From contig CADCRE010000034.1 in assembly GCA_902803785.1 (NCBI GenBank), positions 1 through 62,064 of the forward strand: DNA of 62,064 bases, given 5' to 3'. This DNA is from an uncultured Erysipelotrichaceae bacterium. Lineage in GTDB: Bacteria > Bacillota_I > Bacilli_A > Erysipelotrichales > Erysipelotrichaceae. Made by a program: the position numbers and the translations under genes. The notes below the pieces were generated by a model. That model saw only the letters and a program-made list of their open reading frames with translations, was not told the DNA's origin and searched no databases. Shown here in pieces: positions 1 through 62,064 of this stretch. Position 1 is the first letter of the stretch; each line of letters begins with the position of its first letter.

Positions 1-7
1 CATCGCC

Positions 8-337
8 ATGACTGCCGGATGTAAGGAGATCAACTTCTTTTCCGCAGCCGTCCTGTCTCTGAAAGATATCATGAAGGGAACGGAGAACGATATCCGTCGC
101 ATGATGAAGCCGTATGGATATCATTCAGAAACGAATTCATTGAAGGATATCGGTCCTGTCGAAGCCGCAGAGATCCCTTATACCTATACCGCCAGGGATA
201 CGAAGATGTTCGGATGTACCTACATCTTCAAAATGAAAAGGACCCTCTACTATCTGCACTGGTATACCCGGGAAGCCCTCCGGGAAGAGAACAGTACAGC
301 ATTGAAGGAAGTCCTCGATTCGATCCGTTGGAAGTGA
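8..337 (+). CDS. hypothetical protein (frame stays open to the window edge, so possibly 5'-truncated)
   Basis: 109-codon ORF convergent with ruvX. No motif recognised. Confidence 0.4.
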   Translation: MTAGCKEINFFSAAVLSLKDIMKGTENDIRRMMKPYGYHSETNSLKDIGPVEAAEIPYTYTARDTKMFGCTYIFKMKRTLYYLHWYTREALREENSTALKEVLDSIRWK

Positions 338-751
338 TCAGCGGTTCTTGTCCAGATAGTACTGCAGGATACGGACAGCGGCCTGCTGGTCGATGACCTT
401 CTTGCGTTTCTTGCGCGATACGTTGGCCGCGATCAGGAATGTTTCGGAATCCTTTGTGGTATTGCGTTCGTCCTGAAGGACGACTCTGATCCCGGACTCC
501 TGTTCCAGGATCTCGGCGATCTCCCGGGACAGTTTTGCGCGGGGGCCTTCATCGTCATTTTCCAGTAAAGGATAGCCCATGACCACCAGGTCGGGCTTTT
601 CTTCTTCAAAAAGAGCCAGGATCTTGTCGATGGCTTCATCGTAGTCGTCAGGGTGGAAGCGCAATGTCTTGACCGGCTGTGCCAGACGTCCGGTCTCTGA
701 CCGGGCGATGCCGCAGGTCACGCTTCCTAAGTCCAGGCTGAGATATTTCAT
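338..751 (-). CDS. ruvX: Holliday junction resolvase-like protein RuvX (YqgF family)
   Basis: ORF 338..1033 trimmed to the ATG at 749-751 (MKYLSLDLGSVTCGIA...). The N-terminal DxG YqgF signature and the 137-aa length are typical. The discarded 94 upstream codons run antisense through the promoter and riboswitch region. Confidence 0.85.
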   Translation of the reverse strand: MKYLSLDLGSVTCGIARSETGRLAQPVKTLRFHPDDYDEAIDKILALFEEEKPDLVVMGYPLLENDDEGPRAKLSREIAEILEQESGIRVVLQDERNTTKDSETFLIAANVSRKKRKKVIDQQAAVRILQYYLDKNR

Positions 752-842
752 CTCTATTACTATAACATATAGGATAAAGGCATATACTTCTGAAAAACTT
801 TCTGTATCGTTTGAAACAAAAACATTAATTTTCTGAAAACTG

Positions 843-871
843 TTGACAATATATCTCCTTTTCATTACAAT
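843..871 (+). promoter_or_regulatory. sigma-A type promoter (TTGACA, 17 nt spacer, TACAAT)
   Basis: Consensus -35 TTGACA at 843-848, exact 17-nt spacer, and -10 TACAAT at 866-871. It sits about 20 nt upstream of the structured leader. Confidence 0.65.
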
Positions 872-889
872 CAAAGTCAATAAAAGATC

Positions 890-1050
890 TGTGTATAGAG
901 GTAGCGATGCGGATGAGTACTGCAGGGAGCCGGCGGGCCGAGAACTGCAGGAAAGGTAATCATCGCCGAATAGTTCGGGAAGGCGTTCCCGGAATATGGG
1001 GTCGCAGGGAATACCTGCGGCACTCCTTCGCAAGAAGAGGCGCTATTACT
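890..1050 (+). promoter_or_regulatory. candidate lysine riboswitch (L-box) aptamer
   Basis: Blocks recalled from L-box leaders appear in the right order: ATAGAGGTAGCG...GATGAGTA, GGAAAGG...ATCGCCGAA, GGGGTCGCAGGGAATACCTGCGGCACT, and a closing AGAGGCGCTAT. It is followed by an intrinsic terminator and an amino-acid ABC importer. Confidence 0.6.
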
Positions 1051-1061
1051 TTCGATGAATT

Positions 1062-1094
1062 TCGTATGTGATAGTGTGCATACGATTTTTTATT
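1062..1094 (+). terminator. intrinsic terminator (riboswitch expression platform)
   Basis: Stem TCGTATG (1062-1068) pairs with CATACGA (1079-1085), followed by TTTTTTATT. It lies just before the RBS of the transporter gene. Confidence 0.7.
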
Positions 1095-1110
1095 GAAAGG
1101 GAGAAAAAAG

Positions 1111-1920
1111 ATGAGAAAGATCATTACTGTTTTACTGTTGTGTTTTTGTATTGCCGGATGTGCGGGATCGGATCAGGATGCATCCGCAGATGTATTGAGG
1201 GTCGGAATGGAATGTGACTATGCTCCGTTCAACTGGACACAGGTCGAGGATTCCGATACGGCTGTCGCGATCTCTTCTGTAGACTACGCGGACGGTTACG
1301 ATGTCGTGATCGCTTCGATGATCGCGGAAAAGCTGGGCATGGAAGTGGAGATCGTCAAGACTGACTGGGATTCCCTGATCCCGTCGCTGAATGCGGGAGC
1401 GATCGACTGTATCATCGCAGGCATGACTGAGACGCCGGATCGGGCAGAGGAAGTGAACTTTACCACACCTTACTATGAATCCGATATGGTCATCATCGTC
1501 CGGAAGGATTCCGTCCTTACCGGGATCAGCGATATTCAGGAACTGAAAGGTTATAAGGTATTGGGTCAGTCCAATACGACCTATGATGAAGTCATCGATC
1601 AGATCGAAGGTGTCGTACATATGGTCCCGCTGTCCACCTATCCGCGCATGGTGCTTTCCCTGCAGGCAGGAGAAGCGGATGCGATCACCGCAGAACTTCC
1701 GGTAGCCAACGGTGTGGTATCCGCCAATCCGGATCTGACGATCGTTACTTTCGAGGAAGGAAAGGGATTTATCGTCGATACTTCCGTTTCGATCGCCGTT
1801 GCGAAGGAAAACACGGAACTGCTGGAAGCCATACAGGGAGCCTTGAATGAGATCTCGGATGCGGAACGGCTTTCGATCATGGAGGCTGCGGTAGGCAGGC
1901 AGCCGGCTGTCGGAGAATAA
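1111..1920 (+). CDS. polar amino-acid ABC transporter substrate-binding lipoprotein
   Basis: Start moved to the ATG at 1111 behind GGGAGA. Lipobox LLCFCIAGC. Type-3 SBP-like body (DWDSLIPSLNAGAIDCIIAGMT). Confidence 0.85.
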   Translation: MRKIITVLLLCFCIAGCAGSDQDASADVLRVGMECDYAPFNWTQVEDSDTAVAISSVDYADGYDVVIASMIAEKLGMEVEIVKTDWDSLIPSLNAGAIDCIIAGMTETPDRAEEVNFTTPYYESDMVIIVRKDSVLTGISDIQELKGYKVLGQSNTTYDEVIDQIEGVVHMVPLSTYPRMVLSLQAGEADAITAELPVANGVVSANPDLTIVTFEEGKGFIVDTSVSIAVAKENTELLEAIQGALNEISDAERLSIMEAAVGRQPAVGE

Positions 1921-1921
1921 G

Positions 1922-2689
1922 ATGTCGTTTCAGAAGTGTCTGGAGATCCTGGTCTGCTATCTTCCCAGTTTCCTTCTGGGGATACGGACGACACTGCTGG
2001 TGGCGTTTTCGGGAACTCTCTTCGGTCTTCTGATCGGCCTGATTGTGGGCGGGATCCGTGCGATCCGCCCGGACAGGACCGCATCCAGGGGAAAGAGACG
2101 GATGAAAAAGATCCTGGATATCCTGCTTCGGATCTATATCGAAGTCTTCCGGGGAACACCGATGATGGTACAGGCGGTCTTCATTTACTATCTGGTCTAT
2201 TCCAATATCGTCCGCTGGGACAAGATGACTGCGGCGATATTCGTGATCTCCATCAATACCGGTGCCTATATGGCCGAGATCGTTCGTTCGGGGATACAGG
2301 CGATCGACAAAGGACAGAACGAAGCGGCCAGGTCTTTGGGGATGTCTTCCTTTCAGACGATGGAAAGCGTGATCCTGCCTCAGGCGATCCGCAATGCGTT
2401 CCCGGCCATCGGAAACGAGCTGATCGTCAACATCAAGGACTCTTCGGTCCTGATGATCATATCGATCACGGAACTGATGTTTCAGTCGAACTCCATCGCA
2501 GGAACGACCTACCGTTTTACCGAGACCTATTTCGTGACGGCGATGATCTATCTGTTTCTGACGGGAACTTCCAGTATCGTCCTGGGATGGATCGAACGGA
2601 AGATGAATCACACCAGGACGTCGATCCCGCAGTCGGATACCACGTTCAGTTCCATCTCTCTTGCGAGTAAAGGAGGGGAAGACTCATGA
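1922..2689 (+). CDS. amino-acid ABC transporter permease (HisM/GlnP family)
   Basis: Polytopic protein with the EAA-like loop ([28 protein letters not shown]). It starts 1 nt after the SBP stop. Confidence 0.88.
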
Positions 2690-3423
2690 GCATGATCGAG
2701 ATCCGCAATGTCAGAAAGGGATTCGGTGCACTGAACGTATTGGACGACATCTCCTTTACCGTGGAGAAAGGAGAAACAGTCTGTCTGATCGGAGCGAGCG
2801 GTTCAGGAAAATCGACTCTCCTGAGATGCATCAACCTTCTGGAAGAGGTCGATGGAGGAACGATCCGCGTCCTGGATCAGGATCTCAGTGAGTTGACTGA
2901 CGTGAATGCCTATCGGCGCAGAGTCGGTATGGTGTTCCAGCAGTTCAATCTGTTTGAAAACAGGAACGTGCTGGAGAACTGTACGGTCGCACAGCGAAAG
3001 GTCCTGAAAAGAGACAGGAAGGAAGCGGAGGAGATTGCCTTGATACAGCTGGAAAAGGTCGGGATGGCAGGATTCAGGAATGCCTATCCTTCCACGCTTT
3101 CCGGAGGACAGAAACAGAGAGTGGCGATCGCCAGAGCTCTCTGTATGGATCCGGAGATCCTCCTTTTCGATGAACCGACTTCCGCATTGGATCCGGAGAT
3201 GGTCGGAGAAGTATTGAATGTCATACGGGAACTTTCAAATGAAGATATGACGATGGTGATCGTGACCCACGAGATGAATTTCGCGCGAGACGTGGCAGAT
3301 CGCATCGTGTTCATGGACCGAGGCATCATTCTGGAAGAAGGGAGTCCGAAACAGATCTTCGACCATCCGAAAAATGAGAGGACCGCACAGTTCCTTTCCA
3401 GGGTCCTGGACAGAGATATTTAG
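2686..3423 (+). CDS. amino-acid ABC transporter ATP-binding protein (GlnQ-like)
   Basis: Walker [10 protein letters not shown], signature [15 protein letters not shown], Walker [16 protein letters not shown] overlap with the permease gene. Confidence 0.92.
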
Positions 3424-3476
3424 GGAAATAAATCGTTGCGCCGGTCTTCGAAGTTCTGTAATAATAAAGGTAGATC

Positions 3477-4232
3477 ATGAAACGAAGCACACAACAGAGA
3501 CTGAATGAGATCAGCGAATACCTGATCCTGAATTCGAAAGCGACGACGAAAGAACTTGCGGAACTGACCGGAGTCTCTCCGGAGATGATCCGCAAGGACC
3601 TCGATGTTTTGGAACAGCACGGGGCCGGGATCGTGAGGGTCCATGGCGGTGCGGAACTGCGCGGAGACAACGTCTTGCCGTATTCTGCCAGGATCTATCA
3701 GAACAAGAGAGTCAAGGATGAACTCTGCCGCAGCGCATTAAACTACATCAATGACGGAGATACGGTCTTCATCGATCCGAGTACGACAGCTCTGCAGCTG
3801 GGCAGACTTCTGAAGGTCAAGAAAAACATCACGATCGTCACCAACTGTGTCGAACTGGTGCTGCTCGCAGCTGAGACCGATCATCAGATCATACTTCTGG
3901 GAGGAGAGTATTCCCGTTCCGGAAACCGGACTTTGGGAATGTTTGTACTGGATGCGATCAAGAAGATGAGATTCAATGTCGCAGTGTTCGGATCGGACGG
4001 ACTTTTGAACATGAACGGCGTCGGTACGACCAACGACGATGAGATCCTGGTCAACGAACTGGTCATGCAGCACAGCGGAAAGAATATCCTGATGGTCGAT
4101 TCCAACAAGTTCTTTCTGGAGAGCCGTTTTACCTATGCGAAATATGAGGATTTCGATGTGATGATCACAGATGCCTTCCCGGATGAGTATCGGGATATCG
4201 TCAAGATCAACGAGATCGTCATTACGGGATAA
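3477..4232 (+). CDS. DeoR family transcriptional regulator
   Basis: N-terminal HTH (RLNEISEYLILNSKATTKELAELTGVSPEMIRKDL) plus a DeoR C-terminal sugar-phosphate sensor fold. 251 aa. Confidence 0.85.
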   Translation: MKRSTQQRLNEISEYLILNSKATTKELAELTGVSPEMIRKDLDVLEQHGAGIVRVHGGAELRGDNVLPYSARIYQNKRVKDELCRSALNYINDGDTVFIDPSTTALQLGRLLKVKKNITIVTNCVELVLLAAETDHQIILLGGEYSRSGNRTLGMFVLDAIKKMRFNVAVFGSDGLLNMNGVGTTNDDEILVNELVMQHSGKNILMVDSNKFFLESRFTYAKYEDFDVMITDAFPDEYRDIVKINEIVITG

Positions 4233-4257
4233 GGAACAGATCATAAGATAACGGATC

Positions 4258-4285
4258 AGATCGGGGCAGACCCGATCTTTTTTTA
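4258..4285 (+). terminator. intrinsic terminator after the DeoR gene
   Basis: AGATCGGG (4258-4265) pairs with CCCGATCT (4271-4278), followed by a T7 run. Confidence 0.8.
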
Positions 4286-4530
4286 TTGGTCAAAGGTTTG
4301 ATAGAAAGGATTAATATTTCTTAAAATCAATATATTTATTAAAACAAAAGAAATGTTAGGTATAACTAATAAAAAGTTTTGTTTAAAAGGAACAGAAACA
4401 ATTAAAATTCTGTTTAAAATGAAAAATGTTCTACTTGTTTTCATAAACAAAAAAATATTGTTTTTGTTTTTTGAAATGAATATGATGAGGGTGTAAAAGC
4501 ATATCAACATAATTTGAAAAGAGGTAAGTC

Positions 4531-4926
4531 ATGGCACATCTGGTTCTGGCAACACACGCACACTTAGCTGAAAGTTATCTGGAGACCGCAAAGATGATCG
4601 GCGGTGAAAGTATGGTCAATGATGTCAAGACCTTCTGTATGACAGAAGGAAAGAACGTCGATGATTTTATGCAGGAAGTACAGGACTATGTCGACCTGGA
4701 TCCCGAAGGGGATTACTTTGTTATGGTCGACCTGTATGCGGCGAGCCCGTGTACGACCTGCGTCAGAGTGTTCGGCAGATATAATTATCGGTTAGTAACA
4801 GGTCTGAACCTCGGCATGCTTCTGGAAATCCTGGCATGCAAGGACACCTGTACTATAGAAGAACTGGAAGAAAAAGCGATCGAAGCAGGTAAGGGGGGCG
4901 TCGAAAGGTTTTATCTGCACGTATAG
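4531..4926 (+). CDS. PTS mannose-family EIIA domain protein (also DhaM-like)
   Basis: 131 aa. N-terminus MAHLVLATHAHLAES resembles the EIIA(Man)/DhaM phospho-His region. RBS AGAGGTAAG. Confidence 0.8.
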   Translation: MAHLVLATHAHLAESYLETAKMIGGESMVNDVKTFCMTEGKNVDDFMQEVQDYVDLDPEGDYFVMVDLYAASPCTTCVRVFGRYNYRLVTGLNLGMLLEILACKDTCTIEELEEKAIEAGKGGVERFYLHV

Positions 4927-4964
4927 TGAGTATCTTCTACTTCAAATAATCGAAAGGAGAAATT

Positions 4965-6593
4965 ATGTCAGTAATTCAAGCCATTCTCATCGCTCTGCTG
5001 TATTGCTTAGAGAAGAGTGAGATCTATGTACCGGCAACGTACAGCTTCCTGACGCTTCAGATGATCTCTGCTTTAACAGGTCTGATCCTGGGCGACCTCA
5101 AGACTGGTGTCATCGTCGGTGCAACTATTCAGCCTCTGTATCTGGCTCTGACTTCTGTCGGTGGCTCCGCTCCTGTTGATAAGGCAGCAGCCGGCACGAT
5201 TGCAACGTCAGCGGTCATCACACAGGGTATTTCCTTTGACCAGGCGCTGGTTCTGTCTTCTGTCGCAGCTTTGACTCTGTCCAACCTGCACATCCTGAAC
5301 AGAACATTGATGCTCTTTGTCACGCACTATGAAGAAGACTGCTGTAAGAAAGGCGATATCCCGGGTCTGACCAGAGGTATCTTCCTGTACGGTAACATTA
5401 TTCACTTATTAGCATTCGGCCTCCCGATGTTCATTATCCTCTATTGGGGAATTGGAGCTTTAGGCTTCCTGCAGAACGGTCTTCCACCTAGGATCGACAA
5501 TATCCTGAGCCTTATGGCCGGATTGATGCCTGCTGTCGGTTTTGCAATGACGATCGTCGTCATCGGCAAGGGCAATCTGATGCCGTTCTTCGCAGCCGGC
5601 TTCTTCTTTGCAAAGTATTCCGGATTAGGAACTGTTGCAGCTCTGCTCTTAGGTGCTTTACTTGCATGGCTGTACATGATCTTCACGAAGAAAGATGACG
5701 AAGGCAGTATCTTCGGTGACCTCTCCGTATTGACGAAGAAGGCTGACCTGAGCGGCCGTATCCTGGACAAGGCTGATCTGCGCAGAGCATGGACGAGATG
5801 GAGACTCTCTATCACCCATGTCGATAACGTAGAACGTCTGCAGGCTATGGGTGTCGCTTACACGATGTCTGCTGTATTGCCGAAACTCTATCCGAACAAC
5901 CCTGAACTCGTCGCTGACGGTCTGTCCCGTCATACTGACTTCTTCTGTACCGAGAACATGCTCGGCGGTATCATTCCGGGCGTCCTGGTATCCCTGGAAG
6001 AAGAAAGAGCGATCGGTATCAGGAAGGGTCTTCCTGAAGACGAACTGATCCCTGTCGAACTGATCGACTCCATCAAAGTCGGTACTATGGGACCTTTCGC
6101 CGGCATGGGCGATACTCTGAACTATGCTGTCATCAACCCGCTTCTGAATGCCTTCTTCATGGGCTTCGGTCAGCAGGGTTATGTCTGGGCTCCGTTCGTT
6201 CTGTCTCTTATCACTTATACTGTTTGGACGACTGAAGGTCGTTTGATGTACAACTTAGGTTACAACTTCGGTACACAGGCTGCTCAGCAGATCCTCGGTA
6301 GCGGCGCTTACCAGAAGATCGTTACCTTCTTCTCTATCCTCGGTCTGTTCGTCATGGGTGCATTCGCAGCTGACTTCGTATCTGTAAGATGTCTGGTCAA
6401 TATCCCGAAAGCTACAGATTTCATCTCTCTGCAGGAAGTACTGTTTGACGCGATCGTTCCGGGTCTCTTGCCATTCTGTGCACAGATGTTCACTTACTGG
6501 CACCTGAAGAAATACCACAACATGCTGAAGACGACGGGCGTCCTCGCTCTGATCTCTTTGGTTGCCGGTGGTTTGATGATCCTTGGTGCTTAA
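4965..6593 (+). CDS. PTS mannose/sorbose-family fused EIIC-EIID membrane component
   Basis: The N-terminal ~250 aa are EIIC-like TM bundles. After a KKDDEG linker comes the EIID hallmark LDKADLRRAWTRWRLS...ERLQAMGVAYTMSAVLPKLY. One uninterrupted 542-aa ORF. Confidence 0.85.
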   Translation: MSVIQAILIALLYCLEKSEIYVPATYSFLTLQMISALTGLILGDLKTGVIVGATIQPLYLALTSVGGSAPVDKAAAGTIATSAVITQGISFDQALVLSSVAALTLSNLHILNRTLMLFVTHYEEDCCKKGDIPGLTRGIFLYGNIIHLLAFGLPMFIILYWGIGALGFLQNGLPPRIDNILSLMAGLMPAVGFAMTIVVIGKGNLMPFFAAGFFFAKYSGLGTVAALLLGALLAWLYMIFTKKDDEGSIFGDLSVLTKKADLSGRILDKADLRRAWTRWRLSITHVDNVERLQAMGVAYTMSAVLPKLYPNNPELVADGLSRHTDFFCTENMLGGIIPGVLVSLEEERAIGIRKGLPEDELIPVELIDSIKVGTMGPFAGMGDTLNYAVINPLLNAFFMGFGQQGYVWAPFVLSLITYTVWTTEGRLMYNLGYNFGTQAAQQILGSGAYQKIVTFFSILGLFVMGAFAADFVSVRCLVNIPKATDFISLQEVLFDAIVPGLLPFCAQMFTYWHLKKYHNMLKTTGVLALISLVAGGLMILGA

Positions 6594-6659
6594 TCAAACT
6601 ATGATGTAGGATATCAAGCGCACCGAGGTGCGCTTGATATTTCAAAGAAAGGAAATCAC

Positions 6660-7673
6660 ATGAAGAAATTTCTAAATGATCCTGAAAACTTTATCGATGA
6701 AATGCTCGAAGGCTTATATGCCGCACATCCGGAAGACATCATGCCTGCAGAAGGTAATCTGAGATGTCTCGTAACGAAGCATAAAAAGCCGGGCAAGGTC
6801 GCGATCGCTACCGGTGGCGGAAGCGGACATCTTCCACTTTTCCTGGGTTATGTCGGAAAAGGCATGCTGGACGGATGCTCTGTCGGCGGTGTGTTCCAGT
6901 CTCCAAGCTCAGATGAGATGCTGACTGTCACAAAAGAGATCGACAACGGTGCCGGCGTATTATATATCTACGGTAACTACAACGGTGATATCTTCAACTT
7001 CACGATGGCGAAGGAAGAAGCCGATATGGATGACATCCGTGTCGAACAGGTCATCGCCGGTGAAGATGTGGCCAGCGGTCCGAGAGTCAAAGAAGGTGAA
7101 AAGAACACCAGAAGAGGTGTCGCAGGTATCTTCTTTGTCTATAAGGTCGCGGGTGCTGCCGCAAACGAAATGAAGACCCTGGACGAAGTCAAGGCTCTGG
7201 CAGAAAAGGTCGCAGGACAGACTGCTACGATGGGTGTTGCCTTCACTCCTTGTACTGTCCCACGCATCGGCCATCCAAGCTTCACGATCGGTGATGACGA
7301 GATGGAGATCGGTATGGGTATCCATGGCGAACAGGGTATCAGAAGAGGCAAACTGCTTCCGGCTGACGAGATCGTCGAAGAGATGCTGGTACCGGTACTG
7401 GATGACCTTTCTCTGAAAGAGAACGATGAGGTCGCTGTCCTGATCAACGGTCTCGGTGCGACTCCGTTAGAGGAACAGTATCTGGTCAACCGCAAGGTCA
7501 ATGAGATCGTGACCGGCAGAGGACTGAAGACATACAGGACTTATGTCGGAGAATATGCAACTTCTCTGGAAATGTCCGGCCTTTCTATCTCTGTCCTGAA
7601 ACTGGATGATGAGATCAAACATTATCTGGATGCGGAAGCAGATGCGATCATGTTCAAACAGTTCGCAAAATAA
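6660..7673 (+). CDS. dhaK: dihydroxyacetone kinase subunit DhaK
   Basis: Motifs GGGSGHLP, GNYNGDIFNF and GMGIHGEQG match the DhaK substrate-binding subunit. 337 aa. Confidence 0.9.
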   Translation: MKKFLNDPENFIDEMLEGLYAAHPEDIMPAEGNLRCLVTKHKKPGKVAIATGGGSGHLPLFLGYVGKGMLDGCSVGGVFQSPSSDEMLTVTKEIDNGAGVLYIYGNYNGDIFNFTMAKEEADMDDIRVEQVIAGEDVASGPRVKEGEKNTRRGVAGIFFVYKVAGAAANEMKTLDEVKALAEKVAGQTATMGVAFTPCTVPRIGHPSFTIGDDEMEIGMGIHGEQGIRRGKLLPADEIVEEMLVPVLDDLSLKENDEVAVLINGLGATPLEEQYLVNRKVNEIVTGRGLKTYRTYVGEYATSLEMSGLSISVLKLDDEIKHYLDAEADAIMFKQFAK

Positions 7674-7682
7674 GGAAAAAAT

Positions 7683-8291
7683 ATGTTTACAGTAGCAGAA
7701 TTATTTGCCGAATGGGCAGATATCTTCAAAAACAATATCGAATATCTTACAGAACTGGATTCCGTAGCAGGTGATGCGGATCTTGGTCTGGTCATGAACG
7801 ACGGTTTCTCCAAGACGAGCGAATTCGTGAAAAACAGCGAAGAAAAAGACGTCGGAAAACTGCTGTTCCAGGCAGGCAAGTACTTCAACAGCGTCGCTTC
7901 TTCTTCCATGGGGACTCTGCTTTCCGCAGGATTCATGAATGCAGGAAAGAAGCTTCGCGGCAAGGAAGAACTGGCCGAGAACGACTGCTACACCATCCTT
8001 CAGGGGATCGGTGAAGGCGTTCAGAACATCGGTCAGGCCAAGGAGGGCGAAAAGACCTTCCTGGACGGCATGCTGCCGGCAGTCAGAGCACTGGAAAACA
8101 TGACCGATCTGAAGGCTGACCTGAACAAGGCATGTGAAGCGGCCGCTGAGGGCGTCGAAACAGCCAAGAATCTGGTCGGTAAACACGGAAGGATCGCTTT
8201 CAGAGGGGAAGCTTCCGTCGGTATCGTCGACCCGGGATCTGTTGTTGCGAAACTCCTGGTCGAAGGAATGAAAAATCTCGCAGATCGTTAA
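7683..8291 (+). CDS. dhaL: dihydroxyacetone kinase subunit DhaL (ADP-binding)
   Basis: 202 aa. LTELDSVAGDADLG motif of the Dak2/DhaL domain. Starts 9 nt after dhaK. Confidence 0.88.
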   Translation: MFTVAELFAEWADIFKNNIEYLTELDSVAGDADLGLVMNDGFSKTSEFVKNSEEKDVGKLLFQAGKYFNSVASSSMGTLLSAGFMNAGKKLRGKEELAENDCYTILQGIGEGVQNIGQAKEGEKTFLDGMLPAVRALENMTDLKADLNKACEAAAEGVETAKNLVGKHGRIAFRGEASVGIVDPGSVVAKLLVEGMKNLADR

Positions 8292-8296
8292 TCAGA

Positions 8297-8557
8297 ATGC
8301 AAAAAGGATCTTCTAACAAAATACTTCTGGCTGTAGAAGTCATCGTCCTGACTCTGATCGTCTCTTACTTCATATCAGACGGTTTTACGCTGACCCTGCA
8401 TCAGGCGCTCGGCTTTGACGGATCGGACAACCTGAACAAGACCCTCTGGGGAAGCGGGCTCGATCCGAAGAGAGCGCTGATCTCACTGACTGTCATCGTC
8501 GTATTCTTTGGCTTCCTGTACTGGAAGAATCGCAAGAAAGGCGGTAACGGGAAATGA
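8297..8557 (+). CDS. small membrane protein (2 TM), unknown function
   Basis: 86 aa with two hydrophobic spans and a basic tail. ATGA overlap with the next gene, and in line with the operon. Confidence 0.5.
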   Translation: MQKGSSNKILLAVEVIVLTLIVSYFISDGFTLTLHQALGFDGSDNLNKTLWGSGLDPKRALISLTVIVVFFGFLYWKNRKKGGNGK

Positions 8558-9591
8558 AGAAAGTCAGCAGCAGAGAACTGTCTTTCCCAAGTTCCAACGG
8601 AGTCGATCAGATCCATGTGCTGGCATACGTACCGGCAGATGAGATCAAGGGATATGTACAGATCGTTCATGATACATATGAGCACATCGGCATCTATGAA
8701 GATGTCATGAAGAGCTTTGCGTATCGGGGATATCTGGCGTTCGGTCATGACCATATGGGACACGGCGGATCAGTAAGCAAGGAAGAAGATCTGGGAAAAC
8801 TCAAAGGTAACAATAACTTTCAGAATCTCATAAGCGACACGAACCTGGCCTTTCTGCTCGTCTTCAATGAATATCCTCCAAAGGAGAAAAAAACATATAA
8901 GACTACAGTTGTCGAAAGAAAAGGACTCAAAAAGACAACGAAAGAATTGGAACTGGTAAAACCTCCGTTGCACGCAATCATAGGCGTTGGCTTCGGTTCC
9001 GCGATCGTCAGAAACTACGCAGTGATCTATAACGATATCAACTGCGTGTGTCTGTGCGGAGACAAGGGATTCCCGATCAACGGGAAACTGACGTTGATGA
9101 AATGCAATGCCGAGATCAGAAAACACGGAGAGGAAGCATATTCTGATAAGATCCCGGCCCTGATGGAAAAGAACTACCTGAAGGGGAAAGATGCGGATTA
9201 CAGATTCGACTGGAAGACTTCGAACAGAGAGCTGATCGAGATCTTCCGGAACGATCCGTCCTGCAACTTCGAGTATGATCTGAAGTATCTGAAGACCATC
9301 CTCGAGATGGAAAACAGCCTCGGACTGAGCGAATGGGCACAGGCCTATCCGCCGTACCTGGCGACCTATGTGGTCTCGGGTGAACAGGATCCGGTCAGCG
9401 ACAACGGACGGGAAGTCCACGTCATGCTGAAGTACTTCCAGCAGATGCGCAAGAAGAATCTGTTCTTCAAGATCTATAAGGGATACCACAATCTGTTTTT
9501 TGAAGATTGCCGCAACGAATTGATAAATAATCTGATCACATTAATGGAAGCTGTGGAAAAACAGCAATACGGAAACGTTGAGAATACATAA
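8554..9591 (+). CDS. alpha/beta-hydrolase-fold (lysophospholipase-like) protein with a degenerate nucleophile elbow
   Basis: GHDHMGHGGS, SGEQDPVSD and GYHNLFFE blocks align by eye to monoglyceride-lipase-type hydrolases. The GxSxG position reads GVGFG. A Lys-rich insertion and AT-richer codons are present. Confidence 0.6.
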   Translation: MKKVSSRELSFPSSNGVDQIHVLAYVPADEIKGYVQIVHDTYEHIGIYEDVMKSFAYRGYLAFGHDHMGHGGSVSKEEDLGKLKGNNNFQNLISDTNLAFLLVFNEYPPKEKKTYKTTVVERKGLKKTTKELELVKPPLHAIIGVGFGSAIVRNYAVIYNDINCVCLCGDKGFPINGKLTLMKCNAEIRKHGEEAYSDKIPALMEKNYLKGKDADYRFDWKTSNRELIEIFRNDPSCNFEYDLKYLKTILEMENSLGLSEWAQAYPPYLATYVVSGEQDPVSDNGREVHVMLKYFQQMRKKNLFFKIYKGYHNLFFEDCRNELINNLITLMEAVEKQQYGNVENT

Positions 9592-9609
9592 GGAGGAGAA
9601 GAGAGTAAT

Positions 9610-10470
9610 ATGTTAGTTTCAATGTTAGAAATCATGCAGCATGCGAAAAAGGGCGGCTACGGCGTCCTGGCACCGAACGTATTCAATGAGGATACTGTCA
9701 GAGTCTGTCTGGAAGCTGCTGTTGAACTGGATTCCCCGATCATCATCGATGTTCTGGAAAGCAACACCAAGGATCTCGTATCTTTCGGTAAGATGATCCG
9801 TCTGCTCGCTCACGAAGTGAGAGTACCTGTCGCGATCAACCTGGACCATGGCCAGAACGACGCTGCCTGCATGAAGGCGATCTATGGTGGATTCACCGGA
9901 ATCATGGTCGACAGATCTTTCCTGCCGTTTGAAGAGAACGCAAGAGAAGTCAGAAAGTTCAAGGAACTCTGCGCTCCGATCGGTGTCACTGTCGAAGCTG
10001 AATTCGGTCAGATCGCTGAAGGTGAAGAATACCTTGAAAAACGTGAAGAATACCTGACTGACCCGGAAATGGCCAAGAAGTTCGTCGAATTGTCCGGCTG
10101 TGACTGTCTGGCAGTTTCCATCGGTGAAGCTCACGGTGAATACGTCACCGAACCTGACATCGATTTCGAAAGACTGCAGAAGATCAAGGAAGCAGTCGAT
10201 GTACCTCTCGTATTCCACGGCGGTTCCTGGTCCGGTTTCGAAAACATCGCTAAGTGTTGCCAGATCGGCTGCCAGAAAGTAAACATGGGTTCTCATGCTT
10301 ACCAGAACGGTGTTGACAAGTACATGGAAGAACGTGCTAAAGGCAATCCAGATACGACTTCCGCAAGAACAGGCGGCAACATCATGTGGGCTGGTTACAA
10401 AGAGATCGTCATCAAGTACATGAAGTGCTGCGGTTCCGAAGGCAAGAACTGGTTAAAGATCGTAGACTAA
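9610..10470 (+). CDS. class II ketose-bisphosphate aldolase (FbaA/GatY/KbaY family)
   Basis: 286 aa with INLDHG and LVFHGGS metal/phosphate motifs. Strong RBS AGGAGG. Confidence 0.88.
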   Translation: MLVSMLEIMQHAKKGGYGVLAPNVFNEDTVRVCLEAAVELDSPIIIDVLESNTKDLVSFGKMIRLLAHEVRVPVAINLDHGQNDAACMKAIYGGFTGIMVDRSFLPFEENAREVRKFKELCAPIGVTVEAEFGQIAEGEEYLEKREEYLTDPEMAKKFVELSGCDCLAVSIGEAHGEYVTEPDIDFERLQKIKEAVDVPLVFHGGSWSGFENIAKCCQIGCQKVNMGSHAYQNGVDKYMEERAKGNPDTTSARTGGNIMWAGYKEIVIKYMKCCGSEGKNWLKIVD

Positions 10471-10502
10471 TACAAGAAGCAATACAAAAGGAGGGCTTTA
10501 CA

Positions 10503-11009
10503 ATGGGCAAGATTGTAAATGTTAGAATTGATGGAAGATTGATCCACGGTCAGGTATGTACTCAGTGGGTCCATCAGGTCGGTGCCAGGAAGATCTTTAT
10601 CATCGATGATATCATCGCAAAAGATGCGTTCCTGTCACAGATCTGTGTCATGGCATCGCCGGCAGGCACGACTCTGGAGTGCATTTCCACTGCAGATGCC
10701 GCAAAGCGCTGGAACGAGAATGAACTGGGTACAAATGATCCGATCTTCATCCTGTTCCAGACTCTGGATATGGCCATCAAGGCCTGGGATGCGGGATTCC
10801 ACTATCCGACTCTGAATTTCGGTACGACCCTGAACAAGGCCGGAATGATCCCGGTCGGTGTCGGTTCCATCCAGATGAAACCGGAACAGGCTCCGAAACT
10901 TCAGGAGATGCAGAACGGCGGTTGTGTGATCACGTTCCAGGTCACCCCGGGCGATCCGTGTTCTACCTGGGATTCTGTCAGAGACAAGAATTTCCCTGAT
11001 GTAAAGTGA
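10503..11009 (+). CDS. PTS mannose-family EIIB component
   Basis: ORF 10386..11009 trimmed to the ATG at 10503 behind AAGGAGG. Has the VRIDGRLIHGQV phospho-His motif. Confidence 0.88.
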   Translation: MGKIVNVRIDGRLIHGQVCTQWVHQVGARKIFIIDDIIAKDAFLSQICVMASPAGTTLECISTADAAKRWNENELGTNDPIFILFQTLDMAIKAWDAGFHYPTLNFGTTLNKAGMIPVGVGSIQMKPEQAPKLQEMQNGGCVITFQVTPGDPCSTWDSVRDKNFPDVK

Positions 11010-11017
11010 GGTAAATC

Positions 11018-11317
11018 ATGAACTATAAAGATTTGGTATGGGTCAGAAAACCGACAGCGGAACAGGCTGACCTGCTGAACAGCCAGCCGACCTGGGACCA
11101 CGAAGCCGGTGTCTGGGATGCGCATTACGACGAGAGACAGGAAACGTTCCTGGTCATCGAAGGCGAAGCATCCATCACGACGACCGAAGGACGTGTCTAC
11201 CGTTTCCAGGCAGGCGACCTTGTCACGGCAGCCAGAGATTTCGACTGTGTGTGGGAAGTTCCGAACTACATCAAGAAGCATTACATCTTCAACGCCAAAG
11301 AAGTGGAATGCGAATAG
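11018..11317 (+). CDS. small cupin-domain protein (DUF861-like)
   Basis: 99 aa single beta-barrel pattern (ETFLVIEGEASI...YRFQAGDLV). Starts 8 nt after EIIB. Confidence 0.6.
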   Translation: MNYKDLVWVRKPTAEQADLLNSQPTWDHEAGVWDAHYDERQETFLVIEGEASITTTEGRVYRFQAGDLVTAARDFDCVWEVPNYIKKHYIFNAKEVECE

Positions 11318-11340
11318 TTAGCTGAACAAGCGCTGAAACA

Positions 11341-11392
11341 AAAGGCATATAGGTGTTCCCCCAGTTAGTAATCACTTATATGCCTTTCTCTT
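11341..11392 (+). terminator. terminator-like long hairpin ending the PTS/Dha cluster
   Basis: AAAGGCATATAGGTG (11341-11355) pairs with CACTTATATGCCTTT (11373-11387), then CTCTT. Confidence 0.6.
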
Positions 11393-11425
11393 ACGTTGTA
11401 TAATTAATACCGGAGGAATTGAAGT

Positions 11426-11983
11426 ATGAAAGCCAAGATAGAAGGACTGACTGCCAAAGGCAACAATGTCTATGAAGATAATAAAGGAAGGACGTACCTG
11501 GCTGATCACAAGAACAGAGTTCTATATGCGATCGGCAAGGACAGCAAGAACCAGATGTCGTTCTATCAGCAGCGTCATCTGATCCCGATGATCCTTCTGG
11601 TACTGGTCGGATTCTATGTGAACTGGTATCTTGCGGTGGGACTTGCGTTAGCTTCGATCGTCGTTCTGGAATATCTGTACAATCAGGTCTTCCTGAAATC
11701 CCTGGTCAAGTACGAGAATATCGATATCCCGTCAGAACCGACTTTAAAAGACAAACTCGTGGAAGCTCCGCGCAAGAAGATCATCGCCGTACTGGTGATG
11801 AGTACTCTGTTGCCGATCCTTCTGGTCGCCAATCTGGTCGGAACGGTAAAATCGTTTGACAATCTCGTGAACGATCCGAACAATATGATCCTACTGGTCG
11901 TAAGTATCGCACTGATCGTATATGCGGTGAGATATGTCTACAGTTCGGTCGTAGCGTTGAGCAAACAGAATCAGAAAGCGTAA
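11426..11983 (+). CDS. hypothetical membrane protein
   Basis: 185 aa with about 4 hydrophobic spans. RBS GGAGGAAT. Monocistronic between two terminators. Confidence 0.6.
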   Translation: MKAKIEGLTAKGNNVYEDNKGRTYLADHKNRVLYAIGKDSKNQMSFYQQRHLIPMILLVLVGFYVNWYLAVGLALASIVVLEYLYNQVFLKSLVKYENIDIPSEPTLKDKLVEAPRKKIIAVLVMSTLLPILLVANLVGTVKSFDNLVNDPNNMILLVVSIALIVYAVRYVYSSVVALSKQNQKA

Positions 11984-11992
11984 GGACAGATG

Positions 11993-12019
11993 CCGATGTG
12001 AATACATCGGTTTTCTTTT
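11993..12019 (+). terminator. intrinsic terminator
   Basis: CCGATGT (11993-11999) pairs with ACATCGG (12004-12010), followed by TTTTCTTTT. Confidence 0.75.
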
Positions 12020-12028
12020 GAACTGTTC

Positions 12029-12058
12029 TTGTCACGGATCTTTCTGACAATTTATAAT
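12029..12058 (+). promoter_or_regulatory. promoter of the pruA-rocD operon (TTGTCA, 18 nt spacer, TATAAT)
   Basis: -35 TTGTCA at 12029-12034 and -10 TATAAT at 12053-12058. The spacer contains the inverted TGACAA and a GGATCTTTC motif. Confidence 0.55.
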
Positions 12059-12165
12059 TGATATAGATGGATATGATCCTTTGCCATAACAATAATATAG
12101 ACAGCGATGGATCTTTCCCTTAGAAAGATCTGCCTCTTTTCATTTAAATCAGAAAGGAAGAGACT

Positions 12166-13794
12166 ATGCCAAACGCCTATTTCACAATCGATCGTCCTGC
12201 AAACGACGCTTTTCGTGCTTATCTTCCCGGTTCGAAAGAGAGACGGGAACTGAAGGAGGAGCTTGAAAAACAGGCTTCTGAGGTCGTAAAGATCCCGTTG
12301 ATCATCGGCGGGAAAGAGATCTATACGGAAAAGACGTTCTCTGTCACGATGCCTCACGATCATAAACATGTGATCGCGGAGTGTTCGATCGCGGGAGAGA
12401 AGGAACTCAATATGGCGGTGGATGCCGCACTGGCTGCCAAGAAAGCCTGGGAAGAGATGCCTTGGGAACACCGTTCTGCGATCTTCCTGAAAGCTGCAGA
12501 TCGGATCACGGGATCCTATCGAAAGGTATTGAACGCTTCGACGATGCTGGGACAGTCCAAGACTGTATTCCAGGCGGAGATCGATATCGCTGAACTGGCG
12601 GATTTCCTGCGTTTCGGTGTCTGGTCGGCTCAGGAGATCTTCAAGGATCAGCCGGCTTCGACTCCGGGGATCTGGGACCGTCAGGACTACCGTCCGCTGG
12701 ATGGATTCATCAGTGCGATCACGCCGTTCAACTTCACTTCCATCGGTGGAAACCTTCCGACCGCTCCGGCGATCGTCGGAAACGTCGCAGTATGGAAACC
12801 TTCCCGTACGGCCGTCCTTTCCAACTATTACTACATGAAACTATTAATGGACTGCGGTCTTCCGGCAGGTGTCATCAACTTCGTTCCTTCCAACGGCAGC
12901 GATGTGGCGAAATACGTCATCTCCCGGAAAGAACTGGCAGGTTTCCATTTCACGGGTTCGACCGAAGTATTCCAGAGCGTCTGGAAACAGATCGGAGAGA
13001 ATATCGCTTCCTATCGCAACTACCCGCGCATCGTCGGTGAGACCGGCGGAAAGGATTTCATCTTCGCACACAAGAGCGCAGATATCCGTCCGCTGGCGGC
13101 AGCACTGATCCGCGGTTCCTTCGAATATCAGGGACAGAAGTGTTCCGCCTGTTCGAGAGCCTTCATTCCGGAAAGCATCTGGCCGAAGGTCCTCTCTACG
13201 ATGAAGGAGATGATGAAAGAGGTCAGGATGGGCGATGTGCAGGAATTCGATACCTTCCTGGCAGCCGTCATCGACAAGACTTCCTATGACCGCTGTCATG
13301 AATATCTGGACAGAGCGAAACAGAGTCCGGACTGCGAGATCGTGATCGGCGGTAACTGTGACGACTCCAAGGGCTGGTTCGTCGAACCGACCGTCATCGT
13401 CTGTAAGAAGCCGGATTATGAATCCATGGTCAAGGAGATCTTCGGACCGATCCTTTCCGTCTATGTCTATCCGGATGAGAAACTGGATGAGACCCTGAAG
13501 GTCTGCGATGAGGCGTCTCCGTACGCGCTGACCGGAGCTGTCTTCGCGCAGGATCGGGAGGCGATCGTGATGATGGAGAAGGCTTTACTGCATGCGGAAG
13601 GAAACTTCTATATCAACGATAAATGTACCGGTGCAGTCGTCGGCCAGCAGCCGTTCGGCGGGGCACGCCAGTCAGGTACCAACGACAAGGCCGGGACCGT
13701 TCTGAACATGATCCGCTGGATGAGCCCGCACTCCGTAAAGGAGACTTTCGATCCTTCGGATGCGATCGTATATCCGTATATGTCGGAAAAGTAA
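12166..13794 (+). CDS. pruA: L-glutamate gamma-semialdehyde (1-pyrroline-5-carboxylate) dehydrogenase
   Basis: 542-aa aldehyde dehydrogenase with FTGST, EYQGQKCSACSR (catalytic Cys) and ETGGKD motifs. Long-form P5CDH length, adjacent to rocD. Confidence 0.85.
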   Translation: MPNAYFTIDRPANDAFRAYLPGSKERRELKEELEKQASEVVKIPLIIGGKEIYTEKTFSVTMPHDHKHVIAECSIAGEKELNMAVDAALAAKKAWEEMPWEHRSAIFLKAADRITGSYRKVLNASTMLGQSKTVFQAEIDIAELADFLRFGVWSAQEIFKDQPASTPGIWDRQDYRPLDGFISAITPFNFTSIGGNLPTAPAIVGNVAVWKPSRTAVLSNYYYMKLLMDCGLPAGVINFVPSNGSDVAKYVISRKELAGFHFTGSTEVFQSVWKQIGENIASYRNYPRIVGETGGKDFIFAHKSADIRPLAAALIRGSFEYQGQKCSACSRAFIPESIWPKVLSTMKEMMKEVRMGDVQEFDTFLAAVIDKTSYDRCHEYLDRAKQSPDCEIVIGGNCDDSKGWFVEPTVIVCKKPDYESMVKEIFGPILSVYVYPDEKLDETLKVCDEASPYALTGAVFAQDREAIVMMEKALLHAEGNFYINDKCTGAVVGQQPFGGARQSGTNDKAGTVLNMIRWMSPHSVKETFDPSDAIVYPYMSEK

Positions 13795-13806
13795 GAAGAG
13801 GAGACC

Positions 13807-15000
13807 ATGTATACATCAAAAGAGATCATTGAAAAAACAAACAAGTACGGTGCGCATAACTATGCGCCGAAACCTGTCGTCGTCGTAAAAGCCGAAGGTG
13901 TGACTGTCACCGATCCGGAAGGAAGAGAATACTATGATATGCTGTCGGCCTATTCCGCACATAATTTCGGTCACCGTCATCCGGAGATCGTTGCGGCAGC
14001 CAAGGATCAGCTGGATAAATGTACACTGACCAGCCGTGCCTTCCATTGCGAGAACCTCGGTGAATTCTATGAGAGCCTGTCCAAACTTACGGGAAAAGAC
14101 ATGGTCCTGCCGATGAATACCGGTGCGGAAGCGGTCGAGACCGCATTAAAGACTGCCCGTCTGTGGGGGACAAAAGTCAAAGGCGTTGAGAACGGAAAAC
14201 AGGAGATCATCACCTGTGCCAACAACTTCCACGGACGTACGATCACCATCATCAGCTTCTCGACCGATCCTATGGCGAAGGACGGATACGGTCCGTATAC
14301 TCCGGGATTCAAGACGGTCCCGTACGGAGATGCGCAGGCACTGCGCGATGCGATCACACCGAATACGGTCGCTTTCCTGGCAGAACCGATCCAGGGTGAA
14401 GCGGGCATCATCCTGCCGCCGGAGGGATGGCTGAAGGAAGTCCGTGAGATCTGTACGGAAAACAATATCCTCTTCCTGGCAGATGAAGTTCAGACCGGAT
14501 TCGCACGTACGGGCGATATGTTTGCGTGCTGGCATGAAGGAGTGGAACCGGATATCTACATCATGGGCAAGGCACTCGGAGGCGGTGTCATTCCTCTGTC
14601 GGCGGTCGCAGCCAATGAAGACATCCTCGGTCTCTATACTCCGGGATCCCACGGTTCGACCTTTGGTGGAAATCCGCTGGCCTGTGCCTGCGGTATCAAG
14701 GTGATCGAGATCCTGCAGAGAGACGACTATCCGAAGATGGCACGGGAAAAGGGTGAATACTTCATGAACGGTCTTAAGAAGATCCATAATCCGGAGATCA
14801 AGGAGATCCGCGGAAGAGGACTTCTGATCGGTGTCGAATTCTATGGGGATGCCTTCGACTACGTGAAGGCGTGCATCCATGAGGGTGTCCTTTGCAAGGA
14901 GACGCATGACCATACGATCCGTTTTGCACCGCCGATCCCGATCACCTACGAAGAGCTCGACGAGGCTTTGGAACGTATCACGAGAGCACTCACAAAATAA
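13807..15000 (+). CDS. rocD: ornithine aminotransferase
   Basis: Class III aminotransferase: HNYAPKPVV, NTGAEAVE, DEVQTGFARTG and the PLP lysine context IMGKALGGG. 397 aa. Confidence 0.9.
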   Translation: MYTSKEIIEKTNKYGAHNYAPKPVVVVKAEGVTVTDPEGREYYDMLSAYSAHNFGHRHPEIVAAAKDQLDKCTLTSRAFHCENLGEFYESLSKLTGKDMVLPMNTGAEAVETALKTARLWGTKVKGVENGKQEIITCANNFHGRTITIISFSTDPMAKDGYGPYTPGFKTVPYGDAQALRDAITPNTVAFLAEPIQGEAGIILPPEGWLKEVREICTENNILFLADEVQTGFARTGDMFACWHEGVEPDIYIMGKALGGGVIPLSAVAANEDILGLYTPGSHGSTFGGNPLACACGIKVIEILQRDDYPKMAREKGEYFMNGLKKIHNPEIKEIRGRGLLIGVEFYGDAFDYVKACIHEGVLCKETHDHTIRFAPPIPITYEELDEALERITRALTK

Positions 15001-15012
15001 CAGATCGTTTCT

Positions 15013-15303
15013 ATGTCTGAGTTTTTGGAGATCGTTATGTTGCTGTGCTTCGGGTTCTCCTGGCCGATCAATGCCTGCAAGGCATGGAAGGCGAGGAATA
15101 CGAAAAGTACAAGCCTGCTGTTCCTGTTATTGATCCTGTTCGGTTATGTGTGCGGGATCCTGGCGAAACTGACCAATCCGGCCTACATGTCTGAATTCTC
15201 AAAGAAATGGTATGTACTGTCGGTCTACGTTGTGAATCTGGTCAGTCTCATCATCAACCTGCTTGTCTATTTCCGCAATCGAATGATCGAAAAAAGACAG
15301 TAA
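15013..15303 (+). CDS. 3-TM PQ-loop-like (SemiSWEET-sized) membrane protein
   Basis: 96 aa with three hydrophobic helices. FSWPINACKAWKARNTKSTSLLF resembles the PQ-loop (LPQ..K..K.KST.G.S) after TM1. Starts 12 nt after rocD. Confidence 0.55.
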   Translation: MSEFLEIVMLLCFGFSWPINACKAWKARNTKSTSLLFLLLILFGYVCGILAKLTNPAYMSEFSKKWYVLSVYVVNLVSLIINLLVYFRNRMIEKRQ

Positions 15304-15307
15304 AGAA

Positions 15308-15335
15308 AAGGCAGTTCCCTCATAGGAACTGCCTT
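15308..15335. terminator. bidirectional terminator hairpin
   Basis: AAGGCAGTTCC pairs with GGAACTGCCTT. It has A/T runs on both sides and lies between convergent genes. Confidence 0.8.
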
Positions 15336-15358
15336 TATAAAATACGACTGTATTGTTT

Positions 15359-17311
15359 TTATACGAAGGATGATCCTCCGGTCACGATCCAGCATGCGAG
15401 CATCGCCGCGATCAGAGCCCCGGTATAGGCCCTTCCGGTCTTGCGGTAACACCAGGTACATAATACCGAGAAGAAGAGGACCTGCGGAACGAATAGGATC
15501 AGGATGGACATGAACGGTCCGCCGAAGGTGGAACCGAAGAGGACGTCAGCACCCGGTCCGATCCCCAGGAAGAACGGGATGTATTCCAGCAAGACGATCA
15601 GAAGGACACCTCCGGCCATCAGAAGGAAGTTGTAGAGCCAGTTGCGAAGGAAGGCGGAGACGCCTTTTTCGTAGGTGGATCTGATACGCATATCTCTCAT
15701 AACCTTGGAGTTGTTCAGAAGGTAGAACAGTGCAAAGAACGGGATGTATACCGCAAACTGTACGATACGGATCGAATTGAATTCGCGGAAGAACGGCCAG
15801 ATGAAGCGCAGATCCAGATCGAAGATCCTGGAGTAAAGGAAGTTCATCAGGTAGACCATAGCGACAGCATAGAATGCCAGAAGCAGGGATAAGAGCCAGA
15901 CAGGGAAACTGAATCTCTCTTTTTCGATGCCGGCTTTCTTATTCTTGGCGGATGTGATGAGATTACTGATACACATGATGAGGATCAGCAGGAGATACCA
16001 GCTTAAGAAGCCGTTTCCGACTGTCATGCGGAAGATATTTTCCGGTAAAGGAAGCAGGGCATGTCCCAGCTGGGTCATGAACGGGAAGGAGAGACCGGAC
16101 AGCAGCATCGTGATCAGAGTACCGGAAACTCTCGATCTTCCTTTCAGCATCCCTTCTTTGGATGGAAGTTCCTGAACGACGTTCTTGAACAGCTTCGTCT
16201 CCAATAAGATATTCATCAGCGGGAACATCGCAAACAGTACCGCCAGCATCGCTCCCAATACGAGGTATTCCTTGATCTTGGCGTTGATCTGAGAATGGTC
16301 GAAATCGTTCGGAAGTTCCAGTGCGGAATCGAGCCAGTCCAAAGCCGTCTCCAGTCCATGCAGATGATGCGTCGTCAGACGGTGATTGGTATTCAGCAGT
16401 TCTATCCTTCTGGCACTGCCGTCATTGAACGTACCGTACGTCGTATTCCAGGCGGCCATGTCGGCGGTCGTACCCAGGAATTCATATCGCAACGGTGTCT
16501 TCAGCAGGTTATCCGTGACGTTGAGCTGATAGTCCCGGAAGTAGGAGAATTCGTCATATTTCGCCTGAAGAAGGAGGACGTTGTTGAAATGATACTTCGA
16601 TGTATCGTAGACGTCATCGGTAAACAGTTCACCGCACTGCAGGACGATGGCCTTCGGTTCGATAGCCGTACCGGACCAGGCAGCCGCAACGCTCCAGCTG
16701 GACCAGGTACCCATGGAGTGGCCGGAGACCGCCATGCGCGATGCATCGACATAATCCAGTTTTGACAGATATTCATAGGCGATCGATCCTCCGCAGGAGG
16801 AATCGGTGATCGCATTCCCGTGATCGTCTTTCGAATAGTGATCGTTGAAGAAAGACAGATTCGAGAAGTTCATCAGGATACGGTAACGGATCGTGCTTCC
16901 GATCGAAGAATAGGTCCCGTCCGCTTCCGAATCGTTTCCGTAGTTGACAGAGACCTTGTGATCGACATATCCCCGTTTCAGAAGGCCGACCGTCGTGGAT
17001 CCGTGTCCGTATTCATCCAGACACAGGACGACCGCTCCTCTTCTTGCGAGCTCGATCGCATAGGCCGCACAGGTCTCGTGATCGTTCTGATAGCCGTGCA
17101 GAAGCAGGACAGCGGGAGCCTTATTGGATGCGGTCGCATCCTTCGGACGGTAAAGCTTGTAGGTCATGAATCCCTCATCGACAGGGATCGTTCCGTCGCT
17201 GATCTCGATCCTGCCGTTATCTCTCTGAATGCGGTCTGCCGCAAACATCAGGCCGCACGAAAGAAGAAGCAGGACGATCAGTACCACAAAAGACCGTTTG
17301 GTTTTCTTCAT
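15359..17311 (-). CDS. membrane-anchored alpha/beta hydrolase fused to a polytopic C-terminal membrane domain
   Basis: N-terminal signal anchor. Hydrolase core with LLLHGYQND and nucleophile elbow SGHSMGT. The C-terminal ~300 aa contain about 7-8 TM helices. Confidence 0.7.
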   Translation of the reverse strand: MKKTKRSFVVLIVLLLLSCGLMFAADRIQRDNGRIEISDGTIPVDEGFMTYKLYRPKDATASNKAPAVLLLHGYQNDHETCAAYAIELARRGAVVLCLDEYGHGSTTVGLLKRGYVDHKVSVNYGNDSEADGTYSSIGSTIRYRILMNFSNLSFFNDHYSKDDHGNAITDSSCGGSIAYEYLSKLDYVDASRMAVSGHSMGTWSSWSVAAAWSGTAIEPKAIVLQCGELFTDDVYDTSKYHFNNVLLLQAKYDEFSYFRDYQLNVTDNLLKTPLRYEFLGTTADMAAWNTTYGTFNDGSARRIELLNTNHRLTTHHLHGLETALDWLDSALELPNDFDHSQINAKIKEYLVLGAMLAVLFAMFPLMNILLETKLFKNVVQELPSKEGMLKGRSRVSGTLITMLLSGLSFPFMTQLGHALLPLPENIFRMTVGNGFLSWYLLLILIMCISNLITSAKNKKAGIEKERFSFPVWLLSLLLAFYAVAMVYLMNFLYSRIFDLDLRFIWPFFREFNSIRIVQFAVYIPFFALFYLLNNSKVMRDMRIRSTYEKGVSAFLRNWLYNFLLMAGGVLLIVLLEYIPFFLGIGPGADVLFGSTFGGPFMSILILFVPQVLFFSVLCTWCYRKTGRAYTGALIAAMLACWIVTGGSSFV

Positions 17312-17411
17312 ATGTGTACTCCTTTTATTATCTGTATCGATATTCTGATTTCATTATTTCATCTTTCCGTTATTTTGTCATCTGCAGGAAACTTTCTGTT
17401 ATGATAGTGGA

Positions 17412-17822
17412 GTGGAACATAACGATGAAAAGATGAATTTCGATTCCCTGTTCAATAAGACGGTGGAATTCCGGAACTGCGGACTTGTGACATATGAAAA
17501 AGGAAACGTGACGGTGAAGACAGTCGTCAACGATACCGACACCAATCCTTACGGATTTACGCACGGAGGATACCTTTATACCCTGTGCGATTCCCTTGCG
17601 GGACTGGTAGGATATTCCCTGGGCAATTACGTCGTCTCTCTTCAGGGAAATATCAACTACATCCGGCATGCGACCTGCGGAGAAGAACTGATCCTGACGG
17701 GGAAGGCCGTTCATGACGGAAAGACCACGAAGGTCGTGGAGACGGAGATCCGCAGCGATGACAGGATCATCTGTAAATGTACGTTCACTCTTTATGTGGT
17801 CGGGACGGTAGAGAAAGAATAA
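17412..17822 (+). CDS. PaaI-family hotdog-fold thioesterase
   Basis: NPYGFTHGGYLYTLCDSLAG motif, about 130 aa. Start is uncertain (GTG at 17412 or ATG at 17433). Confidence 0.75.
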   Translation: MEHNDEKMNFDSLFNKTVEFRNCGLVTYEKGNVTVKTVVNDTDTNPYGFTHGGYLYTLCDSLAGLVGYSLGNYVVSLQGNINYIRHATCGEELILTGKAVHDGKTTKVVETEIRSDDRIICKCTFTLYVVGTVEKE

Positions 17823-17833
17823 AGTGAAAGAAA

Positions 17834-17858
17834 AGGTGAACTGTAACAGTTCACCTTA
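17834..17858. terminator. bidirectional terminator hairpin
   Basis: AAGGTGAACTG pairs with CAGTTCACCTT. It lies between convergent genes. Confidence 0.75.
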
Positions 17859-18044
17859 TTAATGTTTGCCTGTGCCGTAGGTTTTCAGCGCATCGATCAG
17901 TGCGTCCTTTTTTCTCTGTTCCTCTTTGCGCTTGTTGTATCTCTCCGTCTGAGTCTTCGTGAGAGATCCGGTGAAAGAAAACGCCAGGGATAAGCTCCCT
18001 ATGATAAGGGATACGATTATGACAATAACGATAAGCAAGACCAT
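17859..18044 (-). CDS. small single-TM protein with a basic tail
   Basis: 61 aa (MVLLIVIVIIVSLIIGSLSLAF...). Starts 9 nt after the pepD stop. Confidence 0.45.
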   Translation of the reverse strand: MVLLIVIVIIVSLIIGSLSLAFSFTGSLTKTQTERYNKRKEEQRKKDALIDALKTYGTGKH

Positions 18045-18053
18045 TTCAGCCCC

Positions 18054-19487
18054 CTAGATACATCTCTCCAATACCGCGAGAAGGTTCTCGTAGGCACGGT
18101 CGAAGGACGCCAGATCGAGCCTTTCGTCCGGCGTGTGGGCATTCTCGGAGATCGGTCCGTAGGTGATGATGTCGAGTTCCGGGATCAGTCCCTTGAAGAC
18201 ACCGCATTCGAGGCCTCCGTGGATGGCCACTTCTTTCATCTCGATGCCTTTGTCTTTCAATACACCGCGCAGGATCTCCCGCATCTCAGAATCCTTTTCG
18301 AAGTCCCAGCCGAGATAACGGTCGGAAAGCTCGAAATCGAAACCGAAGAGCGGACTGAGGATCTCCAGCTGATGGATGATCATGTCGCCGTGTGATTTGG
18401 CTGCAGAACGGATCAGGTCATCCAGATATAATACGCCGTCATCGATATGGATGACTCCCGCATTCAAAGATGCAGTGGAGAGTCCTTCGATAGCCATGGA
18501 GTGATGGAGGAGTCCGTTCGGTATGACGTTCAGGAACTGCAGGATCTGCAGGGTCTCTTTCGCGGATAAAGCCTGATCGACTGTTTCGACAGGAACGATC
18601 TTTCCGTTGAATCCCGGGTCGGAATACTGCAGTTCGGCAGCGATCTCAGTGAAACATCCCTGTGCCTCTTGATTCAACAGATCGAGATCCGTATCGGATG
18701 TGAAGACGATGTCGCTTTCTCTCGGGATCGCATTGAATTTCAGTCCGCCGTTATAATCGGCGATGCGGATATCCGGATACTTCTGACAGAGCTTCTCCAA
18801 AACTCTTGCGCCTAAGAGGATCGCATTGCCCAGTTCCATGTGGATGCGTCCGGCAGAATGTCCGCCTTTCAGTCCGCGGATCTCCAGACGGTAGGTCTTG
18901 GCTTCGTTTGGAAGATAAGACAGCTTTTTAGACATGACTGTTCTCGCTCCGCCGGAAGAAGTGGTGCAGGTGTTGTCTTCTCCGCCTTCATCCAGGTTGA
19001 TATAGCGCGTGCCATGGAAGTATTCCCGTTTCAGATTCAGTGCACCGAGCAGTCCGATCTCTTCCATCGTGGTGAAGACACACTGAAGAGGCGGATGTTT
19101 CAAAGACGGATCGTCCAGGATCGCCAGCATGTATGCGACACCCATGCCGTCATCGGCACCCAGCGTGGTCCCTCTGGCATAGAGCCATCCGTCTTCTACA
19201 TAAAGATCGAGCGGATCTTTTTCGAAGTCGTGTTCGACATCCTTATTCTTCTCACAGACTATATCCATATGTGCCTGTAAGAGGACGGTCTCACTGTTCT
19301 CATATCCCGGGGATGCGGGCATATCGACGATCACGTTACAGGTATCGTCCTGGATATAACGGAGTCCGTGTTCCTTCGCAAAGGATACGACGTAGTCGCT
19401 GACGGCCTTCTCGTTGCGGCTTCCCCTTGGGATCTTTGAGATCTCATTGAAGTAGAAACAGTATTTTTTTGACAGATCGAATTCCAT
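18054..19487 (-). CDS. pepD: aminoacyl-histidine dipeptidase (M20C, PepD)
   Basis: 477 aa. FNEISKIPRGS, LQAHMDIV, TTLGADDGMG and HTPDERL motifs are typical of PepD. Confidence 0.88.
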   Translation of the reverse strand: MEFDLSKKYCFYFNEISKIPRGSRNEKAVSDYVVSFAKEHGLRYIQDDTCNVIVDMPASPGYENSETVLLQAHMDIVCEKNKDVEHDFEKDPLDLYVEDGWLYARGTTLGADDGMGVAYMLAILDDPSLKHPPLQCVFTTMEEIGLLGALNLKREYFHGTRYINLDEGGEDNTCTTSSGGARTVMSKKLSYLPNEAKTYRLEIRGLKGGHSAGRIHMELGNAILLGARVLEKLCQKYPDIRIADYNGGLKFNAIPRESDIVFTSDTDLDLLNQEAQGCFTEIAAELQYSDPGFNGKIVPVETVDQALSAKETLQILQFLNVIPNGLLHHSMAIEGLSTASLNAGVIHIDDGVLYLDDLIRSAAKSHGDMIIHQLEILSPLFGFDFELSDRYLGWDFEKDSEMREILRGVLKDKGIEMKEVAIHGGLECGVFKGLIPELDIITYGPISENAHTPDERLDLASFDRAYENLLAVLERCI

Positions 19488-19599
19488 GGTTCATCCTCGT
19501 TTCTTTGTAAACATTATATACTGCTTTGCGGGACAGATGGGAAAATTAAGGGTATGATAGTAATAGATAGTTTAATGTAGTAAACGGAAGGAATTTATC

Positions 19600-21423
19600 A
19601 TGAAGATCCTGTTTGTAACGAGCGAATGCGCACCATATTCGAAATCGGGAGGACTGGCGGATGTCGCCTTTTCTCTGCCTCCGGCCCTGCAGAAGACCGG
19701 CAATGAAGTGGAGATCATCACTCCCTATTACCATTGCGTCAGGGAGAAGTTCAGTGAAGGGCTGAAGGATATGGGTTCACTTGAAGTGAGCCTGGGGAAG
19801 GATAAACTGTACTGTGGACTGCTTCGGGGCGAACTGTCCGGTGTGCCGGTCTGGTTCATCGACAATATGGGTCTCTTCGATCGGGACAAACTGTACGGAT
19901 ACGATGACGACAAGTACCGTTTTGCCTGGTTCTCCAAGGCCGTCATCGAAGTGCTGGACCGTCTGGATTTCGTTCCGGACATCCTTCACTGCAACGACTG
20001 GGAAAGTGCGCTGTCGGTCATCTATCTGAAAGACGATCAGGCGAAGCGTCCGGACTACCGCAACATCCGCACTGTATACACCATCCACAATATCGCCTAT
20101 CAGGGACAGTTCGGAAAGAAGGAACTGAAAGATACCTTCGCATTGGACGAAGGATGGTACGAAGGCGGACTGGCCTATGAGTATCAGGGAAGATCAGATG
20201 TCAATCTGATGAAGGGTGCGATGCTGATGGCGGATGCGGTATCGACGGTCTCTCCGACCTATGCCAGAGAACTTCATACACCGGCGTTCGGAAAGGGGCT
20301 GGAGGGTGTCTGCGACATCATCGAATCCAAGATGTACGGGATACTGAACGGGATCGATCCGGATCACTACGATCCGGGGAAGGATGAGAGGATCCCTTGT
20401 CACTTCACGGTCGAAGACAAGGCCGGGAAAAGACAGTGCAAGGCCTATCTTCAGGAGACTTTCGGTTTGAGGAAGGAACGCAGGTGGCCTCTGTTTGCGG
20501 TCGTCGCCCGACTGGTGGAACAGAAGGGCGTGGATCTGATCCGGGAATCTCTGGAAGAGATGATGAAAAAGGGGATACAGCTGATCATCTTCGGACAGGG
20601 AGATAAGAAATATGTCGATTACTTCTACAGCTGTCTGGACCGTTATAGGGGACAGTTCGGGTTCTCCGATCAGTATAATGAAGAGATGGCTGCCAAGGTC
20701 TTTGCGGGAGCGGATTTCTATCTGATGCCTTCCGCATTCGAACCGTGCGGTCTCTCACAGATGATGGCGATGCGTTACGGGACCGTTCCGATCGTTCATG
20801 AGACGGGTGGATTGAAGGATACCGTCAGAGCCTATTCCGATTTCGACGGGATCGGTGACGGTTTCAGTTTTGCGCAGTACAATTCCAAATCGATGATGCT
20901 GGCGATCGATGCGGCGATCAAAGTATACTTTGCGGAACACGATGTCTTCAATATCATCAAGGACCGCTGCATGCGCAAGGATTTCTCCTGGGATAAATCG
21001 GCTCAGGCCTATCTCAAGATGTATTCTGATATCTGCGGAAGCGGAAGCGATCCGAACGTGACCTTCAAGGATGCCTATGAGATCCTGGAAGTGATCTATG
21101 GGGATCTGGAAGAAGACCGCAACGAATATCTGGCGAAGCAGGATGATGACTATATCAATATCGCCCAGATCCGGATCGAAGGTCCGGGTGAAGGGACGTT
21201 CTATGTGAAGATCACGAAACAGGGGATGGAGATGCAGCCGTATGACTACGCGGATGCGCACGTCAAGATCGCTACGACCCTGGATAATCTGTATAAGATG
21301 GCTGTCGGCAGAGCTTCCGCTGACCGTATGTTTGTGAACGGACAGCTGAAGGTGGAAGGAAATATCTCCAAGGGTGCCGAACTGCGTTATCTTCTGGGAC
21401 CGAAGGAAGGTCACCGTTTGTGA
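19600..21423 (+). CDS. glgA: glycogen/starch synthase GlgA fused to a C-terminal SCP2-like domain
   Basis: N-terminus MKILFVTSECAPYSKSGGLADV and EPCGLSQMMAMRYGTVPIVHETGGL are GT5 hallmarks. The core ends near residue 478, followed by a GSGS linker and about 120 aa with FVNGQLKVEGNISKGAEL (SCP2-type). Confidence 0.88.
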   Translation: MKILFVTSECAPYSKSGGLADVAFSLPPALQKTGNEVEIITPYYHCVREKFSEGLKDMGSLEVSLGKDKLYCGLLRGELSGVPVWFIDNMGLFDRDKLYGYDDDKYRFAWFSKAVIEVLDRLDFVPDILHCNDWESALSVIYLKDDQAKRPDYRNIRTVYTIHNIAYQGQFGKKELKDTFALDEGWYEGGLAYEYQGRSDVNLMKGAMLMADAVSTVSPTYARELHTPAFGKGLEGVCDIIESKMYGILNGIDPDHYDPGKDERIPCHFTVEDKAGKRQCKAYLQETFGLRKERRWPLFAVVARLVEQKGVDLIRESLEEMMKKGIQLIIFGQGDKKYVDYFYSCLDRYRGQFGFSDQYNEEMAAKVFAGADFYLMPSAFEPCGLSQMMAMRYGTVPIVHETGGLKDTVRAYSDFDGIGDGFSFAQYNSKSMMLAIDAAIKVYFAEHDVFNIIKDRCMRKDFSWDKSAQAYLKMYSDICGSGSDPNVTFKDAYEILEVIYGDLEEDRNEYLAKQDDDYINIAQIRIEGPGEGTFYVKITKQGMEMQPYDYADAHVKIATTLDNLYKMAVGRASADRMFVNGQLKVEGNISKGAELRYLLGPKEGHRL

Positions 21424-21480
21424 CCCGTTTCTGATACATGTATATCCTTTAGAACAAATCAAGAGAAAGGAGATACGAAG

Positions 21481-22707
21481 ATGCGTATACTGATGATCAA
21501 TCATTTTCCTCTGATGGGATCGGGAAGCGGTACTTATACCCGAAATCTGGCAGTCCATCTGAAGGAACTGGGACATGAAGTCTGTATCATCCTTCCGGAG
21601 AATACAAAAGACCCGAGTGCACCGGACGACGTCAGACTGCATCCGGTCTATTTCACGGCAGATGGCTCTTCAGAAAGGATCGAAGGGGCTCTTCCTTTCA
21701 ATTTCCCGTGTTTTACATCACATCCGCGTTCTGTGACGACCTTTGCGGATCTGAATGAGGAACAACTGAAGATGTATATCGAGGCGTTTCACCAGGCGAT
21801 CGAAGATGAGATAGAAACGACACGCCCGGACGTCATTCACGGTCAGCATGTCTGGATCCTCCCTTCGTTGGCTGCAGGATATGGGATCCCTCTGGTCCTG
21901 ACGGCACACGGAACGGACTTGATGGGTTATGACAAGTGGCCGCAGTTCCGCCCGTATGCGGAGAAGGCTATGGACGCATGTGCATCGGTCATCTCGATCT
22001 CCAAAGACAACTGTACCCTGATCGAAGAACGTTTTCCGCAGGACAGGAATAAGATCGTCATGATGCGAAACGGTTACGACCCGACCGTCTTCTATCCGGA
22101 GCAGACCGATTTGGATCTGTTCATGGAACGTCATGGGATCGCAAAAGAGAAATATCAGGGAAAAAAGATCGTGACTTTTGCGGGGAAACTGACCTATTTC
22201 AAAGGTGTAGACGTCCTGTTGAGAGCGATGAAGATCTATGAAGAAGAAATGCCGAAGACGATCACACTGATCGTCGGTGACGGAGATGAAAGAGACAGAC
22301 TGCACGCGCTGGCGAATGATCTCGGTCTGAAAACGGTCCATTTCTTCGGGAATGTGGATCAGCAGGAACTGCGCAGCGTATATAACGTTTCGGATGTGAA
22401 CCTCGTTCCGTCCAGAAGAGAACCGTTCGGACTGGTAGCGATCGAAGCCATGGGATGTGGTACCCCGGTCATCGCCAGCAACGAAGGCGGATTGCCTGAC
22501 TTCGTAAACGAAAGCGTCGGCGCTTTGGTCAGGCCGGAAGACCCGGAAGACCTGGCCCTCAATATCATGAAGGTCCTTCGCCGGGAAGTAGTGATCGATC
22601 TCAGGGAATGGCGGGATCAGATCGCTGTCTATGCGCGAAGACACTACGCACAGGATACCATCATCCGTGAACTGGATGAACTGTACCGCAAAGCACTCAA
22701 ACAATAG
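21481..22707 (+). CDS. GT4-family (GT-B) glycosyltransferase
   Basis: 408 aa. MRILMINHFPLMGSGSGTY N-terminus and EPFGLVAIEAMGCGTPVIAS E-x7-E region. Confidence 0.8.
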   Translation: MRILMINHFPLMGSGSGTYTRNLAVHLKELGHEVCIILPENTKDPSAPDDVRLHPVYFTADGSSERIEGALPFNFPCFTSHPRSVTTFADLNEEQLKMYIEAFHQAIEDEIETTRPDVIHGQHVWILPSLAAGYGIPLVLTAHGTDLMGYDKWPQFRPYAEKAMDACASVISISKDNCTLIEERFPQDRNKIVMMRNGYDPTVFYPEQTDLDLFMERHGIAKEKYQGKKIVTFAGKLTYFKGVDVLLRAMKIYEEEMPKTITLIVGDGDERDRLHALANDLGLKTVHFFGNVDQQELRSVYNVSDVNLVPSRREPFGLVAIEAMGCGTPVIASNEGGLPDFVNESVGALVRPEDPEDLALNIMKVLRREVVIDLREWRDQIAVYARRHYAQDTIIRELDELYRKALKQ

Positions 22708-22721
22708 AAAAGGAGATCGAT

Positions 22722-23468
22722 ATGGCGATTCAAAGCAAGGAAGTCCTGAATGCGGAAGGACTGCAGTACCACATTCACTGTAAGAAGGGAGATGTCGGAA
22801 AGTATGTATTGGTTCCGGGAGATCCGTTCCGTACCGACATCATCGCACAGAACCTCGAGGATGCGAAACTGGTCGCACACAACCGGGAACACAAGACCTG
22901 GACGGGCTATCTGAACGGAGTGAAAGTCTCTGTCACATCGACAGGGATGGGCGGTCCGTCGACGGCGATCGCCATCGAAGAACTGATCCACTGCGGAGCG
23001 GAAGTCTTCATAAGGGTAGGGACCTGCGGAAGACTCTGCGATGAAAGTTTCGATGAGACCCTGGAAGGTGTCATCCTGACGGGTGCGATCCGGGATGAAG
23101 GAACGACAGTCCATTACATTCCGATCGAATATCCGGCCGTTCCGGACCTGGATGTGACCAACGCACTGGTGAAGGCGGCAAAAGATCTCGGCTATCATTT
23201 TGCAAAGGGGATCGGTCAGTCCAAGGATGCCTTCTACGGACAGACGGATCCGCACTCCATGCCGGACGACCAGAGACTGGTCAACCGCTGGGAAGCCTGG
23301 AAGAGAGCGGGGGTCATGGCCAGCGAGATGGAAGCTTCGACCCTGTTCGTCGTCTCCCAGATCCGCGGCGCCAGAGCGGGTGCTCTGATGGCCTACGGTT
23401 CCATGAACGATCATACGATCGAGATCGCACTGAAGGCGATCGAATATCTGATCGAAGAGGGGATCTGA
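22722..23468 (+). CDS. udp: uridine phosphorylase-like nucleoside phosphorylase (NP-I family)
   Basis: Aligns by eye along its whole length to E. coli Udp (VPGDP, STGMGGPSTAIAIEEL, RVGTCG, EMEASTLF). Confidence 0.8.
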   Translation: MAIQSKEVLNAEGLQYHIHCKKGDVGKYVLVPGDPFRTDIIAQNLEDAKLVAHNREHKTWTGYLNGVKVSVTSTGMGGPSTAIAIEELIHCGAEVFIRVGTCGRLCDESFDETLEGVILTGAIRDEGTTVHYIPIEYPAVPDLDVTNALVKAAKDLGYHFAKGIGQSKDAFYGQTDPHSMPDDQRLVNRWEAWKRAGVMASEMEASTLFVVSQIRGARAGALMAYGSMNDHTIEIALKAIEYLIEEGI

Positions 23469-23469
23469 G

Positions 23470-24186
23470 ATGAATTTCTATGAAGAATACCTGGTGCCGA
23501 TCCTGAAACAGGTCGCACCGGTGATCGAGAATACCGAACATATGCAGGACATCCTCCATGGGACGATGTCTTTGGAACGCATGCGGTTTCAGATCAAGCA
23601 GAACTATCAGTATCTGATGGACTATACACGCTGCTGGGCGGTCGGTTTCAGCAAGTGCGAGAGCTACGAGGATATGGAGATCTGGTACTCCATCGTCAAG
23701 AACACGATGGAGAGCACGGTGATGATGAACCGGACCTATTGGGCAGATCAGCTGCAGATGAGCGTGGATGAGATGGATGCGGTCATCGAAGCGGAAGGAA
23801 AGAGGAGCTATACGGCCTATCAGCTGATGATCGCTCATGAAGGCGATCTGGCCAAGACGATGATGGCTCTGTTTCCGTGCAATATCCTCTACCGTTACTT
23901 CGGAGAAGACCTGTTGGATCAGTGTACCCTGGATCATGACAACATGTATTACCAGTGGCTGGCCTACTACGTATCCGACGAATATATCAAAAAGACTGAA
24001 AACGAGATCGCCATCGTCAATCGGCTCTGTGCCCACAAGACAAAGAAGGAGATCGCAAGACTGCTGGAGATCTTTGCGACCAGCTGCAACTACGAGATCC
24101 TGCAGTGGCAGGACATGTATCACAATATGACGACCTGGCCTTTGGAAGAGATCTTCCCGAAGAAACATACGACAGTCAAAGAATAA
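23470..24186 (+). CDS. TenA/thiaminase-II family protein
   Basis: 238 aa helical protein. LFPCNILYRYFG matches the TenA active-site Cys context. Starts 1 nt after the udp stop. Confidence 0.65.
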   Translation: MNFYEEYLVPILKQVAPVIENTEHMQDILHGTMSLERMRFQIKQNYQYLMDYTRCWAVGFSKCESYEDMEIWYSIVKNTMESTVMMNRTYWADQLQMSVDEMDAVIEAEGKRSYTAYQLMIAHEGDLAKTMMALFPCNILYRYFGEDLLDQCTLDHDNMYYQWLAYYVSDEYIKKTENEIAIVNRLCAHKTKKEIARLLEIFATSCNYEILQWQDMYHNMTTWPLEEIFPKKHTTVKE

Positions 24187-24191
24187 AGAAA

Positions 24192-24219
24192 GAAGATCCT
24201 CATCAGAGGGTCTTCTTTT
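24192..24219. terminator. intrinsic terminator between convergent genes
   Basis: GAAGATCCTC pairs with GAGGGTCTTC, followed by TTTT. Confidence 0.75.
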
Positions 24220-24243
24220 GAAGTTGGACTTATGAATGTCTAA

Positions 24244-26229
24244 TTACGGTTCGATCAGGCTTTCCAGAGTCTCGAACAGTTCTTCCGGTTCGACCGGTTT
24301 TGACAGATGGGCATTCAGACCGGCCCGCAGGCTTCGCTGGACGTCTTCGTCAAAAGCATTGGCGGTCAGAGCGATGATCGGGATCGACCCGCTGTCGGAA
24401 CGGCCGGAAGAACGGATGATCTTCGTGGCTTCCAGACCGTCCATTTCCGGCATGCGCAGATCCATCAGGATCGCATCGTAATAGCCTTCCGGACGATCGA
24501 AATATTTCTCCGTTGCGATCTTTCCGTTTTCGGCCAGATCGACTTCCATTTCCCGCATACTCAGGACCATCTTCATGATCTCGGCATTCACGACGACATC
24601 TTCAGCCAGAAGGATGTGACGGCCTTTCAGATCTGCACGGCGGTTTACTGTCGCATCGTTTCTCTGCCGGAAGGCTTCTCTGAATTCATCCATGACGTTT
24701 CCGGCAAACAGCGGTTTCGAAACAAAGGTATCCACGCCTGCTTTCTTCGCTTCCTCGGCAATATCGTCCCAGTTGAAGGAAGTCAGGATGATGATCGGCG
24801 TGTCATGTCCTTTGATGGACCTGATCTGTCTTGTGGTCTCCACGCCGTCCATTTCCGGCATCTTCCAGTCGACCAGGATCAGATCGTAATCCGCTCTTCT
24901 CGCATGACGCAGTTTCACCATTTCGATGCCTTCCGGACCGGATCCGGCAGTATCGCAGTGGATCCCGATCTGTCTTAAGACGATCTGGTCGTGTTCCAGT
25001 GCGATCGGATCGTCGTCGATGACCAGCACACTGATCTCGTGCGGATCCAGTTCGCTGTCGTTGACTGAATTCGTCTGGGAAGACTCGCCCAACGGTATCG
25101 TCACGGTGAAAGTCGTACCGACTCCTTTTTTGCTTTCGACTTCGATCTGTCCGTTCATCAGTTCGACGATGCTCTTGGTGATCGGCATCCCCAGTCCGGT
25201 GCTTCCATATCTGCTCGTGGAAGAAGAATCCTCCTGTGAGAACGTCTCGAAGATGTGTGGCAGATATTCCTCGCTCATACCGATACCGGTATCGGAGATG
25301 ACGAAACGTAAGGTCGTCTGAGTATCGAACCTTCTGTCTTCTTCGATCAGGAAACGTACCGATCCTCCCTGCGGTGTGAATTTTACCGCATTGCTGAGGA
25401 TGTTGATCATCACCTGTTTCAGTTTCATGGCATCGCCGATATAGTGATCGTCGATCCTGCCTTTCATGACACAGCTGTATTCCAGTCCTTTTTCTTTACA
25501 CTGTCCGTGAATGATCGTGTTGATCTGTTCCAGGCACTTGGCGAAAGAGAAATCTTCGTTCTTTATCACCATCTTTCCGGATTCGATACGGGACATATCC
25601 AGAATGTCGTTGATGATCCCCAAAAGGTGCTGAGCCGATTCACCGATCTTGGTGAGATACTCCTTGATCTGATCGGAAGCGGTCGGATCGTTCATGGCGA
25701 TATTGTTCAGGCCGATGATCGCATTCATCGGAGTGCGGATCTCATGAGACATATTGGAGAGGAAGGCGGTCTTGGCTTTACTGGCCTGATCGGCAGCTGA
25801 CAGCGCTTCTCTCAATGCGCGGTTCCTTTCCAGAGTTTCCTGCATCTCCTTGTCGATATTGGTGAATCCCATCCCGATCGCATGGACCTTGTGATCGAGC
25901 CGGTCGCCTGGATGACGTACTCCGGCCATACGGATCATCTCGTAATATTCCTTGCCGTTCCTTCTGGCCAGATAGCGATAGGCGATGATGTCCTGGGTAG
26001 ATAAGGCAGCACGGATGTTATCCGGTTCTACGAACCGAAGGAATCCTTCTTTATATTCTTCATCGACATACTCGTCTGCGTATTCGATGATCTTTTCATA
26101 GTACGGAAAGTGGACGCCGACCGGAAGCTGATCCGGATCGTTTGGATCTGATCGGTAACAGACAGCATCGTTGTTGTCGATGTCTACGTGATAGACGCTT
26201 CGGTAATCCGATGCCATTGCGGTGATCAT
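24244..26229 (-). CDS. hybrid sensor histidine kinase core (sensor module, HisKA, HATPase_c, two REC domains); downstream half of an amber-split gene
   Basis: H-box SHEIRTPMNAI. N/G boxes NAVKFT, DTGIGM and GTGLGM. Two receiver domains (LVIDDDP...DWKMPEMDG and LLAEDV...DLRMPEMDG). Confidence 0.85.
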   Translation of the reverse strand: MITAMASDYRSVYHVDIDNNDAVCYRSDPNDPDQLPVGVHFPYYEKIIEYADEYVDEEYKEGFLRFVEPDNIRAALSTQDIIAYRYLARRNGKEYYEMIRMAGVRHPGDRLDHKVHAIGMGFTNIDKEMQETLERNRALREALSAADQASKAKTAFLSNMSHEIRTPMNAIIGLNNIAMNDPTASDQIKEYLTKIGESAQHLLGIINDILDMSRIESGKMVIKNEDFSFAKCLEQINTIIHGQCKEKGLEYSCVMKGRIDDHYIGDAMKLKQVMINILSNAVKFTPQGGSVRFLIEEDRRFDTQTTLRFVISDTGIGMSEEYLPHIFETFSQEDSSSTSRYGSTGLGMPITKSIVELMNGQIEVESKKGVGTTFTVTIPLGESSQTNSVNDSELDPHEISVLVIDDDPIALEHDQIVLRQIGIHCDTAGSGPEGIEMVKLRHARRADYDLILVDWKMPEMDGVETTRQIRSIKGHDTPIIILTSFNWDDIAEEAKKAGVDTFVSKPLFAGNVMDEFREAFRQRNDATVNRRADLKGRHILLAEDVVVNAEIMKMVLSMREMEVDLAENGKIATEKYFDRPEGYYDAILMDLRMPEMDGLEATKIIRSSGRSDSGSIPIIALTANAFDEDVQRSLRAGLNAHLSKPVEPEELFETLESLIEP

Positions 26230-26247
26230 GCTGTCGAGTTCCGCCTG

Positions 26248-27636
26248 CTATTTTTCCTTCTTCAACAGTTCTTCCTGCAGTGCGATGCGCTTTTCCAGTT
26301 CTTCCTGTTTGGCCTTGCTTTCTGCTTCGGCAGTCTTGATCCTGGTCATCTCGGTGACATCCACACACAGTCCCAGCAGACACAGTCTTCCGGAATCGTC
26401 CGTAAATTTTATCTTGGTCGTCTGAAGGTTGTGGAAGATCTTTCCCGTAGCGTCTGGCACATCCTCAAAGAAGATGTAGGCATCATCCATAGACAAAGCC
26501 TTTGCGTCGTCTTCCACAAAGTGGTCTGCTGTCTCCCTGTCAAAGATCTGGTGATCGGTCAGACCGACGACTTCTTCCGGGGAGTTCTTCCCGGCATATT
26601 CGGCGAAAGCCTGGTTGCAGGCGAGATAGACTCCTGATTTCGCATCCTTGGAGAAACTCATCGCTGGCATATTCGTCATCAGTGAAGATACGGAAGCCAT
26701 GAGGTCCGCCAGTTTGGCGGCAGACTGTACCTCTTTCATCAGCCTCCTGTTTTCTTCCTCCGCCTTCCTGCCCTGTTCCAGAGCTTTTTCGACCGTGCGT
26801 TCCTGTCTGACTTCATCATCGACATCGATGAAGCCCATGGTGACGCCGATCTTCCCGCCCGGCATATATACCTTTCCGAAATGGATCCGGTAATATCTCG
26901 GGCCAGACTTCAATGCGCGCAGGAACGTGACTGCAAACCGGTTCTTCGTCTTGAACTGTTCCAGGATATACGGAATGGAGATCTGTTCCTGCATCCTGTC
27001 CCGGTCTTTCTTTGCGACCATGGTGTTGACGTATTCCGTCTTCGTTTCCGTATATTTGGCGTGACTTAAGGCGTTATGGATGGCTTCCGAGTGGACGTCA
27101 TCCATGTCTGTATGGAACAGGGAACATTTTTCGGTCACGACATCTTCGATCAGCCAAACGGTGTTGTAGTTGTTCGTCAGGGCTGAGATGACCGCATTTC
27201 TGGAAGCGGTATCGTATTCTCTCTGCTGCCGCTTTTCGGTGATGTCCGAAATGAAGACCACATAGATACCGCCGTAGGCCTTCGTTTCCGAATAATGACC
27301 GTAATCGTCTACCCAGCGGATCTCGCCGTCCTTGCGGATGATCCGATATTCCGCATAGTCCATATTGTCTTCGCTTTCATCGATCTGTTTGATGATGGAA
27401 GAAGAGATATCGTTGTAGTCGTCAGGATGGACCATTCCCTTAAACGTATAACCGGTCAGTTCCTTGAATTCATCCAGATCACGGCAGCCGTAGATATCCA
27501 GAACAGCTTTGTTTGCGTAGATCAGCGTCTCAGGTTCCTGAGCCTGATAGATGAAGAATCCCCCGGGCATATGTCCGCCGATCTCGTTGATCACATACAG
27601 TGTAGCTTCGTTTAGTTCAAATCTTCCGTCAGACAT
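26248..27636 (-). CDS. PAS/sensor-module protein; upstream half of the amber-split sensor kinase
   Basis: Two PAS-like blocks (IRKDGEIRWVDDYG... and FHNLQTTKIKFTDDSGRLCLLGLCVDVTE) plus a coiled coil. It ends at a TAG that is in frame with ORF 24244..26229. Confidence 0.8.
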   Translation of the reverse strand: MSDGRFELNEATLYVINEIGGHMPGGFFIYQAQEPETLIYANKAVLDIYGCRDLDEFKELTGYTFKGMVHPDDYNDISSSIIKQIDESEDNMDYAEYRIIRKDGEIRWVDDYGHYSETKAYGGIYVVFISDITEKRQQREYDTASRNAVISALTNNYNTVWLIEDVVTEKCSLFHTDMDDVHSEAIHNALSHAKYTETKTEYVNTMVAKKDRDRMQEQISIPYILEQFKTKNRFAVTFLRALKSGPRYYRIHFGKVYMPGGKIGVTMGFIDVDDEVRQERTVEKALEQGRKAEEENRRLMKEVQSAAKLADLMASVSSLMTNMPAMSFSKDAKSGVYLACNQAFAEYAGKNSPEEVVGLTDHQIFDRETADHFVEDDAKALSMDDAYIFFEDVPDATGKIFHNLQTTKIKFTDDSGRLCLLGLCVDVTEMTRIKTAEAESKAKQEELEKRIALQEELLKKEK

Positions 27637-27745
27637 GATCCAGCCTCCCTTACATTATTTTCGTTCTTCAAAAACATCCCGTTTCCGGATAAACATTATT
27701 AATTTAATTATATCTGTTCGGTCATTACTTTGTATCTCTTAGTGG

Positions 27746-28366
27746 TCAGATGCGGATCTTTTTCTGCAGTTTCGCGAATCGCGGGATCAGCAGGTCACAG
27801 ATCTTTCCGGGAAGGAAGGCATTCAGGATCGTTCCGATGCCGATGGTCCCGCCGAGGATGATCGCCAGAAGCAAGGCCAGGCAGTTGTATATGATCTGTC
27901 CGGTACCGTAAGACTGTTTTATCTTGCCTGCGATCGTCTGTATCAGCATGTCTGCCGGCTGCAGCCCGTAATTGAGCGGGATATACCACGACAGAGCGAG
28001 GGACAGGAAGAATACGCCCAGAAGACAGAAGATCAGTTTTCCGAAAAAGGAAGACGGGACGATCGGTGTCAGCAGGGAAGTGAAGACGTTGACGAAAGGT
28101 CCCAGAAAGAAACCCATGACGATCGAACCGACACCGATGAAACGGCTCTTCATCAGGATAAAGATGAGAAGGACGATGACATTATATAGAAAGACGATCG
28201 TACCGACGGGAATATGGATCAGATCAGACAGGGCCGACTGAAAGGATGCGTTCGCATCGGAACCGATCCCGGCGGTCACGCTCAAGGAAATGCCCAGGGC
28301 GAGTATGACGACGGATGGGATCAGGATGATGATCTGTTTCAGGACCTTTTTCATATCCATAATCAT
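27746..28366 (-). CDS. YczE-like polytopic membrane protein
   Basis: 206 aa with about 5-6 TM helices. LGISLSVTAGIGSDANASF motif is reminiscent of the YczE/DUF6198 family. Confidence 0.6.
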   Translation of the reverse strand: MIMDMKKVLKQIIILIPSVVILALGISLSVTAGIGSDANASFQSALSDLIHIPVGTIVFLYNVIVLLIFILMKSRFIGVGSIVMGFFLGPFVNVFTSLLTPIVPSSFFGKLIFCLLGVFFLSLALSWYIPLNYGLQPADMLIQTIAGKIKQSYGTGQIIYNCLALLLAIILGGTIGIGTILNAFLPGKICDLLIPRFAKLQKKIRI

Positions 28367-28405
28367 ATCAGATTTTCGGTATAATGTTGGAAAAGAGGTG
28401 GCGGT

Positions 28406-29089
28406 ATGATCACGACGATACTTTGGGATGTGGATGGGACTCTACTGGATTTCAAGGCAGCGGAGAAGGCGGCTGTCCGGAACCTGTTTGAAGAATTCGG
28501 ACTGGGAGAATGCACGGACGAGATGATCGCGCGTTATTCCTTCATCAATGAGATCTGGTGGCAGAGACTGGAACGCAACGAGATCACGAAGCCGGAAGTA
28601 CTGAACGGAAGGTTCCGTCAGTTCTTCGGGGAATACGGGATCGATCCGGATCTTGCGGAGAAGTTCAATCAGAGATATCAGCTGGCACTGGGCGATACGA
28701 TCGTCTATCGGGATGACAGTTACGAGATCGTGAAGAGCCTGAAAGGCAAAGTGAAACAGTATGTGGTCTCCAACGGGACAGTCATCGCTCAGACAAAGAA
28801 ACTGAAGGCATCGGGTTTCGATGAACTGATGGACGGTATCTTCCTTTCGGAAGAGATCGGCTGTGAGAAGCCGAACATCGGATTCTTCGGACCGGTATTT
28901 GAAACGATAGAAGAAAAAAGACGGTCACAGATCGTGATCGTCGGCGATTCGCTGACAAGCGATATCAGAGGCGGGATGAATGCGGGCATCGTGACCTGCT
29001 GGTACGACCCGGAAAAGAAAGAGATCCCGGAAGGCTACCGGATCGATCATGTGATCGCCGACCTCCACGAGATCTATTCTCTTATCTAA
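28406..29089 (+). CDS. HAD-IA hydrolase, YjjG-like (noncanonical pyrimidine nucleotidase type)
   Basis: WDVDGTLLD motif I, SNG motif II, GDSLTSDIRGG motif IV. 227 aa. Confidence 0.7.
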   Translation: MITTILWDVDGTLLDFKAAEKAAVRNLFEEFGLGECTDEMIARYSFINEIWWQRLERNEITKPEVLNGRFRQFFGEYGIDPDLAEKFNQRYQLALGDTIVYRDDSYEIVKSLKGKVKQYVVSNGTVIAQTKKLKASGFDELMDGIFLSEEIGCEKPNIGFFGPVFETIEEKRRSQIVIVGDSLTSDIRGGMNAGIVTCWYDPEKKEIPEGYRIDHVIADLHEIYSLI

Positions 29090-29639
29090 GCAGTTCCAGA
29101 CATTTCTCCGGTTCCGGAGCGAAGAGGGATCTTATCTTTACCTTTTTCTCCAGACCGTTTTCTTTCAGCATCTCACTTAAGACATCCATCAGGATGCCTT
29201 TTCCTTTGTCCAGATGACAGGTGGAGAGGACTTCTTCCAGATCGTTCCTTCCGTCGAAGGCTCCGATGTAGTCTCCGTAACAGGTGTAGTCGACACCGCA
29301 GCTCGGGGATCCGTCGATCCCGACGATGCCCAGTACTTCGAACATGTCTTCATTCTGAAGGTATTCCTTCAATTGATCGAGGACCGGCTCCAGGATCTTT
29401 CGGCAGTGTTTCCGGAAGAAAGGATTGTCGAACTGATCGGAGACATGTCCCCAGCGTCTGGCGCCGTAGAGAGTGAATTCCGGGCAGGGGAGCTGGATGA
29501 TCTGAATGCCGTTTTCGAGTGCTTTCTTCAGGAAACGAAGACGCAGGTCTTCTTCCGCATCGATCTCTTCCTGATTGTACAGGACGACCTTACTGGCGGT
29601 ATTCAGGATGCAGTGGGAGACGAATACGATCTTTTTCAT
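29082..29639 (-). CDS. DUF523/TudS-related putative [4Fe-4S] desulfidase
   Basis: Three spaced Cys contexts (VSHCILNT, LPCPEF, GSPSCGV) match the DUF523 cluster ligands. 185 aa. Confidence 0.6.
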   Translation of the reverse strand: MKKIVFVSHCILNTASKVVLYNQEEIDAEEDLRLRFLKKALENGIQIIQLPCPEFTLYGARRWGHVSDQFDNPFFRKHCRKILEPVLDQLKEYLQNEDMFEVLGIVGIDGSPSCGVDYTCYGDYIGAFDGRNDLEEVLSTCHLDKGKGILMDVLSEMLKENGLEKKVKIRSLFAPEPEKCLELLR

Positions 29640-31117
29640 ATGTTCAGCTTACGGTCCTTCGGCCAGGAGATGTTATAGGCGAGAGAGAAGGTCCTGGTTT
29701 CGGAAGGTCCCAGATCGAATTCCCAGGTGAGCTCTCCGCTGTCTTCTTCCTTCTTGGCTCCGGAAAGAGTGACCTCATCGATCACGATGGTCTTATCCAT
29801 GGAGACCGGGATCTGATCCAGTAAGGTAACGGAACAGTTCCTGTTTTTGGAAGAGGTGATCTTAAGCTCATATTCATATTCGGTCTTCTTCTGACCTTTC
29901 AGGAGGACATTCGAAGTATATTTCTTTTTCTGATCCCTCTTGAGACGGATGGATTCATCTCTTCCCAGAGAGATATCGTAGTTTTCCTTGGAGAGATCGG
30001 GATCCACGTACACTTCACCGATGTAGATACCTTTGTGATAGACCTTGGCAGATGTGCTGATCAGTTCTTCGATATCAGCTGTTTTGACTTCAGCTGCCAG
30101 ATAGCCGCAACTGTCCAGTTTCGGTACGGCGATGACGTGGTAACGGCACGGGACGGTCTTCGCTTCGATGTTGATACTGATCTCTTTCCCTGAGGCGATG
30201 TCCCAGAGTCCGGACAGTTCATATTCGGTCATCGTATCTTCCTCGGAGGAGGATCCGTAGACCGGTGCCACATCTCTCATTGCAGCGTCTTCGTCCATCA
30301 TCGTTTCTTCCGCGACTTCTTCGTTCACGGCATAGTTCATCGACATGGCCGCTTTCATCATCATCCTGCCGCCGTTGAACTGAGGTTCCTGATAGAAATC
30401 GATCCTGTTCGGATAGAGGACAGGAATATCTCCGGAGGCCATCGGGTTTCCGGTATAAAGGCTGACTTTCACGCAGGAAAGGTCTTCCGATGTATTCTGG
30501 GTGATCATTCCTTTTAACAGGATACTGAGATCGTTCTCTTCTGTGGTGTGGATCTCATAGATCGGATACCAGCCCGCGTTGTGATCGAGATAACGCAATG
30601 CGAAAGGATAGTCTCCGTCTTCCGGAGCTTCGATATCGGCTTTGACCAGTACGACATTGGCGTCTTTCTTTTTCTCTTTCAGCTGTCTGTTCAGAACTTT
30701 CTGTTCCTTCTCCAGTTCACCGATCTGCGTATAGATCGTTTCCAGCCTTTCCGGCAGCTTTTCGATATAGGAAGACATCTCATCCACATTCAATGATTCC
30801 CGGGCTGAGAAGTCCGCGTTCGTCTTCCACATCTCGATCTGTGCCTTCTTGATGTCGATCCGATCGGAGATCTCTTTTATCCTGTGTTCGAGTTCTTCCG
30901 TGACCCCTTCCTTCCATTCCTGATCCGGTCTCTGTACCTGCACGTTGGAACCGGAAAGGTCCTCCGGCAGAGAAAGAGTCAGGGTAGCCTGATCCAGAGT
31001 CTGCGGCAATGCATCCAGAACGATACTGTTATGGCCTTTGTGAAGGTTCACCGTACCGTTTCGGCTGATGAAACAGCCGGTCCGATAGACGGCGATCTCT
31101 TTGACGATACTTTTCAT
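29636..31117 (-). CDS. DUF4139-like protein (MuiA-like family), unknown function
   Basis: Start set at the ATG at 31115-31117 behind AGGAGA. Long coiled-coil insert (IKKAQIEMW...LEKEQKVLNRQLKEKKK) between beta-rich domains. ATGA overlap with the next gene. Family assignment is from memory. Confidence 0.6.
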   Translation of the reverse strand: MKSIVKEIAVYRTGCFISRNGTVNLHKGHNSIVLDALPQTLDQATLTLSLPEDLSGSNVQVQRPDQEWKEGVTEELEHRIKEISDRIDIKKAQIEMWKTNADFSARESLNVDEMSSYIEKLPERLETIYTQIGELEKEQKVLNRQLKEKKKDANVVLVKADIEAPEDGDYPFALRYLDHNAGWYPIYEIHTTEENDLSILLKGMITQNTSEDLSCVKVSLYTGNPMASGDIPVLYPNRIDFYQEPQFNGGRMMMKAAMSMNYAVNEEVAEETMMDEDAAMRDVAPVYGSSSEEDTMTEYELSGLWDIASGKEISINIEAKTVPCRYHVIAVPKLDSCGYLAAEVKTADIEELISTSAKVYHKGIYIGEVYVDPDLSKENYDISLGRDESIRLKRDQKKKYTSNVLLKGQKKTEYEYELKITSSKNRNCSVTLLDQIPVSMDKTIVIDEVTLSGAKKEEDSGELTWEFDLGPSETRTFSLAYNISWPKDRKLNI

Positions 31118-31165
31118 ATTGTTTCTCCTGATTTCCTTATCATCATTATAAAACATTTCAGGCAT

Positions 31166-31191
31166 GAAAAAAGCCGTACGGTGTACGGCTT
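31166..31191 (-). terminator. intrinsic terminator of ulaG
   Basis: AAGCCGTAC pairs with GTACGGCTT, with a T6 run on the minus strand. Confidence 0.8.
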
Positions 31192-31200
31192 GTGTGTCTC

Positions 31201-32280
31201 TTACAGGAAGGAACGGAACGGCAGGTTGATATCTTCGGTGAAGACATCGTCGAATCCGCGGTAGTGGTGGTATTCGATCCTGTCCTTGTCATCCGGCCAC
31301 GTGAAGTGTCCGCCGACTTCCCAGATGAACGGTTTGAACTTGTACTGGAGTCTGTTTCTTCTCATGTACCAGAGGACCAGGATCTCCTTGGTGTCAGCCT
31401 GGAAGTTCGTCCACAGATCGTGATGATAAGGGATGACGACATCACAGTTGAGGTCTTCTGCCATTCTCAGGATATCGCTGGAAGTCATCTTGTCGGTGAT
31501 ACCTCTCGGGTTCTCTCCGAAGGAACCGAAGGCGACGTTGATCTTGTATTCGTTTCCGTGTTTTGCGTACATGTTTCCGAAGTGGCTGTCACCGCTGTGG
31601 TAGACAGTTCCTGCCGGAGTTTCGATGATGTAGGAAACAGCTCTTTCATCCATGTCGTCACAAGGAAGACCTTTGATGGATCCCTTTGGAGGCGGAGTGA
31701 TCAGGATCGTTCTGTCGACAGATTCGACTGCATGGATCTTGATGTCGCCGACTTCGACGATATCGCCCGGTCTTACAGTGACACATCTGTCCTCAGGAAC
31801 GCCCCAGGATTTCCACAGATCGGTCGCAGCTTTCGGACCGATGAACGGGATCGGTTTCTCTACGTTCTGCAGGATCGCTGCAGCGACGTTGATATCGATA
31901 TGATCGGAATGAGTATGGGAAGCAAGCAATGCATCCAGTTTCTTGATCTTGAACGGATCGATGACACATGGGATCGCTCTGAGGTTCGGTTGCATCGTTC
32001 TTGCGCCGGACATTCTGGCCATCTGATGGTCCGGATCGATCTTTCTGATCGTGCCGTCTGCGTTGTAGTGACTGTTCTTGCCGGTGGAGACCCAAAGGTC
32101 GACCATGACATTGGTATTGCCTTCGGATTTGACCCAGATACCGGTGTTGCCGAGCCACCACATCTTGAACTTGCCTTTCTCAACGACCGCTTCTTCGATC
32201 TCTTCGTTGAGATAGGAGCCCCACTCCGGGAAAGTCTTCAGGATCCAACTTTCACGAGTTACATCTTTAACGTTTGCCAT
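31201..32280 (-). CDS. ulaG: L-ascorbate-6-phosphate lactonase UlaG (metallo-beta-lactamase fold)
   Basis: [22 protein letters not shown]...[24 protein letters not shown] is near-collinear with E. coli UlaG. HTHSDH motif present. Confidence 0.9.
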
Positions 32281-32362
32281 TATAGTGAATTCCTCCTTGT
32301 ATGGGCATCTCTTAATTCTATTTTATTTTAAAAGAGGATTTTCGGAAAGGGGGATTTAAAAA

Positions 32363-33148
32363 CTACATCTGTTCGATGTAGTCTTTCATTGGTTTGTTGT
32401 TGGCGGTGATGTTTTTGAGACGTTCCCTGCACTGACTGAACAGTTCACTGTTTCCGGTCTTTCCGGCTGCCGTCATCTTCGCCAGCAGGTAATGCATCAG
32501 TTCACGCATATTCATCTTGGATTCATCCACATCGTTCAGATAACGCAGAGCTCCCTGATAGTCTCCTTCGTAGTTCTTGTGCTGACCGTTGACGACTTCC
32601 CAGTTGAAATAGTAGGCGCCTTTCTGTCTCTTTCCCTTCTGGTTCTTCTGATCGCGCAGACGGATCAGCTGTTTGAAAGCTTCGTTGCTTTTGCCGCGGT
32701 TTCCGCTTTCTCCCTGTGCCTGCATCAGACAGTAGCGGGAGGTGATATTGACGTCGTAGTCTTCGATTCCTTCCTTCTCCAGTTTCGAGATGTAGCGCTT
32801 TACTTCTTCGAATTCCCGCAGGTCGGTCATCGCCAGCATCCGCATCATCTGACAGGAAGTCGGGAAGGCTTTGAAGAAGTCGTATTTTTCAATGAAAGAT
32901 ACCAGCTTCAGGGCGACAGCCGGCTTACTGTCGATGGTCAGACGTTTGGTCGCGATATCGTAAAGGACGCGCAGTGTCTCATAGGCACAGGCGACGCAGC
33001 CCAGAAGCAGGATAAATATATTGAAGAACCTCTGTCCGTTCGATTTTGTCTTGATGATCGAATAGATCATGAAGCCGAAGAAGAAGAGGTAGAGTGCCGG
33101 TATCAGCAGCAGACGGAGATAATAGGAGATCTGGAATTTCGTTTTCAT
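32363..33148 (-). CDS. hypothetical membrane protein (2 N-terminal TM helices plus a helical-repeat C-terminus)
   Basis: 261 aa. No catalytic motif recognised. Confidence 0.55.
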   Translation of the reverse strand: MKTKFQISYYLRLLLIPALYLFFFGFMIYSIIKTKSNGQRFFNIFILLLGCVACAYETLRVLYDIATKRLTIDSKPAVALKLVSFIEKYDFFKAFPTSCQMMRMLAMTDLREFEEVKRYISKLEKEGIEDYDVNITSRYCLMQAQGESGNRGKSNEAFKQLIRLRDQKNQKGKRQKGAYYFNWEVVNGQHKNYEGDYQGALRYLNDVDESKMNMRELMHYLLAKMTAAGKTGNSELFSQCRERLKNITANNKPMKDYIEQM

Positions 33149-33223
33149 ATGTTTAGTATAACTTTTTTGAATCTGTTAGGAAAAGCCGTTTTGATTGCGA
33201 ATAATATAATGAGGTAAAAGTTT

Positions 33224-33337
33224 ATGAATTCATTTTATCTCGTATGGCTTGCTTGCAGGAGTGTATGTATGGAGATCGACCTGGTATTCTGGGTGATCTG
33301 CATCATCTATTACACTGTTAAAGTCGTAAACAGATAA
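33224..33337 (+). CDS. candidate 37-aa hydrophobic micro-protein (below the ORF-track cutoff)
   Basis: ATG at 33224 preceded by GAGGT. Translation MNSFYLVWLACRSVCMEIDLVFWVICIIYYTVKVVNR. A GAAAGGGAGC/GCTCCCTTTC hairpin lies at 33364-33390. Confidence 0.25.
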   Translation: MNSFYLVWLACRSVCMEIDLVFWVICIIYYTVKVVNR

Positions 33338-33464
33338 TCTACACGGACAGGCGAGCCATACAGAAAGGGAGCACTGCAATGCTCCCTTTCCTCTGCTCAC
33401 AGAAGTGATGTACTTATAATATACTACTTTGCGTATTCCGATTCAATTGTTCTATAATCATCTT

Positions 33465-33779
33465 ATGAGCGATAAAAAAGAAGAAAAGACATATACCGAA
33501 GAAGAGATAAAGAATATGTCTTACTGGCAGCTGTGGGAACTGAGAAGGAAGACAGGAGTCTGGTATTTCGTGATCCTGCTGGCCATCTATGCCTTCATGA
33601 CTTACCTGTTCCTGAAGGTGATCTACATGTTTGCCAGCAAGAATTTCAACGGTATGCGTTTCGCTGTCGACTGGTGGATCGTTCCGATCTGTCTGCTGAC
33701 GGGGCCGTTATACTATTACGGTCATGAATGGTATTACAAGAATATCTATCTGAAGAAACAGAAACAGGATGTGTCCTGA
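33465..33779 (+). CDS. small 2-TM membrane protein
   Basis: ORF 33429..33779 trimmed to the ATG at 33465 (MSDKKEEK...). TATAAT at 33453-33458 lies only 6 nt upstream, so the mRNA may be leaderless. Confidence 0.5.
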   Translation: MSDKKEEKTYTEEEIKNMSYWQLWELRRKTGVWYFVILLAIYAFMTYLFLKVIYMFASKNFNGMRFAVDWWIVPICLLTGPLYYYGHEWYYKNIYLKKQKQDVS

Positions 33780-33807
33780 GACACATCCTGTTTTTTTTTT
33801 TTTTTTT
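33765..33807. terminator. bidirectional terminator with a T17 tract
   Basis: CAGGATGTGTC (33765-33775) pairs with GACACATCCTG (33780-33790), followed by 17 consecutive T (33791-33807). The plus-gene stop codon is in the loop, and the minus-gene stop overlaps the T tract. Confidence 0.85.
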
Positions 33808-34462
33808 AATCTTTTCCCCAAATCTCGATGATCCGATCCTTGATCCGTTTCGCTTCTGTGACAGGGTCTTCTGCGGTGCGGATCGATCTTCCTGCGATGA
33901 TACAGAAGATCGGAAGGCCTTTAAACAGTTCGATACTGTCGTAATTGATGCCTCCGGTCACGGTGACCTGGATGTCGTGATCGCAGAGTTTCTTTACCAC
34001 TTCGATCTCTCTTTGACTCCAACCCGAAGGTTCATCGACGGAATGATGGAGGACGACCTGATGGATCCCGATCTGTTTCCAGATCTCCACTTCTTCGAAG
34101 GTCCAGTTGCCGTAAAGCTCCATCTGTACCTCGGTATTAAGTCCTCTGTCTTTGATCTCTTGCACGACGGCTTTCATCGTCTTCTGATTGGCGGCACAGA
34201 TGACGGTCAGATAATCCGGTCTTCCGTCCAGAAGCATTCCGGCCATGACTTTTCCGGAATCGGCGATCTTGAAATCAGCGACCAGTTTCTTGTCGGGATA
34301 GCGGTCTCTCATGATCTGAACGACCTTTCTTCCTTCGGAACCGATCAGTACGGTCCCGCATTCGATGATATCTACGACTTCATCCACACCTGTGGAAAGC
34401 ACTTCGAAGGCGTGATCCAGACTCAGTTCATCCAGTGCCAGCTGCAATAACGGTCTTTTCAT
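33806..34462 (-). CDS. ulaD: 3-keto-L-gulonate-6-phosphate decarboxylase (UlaD/SgbH family)
   Basis: LQLALD, VTVTGG, LFKGLPI, IAGRSIR and IEIWG blocks are collinear with E. coli UlaD. 218 aa. Confidence 0.85.
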   Translation of the reverse strand: MKRPLLQLALDELSLDHAFEVLSTGVDEVVDIIECGTVLIGSEGRKVVQIMRDRYPDKKLVADFKIADSGKVMAGMLLDGRPDYLTVICAANQKTMKAVVQEIKDRGLNTEVQMELYGNWTFEEVEIWKQIGIHQVVLHHSVDEPSGWSQREIEVVKKLCDHDIQVTVTGGINYDSIELFKGLPIFCIIAGRSIRTAEDPVTEAKRIKDRIIEIWGKD

Positions 34463-34471
34463 AATATCTCC

Positions 34472-35401
34472 TTATTTATACATCGTATAGAAACGGGCAG
34501 GATTCTCATACATGAAGCGATGGGTATCCTTCGGATCGAAACCTTCTTCTTCCAGACGCGGGATGAACTTGTTCTTGATGTAGGTGAGCCCCGGTCCGTA
34601 GCCGTAGACGGTATGATGTGTCCTCTTTCCCATGTCGTTGGAAAGCATCAGGCGGTCGCCGTAACCGTCATTCACGAGCTTCCTTAAAACGTTTGCGAGG
34701 ACTTCATCCGTATAGTATTTCGGTTTTCCCGGTCCGTCATAGATCAGATAGACGCCTTTTTCCAGCATCTTCTTATGGTACCAGTAGTCCGGATTCCTCG
34801 AGACGTGGGCGATACAGAAGTGATTCAGGTCCATGCCTTCTTCTTCCATGATGGCGATCTGTTCCAGACCCATGGTACCTGTACTGGTATGAGTATGGAC
34901 CGGTGCACCGGTGATCTTGGAAGTTCTGGCTGCCGCTCTTAAGACCATCTCTTCTCTGCGGGAGATGTAGTTGTAGGAAGTCCCGGCCTTGATCCATCCG
35001 GCCTTGTATCCGGTACCGTCCATGCCTTCCGTCACCTCTTTCACCATCTCTTCGACCAGATCTTCGATCGTCTTGTTTCCGATCCATTCATCCATATTGA
35101 CCTGATTTTCACAGAGATAGCCTGTGCAACAGATCAGTTTGACGCCTGTCTCACGGGAAAGTTCCGCCATGCCCAGAGTATTCCTTCCCCAGTGTTTCGT
35201 GGAAGCTTCCGCCATGGCTTCTCCGCCGGCATCCTTATATACTTCCAGCATTTCCTTCGCTTTTTCGTAATCGTTCAAAACATGTTCACTATCCATGTAT
35301 CCGCCGACCCGCGGATCGTCCAGGACGTGTTCATGAGCCATCGTGAATCCCAGTTCACTCGGATCGATGTCTCCCAGTATCGTTCTAATCTTTCCTTTCA
35401 T
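34472..35401 (-). CDS. phosphotriesterase-homology (PTE-like, amidohydrolase-fold) lactonase candidate
   Basis: GFTMAHEHV metal motif, TGAPVHTHTS, CIAHVS. Collinear with E. coli Php by eye. 309 aa. Confidence 0.8.
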   Translation of the reverse strand: MKGKIRTILGDIDPSELGFTMAHEHVLDDPRVGGYMDSEHVLNDYEKAKEMLEVYKDAGGEAMAEASTKHWGRNTLGMAELSRETGVKLICCTGYLCENQVNMDEWIGNKTIEDLVEEMVKEVTEGMDGTGYKAGWIKAGTSYNYISRREEMVLRAAARTSKITGAPVHTHTSTGTMGLEQIAIMEEEGMDLNHFCIAHVSRNPDYWYHKKMLEKGVYLIYDGPGKPKYYTDEVLANVLRKLVNDGYGDRLMLSNDMGKRTHHTVYGYGPGLTYIKNKFIPRLEEEGFDPKDTHRFMYENPARFYTMYK

Positions 35402-35410
35402 CTTATTCTC

Positions 35411-36169
35411 CTATTTCGCTACGATGAGCCTGCAGGAGGAATCTCTGCAGAGCTCTTCGAATTCTTCTCCCGGTGTCTCATCGGTGATCAGACAGTCGAT
35501 GTCTTTCAGTGTCGCAAAGCTGTACAGGGACATCGTATTGAATTTCTTCTTATCTGCCAGAAGGATCGTCTGATCGCTGATGGCGATCTCGGCCTTCTTC
35601 AGGTCCGCTTCCAGATCGACGACGTTGGTGATGGAATGCAGATTGATCCCGTTGCAGGAGATGAAGCACTTGTTTGCGTTGAGGTCACTGATCTGTCTGG
35701 CTGACTGCATCCCGACGAACGACATGACGATCTTGTCGAGGTTCCCGCCGATACTGACGACGTTGAAGTCGCAGTCCAATGTTTCATTCAGCACAGCCAG
35801 ATTGTTTGTGATCAGAGTGATATTTTTCTTCTTTTTCAGATGTGTGACCATGTGTGCTACCGTCGAACCGGAACCGAGTAGGACGATGTCTCCGTCTTCG
35901 ACCAGTCTTGCGGCTTCTGCGGCGATCCGATCCTTGACATAGTCGAATTTGAAGAGGGAGGAATTTCCTTCTTCCTGAAGATAGGAATCGGAGATCTTCA
36001 CTCCGCCGTGGACTTTCTCGATGACGCCTTTTTCTTCCAGTTCTTCCATATCCCTGCGGATCGTGGACATCGAGACATGGAACTGTTCACACAGATCTTC
36101 ATAGGAACAGAGTCCGTATGTGCGGATATATTCCGTGATATTGTTTGTTCGCTGCAGTTTCATGATCAC
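35411..36169 (-). CDS. DeoR family transcriptional regulator (UlaR-like position)
   Basis: HTH region ITEYIRTYGLCSYEDLCEQFHVSMSTIRRDM plus a DeoR C-terminal domain. Confidence 0.85.
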   Translation of the reverse strand: MIMKLQRTNNITEYIRTYGLCSYEDLCEQFHVSMSTIRRDMEELEEKGVIEKVHGGVKISDSYLQEEGNSSLFKFDYVKDRIAAEAARLVEDGDIVLLGSGSTVAHMVTHLKKKKNITLITNNLAVLNETLDCDFNVVSIGGNLDKIVMSFVGMQSARQISDLNANKCFISCNGINLHSITNVVDLEADLKKAEIAISDQTILLADKKKFNTMSLYSFATLKDIDCLITDETPGEEFEELCRDSSCRLIVAK

Positions 36170-36930
36170 CTCATCAGCATGCCGCCGGTCGCGTCTAACG
36201 TAGCGCCGGTCATATAATCAGCCTGGGAGCTGACCAGGAAGAGGACGACTCTTGCGACTTCTTCGACGGTCGCGATCCTTCCGATCGGGATCCTCTCCAG
36301 GTACTTCTCTCTTCTGACAGGATCGTCGACGATGGCTGAAACCATCTTGCTCTCCATGATGCCCGGAGCGACACAGTTGACGTTGATCCCGTATCTTGCG
36401 ACTTCTCTGGCCAGAGAGATCGAGAATCCGACGATCCCGGCCTTGGAGGAAGCGTAGTGCGCATGTCCGGAAGTGGAGCCGTGGAAGGCAGCCTGGGAGG
36501 TCATGTTGACGATCTTTCCCTTCCTTCCGTTGTCGATACAGTAGTTGATGAACCTCTGGCAAAGCAGGAACGGTCCGACAAGGTTGACGTCCAGGGTGTG
36601 TTTGAAATCTTCGACAGACATGTCCCGGATGTAGGATGTCAGCCAGATGGCTGCGTTGTTGATCAGGATATCGACCTGTCCCATCTGTTTCAGAGTCTCG
36701 TCGAAGAGATAGTCGATGTCTTCCTTTCTGGAGACATCGCATTCGATAAAGATGACCTTGACCCCTGTCTGATTGTAGCGGTCGAGTTTCTCTTGCGTAT
36801 CGTCATGTCTGCGGATCCCGCTCATGACGACGTTGACACCTTCCCGGACCAGCTTCTCCACGATGGCAGCACCGAGCCCGGCTGCCGATCCGGTCACGAT
36901 CGCGGTCTTTCCTTTGATATCGTATTCCAT
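36166..36930 (-). CDS. SDR-family oxidoreductase
   Basis: TGSAAGLG cofactor motif, NNAA, catalytic YASSK. 254 aa. Confidence 0.85.
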   Translation of the reverse strand: MEYDIKGKTAIVTGSAAGLGAAIVEKLVREGVNVVMSGIRRHDDTQEKLDRYNQTGVKVIFIECDVSRKEDIDYLFDETLKQMGQVDILINNAAIWLTSYIRDMSVEDFKHTLDVNLVGPFLLCQRFINYCIDNGRKGKIVNMTSQAAFHGSTSGHAHYASSKAGIVGFSISLAREVARYGINVNCVAPGIMESKMVSAIVDDPVRREKYLERIPIGRIATVEEVARVVLFLVSSQADYMTGATLDATGGMLMR

Positions 36931-36932
36931 AG

Positions 36933-37922
36933 TTATCCTTTCAGATAGGTATCGGCCATCCGTTCACACAGCAGGACCGGAGAATGCGTGAAGGCATCTT
37001 TCGTCGTTCCGGCCATGTGCGGTGTCACGGTGACATTGTCGTATTTCAAGAACTTGTAGTCCTTTGTCGGAGGTTCCATCTCGAAGACGTCGATCGCTGC
37101 ACCGGCGATCTTTCCTTCTCTCAGGACTCTGTCCAGTGCGTCTTCATCGACCAGTCCGGAACGGGCGGTATTGATGAAGTAGGCAGTTGGTTTCATCGAG
37201 GAAAGCAGTTCGTAGGTGATCATCTTCTGATTGTCTTTGGTCAGACGGGAATGGACGGTCACGAAGTCCGCCTTGGCGAAGAGTTCTTCCAGGCTGACGG
37301 TCTCGATGTCTTTCACATACGGATCGTAGACGATCACGTTCATATCGAAGGCTCTCAGTCTCTGAGCGACTTTTCTTCCGATCGCACCGTAGCCGACGAT
37401 ACCGACGGTCTTGGCGCAGAGATCGGGAACGCTGTCCTTGTTGGAGTATTCCTTGACCCAGTGTCCTTCCTTCAATAATCTGTGAGCTCTGGCGATGTTT
37501 CTCGCTTCGCACAGCAGCATTCCGACAGTGAAATCGGCGACCGCATTCGCATTCCTTCCCGGCGTATTGAAGACCTGTATCCCTTTTTCTTTACAGAGTT
37601 CCAGGTTGATGTTTTCCATCCCTCCGCGCAGGACGCCTACCGCTTTCAGATGTTCACAGGCATCGAGCACTTTCTTTCCGATCGGACAGAACTGGGTGAT
37701 GATGATATCCGCATCCTTCACCGCTTCCACGATATAGTCTTCCGTTTCGTAGGCTTCGCTTCCGCCTTTTTCCACTTTCAGATTGATGTTCTGAAGTTCT
37801 TCAAAATCTTTTCTTTTCCATTCGATGAGTTCCAGCTGATGTCCCGCTTCCACAAACGGTTTAAAACCGTTTCCGATATATTCTGCAGGTATCAGCAGAT
37901 CACCGATCCCAACGATCTTCAT
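36933..37922 (-). CDS. D-isomer-specific 2-hydroxyacid dehydrogenase family protein
   Basis: GIVGYGAIGRKVA NAD motif. INTARSGLVDEDAL and PHMAGTT blocks. 329 aa. Confidence 0.85.
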   Translation of the reverse strand: MKIVGIGDLLIPAEYIGNGFKPFVEAGHQLELIEWKRKDFEELQNINLKVEKGGSEAYETEDYIVEAVKDADIIITQFCPIGKKVLDACEHLKAVGVLRGGMENINLELCKEKGIQVFNTPGRNANAVADFTVGMLLCEARNIARAHRLLKEGHWVKEYSNKDSVPDLCAKTVGIVGYGAIGRKVAQRLRAFDMNVIVYDPYVKDIETVSLEELFAKADFVTVHSRLTKDNQKMITYELLSSMKPTAYFINTARSGLVDEDALDRVLREGKIAGAAIDVFEMEPPTKDYKFLKYDNVTVTPHMAGTTKDAFTHSPVLLCERMADTYLKG

Positions 37923-38233
37923 CTTCCCATCCTCCTATATATAATTGAATTATTTCCTGTTTTCAGAAAGTTGTCAAATACTATTAAAAAAGAAGTAAAA
38001 TGACAAAATTATGAGTAAAAACAGATTTTATTATGAATGAATAAAGATCTGAAAATGCATTATGAATGTTTGCTTCGATTTACTTTTTTTAAAATCTATA
38101 CTATATTTGAAATATACGCCTTTGATAGCCCTTACATACAACGATATACAGGAGTATCCGCTCATGAAGAGTTTCAGAGGCTGTATAGTAACACGGTGTA
38201 GATCCATCTACACGATAAGGGGGAAATTTTTAA

Positions 38234-39685
38234 ATGGAGTTTTTAAAGAGCGTCTGGATGTTCTTCCAAACGAACATCCTCACTCAGCCGGCCTTCTTCG
38301 TAGGTTTCCTGGTTCTGATCGGTTACCTGCTGTTAAAGAGACCGTTCTATCAGGCATATGCCGGATTTGTTAAGGCGACTGTAGGTTACCTGATCCTCAA
38401 CGTCGGTTCCGGCGGTCTGGTCAGCAACTTCCGTCCTATCCTGGCGGGTTTGAACCAGAGATTCAACCTTAACGCTGCAGTCATCGACCCATACTTCGGT
38501 CAGTCTGCTGCAACTGCTGCTCTGGAAGCTGTCGGACGTACGACTTCCCTGGTCTTCTTAGGCCTGTTGGTTGCGTTCTTCCTGAACATCTTACTGGTAG
38601 CTTTAAGAAAAGTTACGAAGATCCGTACTTTATTCATTACCGGTCATATCATGGTCCAGCAGTCCTCAACAGCTATGTGGATGACAGTCTTCTGCTTCCC
38701 GCAGCTTCAGGACGTTACAGCTGTCATTCTGATGGGTGTCCTGCTCGGTGTATTCTGGGCTGTATCCGCTAACCTGACAGTTGAACCGACTCAGAGACTG
38801 ACAGACGGCGGCGGCTTCGCTGTCGGTCATCAGCAGATGTTCGGTGTCTGGCTCGTCAACAAACTCGCTCCGAAGATCGGCGGCAAGGATGCGAAGAGCC
38901 TCGACGAACTCGAACTCCCAGGCTGGCTGTCCATCTTCTCTGACAACGTCGTTGCGACCAGTACTCTGATGCTCCTGTTCTTCGGTATCCTGTTAAGCGT
39001 TTTAGGCCCGACATTCCTGAAGGAAGGCCTCGGCATCAAGTTCAACAGCTTCCCGTTCTATGTCATGACGACTGCATTCAACATGGCAGTCTACCTCAGC
39101 ATCCTGCAGCTCGGTGTCCGTATGTTCGTTGCTGAACTGACGGAATCCTTCACAGGTATCTCTGAGAAACTGTTACCTGGTTCTGTACCTTCTGTCGACT
39201 GTGCCGCTACTTACGGTTTCGGTTCCGCAAACGCTCCGATCATCGGTTTCTTCTTCGGTGCTTTAGGTCAGTTCCTGGCTATCATCGGCTTAGTCGTATT
39301 CAAGAGCCCGATCCTGATCATCACAGGTTTCGTGCCGGTATTCTTCGATAACGCTACATTCGCCGTCTTCGCAAACAAGGCATCCGGCTTCAAGGCTGCT
39401 GCGATCCTGACATTCTGTTCAGGCATCATCCAGGTCCTCGGCGGTGCAGTCTGCGCAAGCGTCTTCCAGACTTACCAGTATGGCGGATGGCACGGAAACT
39501 TTGATATGGATACTGTATGGCTCGTCGGTGGCTTACTGCAGAAATACGCAGGCATCATCGGTTACGTCGTATGCCTGGTCGCTCTGCTGATCATCCCGCA
39601 GCTCCAGTACAGAAAGGATCCGGAACACTACTTCCAGGTCGTTGAAGACTGGGATGCCTACAAGGCAGCTAAGGGGATCGAATAA
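38234..39685 (+). CDS. ulaA: PTS ascorbate-family EIIC (UlaA/SgaT)
   Basis: 483-aa polytopic protein. N-terminus FLKSVWMFFQTNILTQPAFFVGFLVLIGYLLL is typical of UlaA. Followed by ulaB and ulaC. Confidence 0.88.
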   Translation: MEFLKSVWMFFQTNILTQPAFFVGFLVLIGYLLLKRPFYQAYAGFVKATVGYLILNVGSGGLVSNFRPILAGLNQRFNLNAAVIDPYFGQSAATAALEAVGRTTSLVFLGLLVAFFLNILLVALRKVTKIRTLFITGHIMVQQSSTAMWMTVFCFPQLQDVTAVILMGVLLGVFWAVSANLTVEPTQRLTDGGGFAVGHQQMFGVWLVNKLAPKIGGKDAKSLDELELPGWLSIFSDNVVATSTLMLLFFGILLSVLGPTFLKEGLGIKFNSFPFYVMTTAFNMAVYLSILQLGVRMFVAELTESFTGISEKLLPGSVPSVDCAATYGFGSANAPIIGFFFGALGQFLAIIGLVVFKSPILIITGFVPVFFDNATFAVFANKASGFKAAAILTFCSGIIQVLGGAVCASVFQTYQYGGWHGNFDMDTVWLVGGLLQKYAGIIGYVVCLVALLIIPQLQYRKDPEHYFQVVEDWDAYKAAKGIE

Positions 39686-39745
39686 TCATCGTTCTTAAAC
39701 GGAATACGGATTCCGATAAGACAATAACAATGGAGGTAATATAGT

Positions 39746-40039
39746 ATGTTAAAAGTTATTGCAGCCTGTGGAAATGGCATGGGTTCCAGCCAGATGATCA
39801 AAATGAAGATCACTAAGGTCTTCAAGAAACTCGGTGTCGATGTTCAGGTCGATCATAACAGTGTCGGTGCAGCTACCAGCATGGCATCCAACTATGACGC
39901 TGTCTTCGTATCTCAGAACTTCGTCAACAACTTCGCCAATGCAGCGGGCAGAGGCGTCAAGATCATCGGTTTAAAGAATCTGCTGTCTGAACAGGAGATC
40001 GAAGAAAAGATCGTTGAAGCAGGCCTGGATAAGAAATAA
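39746..40039 (+). CDS. ulaB: PTS ascorbate-family EIIB (UlaB/SgaB)
   Basis: 97 aa. MLKVIAACGNGMGSS contains the active-site Cys context. Confidence 0.88.
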   Translation: MLKVIAACGNGMGSSQMIKMKITKVFKKLGVDVQVDHNSVGAATSMASNYDAVFVSQNFVNNFANAAGRGVKIIGLKNLLSEQEIEEKIVEAGLDKK

Positions 40040-40081
40040 TACCTGCTATAGTGCTTCTAACGATTGAGAAATCGATCAAAG

Positions 40082-40113
40082 GCGCTATCCCGTGAAAGGG
40101 ATAGCGCTTTTTT
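40082..40113 (+). terminator. intrinsic terminator between ulaB and ulaC
   Basis: GCGCTATCCC (40082-40091) pairs with GGGATAGCGC (40098-40107), followed by a T6 run. Confidence 0.8.
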
Positions 40114-40121
40114 GTTATAAT
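40113..40121 (+). promoter_or_regulatory. extended -10 promoter element (TGtTATAAT)
   Basis: TGTTATAAT directly follows the terminator T-run, about 37 nt before the ulaC ATG. Confidence 0.5.
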
Positions 40122-40157
40122 GAAGGCAGTAAAATATTTTAAATAATAGGAGGAAAT

Positions 40158-40619
40158 ATGTTACTTAAGGAACTGGTAGAAAAGAAACTGACTTGCTACG
40201 AAGAGGGTTTTGATGATTGGAAGGATGCCGTCAAGGCTAACGGTGTACCTCTCAAGAACGAAGGATACATCGATGATTCCTATCTGGATGCCGTCATCGC
40301 CTGTGTCGAGAAGTACGGCCCGTATATCGTCATCGCTCCGAACATCGCAATGCCTCATTCTACGGAAGGTGCTCCGGGTGTCTATAAGACAGGTATCGGC
40401 TTCATGAAGACGGAAAGACCGGTCCATTTCGATCCGAACGATCCGGAAAAGGATGCAAGACTCTTCTTTATGCTGGCATCCAACGATTCCGAAGCTCATC
40501 TGAACAATATGATGCAGCTGGCTGACATGCTGTCAAACGACGACCTGGTCGCTGACCTGCTGAATGCTAAGAACGATGAAGATGTTCTGGCTGTCGCAGC
40601 GAAATACAGCGAGGAATAA
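40158..40619 (+). CDS. ulaC: PTS ascorbate-family EIIA (UlaC/SgaA, PTS_EIIA_2)
   Basis: 153 aa. IAPNIAMPHS phospho-His context. RBS AGGAGGA. Confidence 0.85.
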   Translation: MLLKELVEKKLTCYEEGFDDWKDAVKANGVPLKNEGYIDDSYLDAVIACVEKYGPYIVIAPNIAMPHSTEGAPGVYKTGIGFMKTERPVHFDPNDPEKDARLFFMLASNDSEAHLNNMMQLADMLSNDDLVADLLNAKNDEDVLAVAAKYSEE

Positions 40620-40620
40620 T

Positions 40621-41652
40621 ATGAAGTTTGAGAAGATTCATCTGGATGACATCAAGAGGTGCTACTGCGCCAGCCATATGTTCATCGACGGAAAGCCGCT
40701 GATCTTCTTCGCCAGTGAAGATCCGGAGAGCCCATGCAACGCCTATATGGGTGAGGATTTCACGGAAAAGGTCAATCTGTGGGAAGACAGAGGCGGATGT
40801 ATGTCGATCATTCCGTTCCCTGACAGACCGGGAGAATTCCTGGCCGTCAATGAATTCTATCTGAAGGTCTCTCCGTCTCATTCCAAACTGGTCTGGGGCA
40901 AGTGTGTCGACGGACAGTGGACGGTAAAAGACGTCTTCAATCTTCCGTATCTACACCGTTTCGATATCTACAACGTCGAAGGAAAAGACTATGTGCTGGT
41001 CACGACGATCGCCAGAGACAAGAGAAACAAGGAAGACTGGACGAGACCGGGACAGGTCTATGTCGGTGAGATCCCGGCAGATCTGGAGAATGAGAACGTC
41101 GTCCTGAGACAGCTCATGGACGGACAGTTCCATAACCACGGATACTACCGCTGCCACGAAGACGGAAAGGACTGCAGCTACATCGCATCCGATCAGGGCG
41201 TCTTCCGCATCGATCCTCCGTGCGAAGGAAAAGACTGGACGGTCACCAAGATCAAGGAAGGACGTACCTCTGAAGCGGCTGTCGGCGATATCGACGGTGA
41301 TGGCATCGACGAGATGATCACGATCGAACCGTTCCATGGCAACACGATCAAGATCTACAAGCTGGATGAAAACTGTACCGAAGTCTACAGCTATCCGTAT
41401 GAACTGGATTTTGCGCATGCGCTGAAGTTCGATGAGATCGGCGGCAAGAAGTGCTTCGTCGGCGGTATCCGCAGAGTGGATGCGGAACTGTTCGTGATCA
41501 CATTCGAAGACGGCGAATACAGGCTCGACCGTGTCGATCTGGGCGGAGGACCGGCCAATGTGGATGTCCTGCATGCCTACGGTCATGACTATATCCTGGC
41601 TGCCAACCATACCAGAAATGAAGCAGCCATCTATAAATATCTGGGAGAATAA
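40621..41652 (+). CDS. unknown cytoplasmic protein, beta-propeller/FG-GAP-like
   Basis: ORF 40564..41652 trimmed to the ATG at 40621, 1 nt after the ulaC stop. No signal peptide. VGDIDGDGIDEMITIEPFHG is FG-GAP/VCBS-like. Repeated beta-strand pattern. Confidence 0.7.
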   Translation: MKFEKIHLDDIKRCYCASHMFIDGKPLIFFASEDPESPCNAYMGEDFTEKVNLWEDRGGCMSIIPFPDRPGEFLAVNEFYLKVSPSHSKLVWGKCVDGQWTVKDVFNLPYLHRFDIYNVEGKDYVLVTTIARDKRNKEDWTRPGQVYVGEIPADLENENVVLRQLMDGQFHNHGYYRCHEDGKDCSYIASDQGVFRIDPPCEGKDWTVTKIKEGRTSEAAVGDIDGDGIDEMITIEPFHGNTIKIYKLDENCTEVYSYPYELDFAHALKFDEIGGKKCFVGGIRRVDAELFVITFEDGEYRLDRVDLGGGPANVDVLHAYGHDYILAANHTRNEAAIYKYLGE

Positions 41653-41655
41653 AAC

Positions 41656-42351
41656 ATGCTGGAAGAACTGAAACAGAAAGTATTTGAAGCCAATCTGGAA
41701 CTGCCGAAGTACGGCCTGGTCATCTTCACCTGGGGCAATGTCTCCGGGATCGACAGAGAGAAGGGTCTGGTCGTCATCAAGCCATCCGGCGTGGATTACG
41801 ACAAGATGACGGCAGAAGATATGGTCGTCACGGATCTGGAGGGAAACGTGGTCGAAGGAAAGCTGAAACCTTCCAGTGACCTGATGACACACCTGGAGTT
41901 CTATAAGAACTTCCCGAACATCGGCGGTGTCGTACATACACATTCCATCAATGCGGTCGCATTCGCACAGGCAGGAAAGGATATTCCGGCTTTAGGTACG
42001 ACCCACGGTGACTATTTCTACGGAAACATCCCATGCACGAGATATATGACTCCGGAAGAGATCGGCGGTGAATACGAGCTCAATACCGGCAAGGTCATCG
42101 TTGAGACGTTCAAAGAGAGAAAGATCGATCCGGATCAGATGCCTGCAGTGCTGGTCCATTCCCACGGTCCGTTCACCTGGGGCAAAGATCCGTTCGACGC
42201 AGTACACAATTCCGTCGTACTGGAAGCTCTCTCTGAAATGGCGATGAAGACACTGATCGTCAATCCGAATGTCAAGGATATGCAGCAGGAACTGCTGGAC
42301 AAGCACTTCCTCAGAAAACACGGCCCTGGAGCTTATTATGGGCAAAACTAG
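41656..42351 (+). CDS. ulaF: L-ribulose-5-phosphate 4-epimerase (UlaF/AraD/SgbE)
   Basis: 231 aa. [24 protein letters not shown] and HGPFTWG class II aldolase/epimerase motifs. Confidence 0.9.
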
Positions 42352-43204
42352 ACAGTATCTCTTAGGAATGTATGAGAAGGCAGTTCCCGCAGAACTGCCT
42401 TTAGAAGAGAAATTACGGGCCTGTAAGACGGCGGGTTTCGACTGGATGGAGATCTCGATCGATGAGACCGATGAAAAGATCTCCCGTCTCTACTGGTCCA
42501 AGCAAGAGAAGGAAGCTCTGAAGAGAGCGATCGAAAAGACCGGACAGCCGATCTATACGATGTGCTTCTCGGCACAGAGAAAGTATTCTCTGGGATCCTT
42601 AGGCAAGGAGAAACACGAGAAGGCCATGGAGATCATGGAGAAGGCGATCGATTTCGCAGCCGATATCGGGATCCGTATCATCCAGCTGGCAGGCTATGAC
42701 TGTTACTACGAAGAAGCAGGAGAAGATACCAGGAACGAGTTCATCAAGAACCTGAAGATCGCGACCCGAATGGCTGCGAAAAAAGGCGTCGTCATGGGCT
42801 TTGAGACGATGATGGACCGCGATTTCATCAATACCGTAGAGAAGGGTATGGAATTCGTAAACATCTGTCAGAGCCCGTATCTCGGCGTCTATCCGGATAT
42901 CGGAAACCTGGCGGCAGCCAGACACGACTACGGTTATGAGAAGTCTGTCGTCGATGACCTGCTTACCGGCAAGGGACATATCGTTGCGGCACATCTGAAG
43001 GAAACGAAACCGAAGAAGGACCGCTCCAATCCTTGGGGCACCGGTCTGACGGACTATGTGACAGACATCAAGGTCCTGAAGGATATGGGCGTACGGATGT
43101 TCAACGGTGAGTTCTGGTGTGACCATCCGGAAAGATGGGAAGACTGGCTGAAAGAATCCAACGATTTCCTCAGATCCAAACTGGACGAGGCCTTTGATGA
43201 TTAA
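42338..43204 (+). CDS. ulaE: L-ribulose-5-phosphate 3-epimerase (UlaE/SgbU)
   Basis: ORF 42269..43204 trimmed to the ATG at 42338 ([17 protein letters not shown]). Collinear with E. coli UlaE ([28 protein letters not shown]). Confidence 0.88.
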
Positions 43205-43991
43205 ACTCATCGCCTGCGATCTGGACGGAACGGTCTTTGACGATCACAAGAACATCGATTCGGATCTGAAGGATGTCGTAGACCGATTAAGAGACAACGG
43301 CATCGAATTCACGGTCGTATCCGGTCGAAGCAAGGAACTCTTAAAAAAGGTACTGGATCACTTCGAGATCGACGTGCCGTACATGACCAATAACGGCGCA
43401 GATATCTTCAGAGGAGATGAATGCATCTGTATTGATGGGGTCCCATCGGACCTGGTCAACGAGATGTGCAGGATCCTCTATGAGAATGGGATCGTCTTTC
43501 GAGCCTATTCCCACAGGTGTATCTACCGCTGGGGAGATTCGGCCTTCTTCACCGCGAGACTGGGCACGCTCCAGCGGACGAATGAGCCTTACGATCCGGG
43601 TGAAGATTATTCCGGAAAAGGCATCATCAAGATCACGGGCGACTTTACGGATCATCCGGAGCTTCTGGAACCGTTAAAGAAAAAGATCCTGTCTCATCCG
43701 GAACTGGCCTTCACGAAGGCAGAGGGAAATATCTACTGTATCAACAGTATCACAGCCAATAAAGGTACAGCTTTACAGAGAGTCTCTGACTGTCTGAAGA
43801 TCGACATCAAAGATACGATGGCCTTCGGAGACAGTGAGAACGATCTGGAGATGCTGAAGAGGGCAGGCGTCGGTGTGGCTATGGCCAATGCCGACGAGAA
43901 TGTGAAGACACAGGCAGACTTTGTCTGCGGTGACAACAATCACAACGGAGTTTCATCCTTTCTGAAGGAATACTTCAAGGAACTGTTTTAA
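43194..43991 (+). CDS. Cof-type HAD-IIB sugar phosphatase
   Basis: IACDLDGTV motif I, GDSENDLEML motif IV. 265 aa. Overlaps the ulaE 3' end. Confidence 0.8.
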   Translation: MMIKLIACDLDGTVFDDHKNIDSDLKDVVDRLRDNGIEFTVVSGRSKELLKKVLDHFEIDVPYMTNNGADIFRGDECICIDGVPSDLVNEMCRILYENGIVFRAYSHRCIYRWGDSAFFTARLGTLQRTNEPYDPGEDYSGKGIIKITGDFTDHPELLEPLKKKILSHPELAFTKAEGNIYCINSITANKGTALQRVSDCLKIDIKDTMAFGDSENDLEMLKRAGVGVAMANADENVKTQADFVCGDNNHNGVSSFLKEYFKELF

Positions 43992-44010
43992 GACGGATTA
44001 GATCCGTCTT
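43990..44010 (+). terminator. weak terminator-like hairpin
   Basis: AAGACGGAT pairs with ATCCGTCTT and overlaps the stop codon. The T-run is poor. Confidence 0.4.
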
Positions 44011-44069
44011 TCATATGCGATAATAGTAGTAGAAACGAATCTTTTTAAAAGATTCAAAAGGAGTACATA

Positions 44070-45767
44070 ATGAACGCATTAGAAAAATATCAGGAATGGC
44101 TGGAACGGATGGATCATAACGATCCTCTGTATCAGGAACTGCTGGACATAGCGGATGATGAAACTGAAATAGAAGAAAGGTTCTATCAGTATATCACCTT
44201 CGGTACGGCAGGACTCAGAGGAAAGCTGAAAGCCGGAACCAACTGTATGAACGTATACATGGTCGGAAGAGCGACACAGGGTATCGCCAACTTCATCAAG
44301 AAGCACGGACAGGAAGCGATGGACAAGGGTGTTGTCATCGCCCATGACTGCCGTCATAAATCAAGAGAGTTCTGTCTTCTGACCGCATCGATCCTGGCGG
44401 CCAACGGTATCAAGGCTTACATCTATCCGTCCTTAAGAACGACACCGCAGCTGGCTTATTCCATCGGGATGCTGCATACCATCTCCGGTATCAATATCAC
44501 GGCTTCTCACAATCCGCAGGACTACAACGGATACAAGGCTTACTGGGAAGATGGATGTCAGGTCAGTTCCGGTATCGCAGACGGCATGCTGGAAGAGATC
44601 GAGAAGGTCGATGAATTCGACGGTGTGCTGAAAGCTGATTTTGACGAGTGTGTCAAGGAAGGAAAGATCGTCGTCCTGGATGAGAGCTATGACCGCAGAT
44701 ATATCGATCACGTAAAATCACTGGCGATCCACGACGGTGACGATGAACTGGATCTGGATATCCCATTGATCTATACGCCGCTCAACGGCTGCGGCAAGAT
44801 GCCGTTTGAAGCAGTCATGAACGAAAGAGGATTCCGCAACTGGCGTTTTGTCGAGGAACAGAAAGATCCGGATCCTGACTTCACGACTGTCGGCTATCCG
44901 AACCCGGAAGATCCGAAGGCCTTCAAGCTTTCCGAAGAACTGGGAAGAAAAGTCGGCGCAGAACTTCTGATGGCGACCGACCCGGACGGAGACCGTTTTG
45001 CGATCGAGCTTAGAAACGATAAAGGGGAATACGTTCCATTGAACGGAAACCAGACCGGTTATCTCCTTGTAAATTACATCCTGGAGGGCAGAAAGGACGC
45101 CGGTACGCTTCCAAGCAACGGAGCCATGGTGAAATCCATCGTTACCAGTACGATGTCTACAGAGATCGCAAAAGCCTACGGTGTGAAGATGTTTGAAGCA
45201 CTGACCGGTTTCAAGAACATCTGCGGAAGGATCCCGTTCCTGAAAGAGAACGGATATACCTATCTGTTCGGTTATGAAGAGTCCATCGGTTATGCGGCAT
45301 CTCCGGAGATCAGAGACAAGGACGGTATCTCCGCAGGCATGCTGGTAGCGGAAGCTGCTGCATACTACCGCAAACAGGGGAAGACCCTCTTTGATGTCCT
45401 GCAGGAACTGTATCAGAAATACGGTTACTATGCAGAAGATGAACCGAACCTGATCCTCGAAGGCATCGAAGGAAGTGCGCGTATCAAGAGGATGATGACC
45501 TATGTCAGAGAAAATCTGCCGACAGAAGTCGCAGGGATTAAAGTAGAAAAGATCGTAGACTATATCAACGGATATGAAGATATCCCGGCATCCAATGTAT
45601 TGCGTTTCTACCTGGAAGACGGTTCCTGGTTTGCGATCCGTCCGTCCGGAACAGAACCGAAGATCAAGTTCTACTTCTACACCTGCCAGGATTCCAGAGA
45701 GAAGGCTTTGAATGTCAACGGAAGGATCAAAGGAGATATCCTTGCGCTCGTAAACAGAGTCGAATAA
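44070..45767 (+). CDS. phosphoglucomutase/phosphomannomutase family phospho-sugar mutase
   Basis: 565 aa. Active-site ITASHNP, Mg loop DPDGDR, and GEESIG-like YEESIGY. Confidence 0.9.
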   Translation: MNALEKYQEWLERMDHNDPLYQELLDIADDETEIEERFYQYITFGTAGLRGKLKAGTNCMNVYMVGRATQGIANFIKKHGQEAMDKGVVIAHDCRHKSREFCLLTASILAANGIKAYIYPSLRTTPQLAYSIGMLHTISGINITASHNPQDYNGYKAYWEDGCQVSSGIADGMLEEIEKVDEFDGVLKADFDECVKEGKIVVLDESYDRRYIDHVKSLAIHDGDDELDLDIPLIYTPLNGCGKMPFEAVMNERGFRNWRFVEEQKDPDPDFTTVGYPNPEDPKAFKLSEELGRKVGAELLMATDPDGDRFAIELRNDKGEYVPLNGNQTGYLLVNYILEGRKDAGTLPSNGAMVKSIVTSTMSTEIAKAYGVKMFEALTGFKNICGRIPFLKENGYTYLFGYEESIGYAASPEIRDKDGISAGMLVAEAAAYYRKQGKTLFDVLQELYQKYGYYAEDEPNLILEGIEGSARIKRMMTYVRENLPTEVAGIKVEKIVDYINGYEDIPASNVLRFYLEDGSWFAIRPSGTEPKIKFYFYTCQDSREKALNVNGRIKGDILALVNRVE

Positions 45768-45772
45768 GAAAT

Positions 45773-45799
45773 AAGCCGGAAATTATCCGGCTTTCGTTT
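45773..45799 (+). terminator. intrinsic terminator of the mutase gene
   Basis: AAGCCGGA pairs with TCCGGCTT, followed by TCGTTT. Confidence 0.7.
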
Positions 45800-45805
45800 A
45801 ACGTA

Positions 45806-45840
45806 TGAAAGAAAAGCACCCATCAGAGGATGAGTGCTTT
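45806..45840 (-). terminator. intrinsic terminator of the nucleoside ABC operon
   Basis: AAGCACTCATC pairs with GATGGGTGCTT on the minus strand, followed by TTTCTTTC. Confidence 0.7.
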
Positions 45841-45848
45841 TTAAACTG

Positions 45849-46778
45849 TTATTCAGCAGCTTTACCTTTTTCGATCCTGCGCTTCTTGTTGATCTTGTAG
45901 ATGTTCGTCAGGATGATCGCAAGGATAGTAGCCAGATAAGGGATCATATCCAGGAATTCGGTCGGGAATTTCGTCTGGGACTTCATCGTCGTTGCCAGAG
46001 ATGTCGTAGCACCGAAGAGTAAGGATACCAGAGCGGAACCTAACGGAGAACCGTTGGCCATGTTCTGAGCAGACAGACCGATGTAACCACGTCCGGAAGT
46101 CATGCCTTTCATAAAGAAGGAGACCCAGGACATGGACAGGAAGGTACCTGCCAGACCGGAGAACAGACCGCAGAGCAGGAAGGCGATATAACCGACTTTT
46201 GTGACGGAGATACCGACCGATTCTGCAGCCATCGGGTTCTCACCGACAGAGCGGATTCTTAATCCGATCCTGGTCTTGTACAGCAGGAACCATACCAGGA
46301 AGATCGAAACGAACGCAAGATATGTCAGTAAACTGTGACCCGACAGGACCTTGCCAAGGAACGGAATGTCCTTGATCAGAGGGATATCGATATTAGGGAC
46401 CAGGTAGGAACGGAATGCAGCACCGGTAGTGGATTTATCACCCGTCATCAGATACATGACGAATACCGTGCCTCCGGTCGCCATCAGGTTGAAGGCGATC
46501 GTCGTAAGGTACAAGTCTGTTTTACCGGTCAGGTGGCTGAAACCGATGAACAGACCCGTGAGGATACCGACAGCGATACCGCCCAAGAGACCGGTTATCA
46601 TGCTTCCGCCGTAATGAGCGAAGGTAACAGCACCTAAAGCAGCACACAGGATCATACCTTCAATACCCATGTTGAACATTCCGGCATGTCTGTTGATCAA
46701 TGCAGCCAATGCCGCAAAGATCAGAGGAGTTGCCATCTTGATCGTATCAAATAAGAAAGCAGCAATATCTATTGTCAT
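45849..46778 (-). CDS. BMP-type (nucleoside) ABC transporter permease
   Basis: 309 aa polytopic. Family-typical GMFNMGIEGMIL N-terminal motif. Confidence 0.85.
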   Translation of the reverse strand: MTIDIAAFLFDTIKMATPLIFAALAALINRHAGMFNMGIEGMILCAALGAVTFAHYGGSMITGLLGGIAVGILTGLFIGFSHLTGKTDLYLTTIAFNLMATGGTVFVMYLMTGDKSTTGAAFRSYLVPNIDIPLIKDIPFLGKVLSGHSLLTYLAFVSIFLVWFLLYKTRIGLRIRSVGENPMAAESVGISVTKVGYIAFLLCGLFSGLAGTFLSMSWVSFFMKGMTSGRGYIGLSAQNMANGSPLGSALVSLLFGATTSLATTMKSQTKFPTEFLDMIPYLATILAIILTNIYKINKKRRIEKGKAAE

Positions 46779-47894
46779 TTATTTTGCCTCCTCTTTTGCC
46801 TGTAAGGCTTTCTTCTTCTCTTCCTCTTTCTGAACTTCGCGGAAGATCAGCTTGTTCTTGGTTCCGGACAGGAAGGATTCCGCAGCTACCAGCAGGATGA
46901 TGATACCCTGAATGACTGTGATGAATTCGTAAGGAATATCACCGGAAGTATTGACGACGTCAGCACCGATTCGGATATAGGCGAGGAACAGTGCACCGAT
47001 CGGAACAAGGATCGGGTTCTTCTTTGCCAGAACGGCGACGAGCAATCCGTCAAATCCGTGACCTGTCGTTGCCATCCACAGATAACGCTTATAGCTGTTC
47101 ATGATCTCAGTCGCACCGCCGATACCGGCAATAGCACCGCCAAGCAGCTGAGCTGCGAAGGAGATACCCAGAGTGGAGAAACCGACAGCCTTTGCGAATC
47201 TAGGGTTAGCACCGACCAGTCTCATCTTCCATCCAAAGGATGTCTTGAAGAACAGGATAGAAGCAATGACGACGAGGATCAGAGCGATGATGATACCGGA
47301 ACCGATCTTCAGACTTCCGAAGATGTTCGGAAGCTGCATGCTTTCAGGAATGATCTCGGAAGCGGTATAGCCGATCGTCGTATCACGCATGTGGTATCTC
47401 AGGATCCAGATCGCCAGCTGAGCGACAACGGAGTTGAGCATCAGGGATACGACAACGACGTTTGCGTTCAGTTTGCGGTCCATGATCGCCGGGATAAACG
47501 CCAGTACGACACCGACGATAGCACCGATGATCAGAAGCAACGGTACCATGACGATCATCGGCAGTGAATTACCGATCTTGACACCTACGAACGTGATGAT
47601 ACAGCCTGCCAGCATGAAGATACTTTCGCCGATCAGGTTGAACTTATTGACAGCATACATGAAACACATGGAGATACCGCAGATGATGAACGGTACAGCA
47701 AGGTTTATGATGGAACCGATTCGTCTTGGAGAAGAGAACGGTCCGAGAATGAATTGTTTGATGATGAATGCAGGATCGTCAGAGATCAGGAACAGGATCA
47801 ACAGCGCGACACCGTATGCGATCGCCATACCGGCAACGATACGGACGACTTCCATGATCGATTCGATCAGCTGTGTTTTACGTGAACCTTTCAT
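46779..47894 (-). CDS. BMP-type (nucleoside) ABC transporter permease
   Basis: 371 aa polytopic. Abuts the neighbouring permease gene with 0 nt spacing. Confidence 0.85.
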   Translation of the reverse strand: MKGSRKTQLIESIMEVVRIVAGMAIAYGVALLILFLISDDPAFIIKQFILGPFSSPRRIGSIINLAVPFIICGISMCFMYAVNKFNLIGESIFMLAGCIITFVGVKIGNSLPMIVMVPLLLIIGAIVGVVLAFIPAIMDRKLNANVVVVSLMLNSVVAQLAIWILRYHMRDTTIGYTASEIIPESMQLPNIFGSLKIGSGIIIALILVVIASILFFKTSFGWKMRLVGANPRFAKAVGFSTLGISFAAQLLGGAIAGIGGATEIMNSYKRYLWMATTGHGFDGLLVAVLAKKNPILVPIGALFLAYIRIGADVVNTSGDIPYEFITVIQGIIILLVAAESFLSGTKNKLIFREVQKEEEKKKALQAKEEAK

Positions 47895-49441
47895 AGCAGA
47901 CCCTCCATTTGTTTATCAGACATTTGTTTCAGACCGAGCATGTATTCACCGAGCTCTTCCTCAGAAACTTCATTGGCTTTCGGGAATGCCGCGACGACCT
48001 TTCCTTTTCTCATGACCAGAAGACGGTCGGAACACTCCAATACTTCGTTCAGGTCAGCAGAGATCAGGATCGTAGCGGTTCCTTCTTCTCTGGACTTTCT
48101 GACGATGGTCTTACGGATCATTTCAGCTGTACCGACGTCGATACCACGGGTCGGCTGGTTCGCCAGGATGAAGTTTGCACCGGAAGTGAATTCACGGGCA
48201 ACGACGACTTTTTGAACGTTACCGCCTGACAGCATCCTTACCGGCTGATCCGGTCCGTCACACATGATCTCGAAGTCCTTGATATGTTTCTCGACTTCTT
48301 CGTTGATCTTCTTGTCATTGACGAATAAGCCGTTCTTGTATTCCTTCTTGTCGAAACGGTCTGCCATGATATTCATCTTGATGGACATGTCACCGGCAAC
48401 GCCCTCGACCATACGGTCTTCGGCGATATAAGCCAATCCGTTGTCACGGATCTGTCTGACCGACATTCCCTTGATGGACTTGCCGTTGAGGATAATGTCA
48501 CCTTCGGCGAAGCCTTCCAGACCGGCGATGACTTCGGACAGTTCGCTCTGACCGTTTCCTTCGACGCCGGCAATACCGACGACTTCACCGGAACGGACAT
48601 TGAATGTAACTCCGTCGATAACGTGTTTTCCGAATGAATTTATACGAACGAGATCTTTGATCTCAAGAACGTTCTGCGCAATTTTCGGATCTTCCTTCTC
48701 GAACTTGAGGATGACGTCACGTCCGACCATGAGCCTGGAGATCTTGGATTCATCCAGATCCTTGGTGTCATAGGTGCCCATGCACTGACCTCTTCTAAGG
48801 ACAGTGACCTTGGAACAGATATGCATGACTTCTTCCAGCTTATGAGAAATGAAGATGATGGATACTCCGGAATCCCTTAACGCAAAGAGCTGTTCGAACA
48901 GTTCTTCCGTTTCCTGCGGAGTCAGGACTGCAGTCGGTTCATCCAGAATGAGGATCCTCGCGCCTTTTACCAATGCCTTCAGTATTTCTACCTTCTGCAT
49001 CTGTCCGACGGAAAGATCTTTAACTTTTGAGGTCGCATCGACCTTGAAATTGTACTTGTCGGCAATTTCCTGAGTCTTCTTGACAGCTCCCTGATAATCG
49101 AACAGACCGTTTTTCATCGGTTCGACACCGAGGGTAACGTTTTCCGCTACAGTCAATGACGGTAACAGCATGAAGTGCTGGTGCACCATACCGATACCTT
49201 TTGCAATAGCATCAAGAGGATTCTCGATCTTCGCCTCCTGACCGTTGATGTAGATCTTACCTTCCTGGCAGTCTTCCATACCGAACAGGATCTTCATCAA
49301 TGTCGTCTTACCGGCACCGTTTTCACCGACTAATGCGTGGATCTCGTTGGCACCGATACTGAAACTGATGTCCTTGTTGGCCATGAAGCCGTTGGGGTAG
49401 ATCTTGGTAATTCCTTCTAAGCGTAATACTTCTTCTGCCAC
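47891..49441 (-). CDS. ABC transporter ATP-binding protein, tandem ATPase domains
   Basis: 516 aa with a GTG start. Walker A GENGAGKTT, LSVGQMQKVEILKAL, and a second half with LSGGNVQKVVVARE. Confidence 0.9.
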   Translation of the reverse strand: MAEEVLRLEGITKIYPNGFMANKDISFSIGANEIHALVGENGAGKTTLMKILFGMEDCQEGKIYINGQEAKIENPLDAIAKGIGMVHQHFMLLPSLTVAENVTLGVEPMKNGLFDYQGAVKKTQEIADKYNFKVDATSKVKDLSVGQMQKVEILKALVKGARILILDEPTAVLTPQETEELFEQLFALRDSGVSIIFISHKLEEVMHICSKVTVLRRGQCMGTYDTKDLDESKISRLMVGRDVILKFEKEDPKIAQNVLEIKDLVRINSFGKHVIDGVTFNVRSGEVVGIAGVEGNGQSELSEVIAGLEGFAEGDIILNGKSIKGMSVRQIRDNGLAYIAEDRMVEGVAGDMSIKMNIMADRFDKKEYKNGLFVNDKKINEEVEKHIKDFEIMCDGPDQPVRMLSGGNVQKVVVAREFTSGANFILANQPTRGIDVGTAEMIRKTIVRKSREEGTATILISADLNEVLECSDRLLVMRKGKVVAAFPKANEVSEEELGEYMLGLKQMSDKQMEGLL

Positions 49442-49460
49442 AGTATTTCCCCCTGTTTCA

Positions 49461-49500
49461 AATAAAGCAAAGGGGAGCGGTTGAAAGGACCTACTCCCCT
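49461..49500 (-). promoter_or_regulatory. intra-operon hairpin after the SBP gene
   Basis: AGGGGAG pairs with CTCCCCT with a 16-nt loop, followed by TTGCTTTATTT on the minus strand. It lies between the SBP stop and the ATPase start. Confidence 0.45.
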
Positions 49501-49525
49501 AAGAAAATCAAATGCGTTCGATCAA

Positions 49526-50641
49526 TTACTGAACGGATGCGAGGTATTCGTCGTACTCTGCTTCGCTAGCGAAGTCGTAGTAAGACTTGACAGTGAGCTT
49601 GCCTGCCTTGATGTCGGCATTAGCCTGTGCCATAGCATCTCTCAGTTCCTGCGGAACGTTAGCCTTGAAGAAGTCGTTGTCAACGTAACCAACGGAATCA
49701 TCCTTCAGACCTAAAACGGAAACCTTCTTCCAAACATCTTCACCAGCTTCGATCTTGTGGACCATAGCAACCAGAGAGTTGCCGACTTCCTTCAGCATGG
49801 AAGTGATGATGACATCTGCGAATTCAGGGTTCTGACCGTCTTTGACAGTTGTGTACTGGTCGGAGTCAACACCGATAGCCCATGTACCAGTTTCGTAGCA
49901 AGCTTCGAACAGACCCATACCGGATCCACCAGCAACCTGGTAGAAGACATCGGCGTTCAGGTTTCTCTGCTGGTCTAAGCAGAGCTGCTTCATAGTAGCA
50001 GGGTCACCCCAAGGATGGTCACCACCGACAGCAGCCTTAACGACCTTGACGTCTGTACCGAACTGAGCGTTGTAATCCTTAACACCGTTTACATAACCTG
50101 TAACGAAGTCAGCGATAACAGGGTTGTCCTGACCGACGTTAACAGCGACCTGACCAGTCTTGGATAAACCGGCAGCCATGTAACCGACAAGGTAAGAACC
50201 TTCGTTCTGGGAGTAGAGGATAGCAGCCATGTTGTCAGGGATATTATCGAACGAATCATCGAAGATAATGAACTTGACATCTGGGTATTCAGCAGCCAGC
50301 TCTAAGCAGTAGTCTCTGTAGGAAGAAGAACCGATGATGAGGTTGTAGCCGGCATCGATAGCATCGTTGATCTGATCCTTGTACTTGGAAGAATCGTCAC
50401 CGATTTCGAATGTCTTCTGTTCGTAACCTTCGCCACGGAGCTGTTCCATACCTCTTTCGCCGGAATCAGCAAATGATTTGTCACCGAGGTGGCTTACGAA
50501 GTAAGCGATCTTCAGCGGAGCAGCTTCGCCGCCGCCTTCGCCGCCTTCCGGAGTAGTTTCGCCGCCGCCATTGTTCTTGTTACAACCAACAAGACTGAAG
50601 CAGAGCAGCAGAGCAGCTAAAACAGTAAGTAATTTTTTCAT
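49526..50641 (-). CDS. BMP-family (PnrA/NupN-like) substrate-binding lipoprotein
   Basis: Lipobox LLCFSLVGC, Gly/Glu-rich linker, BMP-family body. Codon usage typical of high expression. Confidence 0.88.
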   Translation of the reverse strand: MKKLLTVLAALLLCFSLVGCNKNNGGGETTPEGGEGGGEAAPLKIAYFVSHLGDKSFADSGERGMEQLRGEGYEQKTFEIGDDSSKYKDQINDAIDAGYNLIIGSSSYRDYCLELAAEYPDVKFIIFDDSFDNIPDNMAAILYSQNEGSYLVGYMAAGLSKTGQVAVNVGQDNPVIADFVTGYVNGVKDYNAQFGTDVKVVKAAVGGDHPWGDPATMKQLCLDQQRNLNADVFYQVAGGSGMGLFEACYETGTWAIGVDSDQYTTVKDGQNPEFADVIITSMLKEVGNSLVAMVHKIEAGEDVWKKVSVLGLKDDSVGYVDNDFFKANVPQELRDAMAQANADIKAGKLTVKSYYDFASEAEYDEYLASVQ

Positions 50642-50693
50642 TCTCTCTCCTTTTCTGTTTTTGAATTGAACTTCTCAATGAGAAGATAATTCC

Positions 50694-52046
50694 TTACTGA
50701 TCAGTGGTGAGATCTTTCACCCACCTGTATGAATATACCCTAATTATACCAACAATTGCCTCTAATACTATAATATTTTTAATGATTGCGACCACGATCC
50801 AAGGTTCTGTATGCAGGCGGAAGGCGCAGAATGCGGCTAACGGGATACAGATCATCCACATAACCACGATATCGGTGTAGAAACCGACCTGGCCTTCTCC
50901 GCCGGCTCTTAAGATAGATACCATCGTGACCATCTCGATCAGAGAGAACGGCCAGATGCAGGCGATGATGAGGATGAACTGTTTCGCATAGTGCAGCGCA
51001 TCCGGATCCAGACTGTAGAGCGACAGGAATCCGTCTCTTACAAGAAGAGTGATCGCAGACATCGCAAAGCCGATCCCTAAAGCGATCGCCAGGATGGAAT
51101 GAGCCTGTCTCTTGGCCTCTTCCTTCTCGCCTCTGCCCAGGGTCATACCTAACACGACGTTGGCGGCATTTAGGAAGCCATTTCCGACCGTCGCACATAA
51201 TTCATACAGTACATACATGACGTTGTATCCCGCGACAGCGGATTTTCCCAGCTGTCCGGTGATCATCGCTCCGCTGGAAGTTCCCAGAGACCATACGATC
51301 TCGTGAGCTACGATCGGTGCACTGACCTTGATCAGAGCTTTGCGCAGTTTCGGGTCGGAACGTTTCAGATCCTTCCACATAAACGGGATCGAAGGTTCCT
51401 TCAGGAAGAAGATACTGCAGAACAGGAACTCGATGAATCGGGCGATGACCGTTCCGATCGCAACGCCTCTGATCCCCAGTTCCGGGAATCCGAACCTTCC
51501 GAAGATCAGGAGATAGTCTAATAGGATATTGACGCTGTAGGAGACGATGTTGCTGGCGAGGATGATCCTGACCTGTTCGATGCCTCGGCTGATCCCGAAG
51601 ATCATGTTGGAGATGCCGAACATGGTATACATCAGGGAGATCCTGCGCAGGTGCTGCGCTCCGATGGATATGATCGTCGGATCGGAAGAATAGATCCGCA
51701 TGAATATCTGCGGGAATGCGCCGACCAGGACCGATACGATCAGGCCGAAGACGGTGATGATCCGTAGGCCATGTGCTGCGATCGTACAGATGCTTTCGTA
51801 ATCCTTCTTGCCCCAATGCTGGGAGATCAGGACACAGCAGCCGGCAGAGAAACCGTTGCAGATCGTCGAGAAGACGAAGAAGATCTGATTCGCCTGCGAT
51901 AAAGCGGACATCTGGATCTGATCGATACTTCCCAGCATCAGCGAGTCGACGGTATCGACGGAGATCTTCAGCAGCTGCTGCAGAAAGATCGGGAGCATCA
52001 GCCGAAACAGATGTCGGTAGAAGTCTTTGTTTCTGGAAAGATCCAT
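50694..52046 (-). CDS. MATE-family efflux transporter
   Basis: 450 aa with 12 TM helices. N-terminal LFRLMLPIFLQQLL MATE motif. Confidence 0.85.
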   Translation of the reverse strand: MDLSRNKDFYRHLFRLMLPIFLQQLLKISVDTVDSLMLGSIDQIQMSALSQANQIFFVFSTICNGFSAGCCVLISQHWGKKDYESICTIAAHGLRIITVFGLIVSVLVGAFPQIFMRIYSSDPTIISIGAQHLRRISLMYTMFGISNMIFGISRGIEQVRIILASNIVSYSVNILLDYLLIFGRFGFPELGIRGVAIGTVIARFIEFLFCSIFFLKEPSIPFMWKDLKRSDPKLRKALIKVSAPIVAHEIVWSLGTSSGAMITGQLGKSAVAGYNVMYVLYELCATVGNGFLNAANVVLGMTLGRGEKEEAKRQAHSILAIALGIGFAMSAITLLVRDGFLSLYSLDPDALHYAKQFILIIACIWPFSLIEMVTMVSILRAGGEGQVGFYTDIVVMWMICIPLAAFCAFRLHTEPWIVVAIIKNIIVLEAIVGIIRVYSYRWVKDLTTDQ

Positions 52047-52047
52047 A

Positions 52048-52758
52048 TTACAGTCCGATCGCTGTATCTAAGGCGATCTCCATCATTTCCTTGAATGCGG
52101 TCTGTCTCTCTTCTGCCGTTGCGACAGCATCCTTCTTGTCGGAGATCGTCAGCAGGCAGGCTGCCTTCTTATGAAGGTATCTGGCATTCGCAAACAGTGC
52201 GAAGCTTTCCATCTCACCGGCGATGGTCGGATACGGATCTTCCTTCTTGAAAGCCGGATCGTAATAGAAACAGTCTCCGCTCTTGACGATACCTTTATAG
52301 ATGTGTTTTCCTTTTCTGTCAGCCATATCTTCCAGTTTCTTCGTCAGTTCCTCATCCGGATACATCAGATCTTCTTCATATCCGTAAGCTGTCTTTGCGA
52401 AGGTGGAATCGCTGTAGGCCGCTTCTACCAGGATGACATCGAAGAGTTTCATCTCCGGAAGATATCCGCCGCAGGAACCGATGCGGATGATGTTCTCCAC
52501 ACCGTAGAAATTGAATAACTCATAGGAGTAGATCCCCATGGAAGGGATGCCCATCCCATGTCCCATGACGGAAAGGGGAACTCCCTTGTAGGTACCGGTA
52601 TATCCCAGCATGTTCCGTACATGATTGAACTCTTTCACATCATCCAGGAAAGTCTCTGCGATGAATTTGGCACGGAGAGGATCTCCGGGCATGATGACGG
52701 TCTTGGCGATCTCGCCGACCTTTGCACTGTTATGCGGTGTTCCATTGAATTCTGACAT
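52048..52758 (-). CDS. deoD: purine nucleoside phosphorylase, DeoD type
   Basis: GTPHNSAKVGEIAKTVIMPGDPLRAK, MGHGMGIPS, RIGSCGG, EMESFAL. 236 aa. Confidence 0.9.
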   Translation of the reverse strand: MSEFNGTPHNSAKVGEIAKTVIMPGDPLRAKFIAETFLDDVKEFNHVRNMLGYTGTYKGVPLSVMGHGMGIPSMGIYSYELFNFYGVENIIRIGSCGGYLPEMKLFDVILVEAAYSDSTFAKTAYGYEEDLMYPDEELTKKLEDMADRKGKHIYKGIVKSGDCFYYDPAFKKEDPYPTIAGEMESFALFANARYLHKKAACLLTISDKKDAVATAEERQTAFKEMMEIALDTAIGL

Positions 52759-52759
52759 T

Positions 52760-53698
52760 TTATTCTCCCTTGTAACTGTTGATCTTATCTACGAGCCATC
52801 TGCGGAAAGCCGGTACATCGACTTCCATCGCCGCAGAGACGTTCGGTTCTTTCTTCATCTTGTTGCGGAAATCGGCGAAGGTATGACCTCTGGTATAGTC
52901 ACCTCTCAGCTCGACATCCATCCAGTAGTCTTCGTATCTCATACATTCCGGATACAGTGCGGCAGCCAGAGCCAGTGCGTCATGCATGATGATGTCTTCG
53001 CCGCCTCTTTCATGCCTGTCAGCCATGAAATCCAGGAGGTCAGCCGCCAGTACGGAAGATTTCGTATCATTATCTCTCAGTTCCTTGATGTCGTCTTTGG
53101 TCATGATCGCTTTCAGAGTCACATCGAGACCGACCATCGTCATCGGGATACCGCTCATGAAGACGGTATGTGCCGCTTCCGGATCCGCCCAGATATTGAA
53201 TTCCGCATTGGTCGTGACGTTGCCTCCCCATACGGCTCCGCCCATGAACCAGACATGTTTCACAAGGCTCACAAATTCCGGGTACTGAATGATCGCGATT
53301 GCGATATTCGTCATCGGCCCGATGACCAGAAGTTCGAGTTCTCCCTTCTGTTCTACCGCTGTTTCATAAAGGAACTGCGCCGCCTTGCGTGAGTCGAAAT
53401 CGGTCTTTGTCGCCTTCGGTAGTTCTATGGAACCGAGACCGGTATGACCGTGGGTCATGTCACTGGAATTGCGGTATCCGGAGGCCATAGGCATGTCGGC
53501 ACCGCGGCAGACCGGACACTTGAATCCGACGTATTCGCACAGATCCAGGTTGTTTCGGGAAGTGTATTCTTCACGGACGTTTCCGTTGACGGAAGTGATA
53601 CCCAGAAGTTCGATCTCTTCACAGCCGTAGGCTGCCAGAAGGGCGATGGCATCATCCGTGCCGGTATCGCAGTCGATGATGAAAGGTCTCTTTTTCAT
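52760..53698 (-). CDS. nucleoside hydrolase (IUNH family)
   Basis: N-terminal DCDTGTDDAIAL aspartate cluster. 312 aa. Confidence 0.9.
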   Translation of the reverse strand: MKKRPFIIDCDTGTDDAIALLAAYGCEEIELLGITSVNGNVREEYTSRNNLDLCEYVGFKCPVCRGADMPMASGYRNSSDMTHGHTGLGSIELPKATKTDFDSRKAAQFLYETAVEQKGELELLVIGPMTNIAIAIIQYPEFVSLVKHVWFMGGAVWGGNVTTNAEFNIWADPEAAHTVFMSGIPMTMVGLDVTLKAIMTKDDIKELRDNDTKSSVLAADLLDFMADRHERGGEDIIMHDALALAAALYPECMRYEDYWMDVELRGDYTRGHTFADFRNKMKKEPNVSAAMEVDVPAFRRWLVDKINSYKGE

Positions 53699-53743
53699 AG
53701 TATTTCCTCTTTTTCTACGAGATAATTCTATCTTATTTTGTAT

Positions 53744-53778
53744 AAAAGAAAAACCTCGCTATTTCAGGTAAGCGAGGT
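53744..53778 (-). terminator. intrinsic terminator overlapping the M20 gene 3' end
   Basis: ACCTCGCT pairs with AGCGAGGT, with the stop codon in the loop region. Followed by TTTTTCTTTT on the minus strand. Confidence 0.75.
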
Positions 53779-55003
53779 ATTCTTCTTTGGTCATCGAAGG
53801 CTTGAAGGCCTTCTTTATCTTCTTGACCTGCTGAGGATCATTCAACAGATCCAATACGGTATCATAGACGATCTTTGCGGGTTCGAGGTAGGCTCTTTCA
53901 TGATCGAGGATACACAGATCCTTTCCGTGACAGTTTCCGCCGAAACCGCTGTATCCGAACTGTACCGTCGGCTTGAAACAGGACAGATCGCCGATATCTC
54001 CGGCAGCCATACTGATCTCGTCTTCGTAGATCTCGTTAGGCTTGCAGTACTTCAGCATCTGTTTTCTTATCACGTCGTTGATCTCTCTGGACTGATGCAT
54101 CGGCAGATAACCCGGTGTGGTCTTTATTGTCGCAGATGCACCGATGGCTTTCGCACAGTATCTAGCGGCATCGTCGACCTGTTTTGCGACCTTCTTCAAA
54201 GCTTCCTGATCCAGGGATCTCACGTAACATTCATACACGGTCCTTTCCGGAATGGAGTTGACCGTCTGTCCGCCTTCTCTGAGGATACCGTGGATACGGA
54301 TATGATCCTCCTCTTGGAACGTCTCTCTCAACATGTTTACCGCATTGTCGAAGAGGACGAAGGCATTCAATGCGTTGACCCCGTTATGCGGAGCGACTGC
54401 CGCATGGGATGCCTTCCCATGGAAGGCGATCTCCTTGTATACGAAGCCCGCAAGGGAACTGTTCAGTGAGAAATGATAAGGAGTCTGACCCATGGTGTGA
54501 AGGTGAATGAAGAGATCTTCTCTGTCGAAACATCCTCCGGTCAGGAGATTCACTTTTCCGCCGATATAGTTTATTTCTCCGTTTTTGATCAGCTGTTTCC
54601 GGAACAAAACGTCCGTGAATTCCTCACCCGGCGTGAAATACAGGGTGACGGTCCCGTTTTTCACTTTATCTTTCAGATGGACCAGAGTATAGGCCATGAT
54701 GGCACACTGGGTCGAATGACCGCAACTGTGTGCCGCGTGATCCTTCTTGTTTTCGAAAGGATGGCCAAGCGTCGGGATCGCATCGAGTTCGGCAACCAGA
54801 CCGATATACGGTCTTCCGCTTCCGACGGAAACACGGAATGCGGTACGGTAACCCAGTTCTTCGACCTTCAGACCGTTCTTTTCGAAGTATTCGGTCAGGA
54901 TCTTCTTCGTCTCAAATTCCTTGTATCCCAGTTCGGGATTGCGGAACAGTTCGTCACCTAAAGCGAACAGCTCTTCTTTTTTCTTATCCAACAGATTCGT
55001 CAT
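53759..55003 (-). CDS. M20-family amidohydrolase/peptidase
   Basis: 414 aa. AHSCGHS metal-binding block, PGEE, and a dimerisation-domain pattern. Confidence 0.75.
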   Translation of the reverse strand: MTNLLDKKKEELFALGDELFRNPELGYKEFETKKILTEYFEKNGLKVEELGYRTAFRVSVGSGRPYIGLVAELDAIPTLGHPFENKKDHAAHSCGHSTQCAIMAYTLVHLKDKVKNGTVTLYFTPGEEFTDVLFRKQLIKNGEINYIGGKVNLLTGGCFDREDLFIHLHTMGQTPYHFSLNSSLAGFVYKEIAFHGKASHAAVAPHNGVNALNAFVLFDNAVNMLRETFQEEDHIRIHGILREGGQTVNSIPERTVYECYVRSLDQEALKKVAKQVDDAARYCAKAIGASATIKTTPGYLPMHQSREINDVIRKQMLKYCKPNEIYEDEISMAAGDIGDLSCFKPTVQFGYSGFGGNCHGKDLCILDHERAYLEPAKIVYDTVLDLLNDPQQVKKIKKAFKPSMTKEEYLAYLK

Positions 55004-56181
55004 TCTTCTACGATCACCTCATAGCTGATCTGATCCATCGCGGCCTTGAATTCCTCTTCCGTTCCGTAACCGACATACAGGAGCCCGAGATCGCCGTTAT
55101 CGAAACAGACGACGCTGAACGGCGTATTCGCATTGAAGATGTCGCCGTCGGTCTCACTGAATCCTACGACCATCTTCGCCTTGGTCCCTTTCGATGCGGG
55201 TTCGGATTCATACCGTACCGTATAGCCGACGTCTCCGGAGAGAACCGCATCATAGAACTGCTGCGCAAAATCGCCGTTGACGAAGATTCCTTCACAAAGG
55301 ATGTTCGTATTGTCGTGGATGACCAGAGACTGTTCCTCGTCATCGAAGAAACACAGGAAGCGATCGAAACCGTCCATATAGATCAGGACTTCGGTACCGT
55401 CATCGAAGACGATATCCTCGAAACTGCCGTCACCGTAGCTGTCATCGATCTGGTCGCTTTCGTCCGTAAATTCTGCCGGATCGAAAGATGGGATGACCGT
55501 ATTGTTTTCATCCTTGAGGTTCATTTCGAGATCCATCGCGATGGTAAGTCCTTCTGCGGTCGTCTGTGCGGTCATATACAGTTTGCGGATATATCCTTCC
55601 TTATCCAGCGTCAGATCGACATCGTTGATCTGAAAGTCGGTGCCTTCCGCCCCGGTCAGATCGGCCAGCTCACCTCCAAAGGCGGAGGCCAGGTCCTTGA
55701 TCGCACCTTCCTTCAGTTTCAGATGCATGATCCTGTTGGAACCGTCTTCTTCCACAGTGATGCTTTCGGCGTTGTCGATCAGAGCGGAGACCGTCTTTTC
55801 GATATCCTGTGTCGACTGGGTGATCTCATTCTCGCTGACGTACTTGCTGGTACCGTCATCGGTATAGACCGTTCCGCCTTCCGTCCAGGACTGCGTGATG
55901 CTTTCCTGACCGAAGACGGAGATCCTTACCTTGGAATAACCGGAATCATCGCTCTGATCCTCAGTTCCTTTTCCGTCATACATCATCAGCATCTCCATCG
56001 GCAGAGAGAGACCGGCGCCGTCTTCTCCGGCGTTGATATTGATCGTCCCTTCATATGTATAGGAACGAAGTTGAGACTGTTTTTCATAAGCTTTCTTCAA
56101 CAGTTCTTTCGGATCTTCGCTCTTGGCACAGCCGCTGAGCAAAAACAGAAATATCAGAAACAACGTGATCGCTCTTTTCAT
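55000..56181 (-). CDS. lipoprotein, unknown function
   Basis: ORF 55000..56319 trimmed to the ATG at 56179-56181 behind GGAGG. Lipobox FLLSGC. Acidic, beta-rich. ATGA overlap with the M20 gene. Confidence 0.7.
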   Translation of the reverse strand: MKRAITLFLIFLFLLSGCAKSEDPKELLKKAYEKQSQLRSYTYEGTININAGEDGAGLSLPMEMLMMYDGKGTEDQSDDSGYSKVRISVFGQESITQSWTEGGTVYTDDGTSKYVSENEITQSTQDIEKTVSALIDNAESITVEEDGSNRIMHLKLKEGAIKDLASAFGGELADLTGAEGTDFQINDVDLTLDKEGYIRKLYMTAQTTAEGLTIAMDLEMNLKDENNTVIPSFDPAEFTDESDQIDDSYGDGSFEDIVFDDGTEVLIYMDGFDRFLCFFDDEEQSLVIHDNTNILCEGIFVNGDFAQQFYDAVLSGDVGYTVRYESEPASKGTKAKMVVGFSETDGDIFNANTPFSVVCFDNGDLGLLYVGYGTEEEFKAAMDQISYEVIVEE

Positions 56182-56254
56182 TATAAAAACCTCCGTTACA
56201 TAATTATGATACCATTGAATTGACAGTAAAACAGTTACACGAAAGGAGATCGTA

Positions 56255-57157
56255 ATGAAACATATATGGAAGAAATCGATCCTCGTCATGCTGATACTGA
56301 CGATGATCTGCGGCTGCACGAAACAGGAGACACCGAAGGAAGAGACATCTGCTCCGATCCCGGAAGAGATCCTGGGAAACTACTACGATGAGATCGCCGG
56401 AAGAGGAATGCTGACGCTGGACAAGAACGGCGATATCACGATCATGTGGAGCTCATCTGCTTTTGAGACAGTGAGATGGGAGATCCACGCAGAATACGAT
56501 CCGGAAAACAAGGTCCTGAACTACAAGGACGGAGTCAAGAAGATCCTGACATTCAGTGAGGATGATTCCACGGAAGAAAAAGAAGTCTATACCGACGGAA
56601 GCGGTGCATTCACCGTAGAAGAGAACGGACTGATCTGGGTCAACGACAAGAATGACAACGGAGACAAGGATATCGTCTTTGTCAGAGATTTTGCGAGAGT
56701 AGAGGAGGATCCGGGAATGATCAATCCATGGACAGAAACGACCGATCTGAATACAGCGGTCAAGGAAGCCGGCGTGGAATTCACGGAAGTCGCTTCCAGC
56801 GCACTGCCGAAGGGTGACAATGCGGTATCTTTCCAGACCTATATGGCGATGCCGGGGATCTTCTCGGCGATCTACCGTGGCGGAAACAACGAACTTCTGA
56901 TCCGCAAGTCGCTGACATTGGAAGGAAAAGAACTGGCCGGAGACTTCTATGATCACCCGGATGCCTGGGAAGAAGAATACAAGGGCATCAAGATCAACTG
57001 TGAAGGTACAAAATCGGCGATCCGCCTGGCGATGTTCGATATCGCGGGAGAACACTTCACTGTGAGCTTCCGTGGGGAAACAAACGAACAGGGTCTTTCG
57101 ATCGATGAGATCGGAACGCTGATGGAAGAACTGTTCCCGGAAGATCTGATGAAATAA
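56255..57157 (+). CDS. lipoprotein, unknown function
   Basis: Lipobox LTMICGC. 300 aa. Divergent from the other lipoprotein gene. Confidence 0.7.
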   Translation: MKHIWKKSILVMLILTMICGCTKQETPKEETSAPIPEEILGNYYDEIAGRGMLTLDKNGDITIMWSSSAFETVRWEIHAEYDPENKVLNYKDGVKKILTFSEDDSTEEKEVYTDGSGAFTVEENGLIWVNDKNDNGDKDIVFVRDFARVEEDPGMINPWTETTDLNTAVKEAGVEFTEVASSALPKGDNAVSFQTYMAMPGIFSAIYRGGNNELLIRKSLTLEGKELAGDFYDHPDAWEEEYKGIKINCEGTKSAIRLAMFDIAGEHFTVSFRGETNEQGLSIDEIGTLMEELFPEDLMK

Positions 57158-57204
57158 AACACGGAATCAGATAAAACTGTCCACACTTAATTGAACGATA
57201 AAAG

Positions 57205-57234
57205 ATACCCGGATCCAACGATCCGGGTATTTTA
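57205..57234. terminator. bidirectional terminator
   Basis: ATACCCGGATC pairs with GATCCGGGTAT. It lies between convergent genes. Confidence 0.8.
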
Positions 57235-57243
57235 TGATGAGTT

Positions 57244-58995
57244 TTAATCCGGGAAGATGCCGTCCAGGATGCGTGTCAGGTCATCTCTGGATGCGAGTTC
57301 CTGTTTTATTTCTTTTGCCTGTATGATCTCATCCGTGATCATACCGTCGATATTGCGTTTATAGAAATAGCGCTGGCTTTCTTTCGTATTGACCGTCCAG
57401 ACCAGGACTTTCTTGTTCTGATCGTGGATGGCTGAGATATTGGCCGGTGTGGCTGATTCTTCTTCCAGACCGATATAGTCGCAGTTGAGGTCGGCGATAT
57501 TTCCGAAGGCCAGGAAGGTAAGATAGGCTGTCCTGATCTCGGGATATTTGTTTTCGATATAGTCGATCAGATCGTAATTCAGGGAGATGAGTACGGCTTC
57601 ATCTTCCATTTTTCTTTCCTTCAGCATTCTTACCATGTCGTCAGCCATCTTATCGTCTGCGGTATTTCCTTTCAGTTCGATAAACAGGATCAGTTTGCCA
57701 TGGCTCGCTTCCAGCATCTCTTCGATCGTCGCGACTTTTTCACCCTGAATATTTAACTCCTTGATCTCTTCCAGGGTCATGTCTTCCGGCTTCTTGTTGA
57801 CTCCCGCAAGCCTGGCGAAAGTCGAATCGTGATTGATGATATAGCAGCCGTCTTTCGTTCTCTGCACGTCGATCTCGCTGCCGTAGGCTCCCAGTTCATA
57901 GGCGAGATTCAGGCCGCTGACCGTATTCTCGACTCCTTCGTTTCCTCCGCCTCGATGGGCGATCAAAGGCACATCGACTTCCGCAGGGAACAGCTCATCA
58001 AAGTGCGTATCCATGACATGGGAAGCAACGACGACTAAGGCTATCAGAAGGATCCCGCCCAGGATCAGTAACGGATGTTTCCTGGTGCTTCTGATCGGAA
58101 GATCGGTACGTTCTTCGTCCGTATAGGAACGGTACATATCGGTCAGTTTCATCGTGAGGAACGGCCGATAGAACAGGCTGACCAGGCCGAATAATGTCAC
58201 AAGGATCATTGCCAGGAGCAGCAGTGCCAGCCGATTGTTGTCAGAAAGTGCGTATACGGCAATAAAGACGACGATCCCGATCAGAAGGCTCAGGAGGTAG
58301 GCCGGAGCCATTCGTAAGAAGAAGATTATATTCTGTCTGAGAAAGTCTTTCCAGTTGTCTTTCATCAGATGCCTTGACTGTTTCAATGCGTTCTTTACAT
58401 GCAGGTTTCCTAGGATGATGTAATGCAGACAGTAGTAATGAATGAAGGATACGATCATCAGGAAGATCATGACCGCATTATAGATAATACGGTAGAACGG
58501 TGTATCCTGAATGACAGAGGAGATGAAGGTCGGGATATAGAAATTCTCGGTCAGGGAGATGGAAAGACCGATGCCGATGAGCGGGGTCAGCAAGGATACA
58601 TACAGGATCAGCAGGATGCCTAAAGGTTCCAGGAATCTCTTCAAGGCGGAGGGGATCAGAAGGAAACTCTGACGTACCGCCTTTTCTTCACCGCTCAGGA
58701 TGAGATCGACAAGGTTCAGCATTCCGATCAGATCGAAGACGGTATAGGTCACCAGGATCGTCAGTGCCAGAAGCAGTAAAGTGATACCTTGCCAGGAGGT
58801 GAACAGGAAAAGGATGTCACTGCTGGTGATGGCGACTTTACCGGCTGATCTTAATAAATATTTGAAGATGAGATTAAAGAGATACAGCAGTATCGCAAGT
58901 ACGGTCTTGGTGATGATCTGATATCTCAGGATATCGGGGATCGCTCCCAGATAGATAGCTCTTTTCTTCCGTTTTTCTTTCATATCCTTTCTCAT
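57244..58995 (-). CDS. glycerophosphodiester phosphodiesterase with an N-terminal multi-TM membrane domain
   Basis: About 7 TM helices in the N-terminal 320 aa. C-terminal GDPD domain (IAHRGG, GSEIDVQRTKDG, INHD). Start is uncertain (TTG 59022, ATG 58995 or ATG 58983). Confidence 0.8.
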   Translation of the reverse strand: MRKDMKEKRKKRAIYLGAIPDILRYQIITKTVLAILLYLFNLIFKYLLRSAGKVAITSSDILFLFTSWQGITLLLLALTILVTYTVFDLIGMLNLVDLILSGEEKAVRQSFLLIPSALKRFLEPLGILLILYVSLLTPLIGIGLSISLTENFYIPTFISSVIQDTPFYRIIYNAVMIFLMIVSFIHYYCLHYIILGNLHVKNALKQSRHLMKDNWKDFLRQNIIFFLRMAPAYLLSLLIGIVVFIAVYALSDNNRLALLLLAMILVTLFGLVSLFYRPFLTMKLTDMYRSYTDEERTDLPIRSTRKHPLLILGGILLIALVVVASHVMDTHFDELFPAEVDVPLIAHRGGGNEGVENTVSGLNLAYELGAYGSEIDVQRTKDGCYIINHDSTFARLAGVNKKPEDMTLEEIKELNIQGEKVATIEEMLEASHGKLILFIELKGNTADDKMADDMVRMLKERKMEDEAVLISLNYDLIDYIENKYPEIRTAYLTFLAFGNIADLNCDYIGLEEESATPANISAIHDQNKKVLVWTVNTKESQRYFYKRNIDGMITDEIIQAKEIKQELASRDDLTRILDGIFPD

Positions 58996-59015
58996 TTTAT
59001 AACTGTCTGTCGGCG

Positions 59016-59057
59016 ATAACAAAACCCCCTTTGACAGAAAGCGTTGTCTGAGGGGGT
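59016..59057 (-). terminator. terminator-like hairpin between the lipoprotein and GDPD genes
   Basis: ACCCCCT pairs with AGGGGGT with an inner GACA/TGTC pairing, followed by TTTTGTTAT on the minus strand. Confidence 0.5.
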
Positions 59058-59064
59058 ATTTGTG

Positions 59065-59427
59065 TTATTCGGCTTTCATTCTTGTGAAGACCATGGAACC
59101 GGTTTCTTCGATGATGGACAGGAGTTCATCCTTGTAAGTCATATCGGAAGTGTAACCGGCGATCGTGACTTTCATCTCCCTGGTGTCATAGGTCAGGTCA
59201 CTGACCTCAGAGAAGAGATCCAATGTACCTGTGCCGTCTGCGTTGAGATGCAAGAGGATGTCCATTCCGAAGGAACGTACCAGTTCCATCTCTTCTTCCG
59301 TGACCGGGTTCTCTTCGGAATCGATCCTGAGGAGCTGCCAGTCACCGGAGAGATCAGGCTGTCTGGAACAGGCACAGATCCCTGTCAGAAGAAGCAGGAC
59401 AGCAAACAGTTGCAGTATTTTTTTCAT
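59065..59427 (-). CDS. small lipoprotein, unknown function
   Basis: Lipobox LLTGICAC. 120 aa. TAATG overlap with the upstream permease gene. Confidence 0.7.
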   Translation of the reverse strand: MKKILQLFAVLLLLTGICACSRQPDLSGDWQLLRIDSEENPVTEEEMELVRSFGMDILLHLNADGTGTLDLFSEVSDLTYDTREMKVTIAGYTSDMTYKDELLSIIEETGSMVFTRMKAE

Positions 59428-60257
59428 TATCCTTTGATACCGCCTCTGGCGACACCGTTGACGATATATTTCCTTGCGAAGAGGAAGAGGATGATCATCG
59501 GCAGGACACAGAGCGTTGCGGCTGCCAGCTGCAGATGGGTATCGCTTCCGGCATCCGACATGAAGGCGAACAGACCGAACGGTACGGTACGATAGCGGTC
59601 AGAGTTGATGACCAGCTGTGGCCACATGAAGGAGTTCCAGGAACTGATCGCGTTCAGCAGCATGATCGTGACCAGGCTAGGTTTTGCGATCGGGACCATG
59701 ACTCTCCAGAGATACTTCCAGTTGGAGGCACCGTCGATCCTTGCGGAGTAGTATAAGCTGTCCGGAATGGAATCGAAGAAGCCTTTCAGGATGTAGGTAT
59801 AGAAGATGGAGGTCATGAACGGAATGACCAGGACATGGAGGGAATCGATCCACTGGAGTTTCGTGACGGTCTGATAGTTGGTGATGACCAGCATCTCGAA
59901 CGGGACCATCATGAAGGCGACCAGGAGAGCGAAGATGAATTCCTTGCCCGGGAACTTCAGTCTGGAGAAGGCAAAGGCACCGATGATGGTGGTGAAGCCT
60001 GTCAGCAGGACAGATCCGCTGGTGACCAGAAGGGAGTTCACGAAGTAGGTCGCAAACGGTGCGGCTTTGAACGCTTCTACGAAGTTGGAGAAGTTGAAGA
60101 TATTTTTAGGGATCCAGATCGGCGGGAAGGTAGAATACTCTTCCGCTGTCATCAGGGATCGGGAGATCATCCAGTAGAACGGGAAGACCATGATCAGGGC
60201 ACCGATGATCAGGATCAGATAGACGAAGATCTTTTTGATTAAATCTCTGTTCATCAT
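59427..60257 (-). CDS. carbohydrate/glycerol-3-P type ABC transporter permease (UgpE/MalG-like)
   Basis: 276 aa with 6 TM helices. EAA loop YYSARIDGASNWKYLWRVMVP. Confidence 0.85.
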   Translation of the reverse strand: MMNRDLIKKIFVYLILIIGALIMVFPFYWMISRSLMTAEEYSTFPPIWIPKNIFNFSNFVEAFKAAPFATYFVNSLLVTSGSVLLTGFTTIIGAFAFSRLKFPGKEFIFALLVAFMMVPFEMLVITNYQTVTKLQWIDSLHVLVIPFMTSIFYTYILKGFFDSIPDSLYYSARIDGASNWKYLWRVMVPIAKPSLVTIMLLNAISSWNSFMWPQLVINSDRYRTVPFGLFAFMSDAGSDTHLQLAAATLCVLPMIILFLFARKYIVNGVARGGIKG

Positions 60258-60264
60258 GCACCTC

Positions 60265-61197
60265 CTAGTAATTGAACTTTCTCTGTATCAGTCTCTGGAT
60301 GAGAGTGAATACCAGGATGATCAGGAACAGGATGATCGAGGCAGCTGCCGCCTGTCCCAGACGAAGTTTGGAATAGAAGGTCTCCTTGATCCAGTAGACG
60401 ATGGTGTAGAGGTTGGTGCTGAGTGCTCCGGCCTTGCCTGCCCAGAACGGGATGACGTCATTGTATACCTTGAATGCGGAGATCATATTGACGATCATCG
60501 TCAGGAAGATGGTCGGCGCCAGCAATGGGACTGTGATCCTCTTGAAGATCGTAGATGAGGATGCACCGTCGACTTTGGCTGCGATATAGTACATCGGGTC
60601 GATGTTCTGCAAGCCGCTGAGCAGCAGGATGATCGTGAACGGCATCATGTTCCAGATACCGAAGATGATGACCGTCAGCATGTTGTAAGGAGCGTTACCT
60701 CCGGCAGCACCGAGCCAGTCGATCGGAGCGATCCCGATCAGTCCCAGCAGCCAGTTGATGATACCGGTACGCTTGTTGAACATGAATCTCCATGAGATAC
60801 CGACAGCGATGGCTGATGTGACCATCGGCAGGAAGTATGCCGTATGGAAGATCCCGATGCCCTTGATCTTCTGATTGAGGAGGTTGGCGATCAGGACCGA
60901 CAGGATAGTTGCGATCGGTACGACGGTGAATACGTAGATGAAGGTATTCTTGATCGATGACCGGAAGTATTTGTTTGTAAGGACTGTAATATAGTTATCC
61001 AATCCTATGCCGTTATAGGCTCCGGAAAGACGGTAGCCCTGCTTGAAGGACATGATGACGACGTTGATGATCGGATAGATCGTAAACACAAGCAGTCCCA
61101 GAAAGAACGGTACGAGATAGATCAGCGGTTCATACTTTCCGTTAAAGATATAGTTGCTGCTGGTATCCCGGTTCTTTTTCTTTGTCTTTTCGCTCAT
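60265..61197 (-). CDS. carbohydrate/glycerol-3-P type ABC transporter permease (UgpA/MalF-like)
   Basis: 310 aa. EAA loop YYIAAKVDGASSSTIFKRITVP. TGATG overlap with the ATPase gene. Confidence 0.85.
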   Translation of the reverse strand: MSEKTKKKNRDTSSNYIFNGKYEPLIYLVPFFLGLLVFTIYPIINVVIMSFKQGYRLSGAYNGIGLDNYITVLTNKYFRSSIKNTFIYVFTVVPIATILSVLIANLLNQKIKGIGIFHTAYFLPMVTSAIAVGISWRFMFNKRTGIINWLLGLIGIAPIDWLGAAGGNAPYNMLTVIIFGIWNMMPFTIILLLSGLQNIDPMYYIAAKVDGASSSTIFKRITVPLLAPTIFLTMIVNMISAFKVYNDVIPFWAGKAGALSTNLYTIVYWIKETFYSKLRLGQAAAASIILFLIILVFTLIQRLIQRKFNY

Positions 61198-62064
61198 CAG
61201 ATGCGGTCTCCCGTCTCCCTGTCAAACAGGAAAACACCTTTCTTTCTGAAGTCCAGCAGGATCTTTTCGCCTTTTTCATAGGTATAGTCACTGGAGAGGT
61301 AGACTCTGATCTGCTGGTTCCCGACGTTCAGGAATGCGAGTTCTTCCTTGCCCATCGTGTATCTCTGATCGACGACAGCTTCCAGGTCATGGTCAGATCC
61401 TTCCTTGGAGAGGATGCATGACTCGGCACGGATGCCCATGATGACTTTCTGACCTTCTTTGACATTTGGATTATCGATACGGATACTTGCGGAATCATCT
61501 TCCAGAACGAATTTTCCGTCTTTGATGTAACCGTTGAGGTTGTTGATCGGAGGGTTGCCCAGGAAGTTGGCGACAAAGTGGTTGGCAGGATCGTCATAGA
61601 GTTCCTGCGGTGTATCTTCCTGCTGCATGTAGCCGTCCTTCATCAGAACGATCTTATCGGAGATGGACATTGCCTCTTCCTGGTCATGTGTGACGAAGAT
61701 GGTGGTGACGCCCGTCTCGAGCTGTATCCTTCTGATCTCTTCTCTCATTTCCAGACGCAGTCTGGCATCGAGGTTGGACAGAGGTTCATCCAGCAGGAGG
61801 AGCTTTGGTTCCTTGATCAGGGCTCTGGCGATGGCGACACGCTGCTGCTGACCGCCGGAAAGTTCCTTCGGCTTTCTGTCGAGCAGCTGATCGACATGGA
61901 CCAGTTCGGCCATCTCTTTGGCTTTCTTCTCTCTTTCCGCTTTCGGTATCTTCTTGATCTCAAGAGGGAAAGCGATGTTTTCCAGAACGGACATGTGCGG
62001 ATACAGCGCGTAGTTCTGGAAGACCAGACCGACACCGCGATCCTGCGGAGGCATGTTGGTGACA
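61197..62064 (-). CDS. ABC transporter ATP-binding protein (UgpC/MalK-like), 5'-truncated by the window end
   Basis: [15 protein letters not shown] signature, LLLDEPLSNLD Walker B, and a C-terminal TOBE-like regulatory domain. Walker A lies beyond the window. Confidence 0.85.
   Translation of the reverse strand, partial: VTNMPPQDRGVGLVFQNYALYPHMSVLENIAFPLEIKKIPKAEREKKAKEMAELVHVDQLLDRKPKELSGGQQQRVAIARALIKEPKLLLLDEPLSNLDARLRLEMREEIRRIQLETGVTTIFVTHDQEEAMSISDKIVLMKDGYMQQEDTPQELYDDPANHFVANFLGNPPINNLNGYIKDGKFVLEDDSASIRIDNPNVKEGQKVIMGIRAESCILSKEGSDHDLEAVVDQRYTMGKEELAFLNVGNQQIRVYLSSDYTYEKGEKILLDFRKKGVFLFDRETGDRI

Follow-up and report, generated by a model that had tools for sequence, protein, structure and literature searches.

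The genes at positions 3477–11317 of the window (the whole stretch of DNA analysed, 62,064 nucleotides) may encode a DeoR-controlled pathway of ketose catabolism in which the sugar is cleaved first and DhaKL then phosphorylates the free triose. We give this reading about half of our confidence. A mannose-family PTS (EI, HPr, EIIA, EIIB, and EIIC-EIID) would import the sugar as a monophosphate, the class II aldolase would cleave it to a triose phosphate and a free triose, and DhaK-DhaL would phosphorylate the latter. EIIA(Man) would feed two acceptors, EIIB and DhaL-bound ADP, with both phosphates coming from PEP; the ketose would probably be converted into two triose phosphates whose phosphate is all PEP-derived. 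Two sub-variants can be distinguished. In a1, a ketose 1-phosphate would give DHAP and glyceraldehyde, and DhaKL would be a triokinase. In a2, a ketose 6-phosphate would give glyceraldehyde-3-P and dihydroxyacetone (Dha), and DhaKL would be a true Dha kinase. What we infer is the substrate, the step order, the transfer from EIIA to DhaL, and what the hydrolase-like protein, the cupin, and the two membrane proteins do.

The model builds on what was observed of the genes present, their catalytic motifs and co-conservation, and the phylogenetic pattern. The original prediction of a hybrid PTS, DhaKL, and aldolase gene set was confirmed call by call in Pfam and NCBIfam scans (Table 1). It had treated ten genes as a single cluster. 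The genes are indeed co-directional and tightly spaced, with intergenic gaps of −4 to 66 bp except for 298 bp 3′ of the DeoR gene, but the DeoR gene is probably a separate transcription unit, judging from the hairpin and the promoter-like site that follow it, and an eleventh gene, for a 185-aa membrane protein, belongs to the set. The sequence around the promoter-like site is AT-rich and contains repeats of TGTTTAAAA-type motifs. Direct repeats were observed upstream of the EIIA gene at 4373–4392 and 4404–4423, and no cre site was found in this upstream region. The 185-aa protein had no Pfam match; in loci L001, L002, and L009–L011 its homologues (23–29% identity) lie beside the cluster, and unnamed ORFs of 171–193 aa lie upstream of EIIA in L012, L013, and L015. 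From this co-conservation and the hairpin behind the gene, the unit probably ends at about 12011. The true EIIB start is most likely 10503 (MGKIVNVRIDGRLIHGQ) rather than the ORF start at 10386, because the orthologues are 166–170 aa long. The DeoR protein, probably the operon's repressor, scored under every NCBIfam equivalog cut-off with GlpR, SrlR, and AgaR as top matches, and its orthologues travel with the cluster in L001, L002, and L009–L015.

Table 1. Features of the cluster and its flanks, with the match or motif behind each call.
Feature	Position	Strand	Basis
DeoR-family transcriptional regulator, 251 aa	3477..4232	+	HTH_DeoR and DeoRC domains
Terminator-like hairpin after DeoR gene	4258..4278	+	8-bp stem, 5 G-C pairs, then T run; consensus match only
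Promoter-like site 5′ of EIIA gene	4298..4327	+	TTGATA-18-TAAAAT, 10/12 positions matched; predicted
EIIA, mannose family, 131 aa	4531..4926	+	PF03610 (EIIA-man), E=3.6e-18
Fused EIIC-EIID membrane permease, 542 aa	4965..6593	+	EII-Sor residues 3-235, EIID-AGA residues 267-539
DhaK, substrate-binding subunit of two-subunit dihydroxyacetone-type kinase, 337 aa	6660..7673	+	Dak1, E=1.7e-117
DhaL, nucleotide-binding subunit, 202 aa	7683..8291	+	Dak2, E=5.8e-33
Small two-helix membrane protein, 86 aa	8297..8557	+	two hydrophobic segments, residues 4-34 and 58-78 (hydropathy)
Alpha/beta-hydrolase-fold protein without nucleophilic serine, 345 aa	8554..9591	+	Hydrolase_4, partial match
Class II (zinc) ketose-phosphate aldolase, 286 aa	9610..10470	+	PF01116 (F_bP_aldolase), E=4e-75
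EIIB, mannose family, 168 aa	10503..11009	+	PTSIIB_sorb, E=8.6e-33
Small Cupin_3 (EutQ-like) protein, 99 aa	11018..11317	+	PF05899, E=2e-17
Multi-pass membrane protein, 185 aa	11426..11983	+	hydrophobic segments; co-conserved with cluster
Terminator-like hairpin at unit end	11992..12011	+	8-bp stem, then T-rich tail; consensus match only

The neighbourhood comparison that had been proposed as a check bore the prediction out. Nine species of the genome collection and several metagenome contigs carry the gene set, with at least two arrangements of the genes, and this recurrence supports a real co-conserved functional unit rather than a chance assembly. The operon occurs in gut and rumen bacteria of several bacterial orders. 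In type A loci (Erysipelotrichales) DhaKL lies within the operon, and in type B loci (Lachnospiraceae, Oscillospiraceae, and one MAG labelled Actinomycetes) it follows the regulator; DhaK identity between the two types is only 47–53%. EIIC-EIID orthologues in nine species showed 53–93% identity. The distant variants L092/L093 and L016 keep the PTS, DhaKL, and aldolase and add HPr and EI, which adjoin DhaKL in L016 and L092. L091, also a distant variant with the PTS, DhaKL, and aldolase, has a second DhaKL pair, and one of its pairs follows a GntR regulator. Operons that combine a mannose PTS with an aldolase form a wider family, to which the cluster belongs. The original prediction knew neither of its two step orders as a described pathway, and no description of the cluster was found in the searchable literature.

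The best solved relatives of EIIA are ManX IIA structures, and His9 aligned with their phosphorylated His10. EIIB carries the active-site motif RIDGRLIHGQ. EIIA is the sole EIIA(Man)- or DhaM-like gene of the window; it scored as a sugar EIIA and not as DhaM, and neither NCBIfam nor further window scans gave a match to the DhaM model. The phosphodonor domain of DhaM shares the EIIA(Man) fold, and the missing DhaM is therefore no gap: the operon's single EIIA(Man) probably also donates phosphate to DhaL. No homologues of PfkB, FGGY, GatZ, DhaM, HPr, or EI were found in the 62-kb window (the kinases were searched by tblastn), so the predicted lack of a conventional sugar-phosphate kinase holds for the whole window; in four related Erysipelotrichales loci, a ribokinase-like PfkB does occur immediately downstream. 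The significance that had been attached to this lack has to be reduced, because the E. coli gat and aga operons encode no kinase either and the absence is not diagnostic by itself.

DhaK and DhaL were both under the NCBIfam equivalog cut-offs, and their best solved relatives were the PTS-dependent DhaK of L. lactis (3ct4) and the PTS-dependent DhaL of E. coli (2btd), respectively. DhaK keeps the catalytic motifs GSGH, NYxGD, and GIHGE and the His, Asp, and His of the covalent-binding mechanism, and the D-x4-D-x-D motif of DhaL (DSVAGDAD) is conserved. These PTS-dependent best matches, like the window's lack of another kinase, DhaM, HPr, or EI, count for cleavage ahead of DhaKL. The closest DhaK relatives (67–71% identity) adjoin ABC sugar transporters without an aldolase or other enzyme (L003, L006) and by implication act on a small free carbonyl sugar; we favour the early cleavage because of this setting and the near-canonical DhaK. 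Another of these DhaKs, in L004 beside an unrelated Gat-type PTS, a FucA-like aldolase, and HPr, points the same way. The substrates of the FucA-like family are ketose 1-monophosphates, E. coli DhaK accepts Dha and D-glyceraldehyde, and mammalian triokinase is a DAK homologue. Against this reading stands the subfamily signature GHLPLF, found where others have GHEPxH. It sets this DhaK subfamily apart from every characterised DhaK, so the substrate may be something other than a triose.

The aldolase was below all NCBIfam cut-offs and kept the zinc-ligand motifs LDHG, AHG, and HGGS. In the tree, the DhaKL-linked aldolases form a monophyletic clade nested among PTS-linked aldolases, with a signature of Arg253, Lys54, Glu in place of Thr178, and no Lys184. 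The proximal phosphate site has kept HGGS, Asn, and Thr/Ser, and two of the three 6-phosphate ligands have changed (Ser49 to Leu, Arg259 to Tyr). In FBA, GatY, and AgaY, the residue aligned with Arg253 is the 'DPR' arginine that contacts the 6-phosphate, and its equivalent in H. pylori FBA is Arg280′, a 6-phosphate ligand (PMC10665668). Some 50 DhaKL-clade aldolases were inspected and had Arg253 conserved, including all 38 motif-readable clusters among 42 database clusters at ≥53% identity. Twelve more distant PTS-linked relatives and YdjI showed no Arg at this position; the exception is P0237 ('DGR'), which has a Zn-ADH and aldolase context with only about 1.2 kb visible upstream. Lys/Arg54 follows the same clade pattern, and the Arg-less relatives and YdjI lack both residues. 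The correlation of Arg253 with DhaKL linkage is thus strong but not perfect. Sister PTS-aldolase operons encode aldehyde-handling enzymes in place of DhaKL or sugar-phosphate kinases: L019/L071 have Zn-ADH, aldolase, and AKR, L098 has an Fe-ADH, and L097 has a tartronate-semialdehyde-reductase-like enzyme, a glycerol-kinase-like FGGY protein, and a G3P-oxidase-like enzyme. The presence of such enzymes beside related aldolases is a further reason to favour cleavage before the DhaKL step. YdjI and IolJ provide a precedent for it, as PF01116 aldolases able to cleave monophosphates.

The 86-aa membrane protein gave no Pfam or NCBIfam match, and a gene of 80–105 aa occupies its position in L001, L002, L013, L091, and L092. 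The hydrolase-like protein had been called degenerate, correctly so: the nucleophile elbow GHSMG of its closest solved relative, 5o7g, is GVGFG here. The elbow reads G-x-G-x-G in 13 of 13 full-length cluster relatives aligned, with the triad Asp and His kept. This protein evolves fast (29–45% identity where DhaK shows 67–81%), and its gene is always immediately 5′ of the aldolase gene and is missing only in L012. It is a probable non-hydrolytic partner protein, possibly of the aldolase. The cupin is 50–71% identical across type A and type B loci, found in L091, and missing in L092/L093. It is possibly an isomerase or epimerase, which the earlier statement that no isomerase is encoded had overlooked.

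A serious but distinctly less probable alternative is that phosphorylation occurs twice before cleavage. The PTS would deliver a ketose 6-phosphate, DhaK would bind its open-chain hydroxymethyl-ketone end, DhaL would transfer a PEP-derived phosphate to C1, and the aldolase would split the 1,6-bisphosphate into DHAP and glyceraldehyde-3-P; DhaKL would stand in for the kinase (PfkA, LacC, or FruK type) that the gat, aga, and lac pathways use. This order stays alive because the DhaKL-linked aldolases carry the distal-phosphate arginine, near-specific to their clade with P0237 excepted, and the Lys/Arg54 pattern and the intact proximal site agree with it. Mannose-family PTSs usually phosphorylate at C6 (the known exception, L-sorbose, is phosphorylated at C1), bisphosphate aldolases serve in gat and aga, the closest known operons, and DhaKL stands beside HPr and EI in L016 and L092. 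On the other hand, we know of no DAK-family enzyme that phosphorylates a sugar phosphate, the 67–71% identical DhaKs occur with ABC transporters, a setting that rules out a phosphorylated substrate, two of three 6-phosphate ligands are lost, and the sister clusters point to free aldehyde products. Cleavage before the DhaKL step has its own difficulties. Arg253 has been regained or retained in the clade, which also has Lys54; a1 leaves this without explanation and a2 would explain it. However, a2 would require a class II aldolase that releases free Dha, for which no natural precedent is known to us, and the HGGS, Asn, and Thr/Ser phosphate-site residues persist. The usual C6 phosphorylation and the scoring of EIIA as a sugar EIIA also count against it. 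Both orders of steps had been put forward in the original prediction; the data fit both and prove neither.

It is improbable that the substrate has a distal anionic group, as in a keto sugar acid, with DhaKL serving another step or a second substrate. The PTS would then phosphorylate next to the keto group, and the aldolase would give DHAP and an acidic aldehyde, like IolJ or YdjI. Arg253 and Lys54 would bind the carboxylate, sugar-acid PTSs of the mannose family exist (for example the gluconate and glucosaminate systems), and YdjI and IolJ are PF01116 aldolases with acidic monophosphates as substrates. However, the strictly co-conserved DhaKL would be left without a substrate, the carboxylate-binding YdjI lacks Arg253, and no reductase or glycerate-kinase-type enzyme for the acidic aldehyde is encoded. 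Slightly more doubtful still is a role of DhaKL outside the PTS-sugar pathway, as an independent Dha-detoxifying module sharing the operon and EIIA or as a sensor or co-regulator. In E. coli, both subunits serve as co-regulators that act on DhaR, and DhaKL follows the regulator gene in type B and the GntR gene for one L091 pair. The strict linkage to the aldolase clade across two gene orders and several bacterial orders and the retention of all catalytic residues argue against such a role, and we know of no partnership of DeoR or GntR regulators with DhaK/DhaL.

Among known systems, the E. coli aga (GalNAc/GalN) and gat (galactitol) operons resemble the cluster in a DeoR-type repressor, a PTS (mannose family in aga), a PF01116 class II ketose-bisphosphate-type aldolase, and the lack of a dedicated sugar-phosphate kinase. 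They differ in that their aldolases need GatZ or KbaZ, housekeeping PfkA gives the second phosphate, and a dehydrogenase or deacetylase/deaminase is present; the window cluster has DhaKL instead and no GatZ homologue, and its aldolase, which falls into another clade, shares only 30–32% identity with GatY and AgaY. The DhaKLM systems of E. coli and Lactococcus lactis share DhaK and DhaL as two separate subunits, whose catalytic and Mg-nucleotide motifs are conserved, and an EIIA(Man)-fold protein encoded alongside. The cluster differs from them in having no dedicated DhaM, glycerol dehydrogenase, DhaR, or DhaS, in a DhaK only 40–41% identical to those of E. coli and L. lactis (GHLPLF versus GHEPxH), and in the embedding of its DhaKL genes in a sugar PTS operon. 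The L-sorbose operons (Klebsiella and Lacticaseibacillus casei sor) also use a mannose-family PTS, which phosphorylates the ketohexose at C1, and the L. casei operon presumably includes a class II aldolase-like gene, sorG. Their SorE and SorD dehydrogenases convert sorbose-1-P to glucitol-6-P and DhaKL is absent, whereas the window cluster has no dehydrogenase. The E. coli ydj set (YdjI aldolase, YdjH kinase, YdjJ/YdjL Zn-dehydrogenases, YdjG aldo-keto reductase) is similar in its DeoR regulator (YdjF) and in a PF01116 aldolase acting on a ketose 1-monophosphate, and resembles the sister clusters L019/L071. It differs by MFS transporters and a PfkB kinase in place of the PTS, the lack of DhaKL, and a YdjI without Arg253.

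Under a1, the logic would be that of mammalian ketohexokinase, aldolase B, and triokinase TKFC, where ketose-1-P gives DHAP and glyceraldehyde and a DAK-family kinase follows. In the window route the PTS would supply the first phosphate, for which the mammalian route uses ATP, a class II (zinc) aldolase takes the place of the class I enzyme, and the kinase, probably PEP-driven, consists of two separate subunits. Under a2, the chemistry would be identical to a bypass in E. coli, in which FSA converts ketose-6-P to Dha and glyceraldehyde-3-P and the PEP-dependent DhaKLM then phosphorylates Dha (PMC7767278). FSA is a class I enzyme of transaldolase fold unlinked to dhaKLM, whereas the window aldolase is class II and genetically linked to DhaKL.

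The cluster is a PTS-dependent sugar catabolic operon that brings known families together in an undescribed combination; full-text searches, with subscription journals outside their scope, found no description of it. The genes called in the original prediction between 3477 and 11317 were confirmed by ORF listing and profile scans, and an eleventh gene, TM185, followed the cupin gene. That prediction had also described ten co-directional, tightly spaced genes. All of them lay on the + strand, with gaps of -4 to 66 bp from EIIA to the cupin, but the DeoR gene is probably transcribed apart. A terminator-like hairpin and a promoter-like site were located between DeoR and EIIA, and another terminator-like hairpin followed TM185. 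From these two hairpins and the promoter-like site, which are consensus matches only, the transcription unit probably spans 4531-11983, with DeoR on its own unit. Promoter, terminator, and operator calls are pattern matches throughout. Matches to the catabolite-responsive element (cre) upstream of the operon were at chance level, and none fell in the promoter region. The EIIB ORF formally opens at 10386; the start used here was set by the orthologues and the N-terminus MGKIVNVRIDGRLIHGQ.

Features of the cluster and of other parts of the window
Feature	Coordinates	Strand	Remarks
RuvX ORF, 231 aa	338-1033	-	TTG start; RuvX domain at residues 95-228
DeoR regulator	3477-4232	+	ORF listing, profile scans
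Terminator-like hairpin	4258-4278		consensus match
Promoter-like site	4298-4327		consensus match
EIIA(Man), 131 aa	4531-4926	+	ORF listing, profile scans
EIIC (EII-Sor)-EIID fusion, single 542-aa protein	4965-6593	+	ORF listing, profile scans
DhaK	6660-7673	+	ORF listing, profile scans
DhaL	7683-8291	+	ORF listing, profile scans
86-aa protein, two hydrophobic segments	8297-8557	+	
Hydrolase_4-like protein, 345 aa	8554-9591	+	profile scans
Class II aldolase, 286 aa	9610-10470	+	profile scans
EIIB(Man)	10503-11009	+	profile scans, start set by orthologues
Cupin_3 protein, 99 aa	11018-11317	+	profile scans
TM185, 185-aa multi-pass membrane protein	11426-11983	+	
Second terminator-like hairpin	11992-12011		consensus match
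650-aa protein	15359-17311	-	weak N-terminal alpha/beta-hydrolase matches (Hydrolase_4, PETase-like)
Glycogen/starch synthase, 607 aa	19600-21423	+	Glyco_transf_5 and Glycos_transf_1; C-terminal SCP2 sterol-carrier-like domain, residues 521-598
Second PTS operon, six genes	38234-43991	+	
EIIC-GAT	38234-39685	+	second PTS operon
EIIA_2	40158-40619	+	second PTS operon
362-aa protein	40564-41652	+	second PTS operon; no Pfam match
AraD/FucA-like Aldolase_II	41656-42351	+	second PTS operon
Xylose-isomerase-like TIM barrel	42269-43204	+	second PTS operon
HAD phosphatase	43194-43991	+	second PTS operon

Both flanks of the cluster were unrelated to it: genes for an amino-acid ABC transporter and for RuvX precede it, and those for an aldehyde dehydrogenase and a class III aminotransferase come after it. 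The listed start of the RuvX ORF is probably too far upstream; otherwise the ORF carries an N-terminal extension without assignment. Further along the window, a 650-aa protein gave just weak hydrolase matches, and the fusion of a glycogen/starch synthase with an SCP2-like domain is unusual. The second PTS operon is unrelated to the cluster and looks like an ula/sgb-type ascorbate or pentulose cluster.

Inside the PTS proteins, His9 of EIIA aligned with the phosphorylated His10 of E. coli ManX IIA, and EIIB showed the canonical histidine motif RIDGRLIHGQ; separate IIA and IIB domains with phosphorylatable histidines are characteristic of the mannose family (TC 4.A.6). IIC and IID were both present as EII-Sor and EIID-AGA domains of one protein, and the orthologues shared this fusion. 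The four PTS components scored far below every NCBIfam equivalog or subfamily cut-off for Man, Sor, Lev, Aga, Gfr, Dga, and Gnt specificity, so the sugar is not readable from homology.

DhaK retained the covalent-binding histidine (GIHGE) and the His/Asp acid-base pair (GSGH, NYNGD) in alignment with the E. coli and L. lactis enzymes. Among solved structures it was closest to PTS-dependent enzymes, that of L. lactis (3ct4, E = 5e-76) and that of E. coli, whereas the ATP-dependent Citrobacter enzyme was much further away (1e-40). DhaL matched the PTS-dependent DhaL of E. coli best and kept the Mg-ADP aspartates, DSVAGDAD aligning with E. coli DREIGDAD (D-x4-D-x-D magnesium-nucleotide motif). 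DhaK showed only 40-41% identity to characterised enzymes, and both DhaK (375.9 versus 406.25) and DhaL (126.8 versus 138.3) stayed under the curated equivalog cut-offs (TIGR02363, TIGR02365). The window DhaK falls in a distinct subfamily that reads GGGSGHLPLFLGY where others have GGGSGHEPxH. This GHLPLF subfamily comprised all cluster-linked DhaKs together with DhaKs 67-71% identical to the window protein in other contexts. In Christensenella (L003, 5221-11660) and Flexilinea (L006/L007, 4838-12701), a DhaK-DhaL pair of this subfamily immediately followed the genes for ribose-type ABC sugar transporters; a LacI regulator was also present, and no further catabolic enzyme. In the Flexilinea loci DhaK was preceded by a 160-164-aa protein that matched Ureidogly_lyase (AllA family) weakly. 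Zophobihabitans entericus (L004, CP050253.1, 4909-12019) combined EIIA_2, IIB, EIIC-GAT, a PRD regulator, a FucA/AraD-like Aldolase_II, DhaK (68% identical to the window DhaK), DhaL, and HPr, and is an independent PTS, aldolase, and DhaKL cluster made from non-homologous parts. About 3 kb away, the same locus held a second, canonical-looking DhaKL pair beside a glycyl-radical enzyme.

DhaM, HPr, Enzyme I, and a second EIIA(Man) were all missing from the 62-kb window. No model identified a DhaM, a tblastn search of the window with E. coli DhaM gave nothing, and blastp showed no similarity of EIIA to DhaM; by sequence the operon's EIIA is a sugar-type EIIA(Man), not DhaM. The DhaM domain that phosphorylates DhaL-bound ADP has the EIIA(Man) fold, and the operon encodes a single EIIA, which makes this protein the obvious candidate donor to both DhaL and EIIB. 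We therefore infer that the single EIIA(Man) probably donates to DhaL as well as to EIIB. HPr and EI accompanied DhaKL in two comparison loci (L016 and L092), and HPr did so in Z. entericus. These neighbours and the PTS-dependent best matches give indirect support to a PTS protein, and not free ATP, as the phosphoryl donor of DhaL. A DhaM may be encoded elsewhere in the genome, and so may a housekeeping phosphofructokinase that could act on the PTS product.

Conservation was analyzed by tblastn of the eleven window proteins against all fetched loci and by inspection of the called genes on metagenome contigs. The linkage of PTS, aldolase, and DhaKL, whose conservation the original prediction had proposed as a check, recurred in four arrangements. 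DhaK was only 47-53% identical between types A and B. Because the linkage survived both rearrangement and long divergence, it is the strongest available evidence of joint function. Within type A loci, identity to the window protein was 67-81% for DhaK, 70-76% for the aldolase, 55-73% for EIICD, 50-71% for the cupin, 48-66% for DhaL, 29-45% for the hydrolase-like protein, and 23-29% for TM185. The closest genome in the species collection was an Erysipelotrichaceae MAG from buffalo rumen (L008), with 93% EIICD identity. No near-identical DNA was found in E. coli genomes and plasmids, so the locus is neither enterobacterial nor plasmid-borne.

Gene orders of DhaKL-linked clusters and of sister PTS-aldolase clusters lacking DhaKL
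Arrangement	Loci	Gene order
Type A	window; L001/L009/L010 (Dielma fastidiosa and relatives); L002; L008; L011 (Merdibacter)	DeoR-(TM185)-IIA-IICD-DhaK-DhaL-small-hydrolase-like-aldolase-IIB-cupin
Type B	L012-L016 (Anaerosacchariphilus hominis, a Lachnospiraceae, Oscillospiraceae MAG, MAG labelled Actinomycetes)	IIA-IICD-small-hydrolase-like-aldolase-IIB-cupin-DeoR-DhaK-DhaL
HPr-EI-LevR	L092/L093 (metagenome contigs)	IIA-IICD-DhaK-DhaL-small-hydrolase-like-aldolase-IIB-HPr-EI-LevR, without cupin
Two DhaKL pairs	L091 (metagenome contig)	GntR-DhaK-DhaL-IIA-IICD-DhaK-DhaL-small-hydrolase-like-aldolase-IIB-Aldolase_II-cupin
Sister	L094/L095	IIA-IIB-IICD-aldolase-Zn-ADH
Sister	L019/L071	LevR-IIA-Zn-ADH-IIB-IIC-IID-aldolase-AKR
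Sister	L018	aldolase and histidine phosphatase
Sister	L097 (4000-14560)	Gat-type PTS-aldolase-tartronate-semialdehyde-reductase-like-G3P-oxidase-like flavoprotein-DUF1667-FGGY kinase
Sister	L098	aldolase-Zn-ADH-Fe-ADH-2-hydroxyacid dehydrogenase
Sister lineage	L099	amidohydrolase and dehydrogenase with aldolase

Individual loci varied in detail. Two of the carriers are cultured strains, Dielma fastidiosa DSM 26099 (L009) and Anaerosacchariphilus hominis NSJ-68 (L013). In L016 a PRD regulator, a second IIB, HPr, and Enzyme I preceded the DhaKL pair. On the L091 contig (2064-11400), the DhaKs of the two pairs were 67% and 45% identical to the window DhaK and both of the GHLPLF type; an extra Aldolase_II gene sat between EIIB and the cupin, and a GntR regulator replaced DeoR. 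The MAG labelled Actinomycetes bacterium (L015, 9527-17211) had the type B order, with EIICD 53% and DhaK 47% identical to the window proteins, and its aldolase was the closest genome-collection relative of the window aldolase (78%). This mosaic of identities points to recombination or horizontal transfer inside the cluster, or else to mis-binning of the contig.

The aldolase kept the class II zinc ligands and catalytic Asp (LDHG, AHG, HGGS). Its best matches reached 208 bits against curated cut-offs of 343-443, and the broad cbbA model gave 195.9 against 215.6. Identity was 30-34% to GatY, AgaY, YdjI, and Bacillus-type FBA, 38-48% to a large PTS-linked set, and 54-84% to the DhaKL-linked aldolases. 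The latter formed one clade inside the PTS-linked set, away from GatY, AgaY, and FBA, in a neighbour-joining tree without bootstrap that serves as a rough guide. A tblastn search of the window detected no homologue of GatZ, the GatZ/KbaZ-type partner.

Three residues bind the 6-phosphate in H. pylori FBA, namely Ser49, Arg259, and, from the partner subunit, Arg280', which is Ala in class II sulfofructose-phosphate aldolases (PMC10665668). Ser/Thr49, Arg/Lys259, and Arg280' from the partner subunit were taken as the distal phosphate site (PMC10665668). The window aldolase has the Arg280' equivalent (Arg253) and Lys54, with Leu for Ser49 and Tyr for Arg259. Arg253 aligned with the 'DPR' arginine (AgaY Arg257), in a motif that reads 'SAR' here and 'GAR' or 'GIR' in the orthologues. 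It was present in every DhaKL-clade aldolase inspected, including all 38 readable among 42 database clusters of at least 53% identity, and missing from YdjI and from all but one of the 12 more distant PTS-linked relatives checked. That one, P0237, has an arginine at the aligned position ('DGR') in a Zn-ADH and aldolase context on a contig that reaches only about 1.2 kb upstream. Lys/Arg54 followed the same clade pattern. The window protein and its whole clade carry the distal arginine that a YdjI-type ketose-1-monophosphate aldolase lacks. The clade has also lost Lys184 (HGxYK), whose equivalent binds the 1-phosphate in FBAs, and Thr178 (GTAHG) was replaced by Glu, Met, Ser, or Ala. Residues 226-227 were Ser-His (KVNMG-SH-AY) in the window aldolase and its five closest database relatives, against Thr-Asp/Glu (KVNMG-TD-AY) in the rest of the clade and in class II aldolases generally. 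In other class II aldolases the Asp equivalent to position 227 contributes to the discrimination of fructose from tagatose.

The hydrolase-like protein, already suspected to be degenerate, is related to the Hydrolase_4 esterase family (closest structure 5o7g). Gly took the place of the nucleophile Ser in the window protein and in each of the 13 full-length cluster relatives in the alignment, leaving no G-x-S-x-G elbow, while the triad Asp and His persisted. The HG oxyanion motif reads HD, and an insertion of about 30 residues precedes the elbow. A homologue search, used for the serine check only, gave just 9 matches because the protein evolves fast. Its gene was always immediately upstream of the aldolase gene and missing only in L012. 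Speculatively, it may be a non-hydrolytic partner, possibly of the aldolase, loosely like GatZ/KbaZ. The cupin was a typical Cupin_3 protein without a metal site.

None of the sister clusters without DhaKL encoded a sugar-phosphate kinase. As proof that their aldolases act on monophosphates this absence is insufficient, because the E. coli gat and aga operons also have no kinase. The aldehyde-handling enzymes are the better argument, as several sister clusters encode enzymes that would be able to dispose of a free aldehyde. The gene content of L097, whose class II aldolase lacks the arginine, suggests cleavage of a ketose 1-phosphate followed by a complete rescue route from glyceraldehyde through glycerol and G3P to DHAP.

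Our preferred explanation, to which we give an even chance, is a mechanism in which the PTS would deliver a ketose monophosphate, the aldolase would cleave it first, and DhaKL would rescue the free triose with phosphate that DhaL draws from the EIIA(Man) shared with EIIB. The PTS product may be a 1-phosphate, as it is for L-sorbose; the aldolase would then release DHAP and glyceraldehyde, and DhaKL would act as a triokinase. This requires no unprecedented step and agrees with the contexts of DhaK and with the aldehyde-handling modules found in sister clusters, but it leaves the gain of Arg253 and Lys54 unexplained; taken alone it is rather unlikely, though the likeliest single route. Cleavage of a ketose-6-P to glyceraldehyde-3-P and free Dha, with DhaKL as a true Dha kinase, would explain why a distal anion site was gained and Lys184 lost, and would also account for the C6 specificity canonical among mannose PTSs and for the substrate that DhaK naturally uses. 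It does not explain why the proximal phosphate-site residues are still largely present, and a class II aldolase with a non-phosphorylated donor has no known precedent; we consider this the least probable of the three routes.

The third route reverses the order: DhaKL would add a 1-phosphate to the ketose-6-P from the PTS, and the aldolase would cleave the bisphosphate. The aldolase residues are explained in this way, and the logic matches the gat, aga, and lac pathways, but DhaKs that share 67-71% identity with the window protein work beside ABC transporters, where their substrates are not phosphorylated, and no DAK-family kinase is known to act on a sugar phosphate. We find it doubtful, placing it behind the triokinase route and ahead of Dha release. 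The same doubt applies to its form as a branched relay, where one EIIA(Man) would feed EIIB and DhaL-ADP and both phosphates of the bisphosphate would come from PEP without an ATP-dependent kinase. All three routes use the same proteins with the same stoichiometry, two PEP per hexose. It is slightly short of an even chance that one enzyme has an unprecedented activity, as in Dha release or bisphosphate formation, and other explanations take up the remaining probability.

In Dielma, Merdibacter, and L002, a ribokinase-like PfkB gene immediately follows the cluster and overlaps the TM185 gene there. It was considered as the missing sugar-phosphate kinase and rejected. The protein is not 1-PFK/LacC-like, is only 39-44% conserved between species, and was absent from the window, type B loci, and L091-L093; PfkB was therefore not counted as a core component, though it could matter in those species. 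Phenotypes were likewise set aside as substrate evidence: Merdibacter massiliensis and Traorella massiliensis use tagatose and 5-ketogluconate, not sorbose, which would bear on the substrate only if these strains carry the cluster.

If confirmed, this would be a sugar catabolic route of gut and rumen Firmicutes (Dielma, Merdibacter, Anaerosacchariphilus, Lachnospiraceae, Oscillospiraceae) in which a dihydroxyacetone-kinase pair is wired into a sugar PTS. Whichever scenario holds, at least one thing would be new: a bacterial counterpart of the step that triokinase performs in mammals, a naturally occurring class II aldolase that cleaves ketose 6-phosphates and sets dihydroxyacetone free, or the first DAK-family enzyme to act on a sugar phosphate. 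EIIA(Man) would probably have two acceptors in all of these cases. The imported sugar may be one of the rare ketoses, for instance tagatose, sorbose, or allulose; these are used as sweeteners, and the route would then bear on the consumption of sweeteners by gut microbes. Beyond this, the cluster is an anchor for a larger family of mannose-PTS-plus-aldolase operons that lacks annotation. Its members have interchangeable 'triose rescue' modules, which current pipelines label generically as 'fructose-bisphosphate aldolase' and 'dihydroxyacetone kinase'.

Among described operons, E. coli aga and gat, which share the DeoR regulator, PTS, and class II aldolase, come closest, together with the L-sorbose operons. 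Unlike the aga and gat tagatose aldolases, the window aldolase belongs to a distinct clade and has no GatZ/KbaZ beside it. The closest described kinase system is DhaKLM, from which the cluster differs by having no dedicated DhaM, a distinct DhaK subfamily, and scores below the curated cut-offs. In pathway logic it comes closest to the mammalian aldolase B and triokinase route, or to the FSA-plus-DhaKLM bypass.
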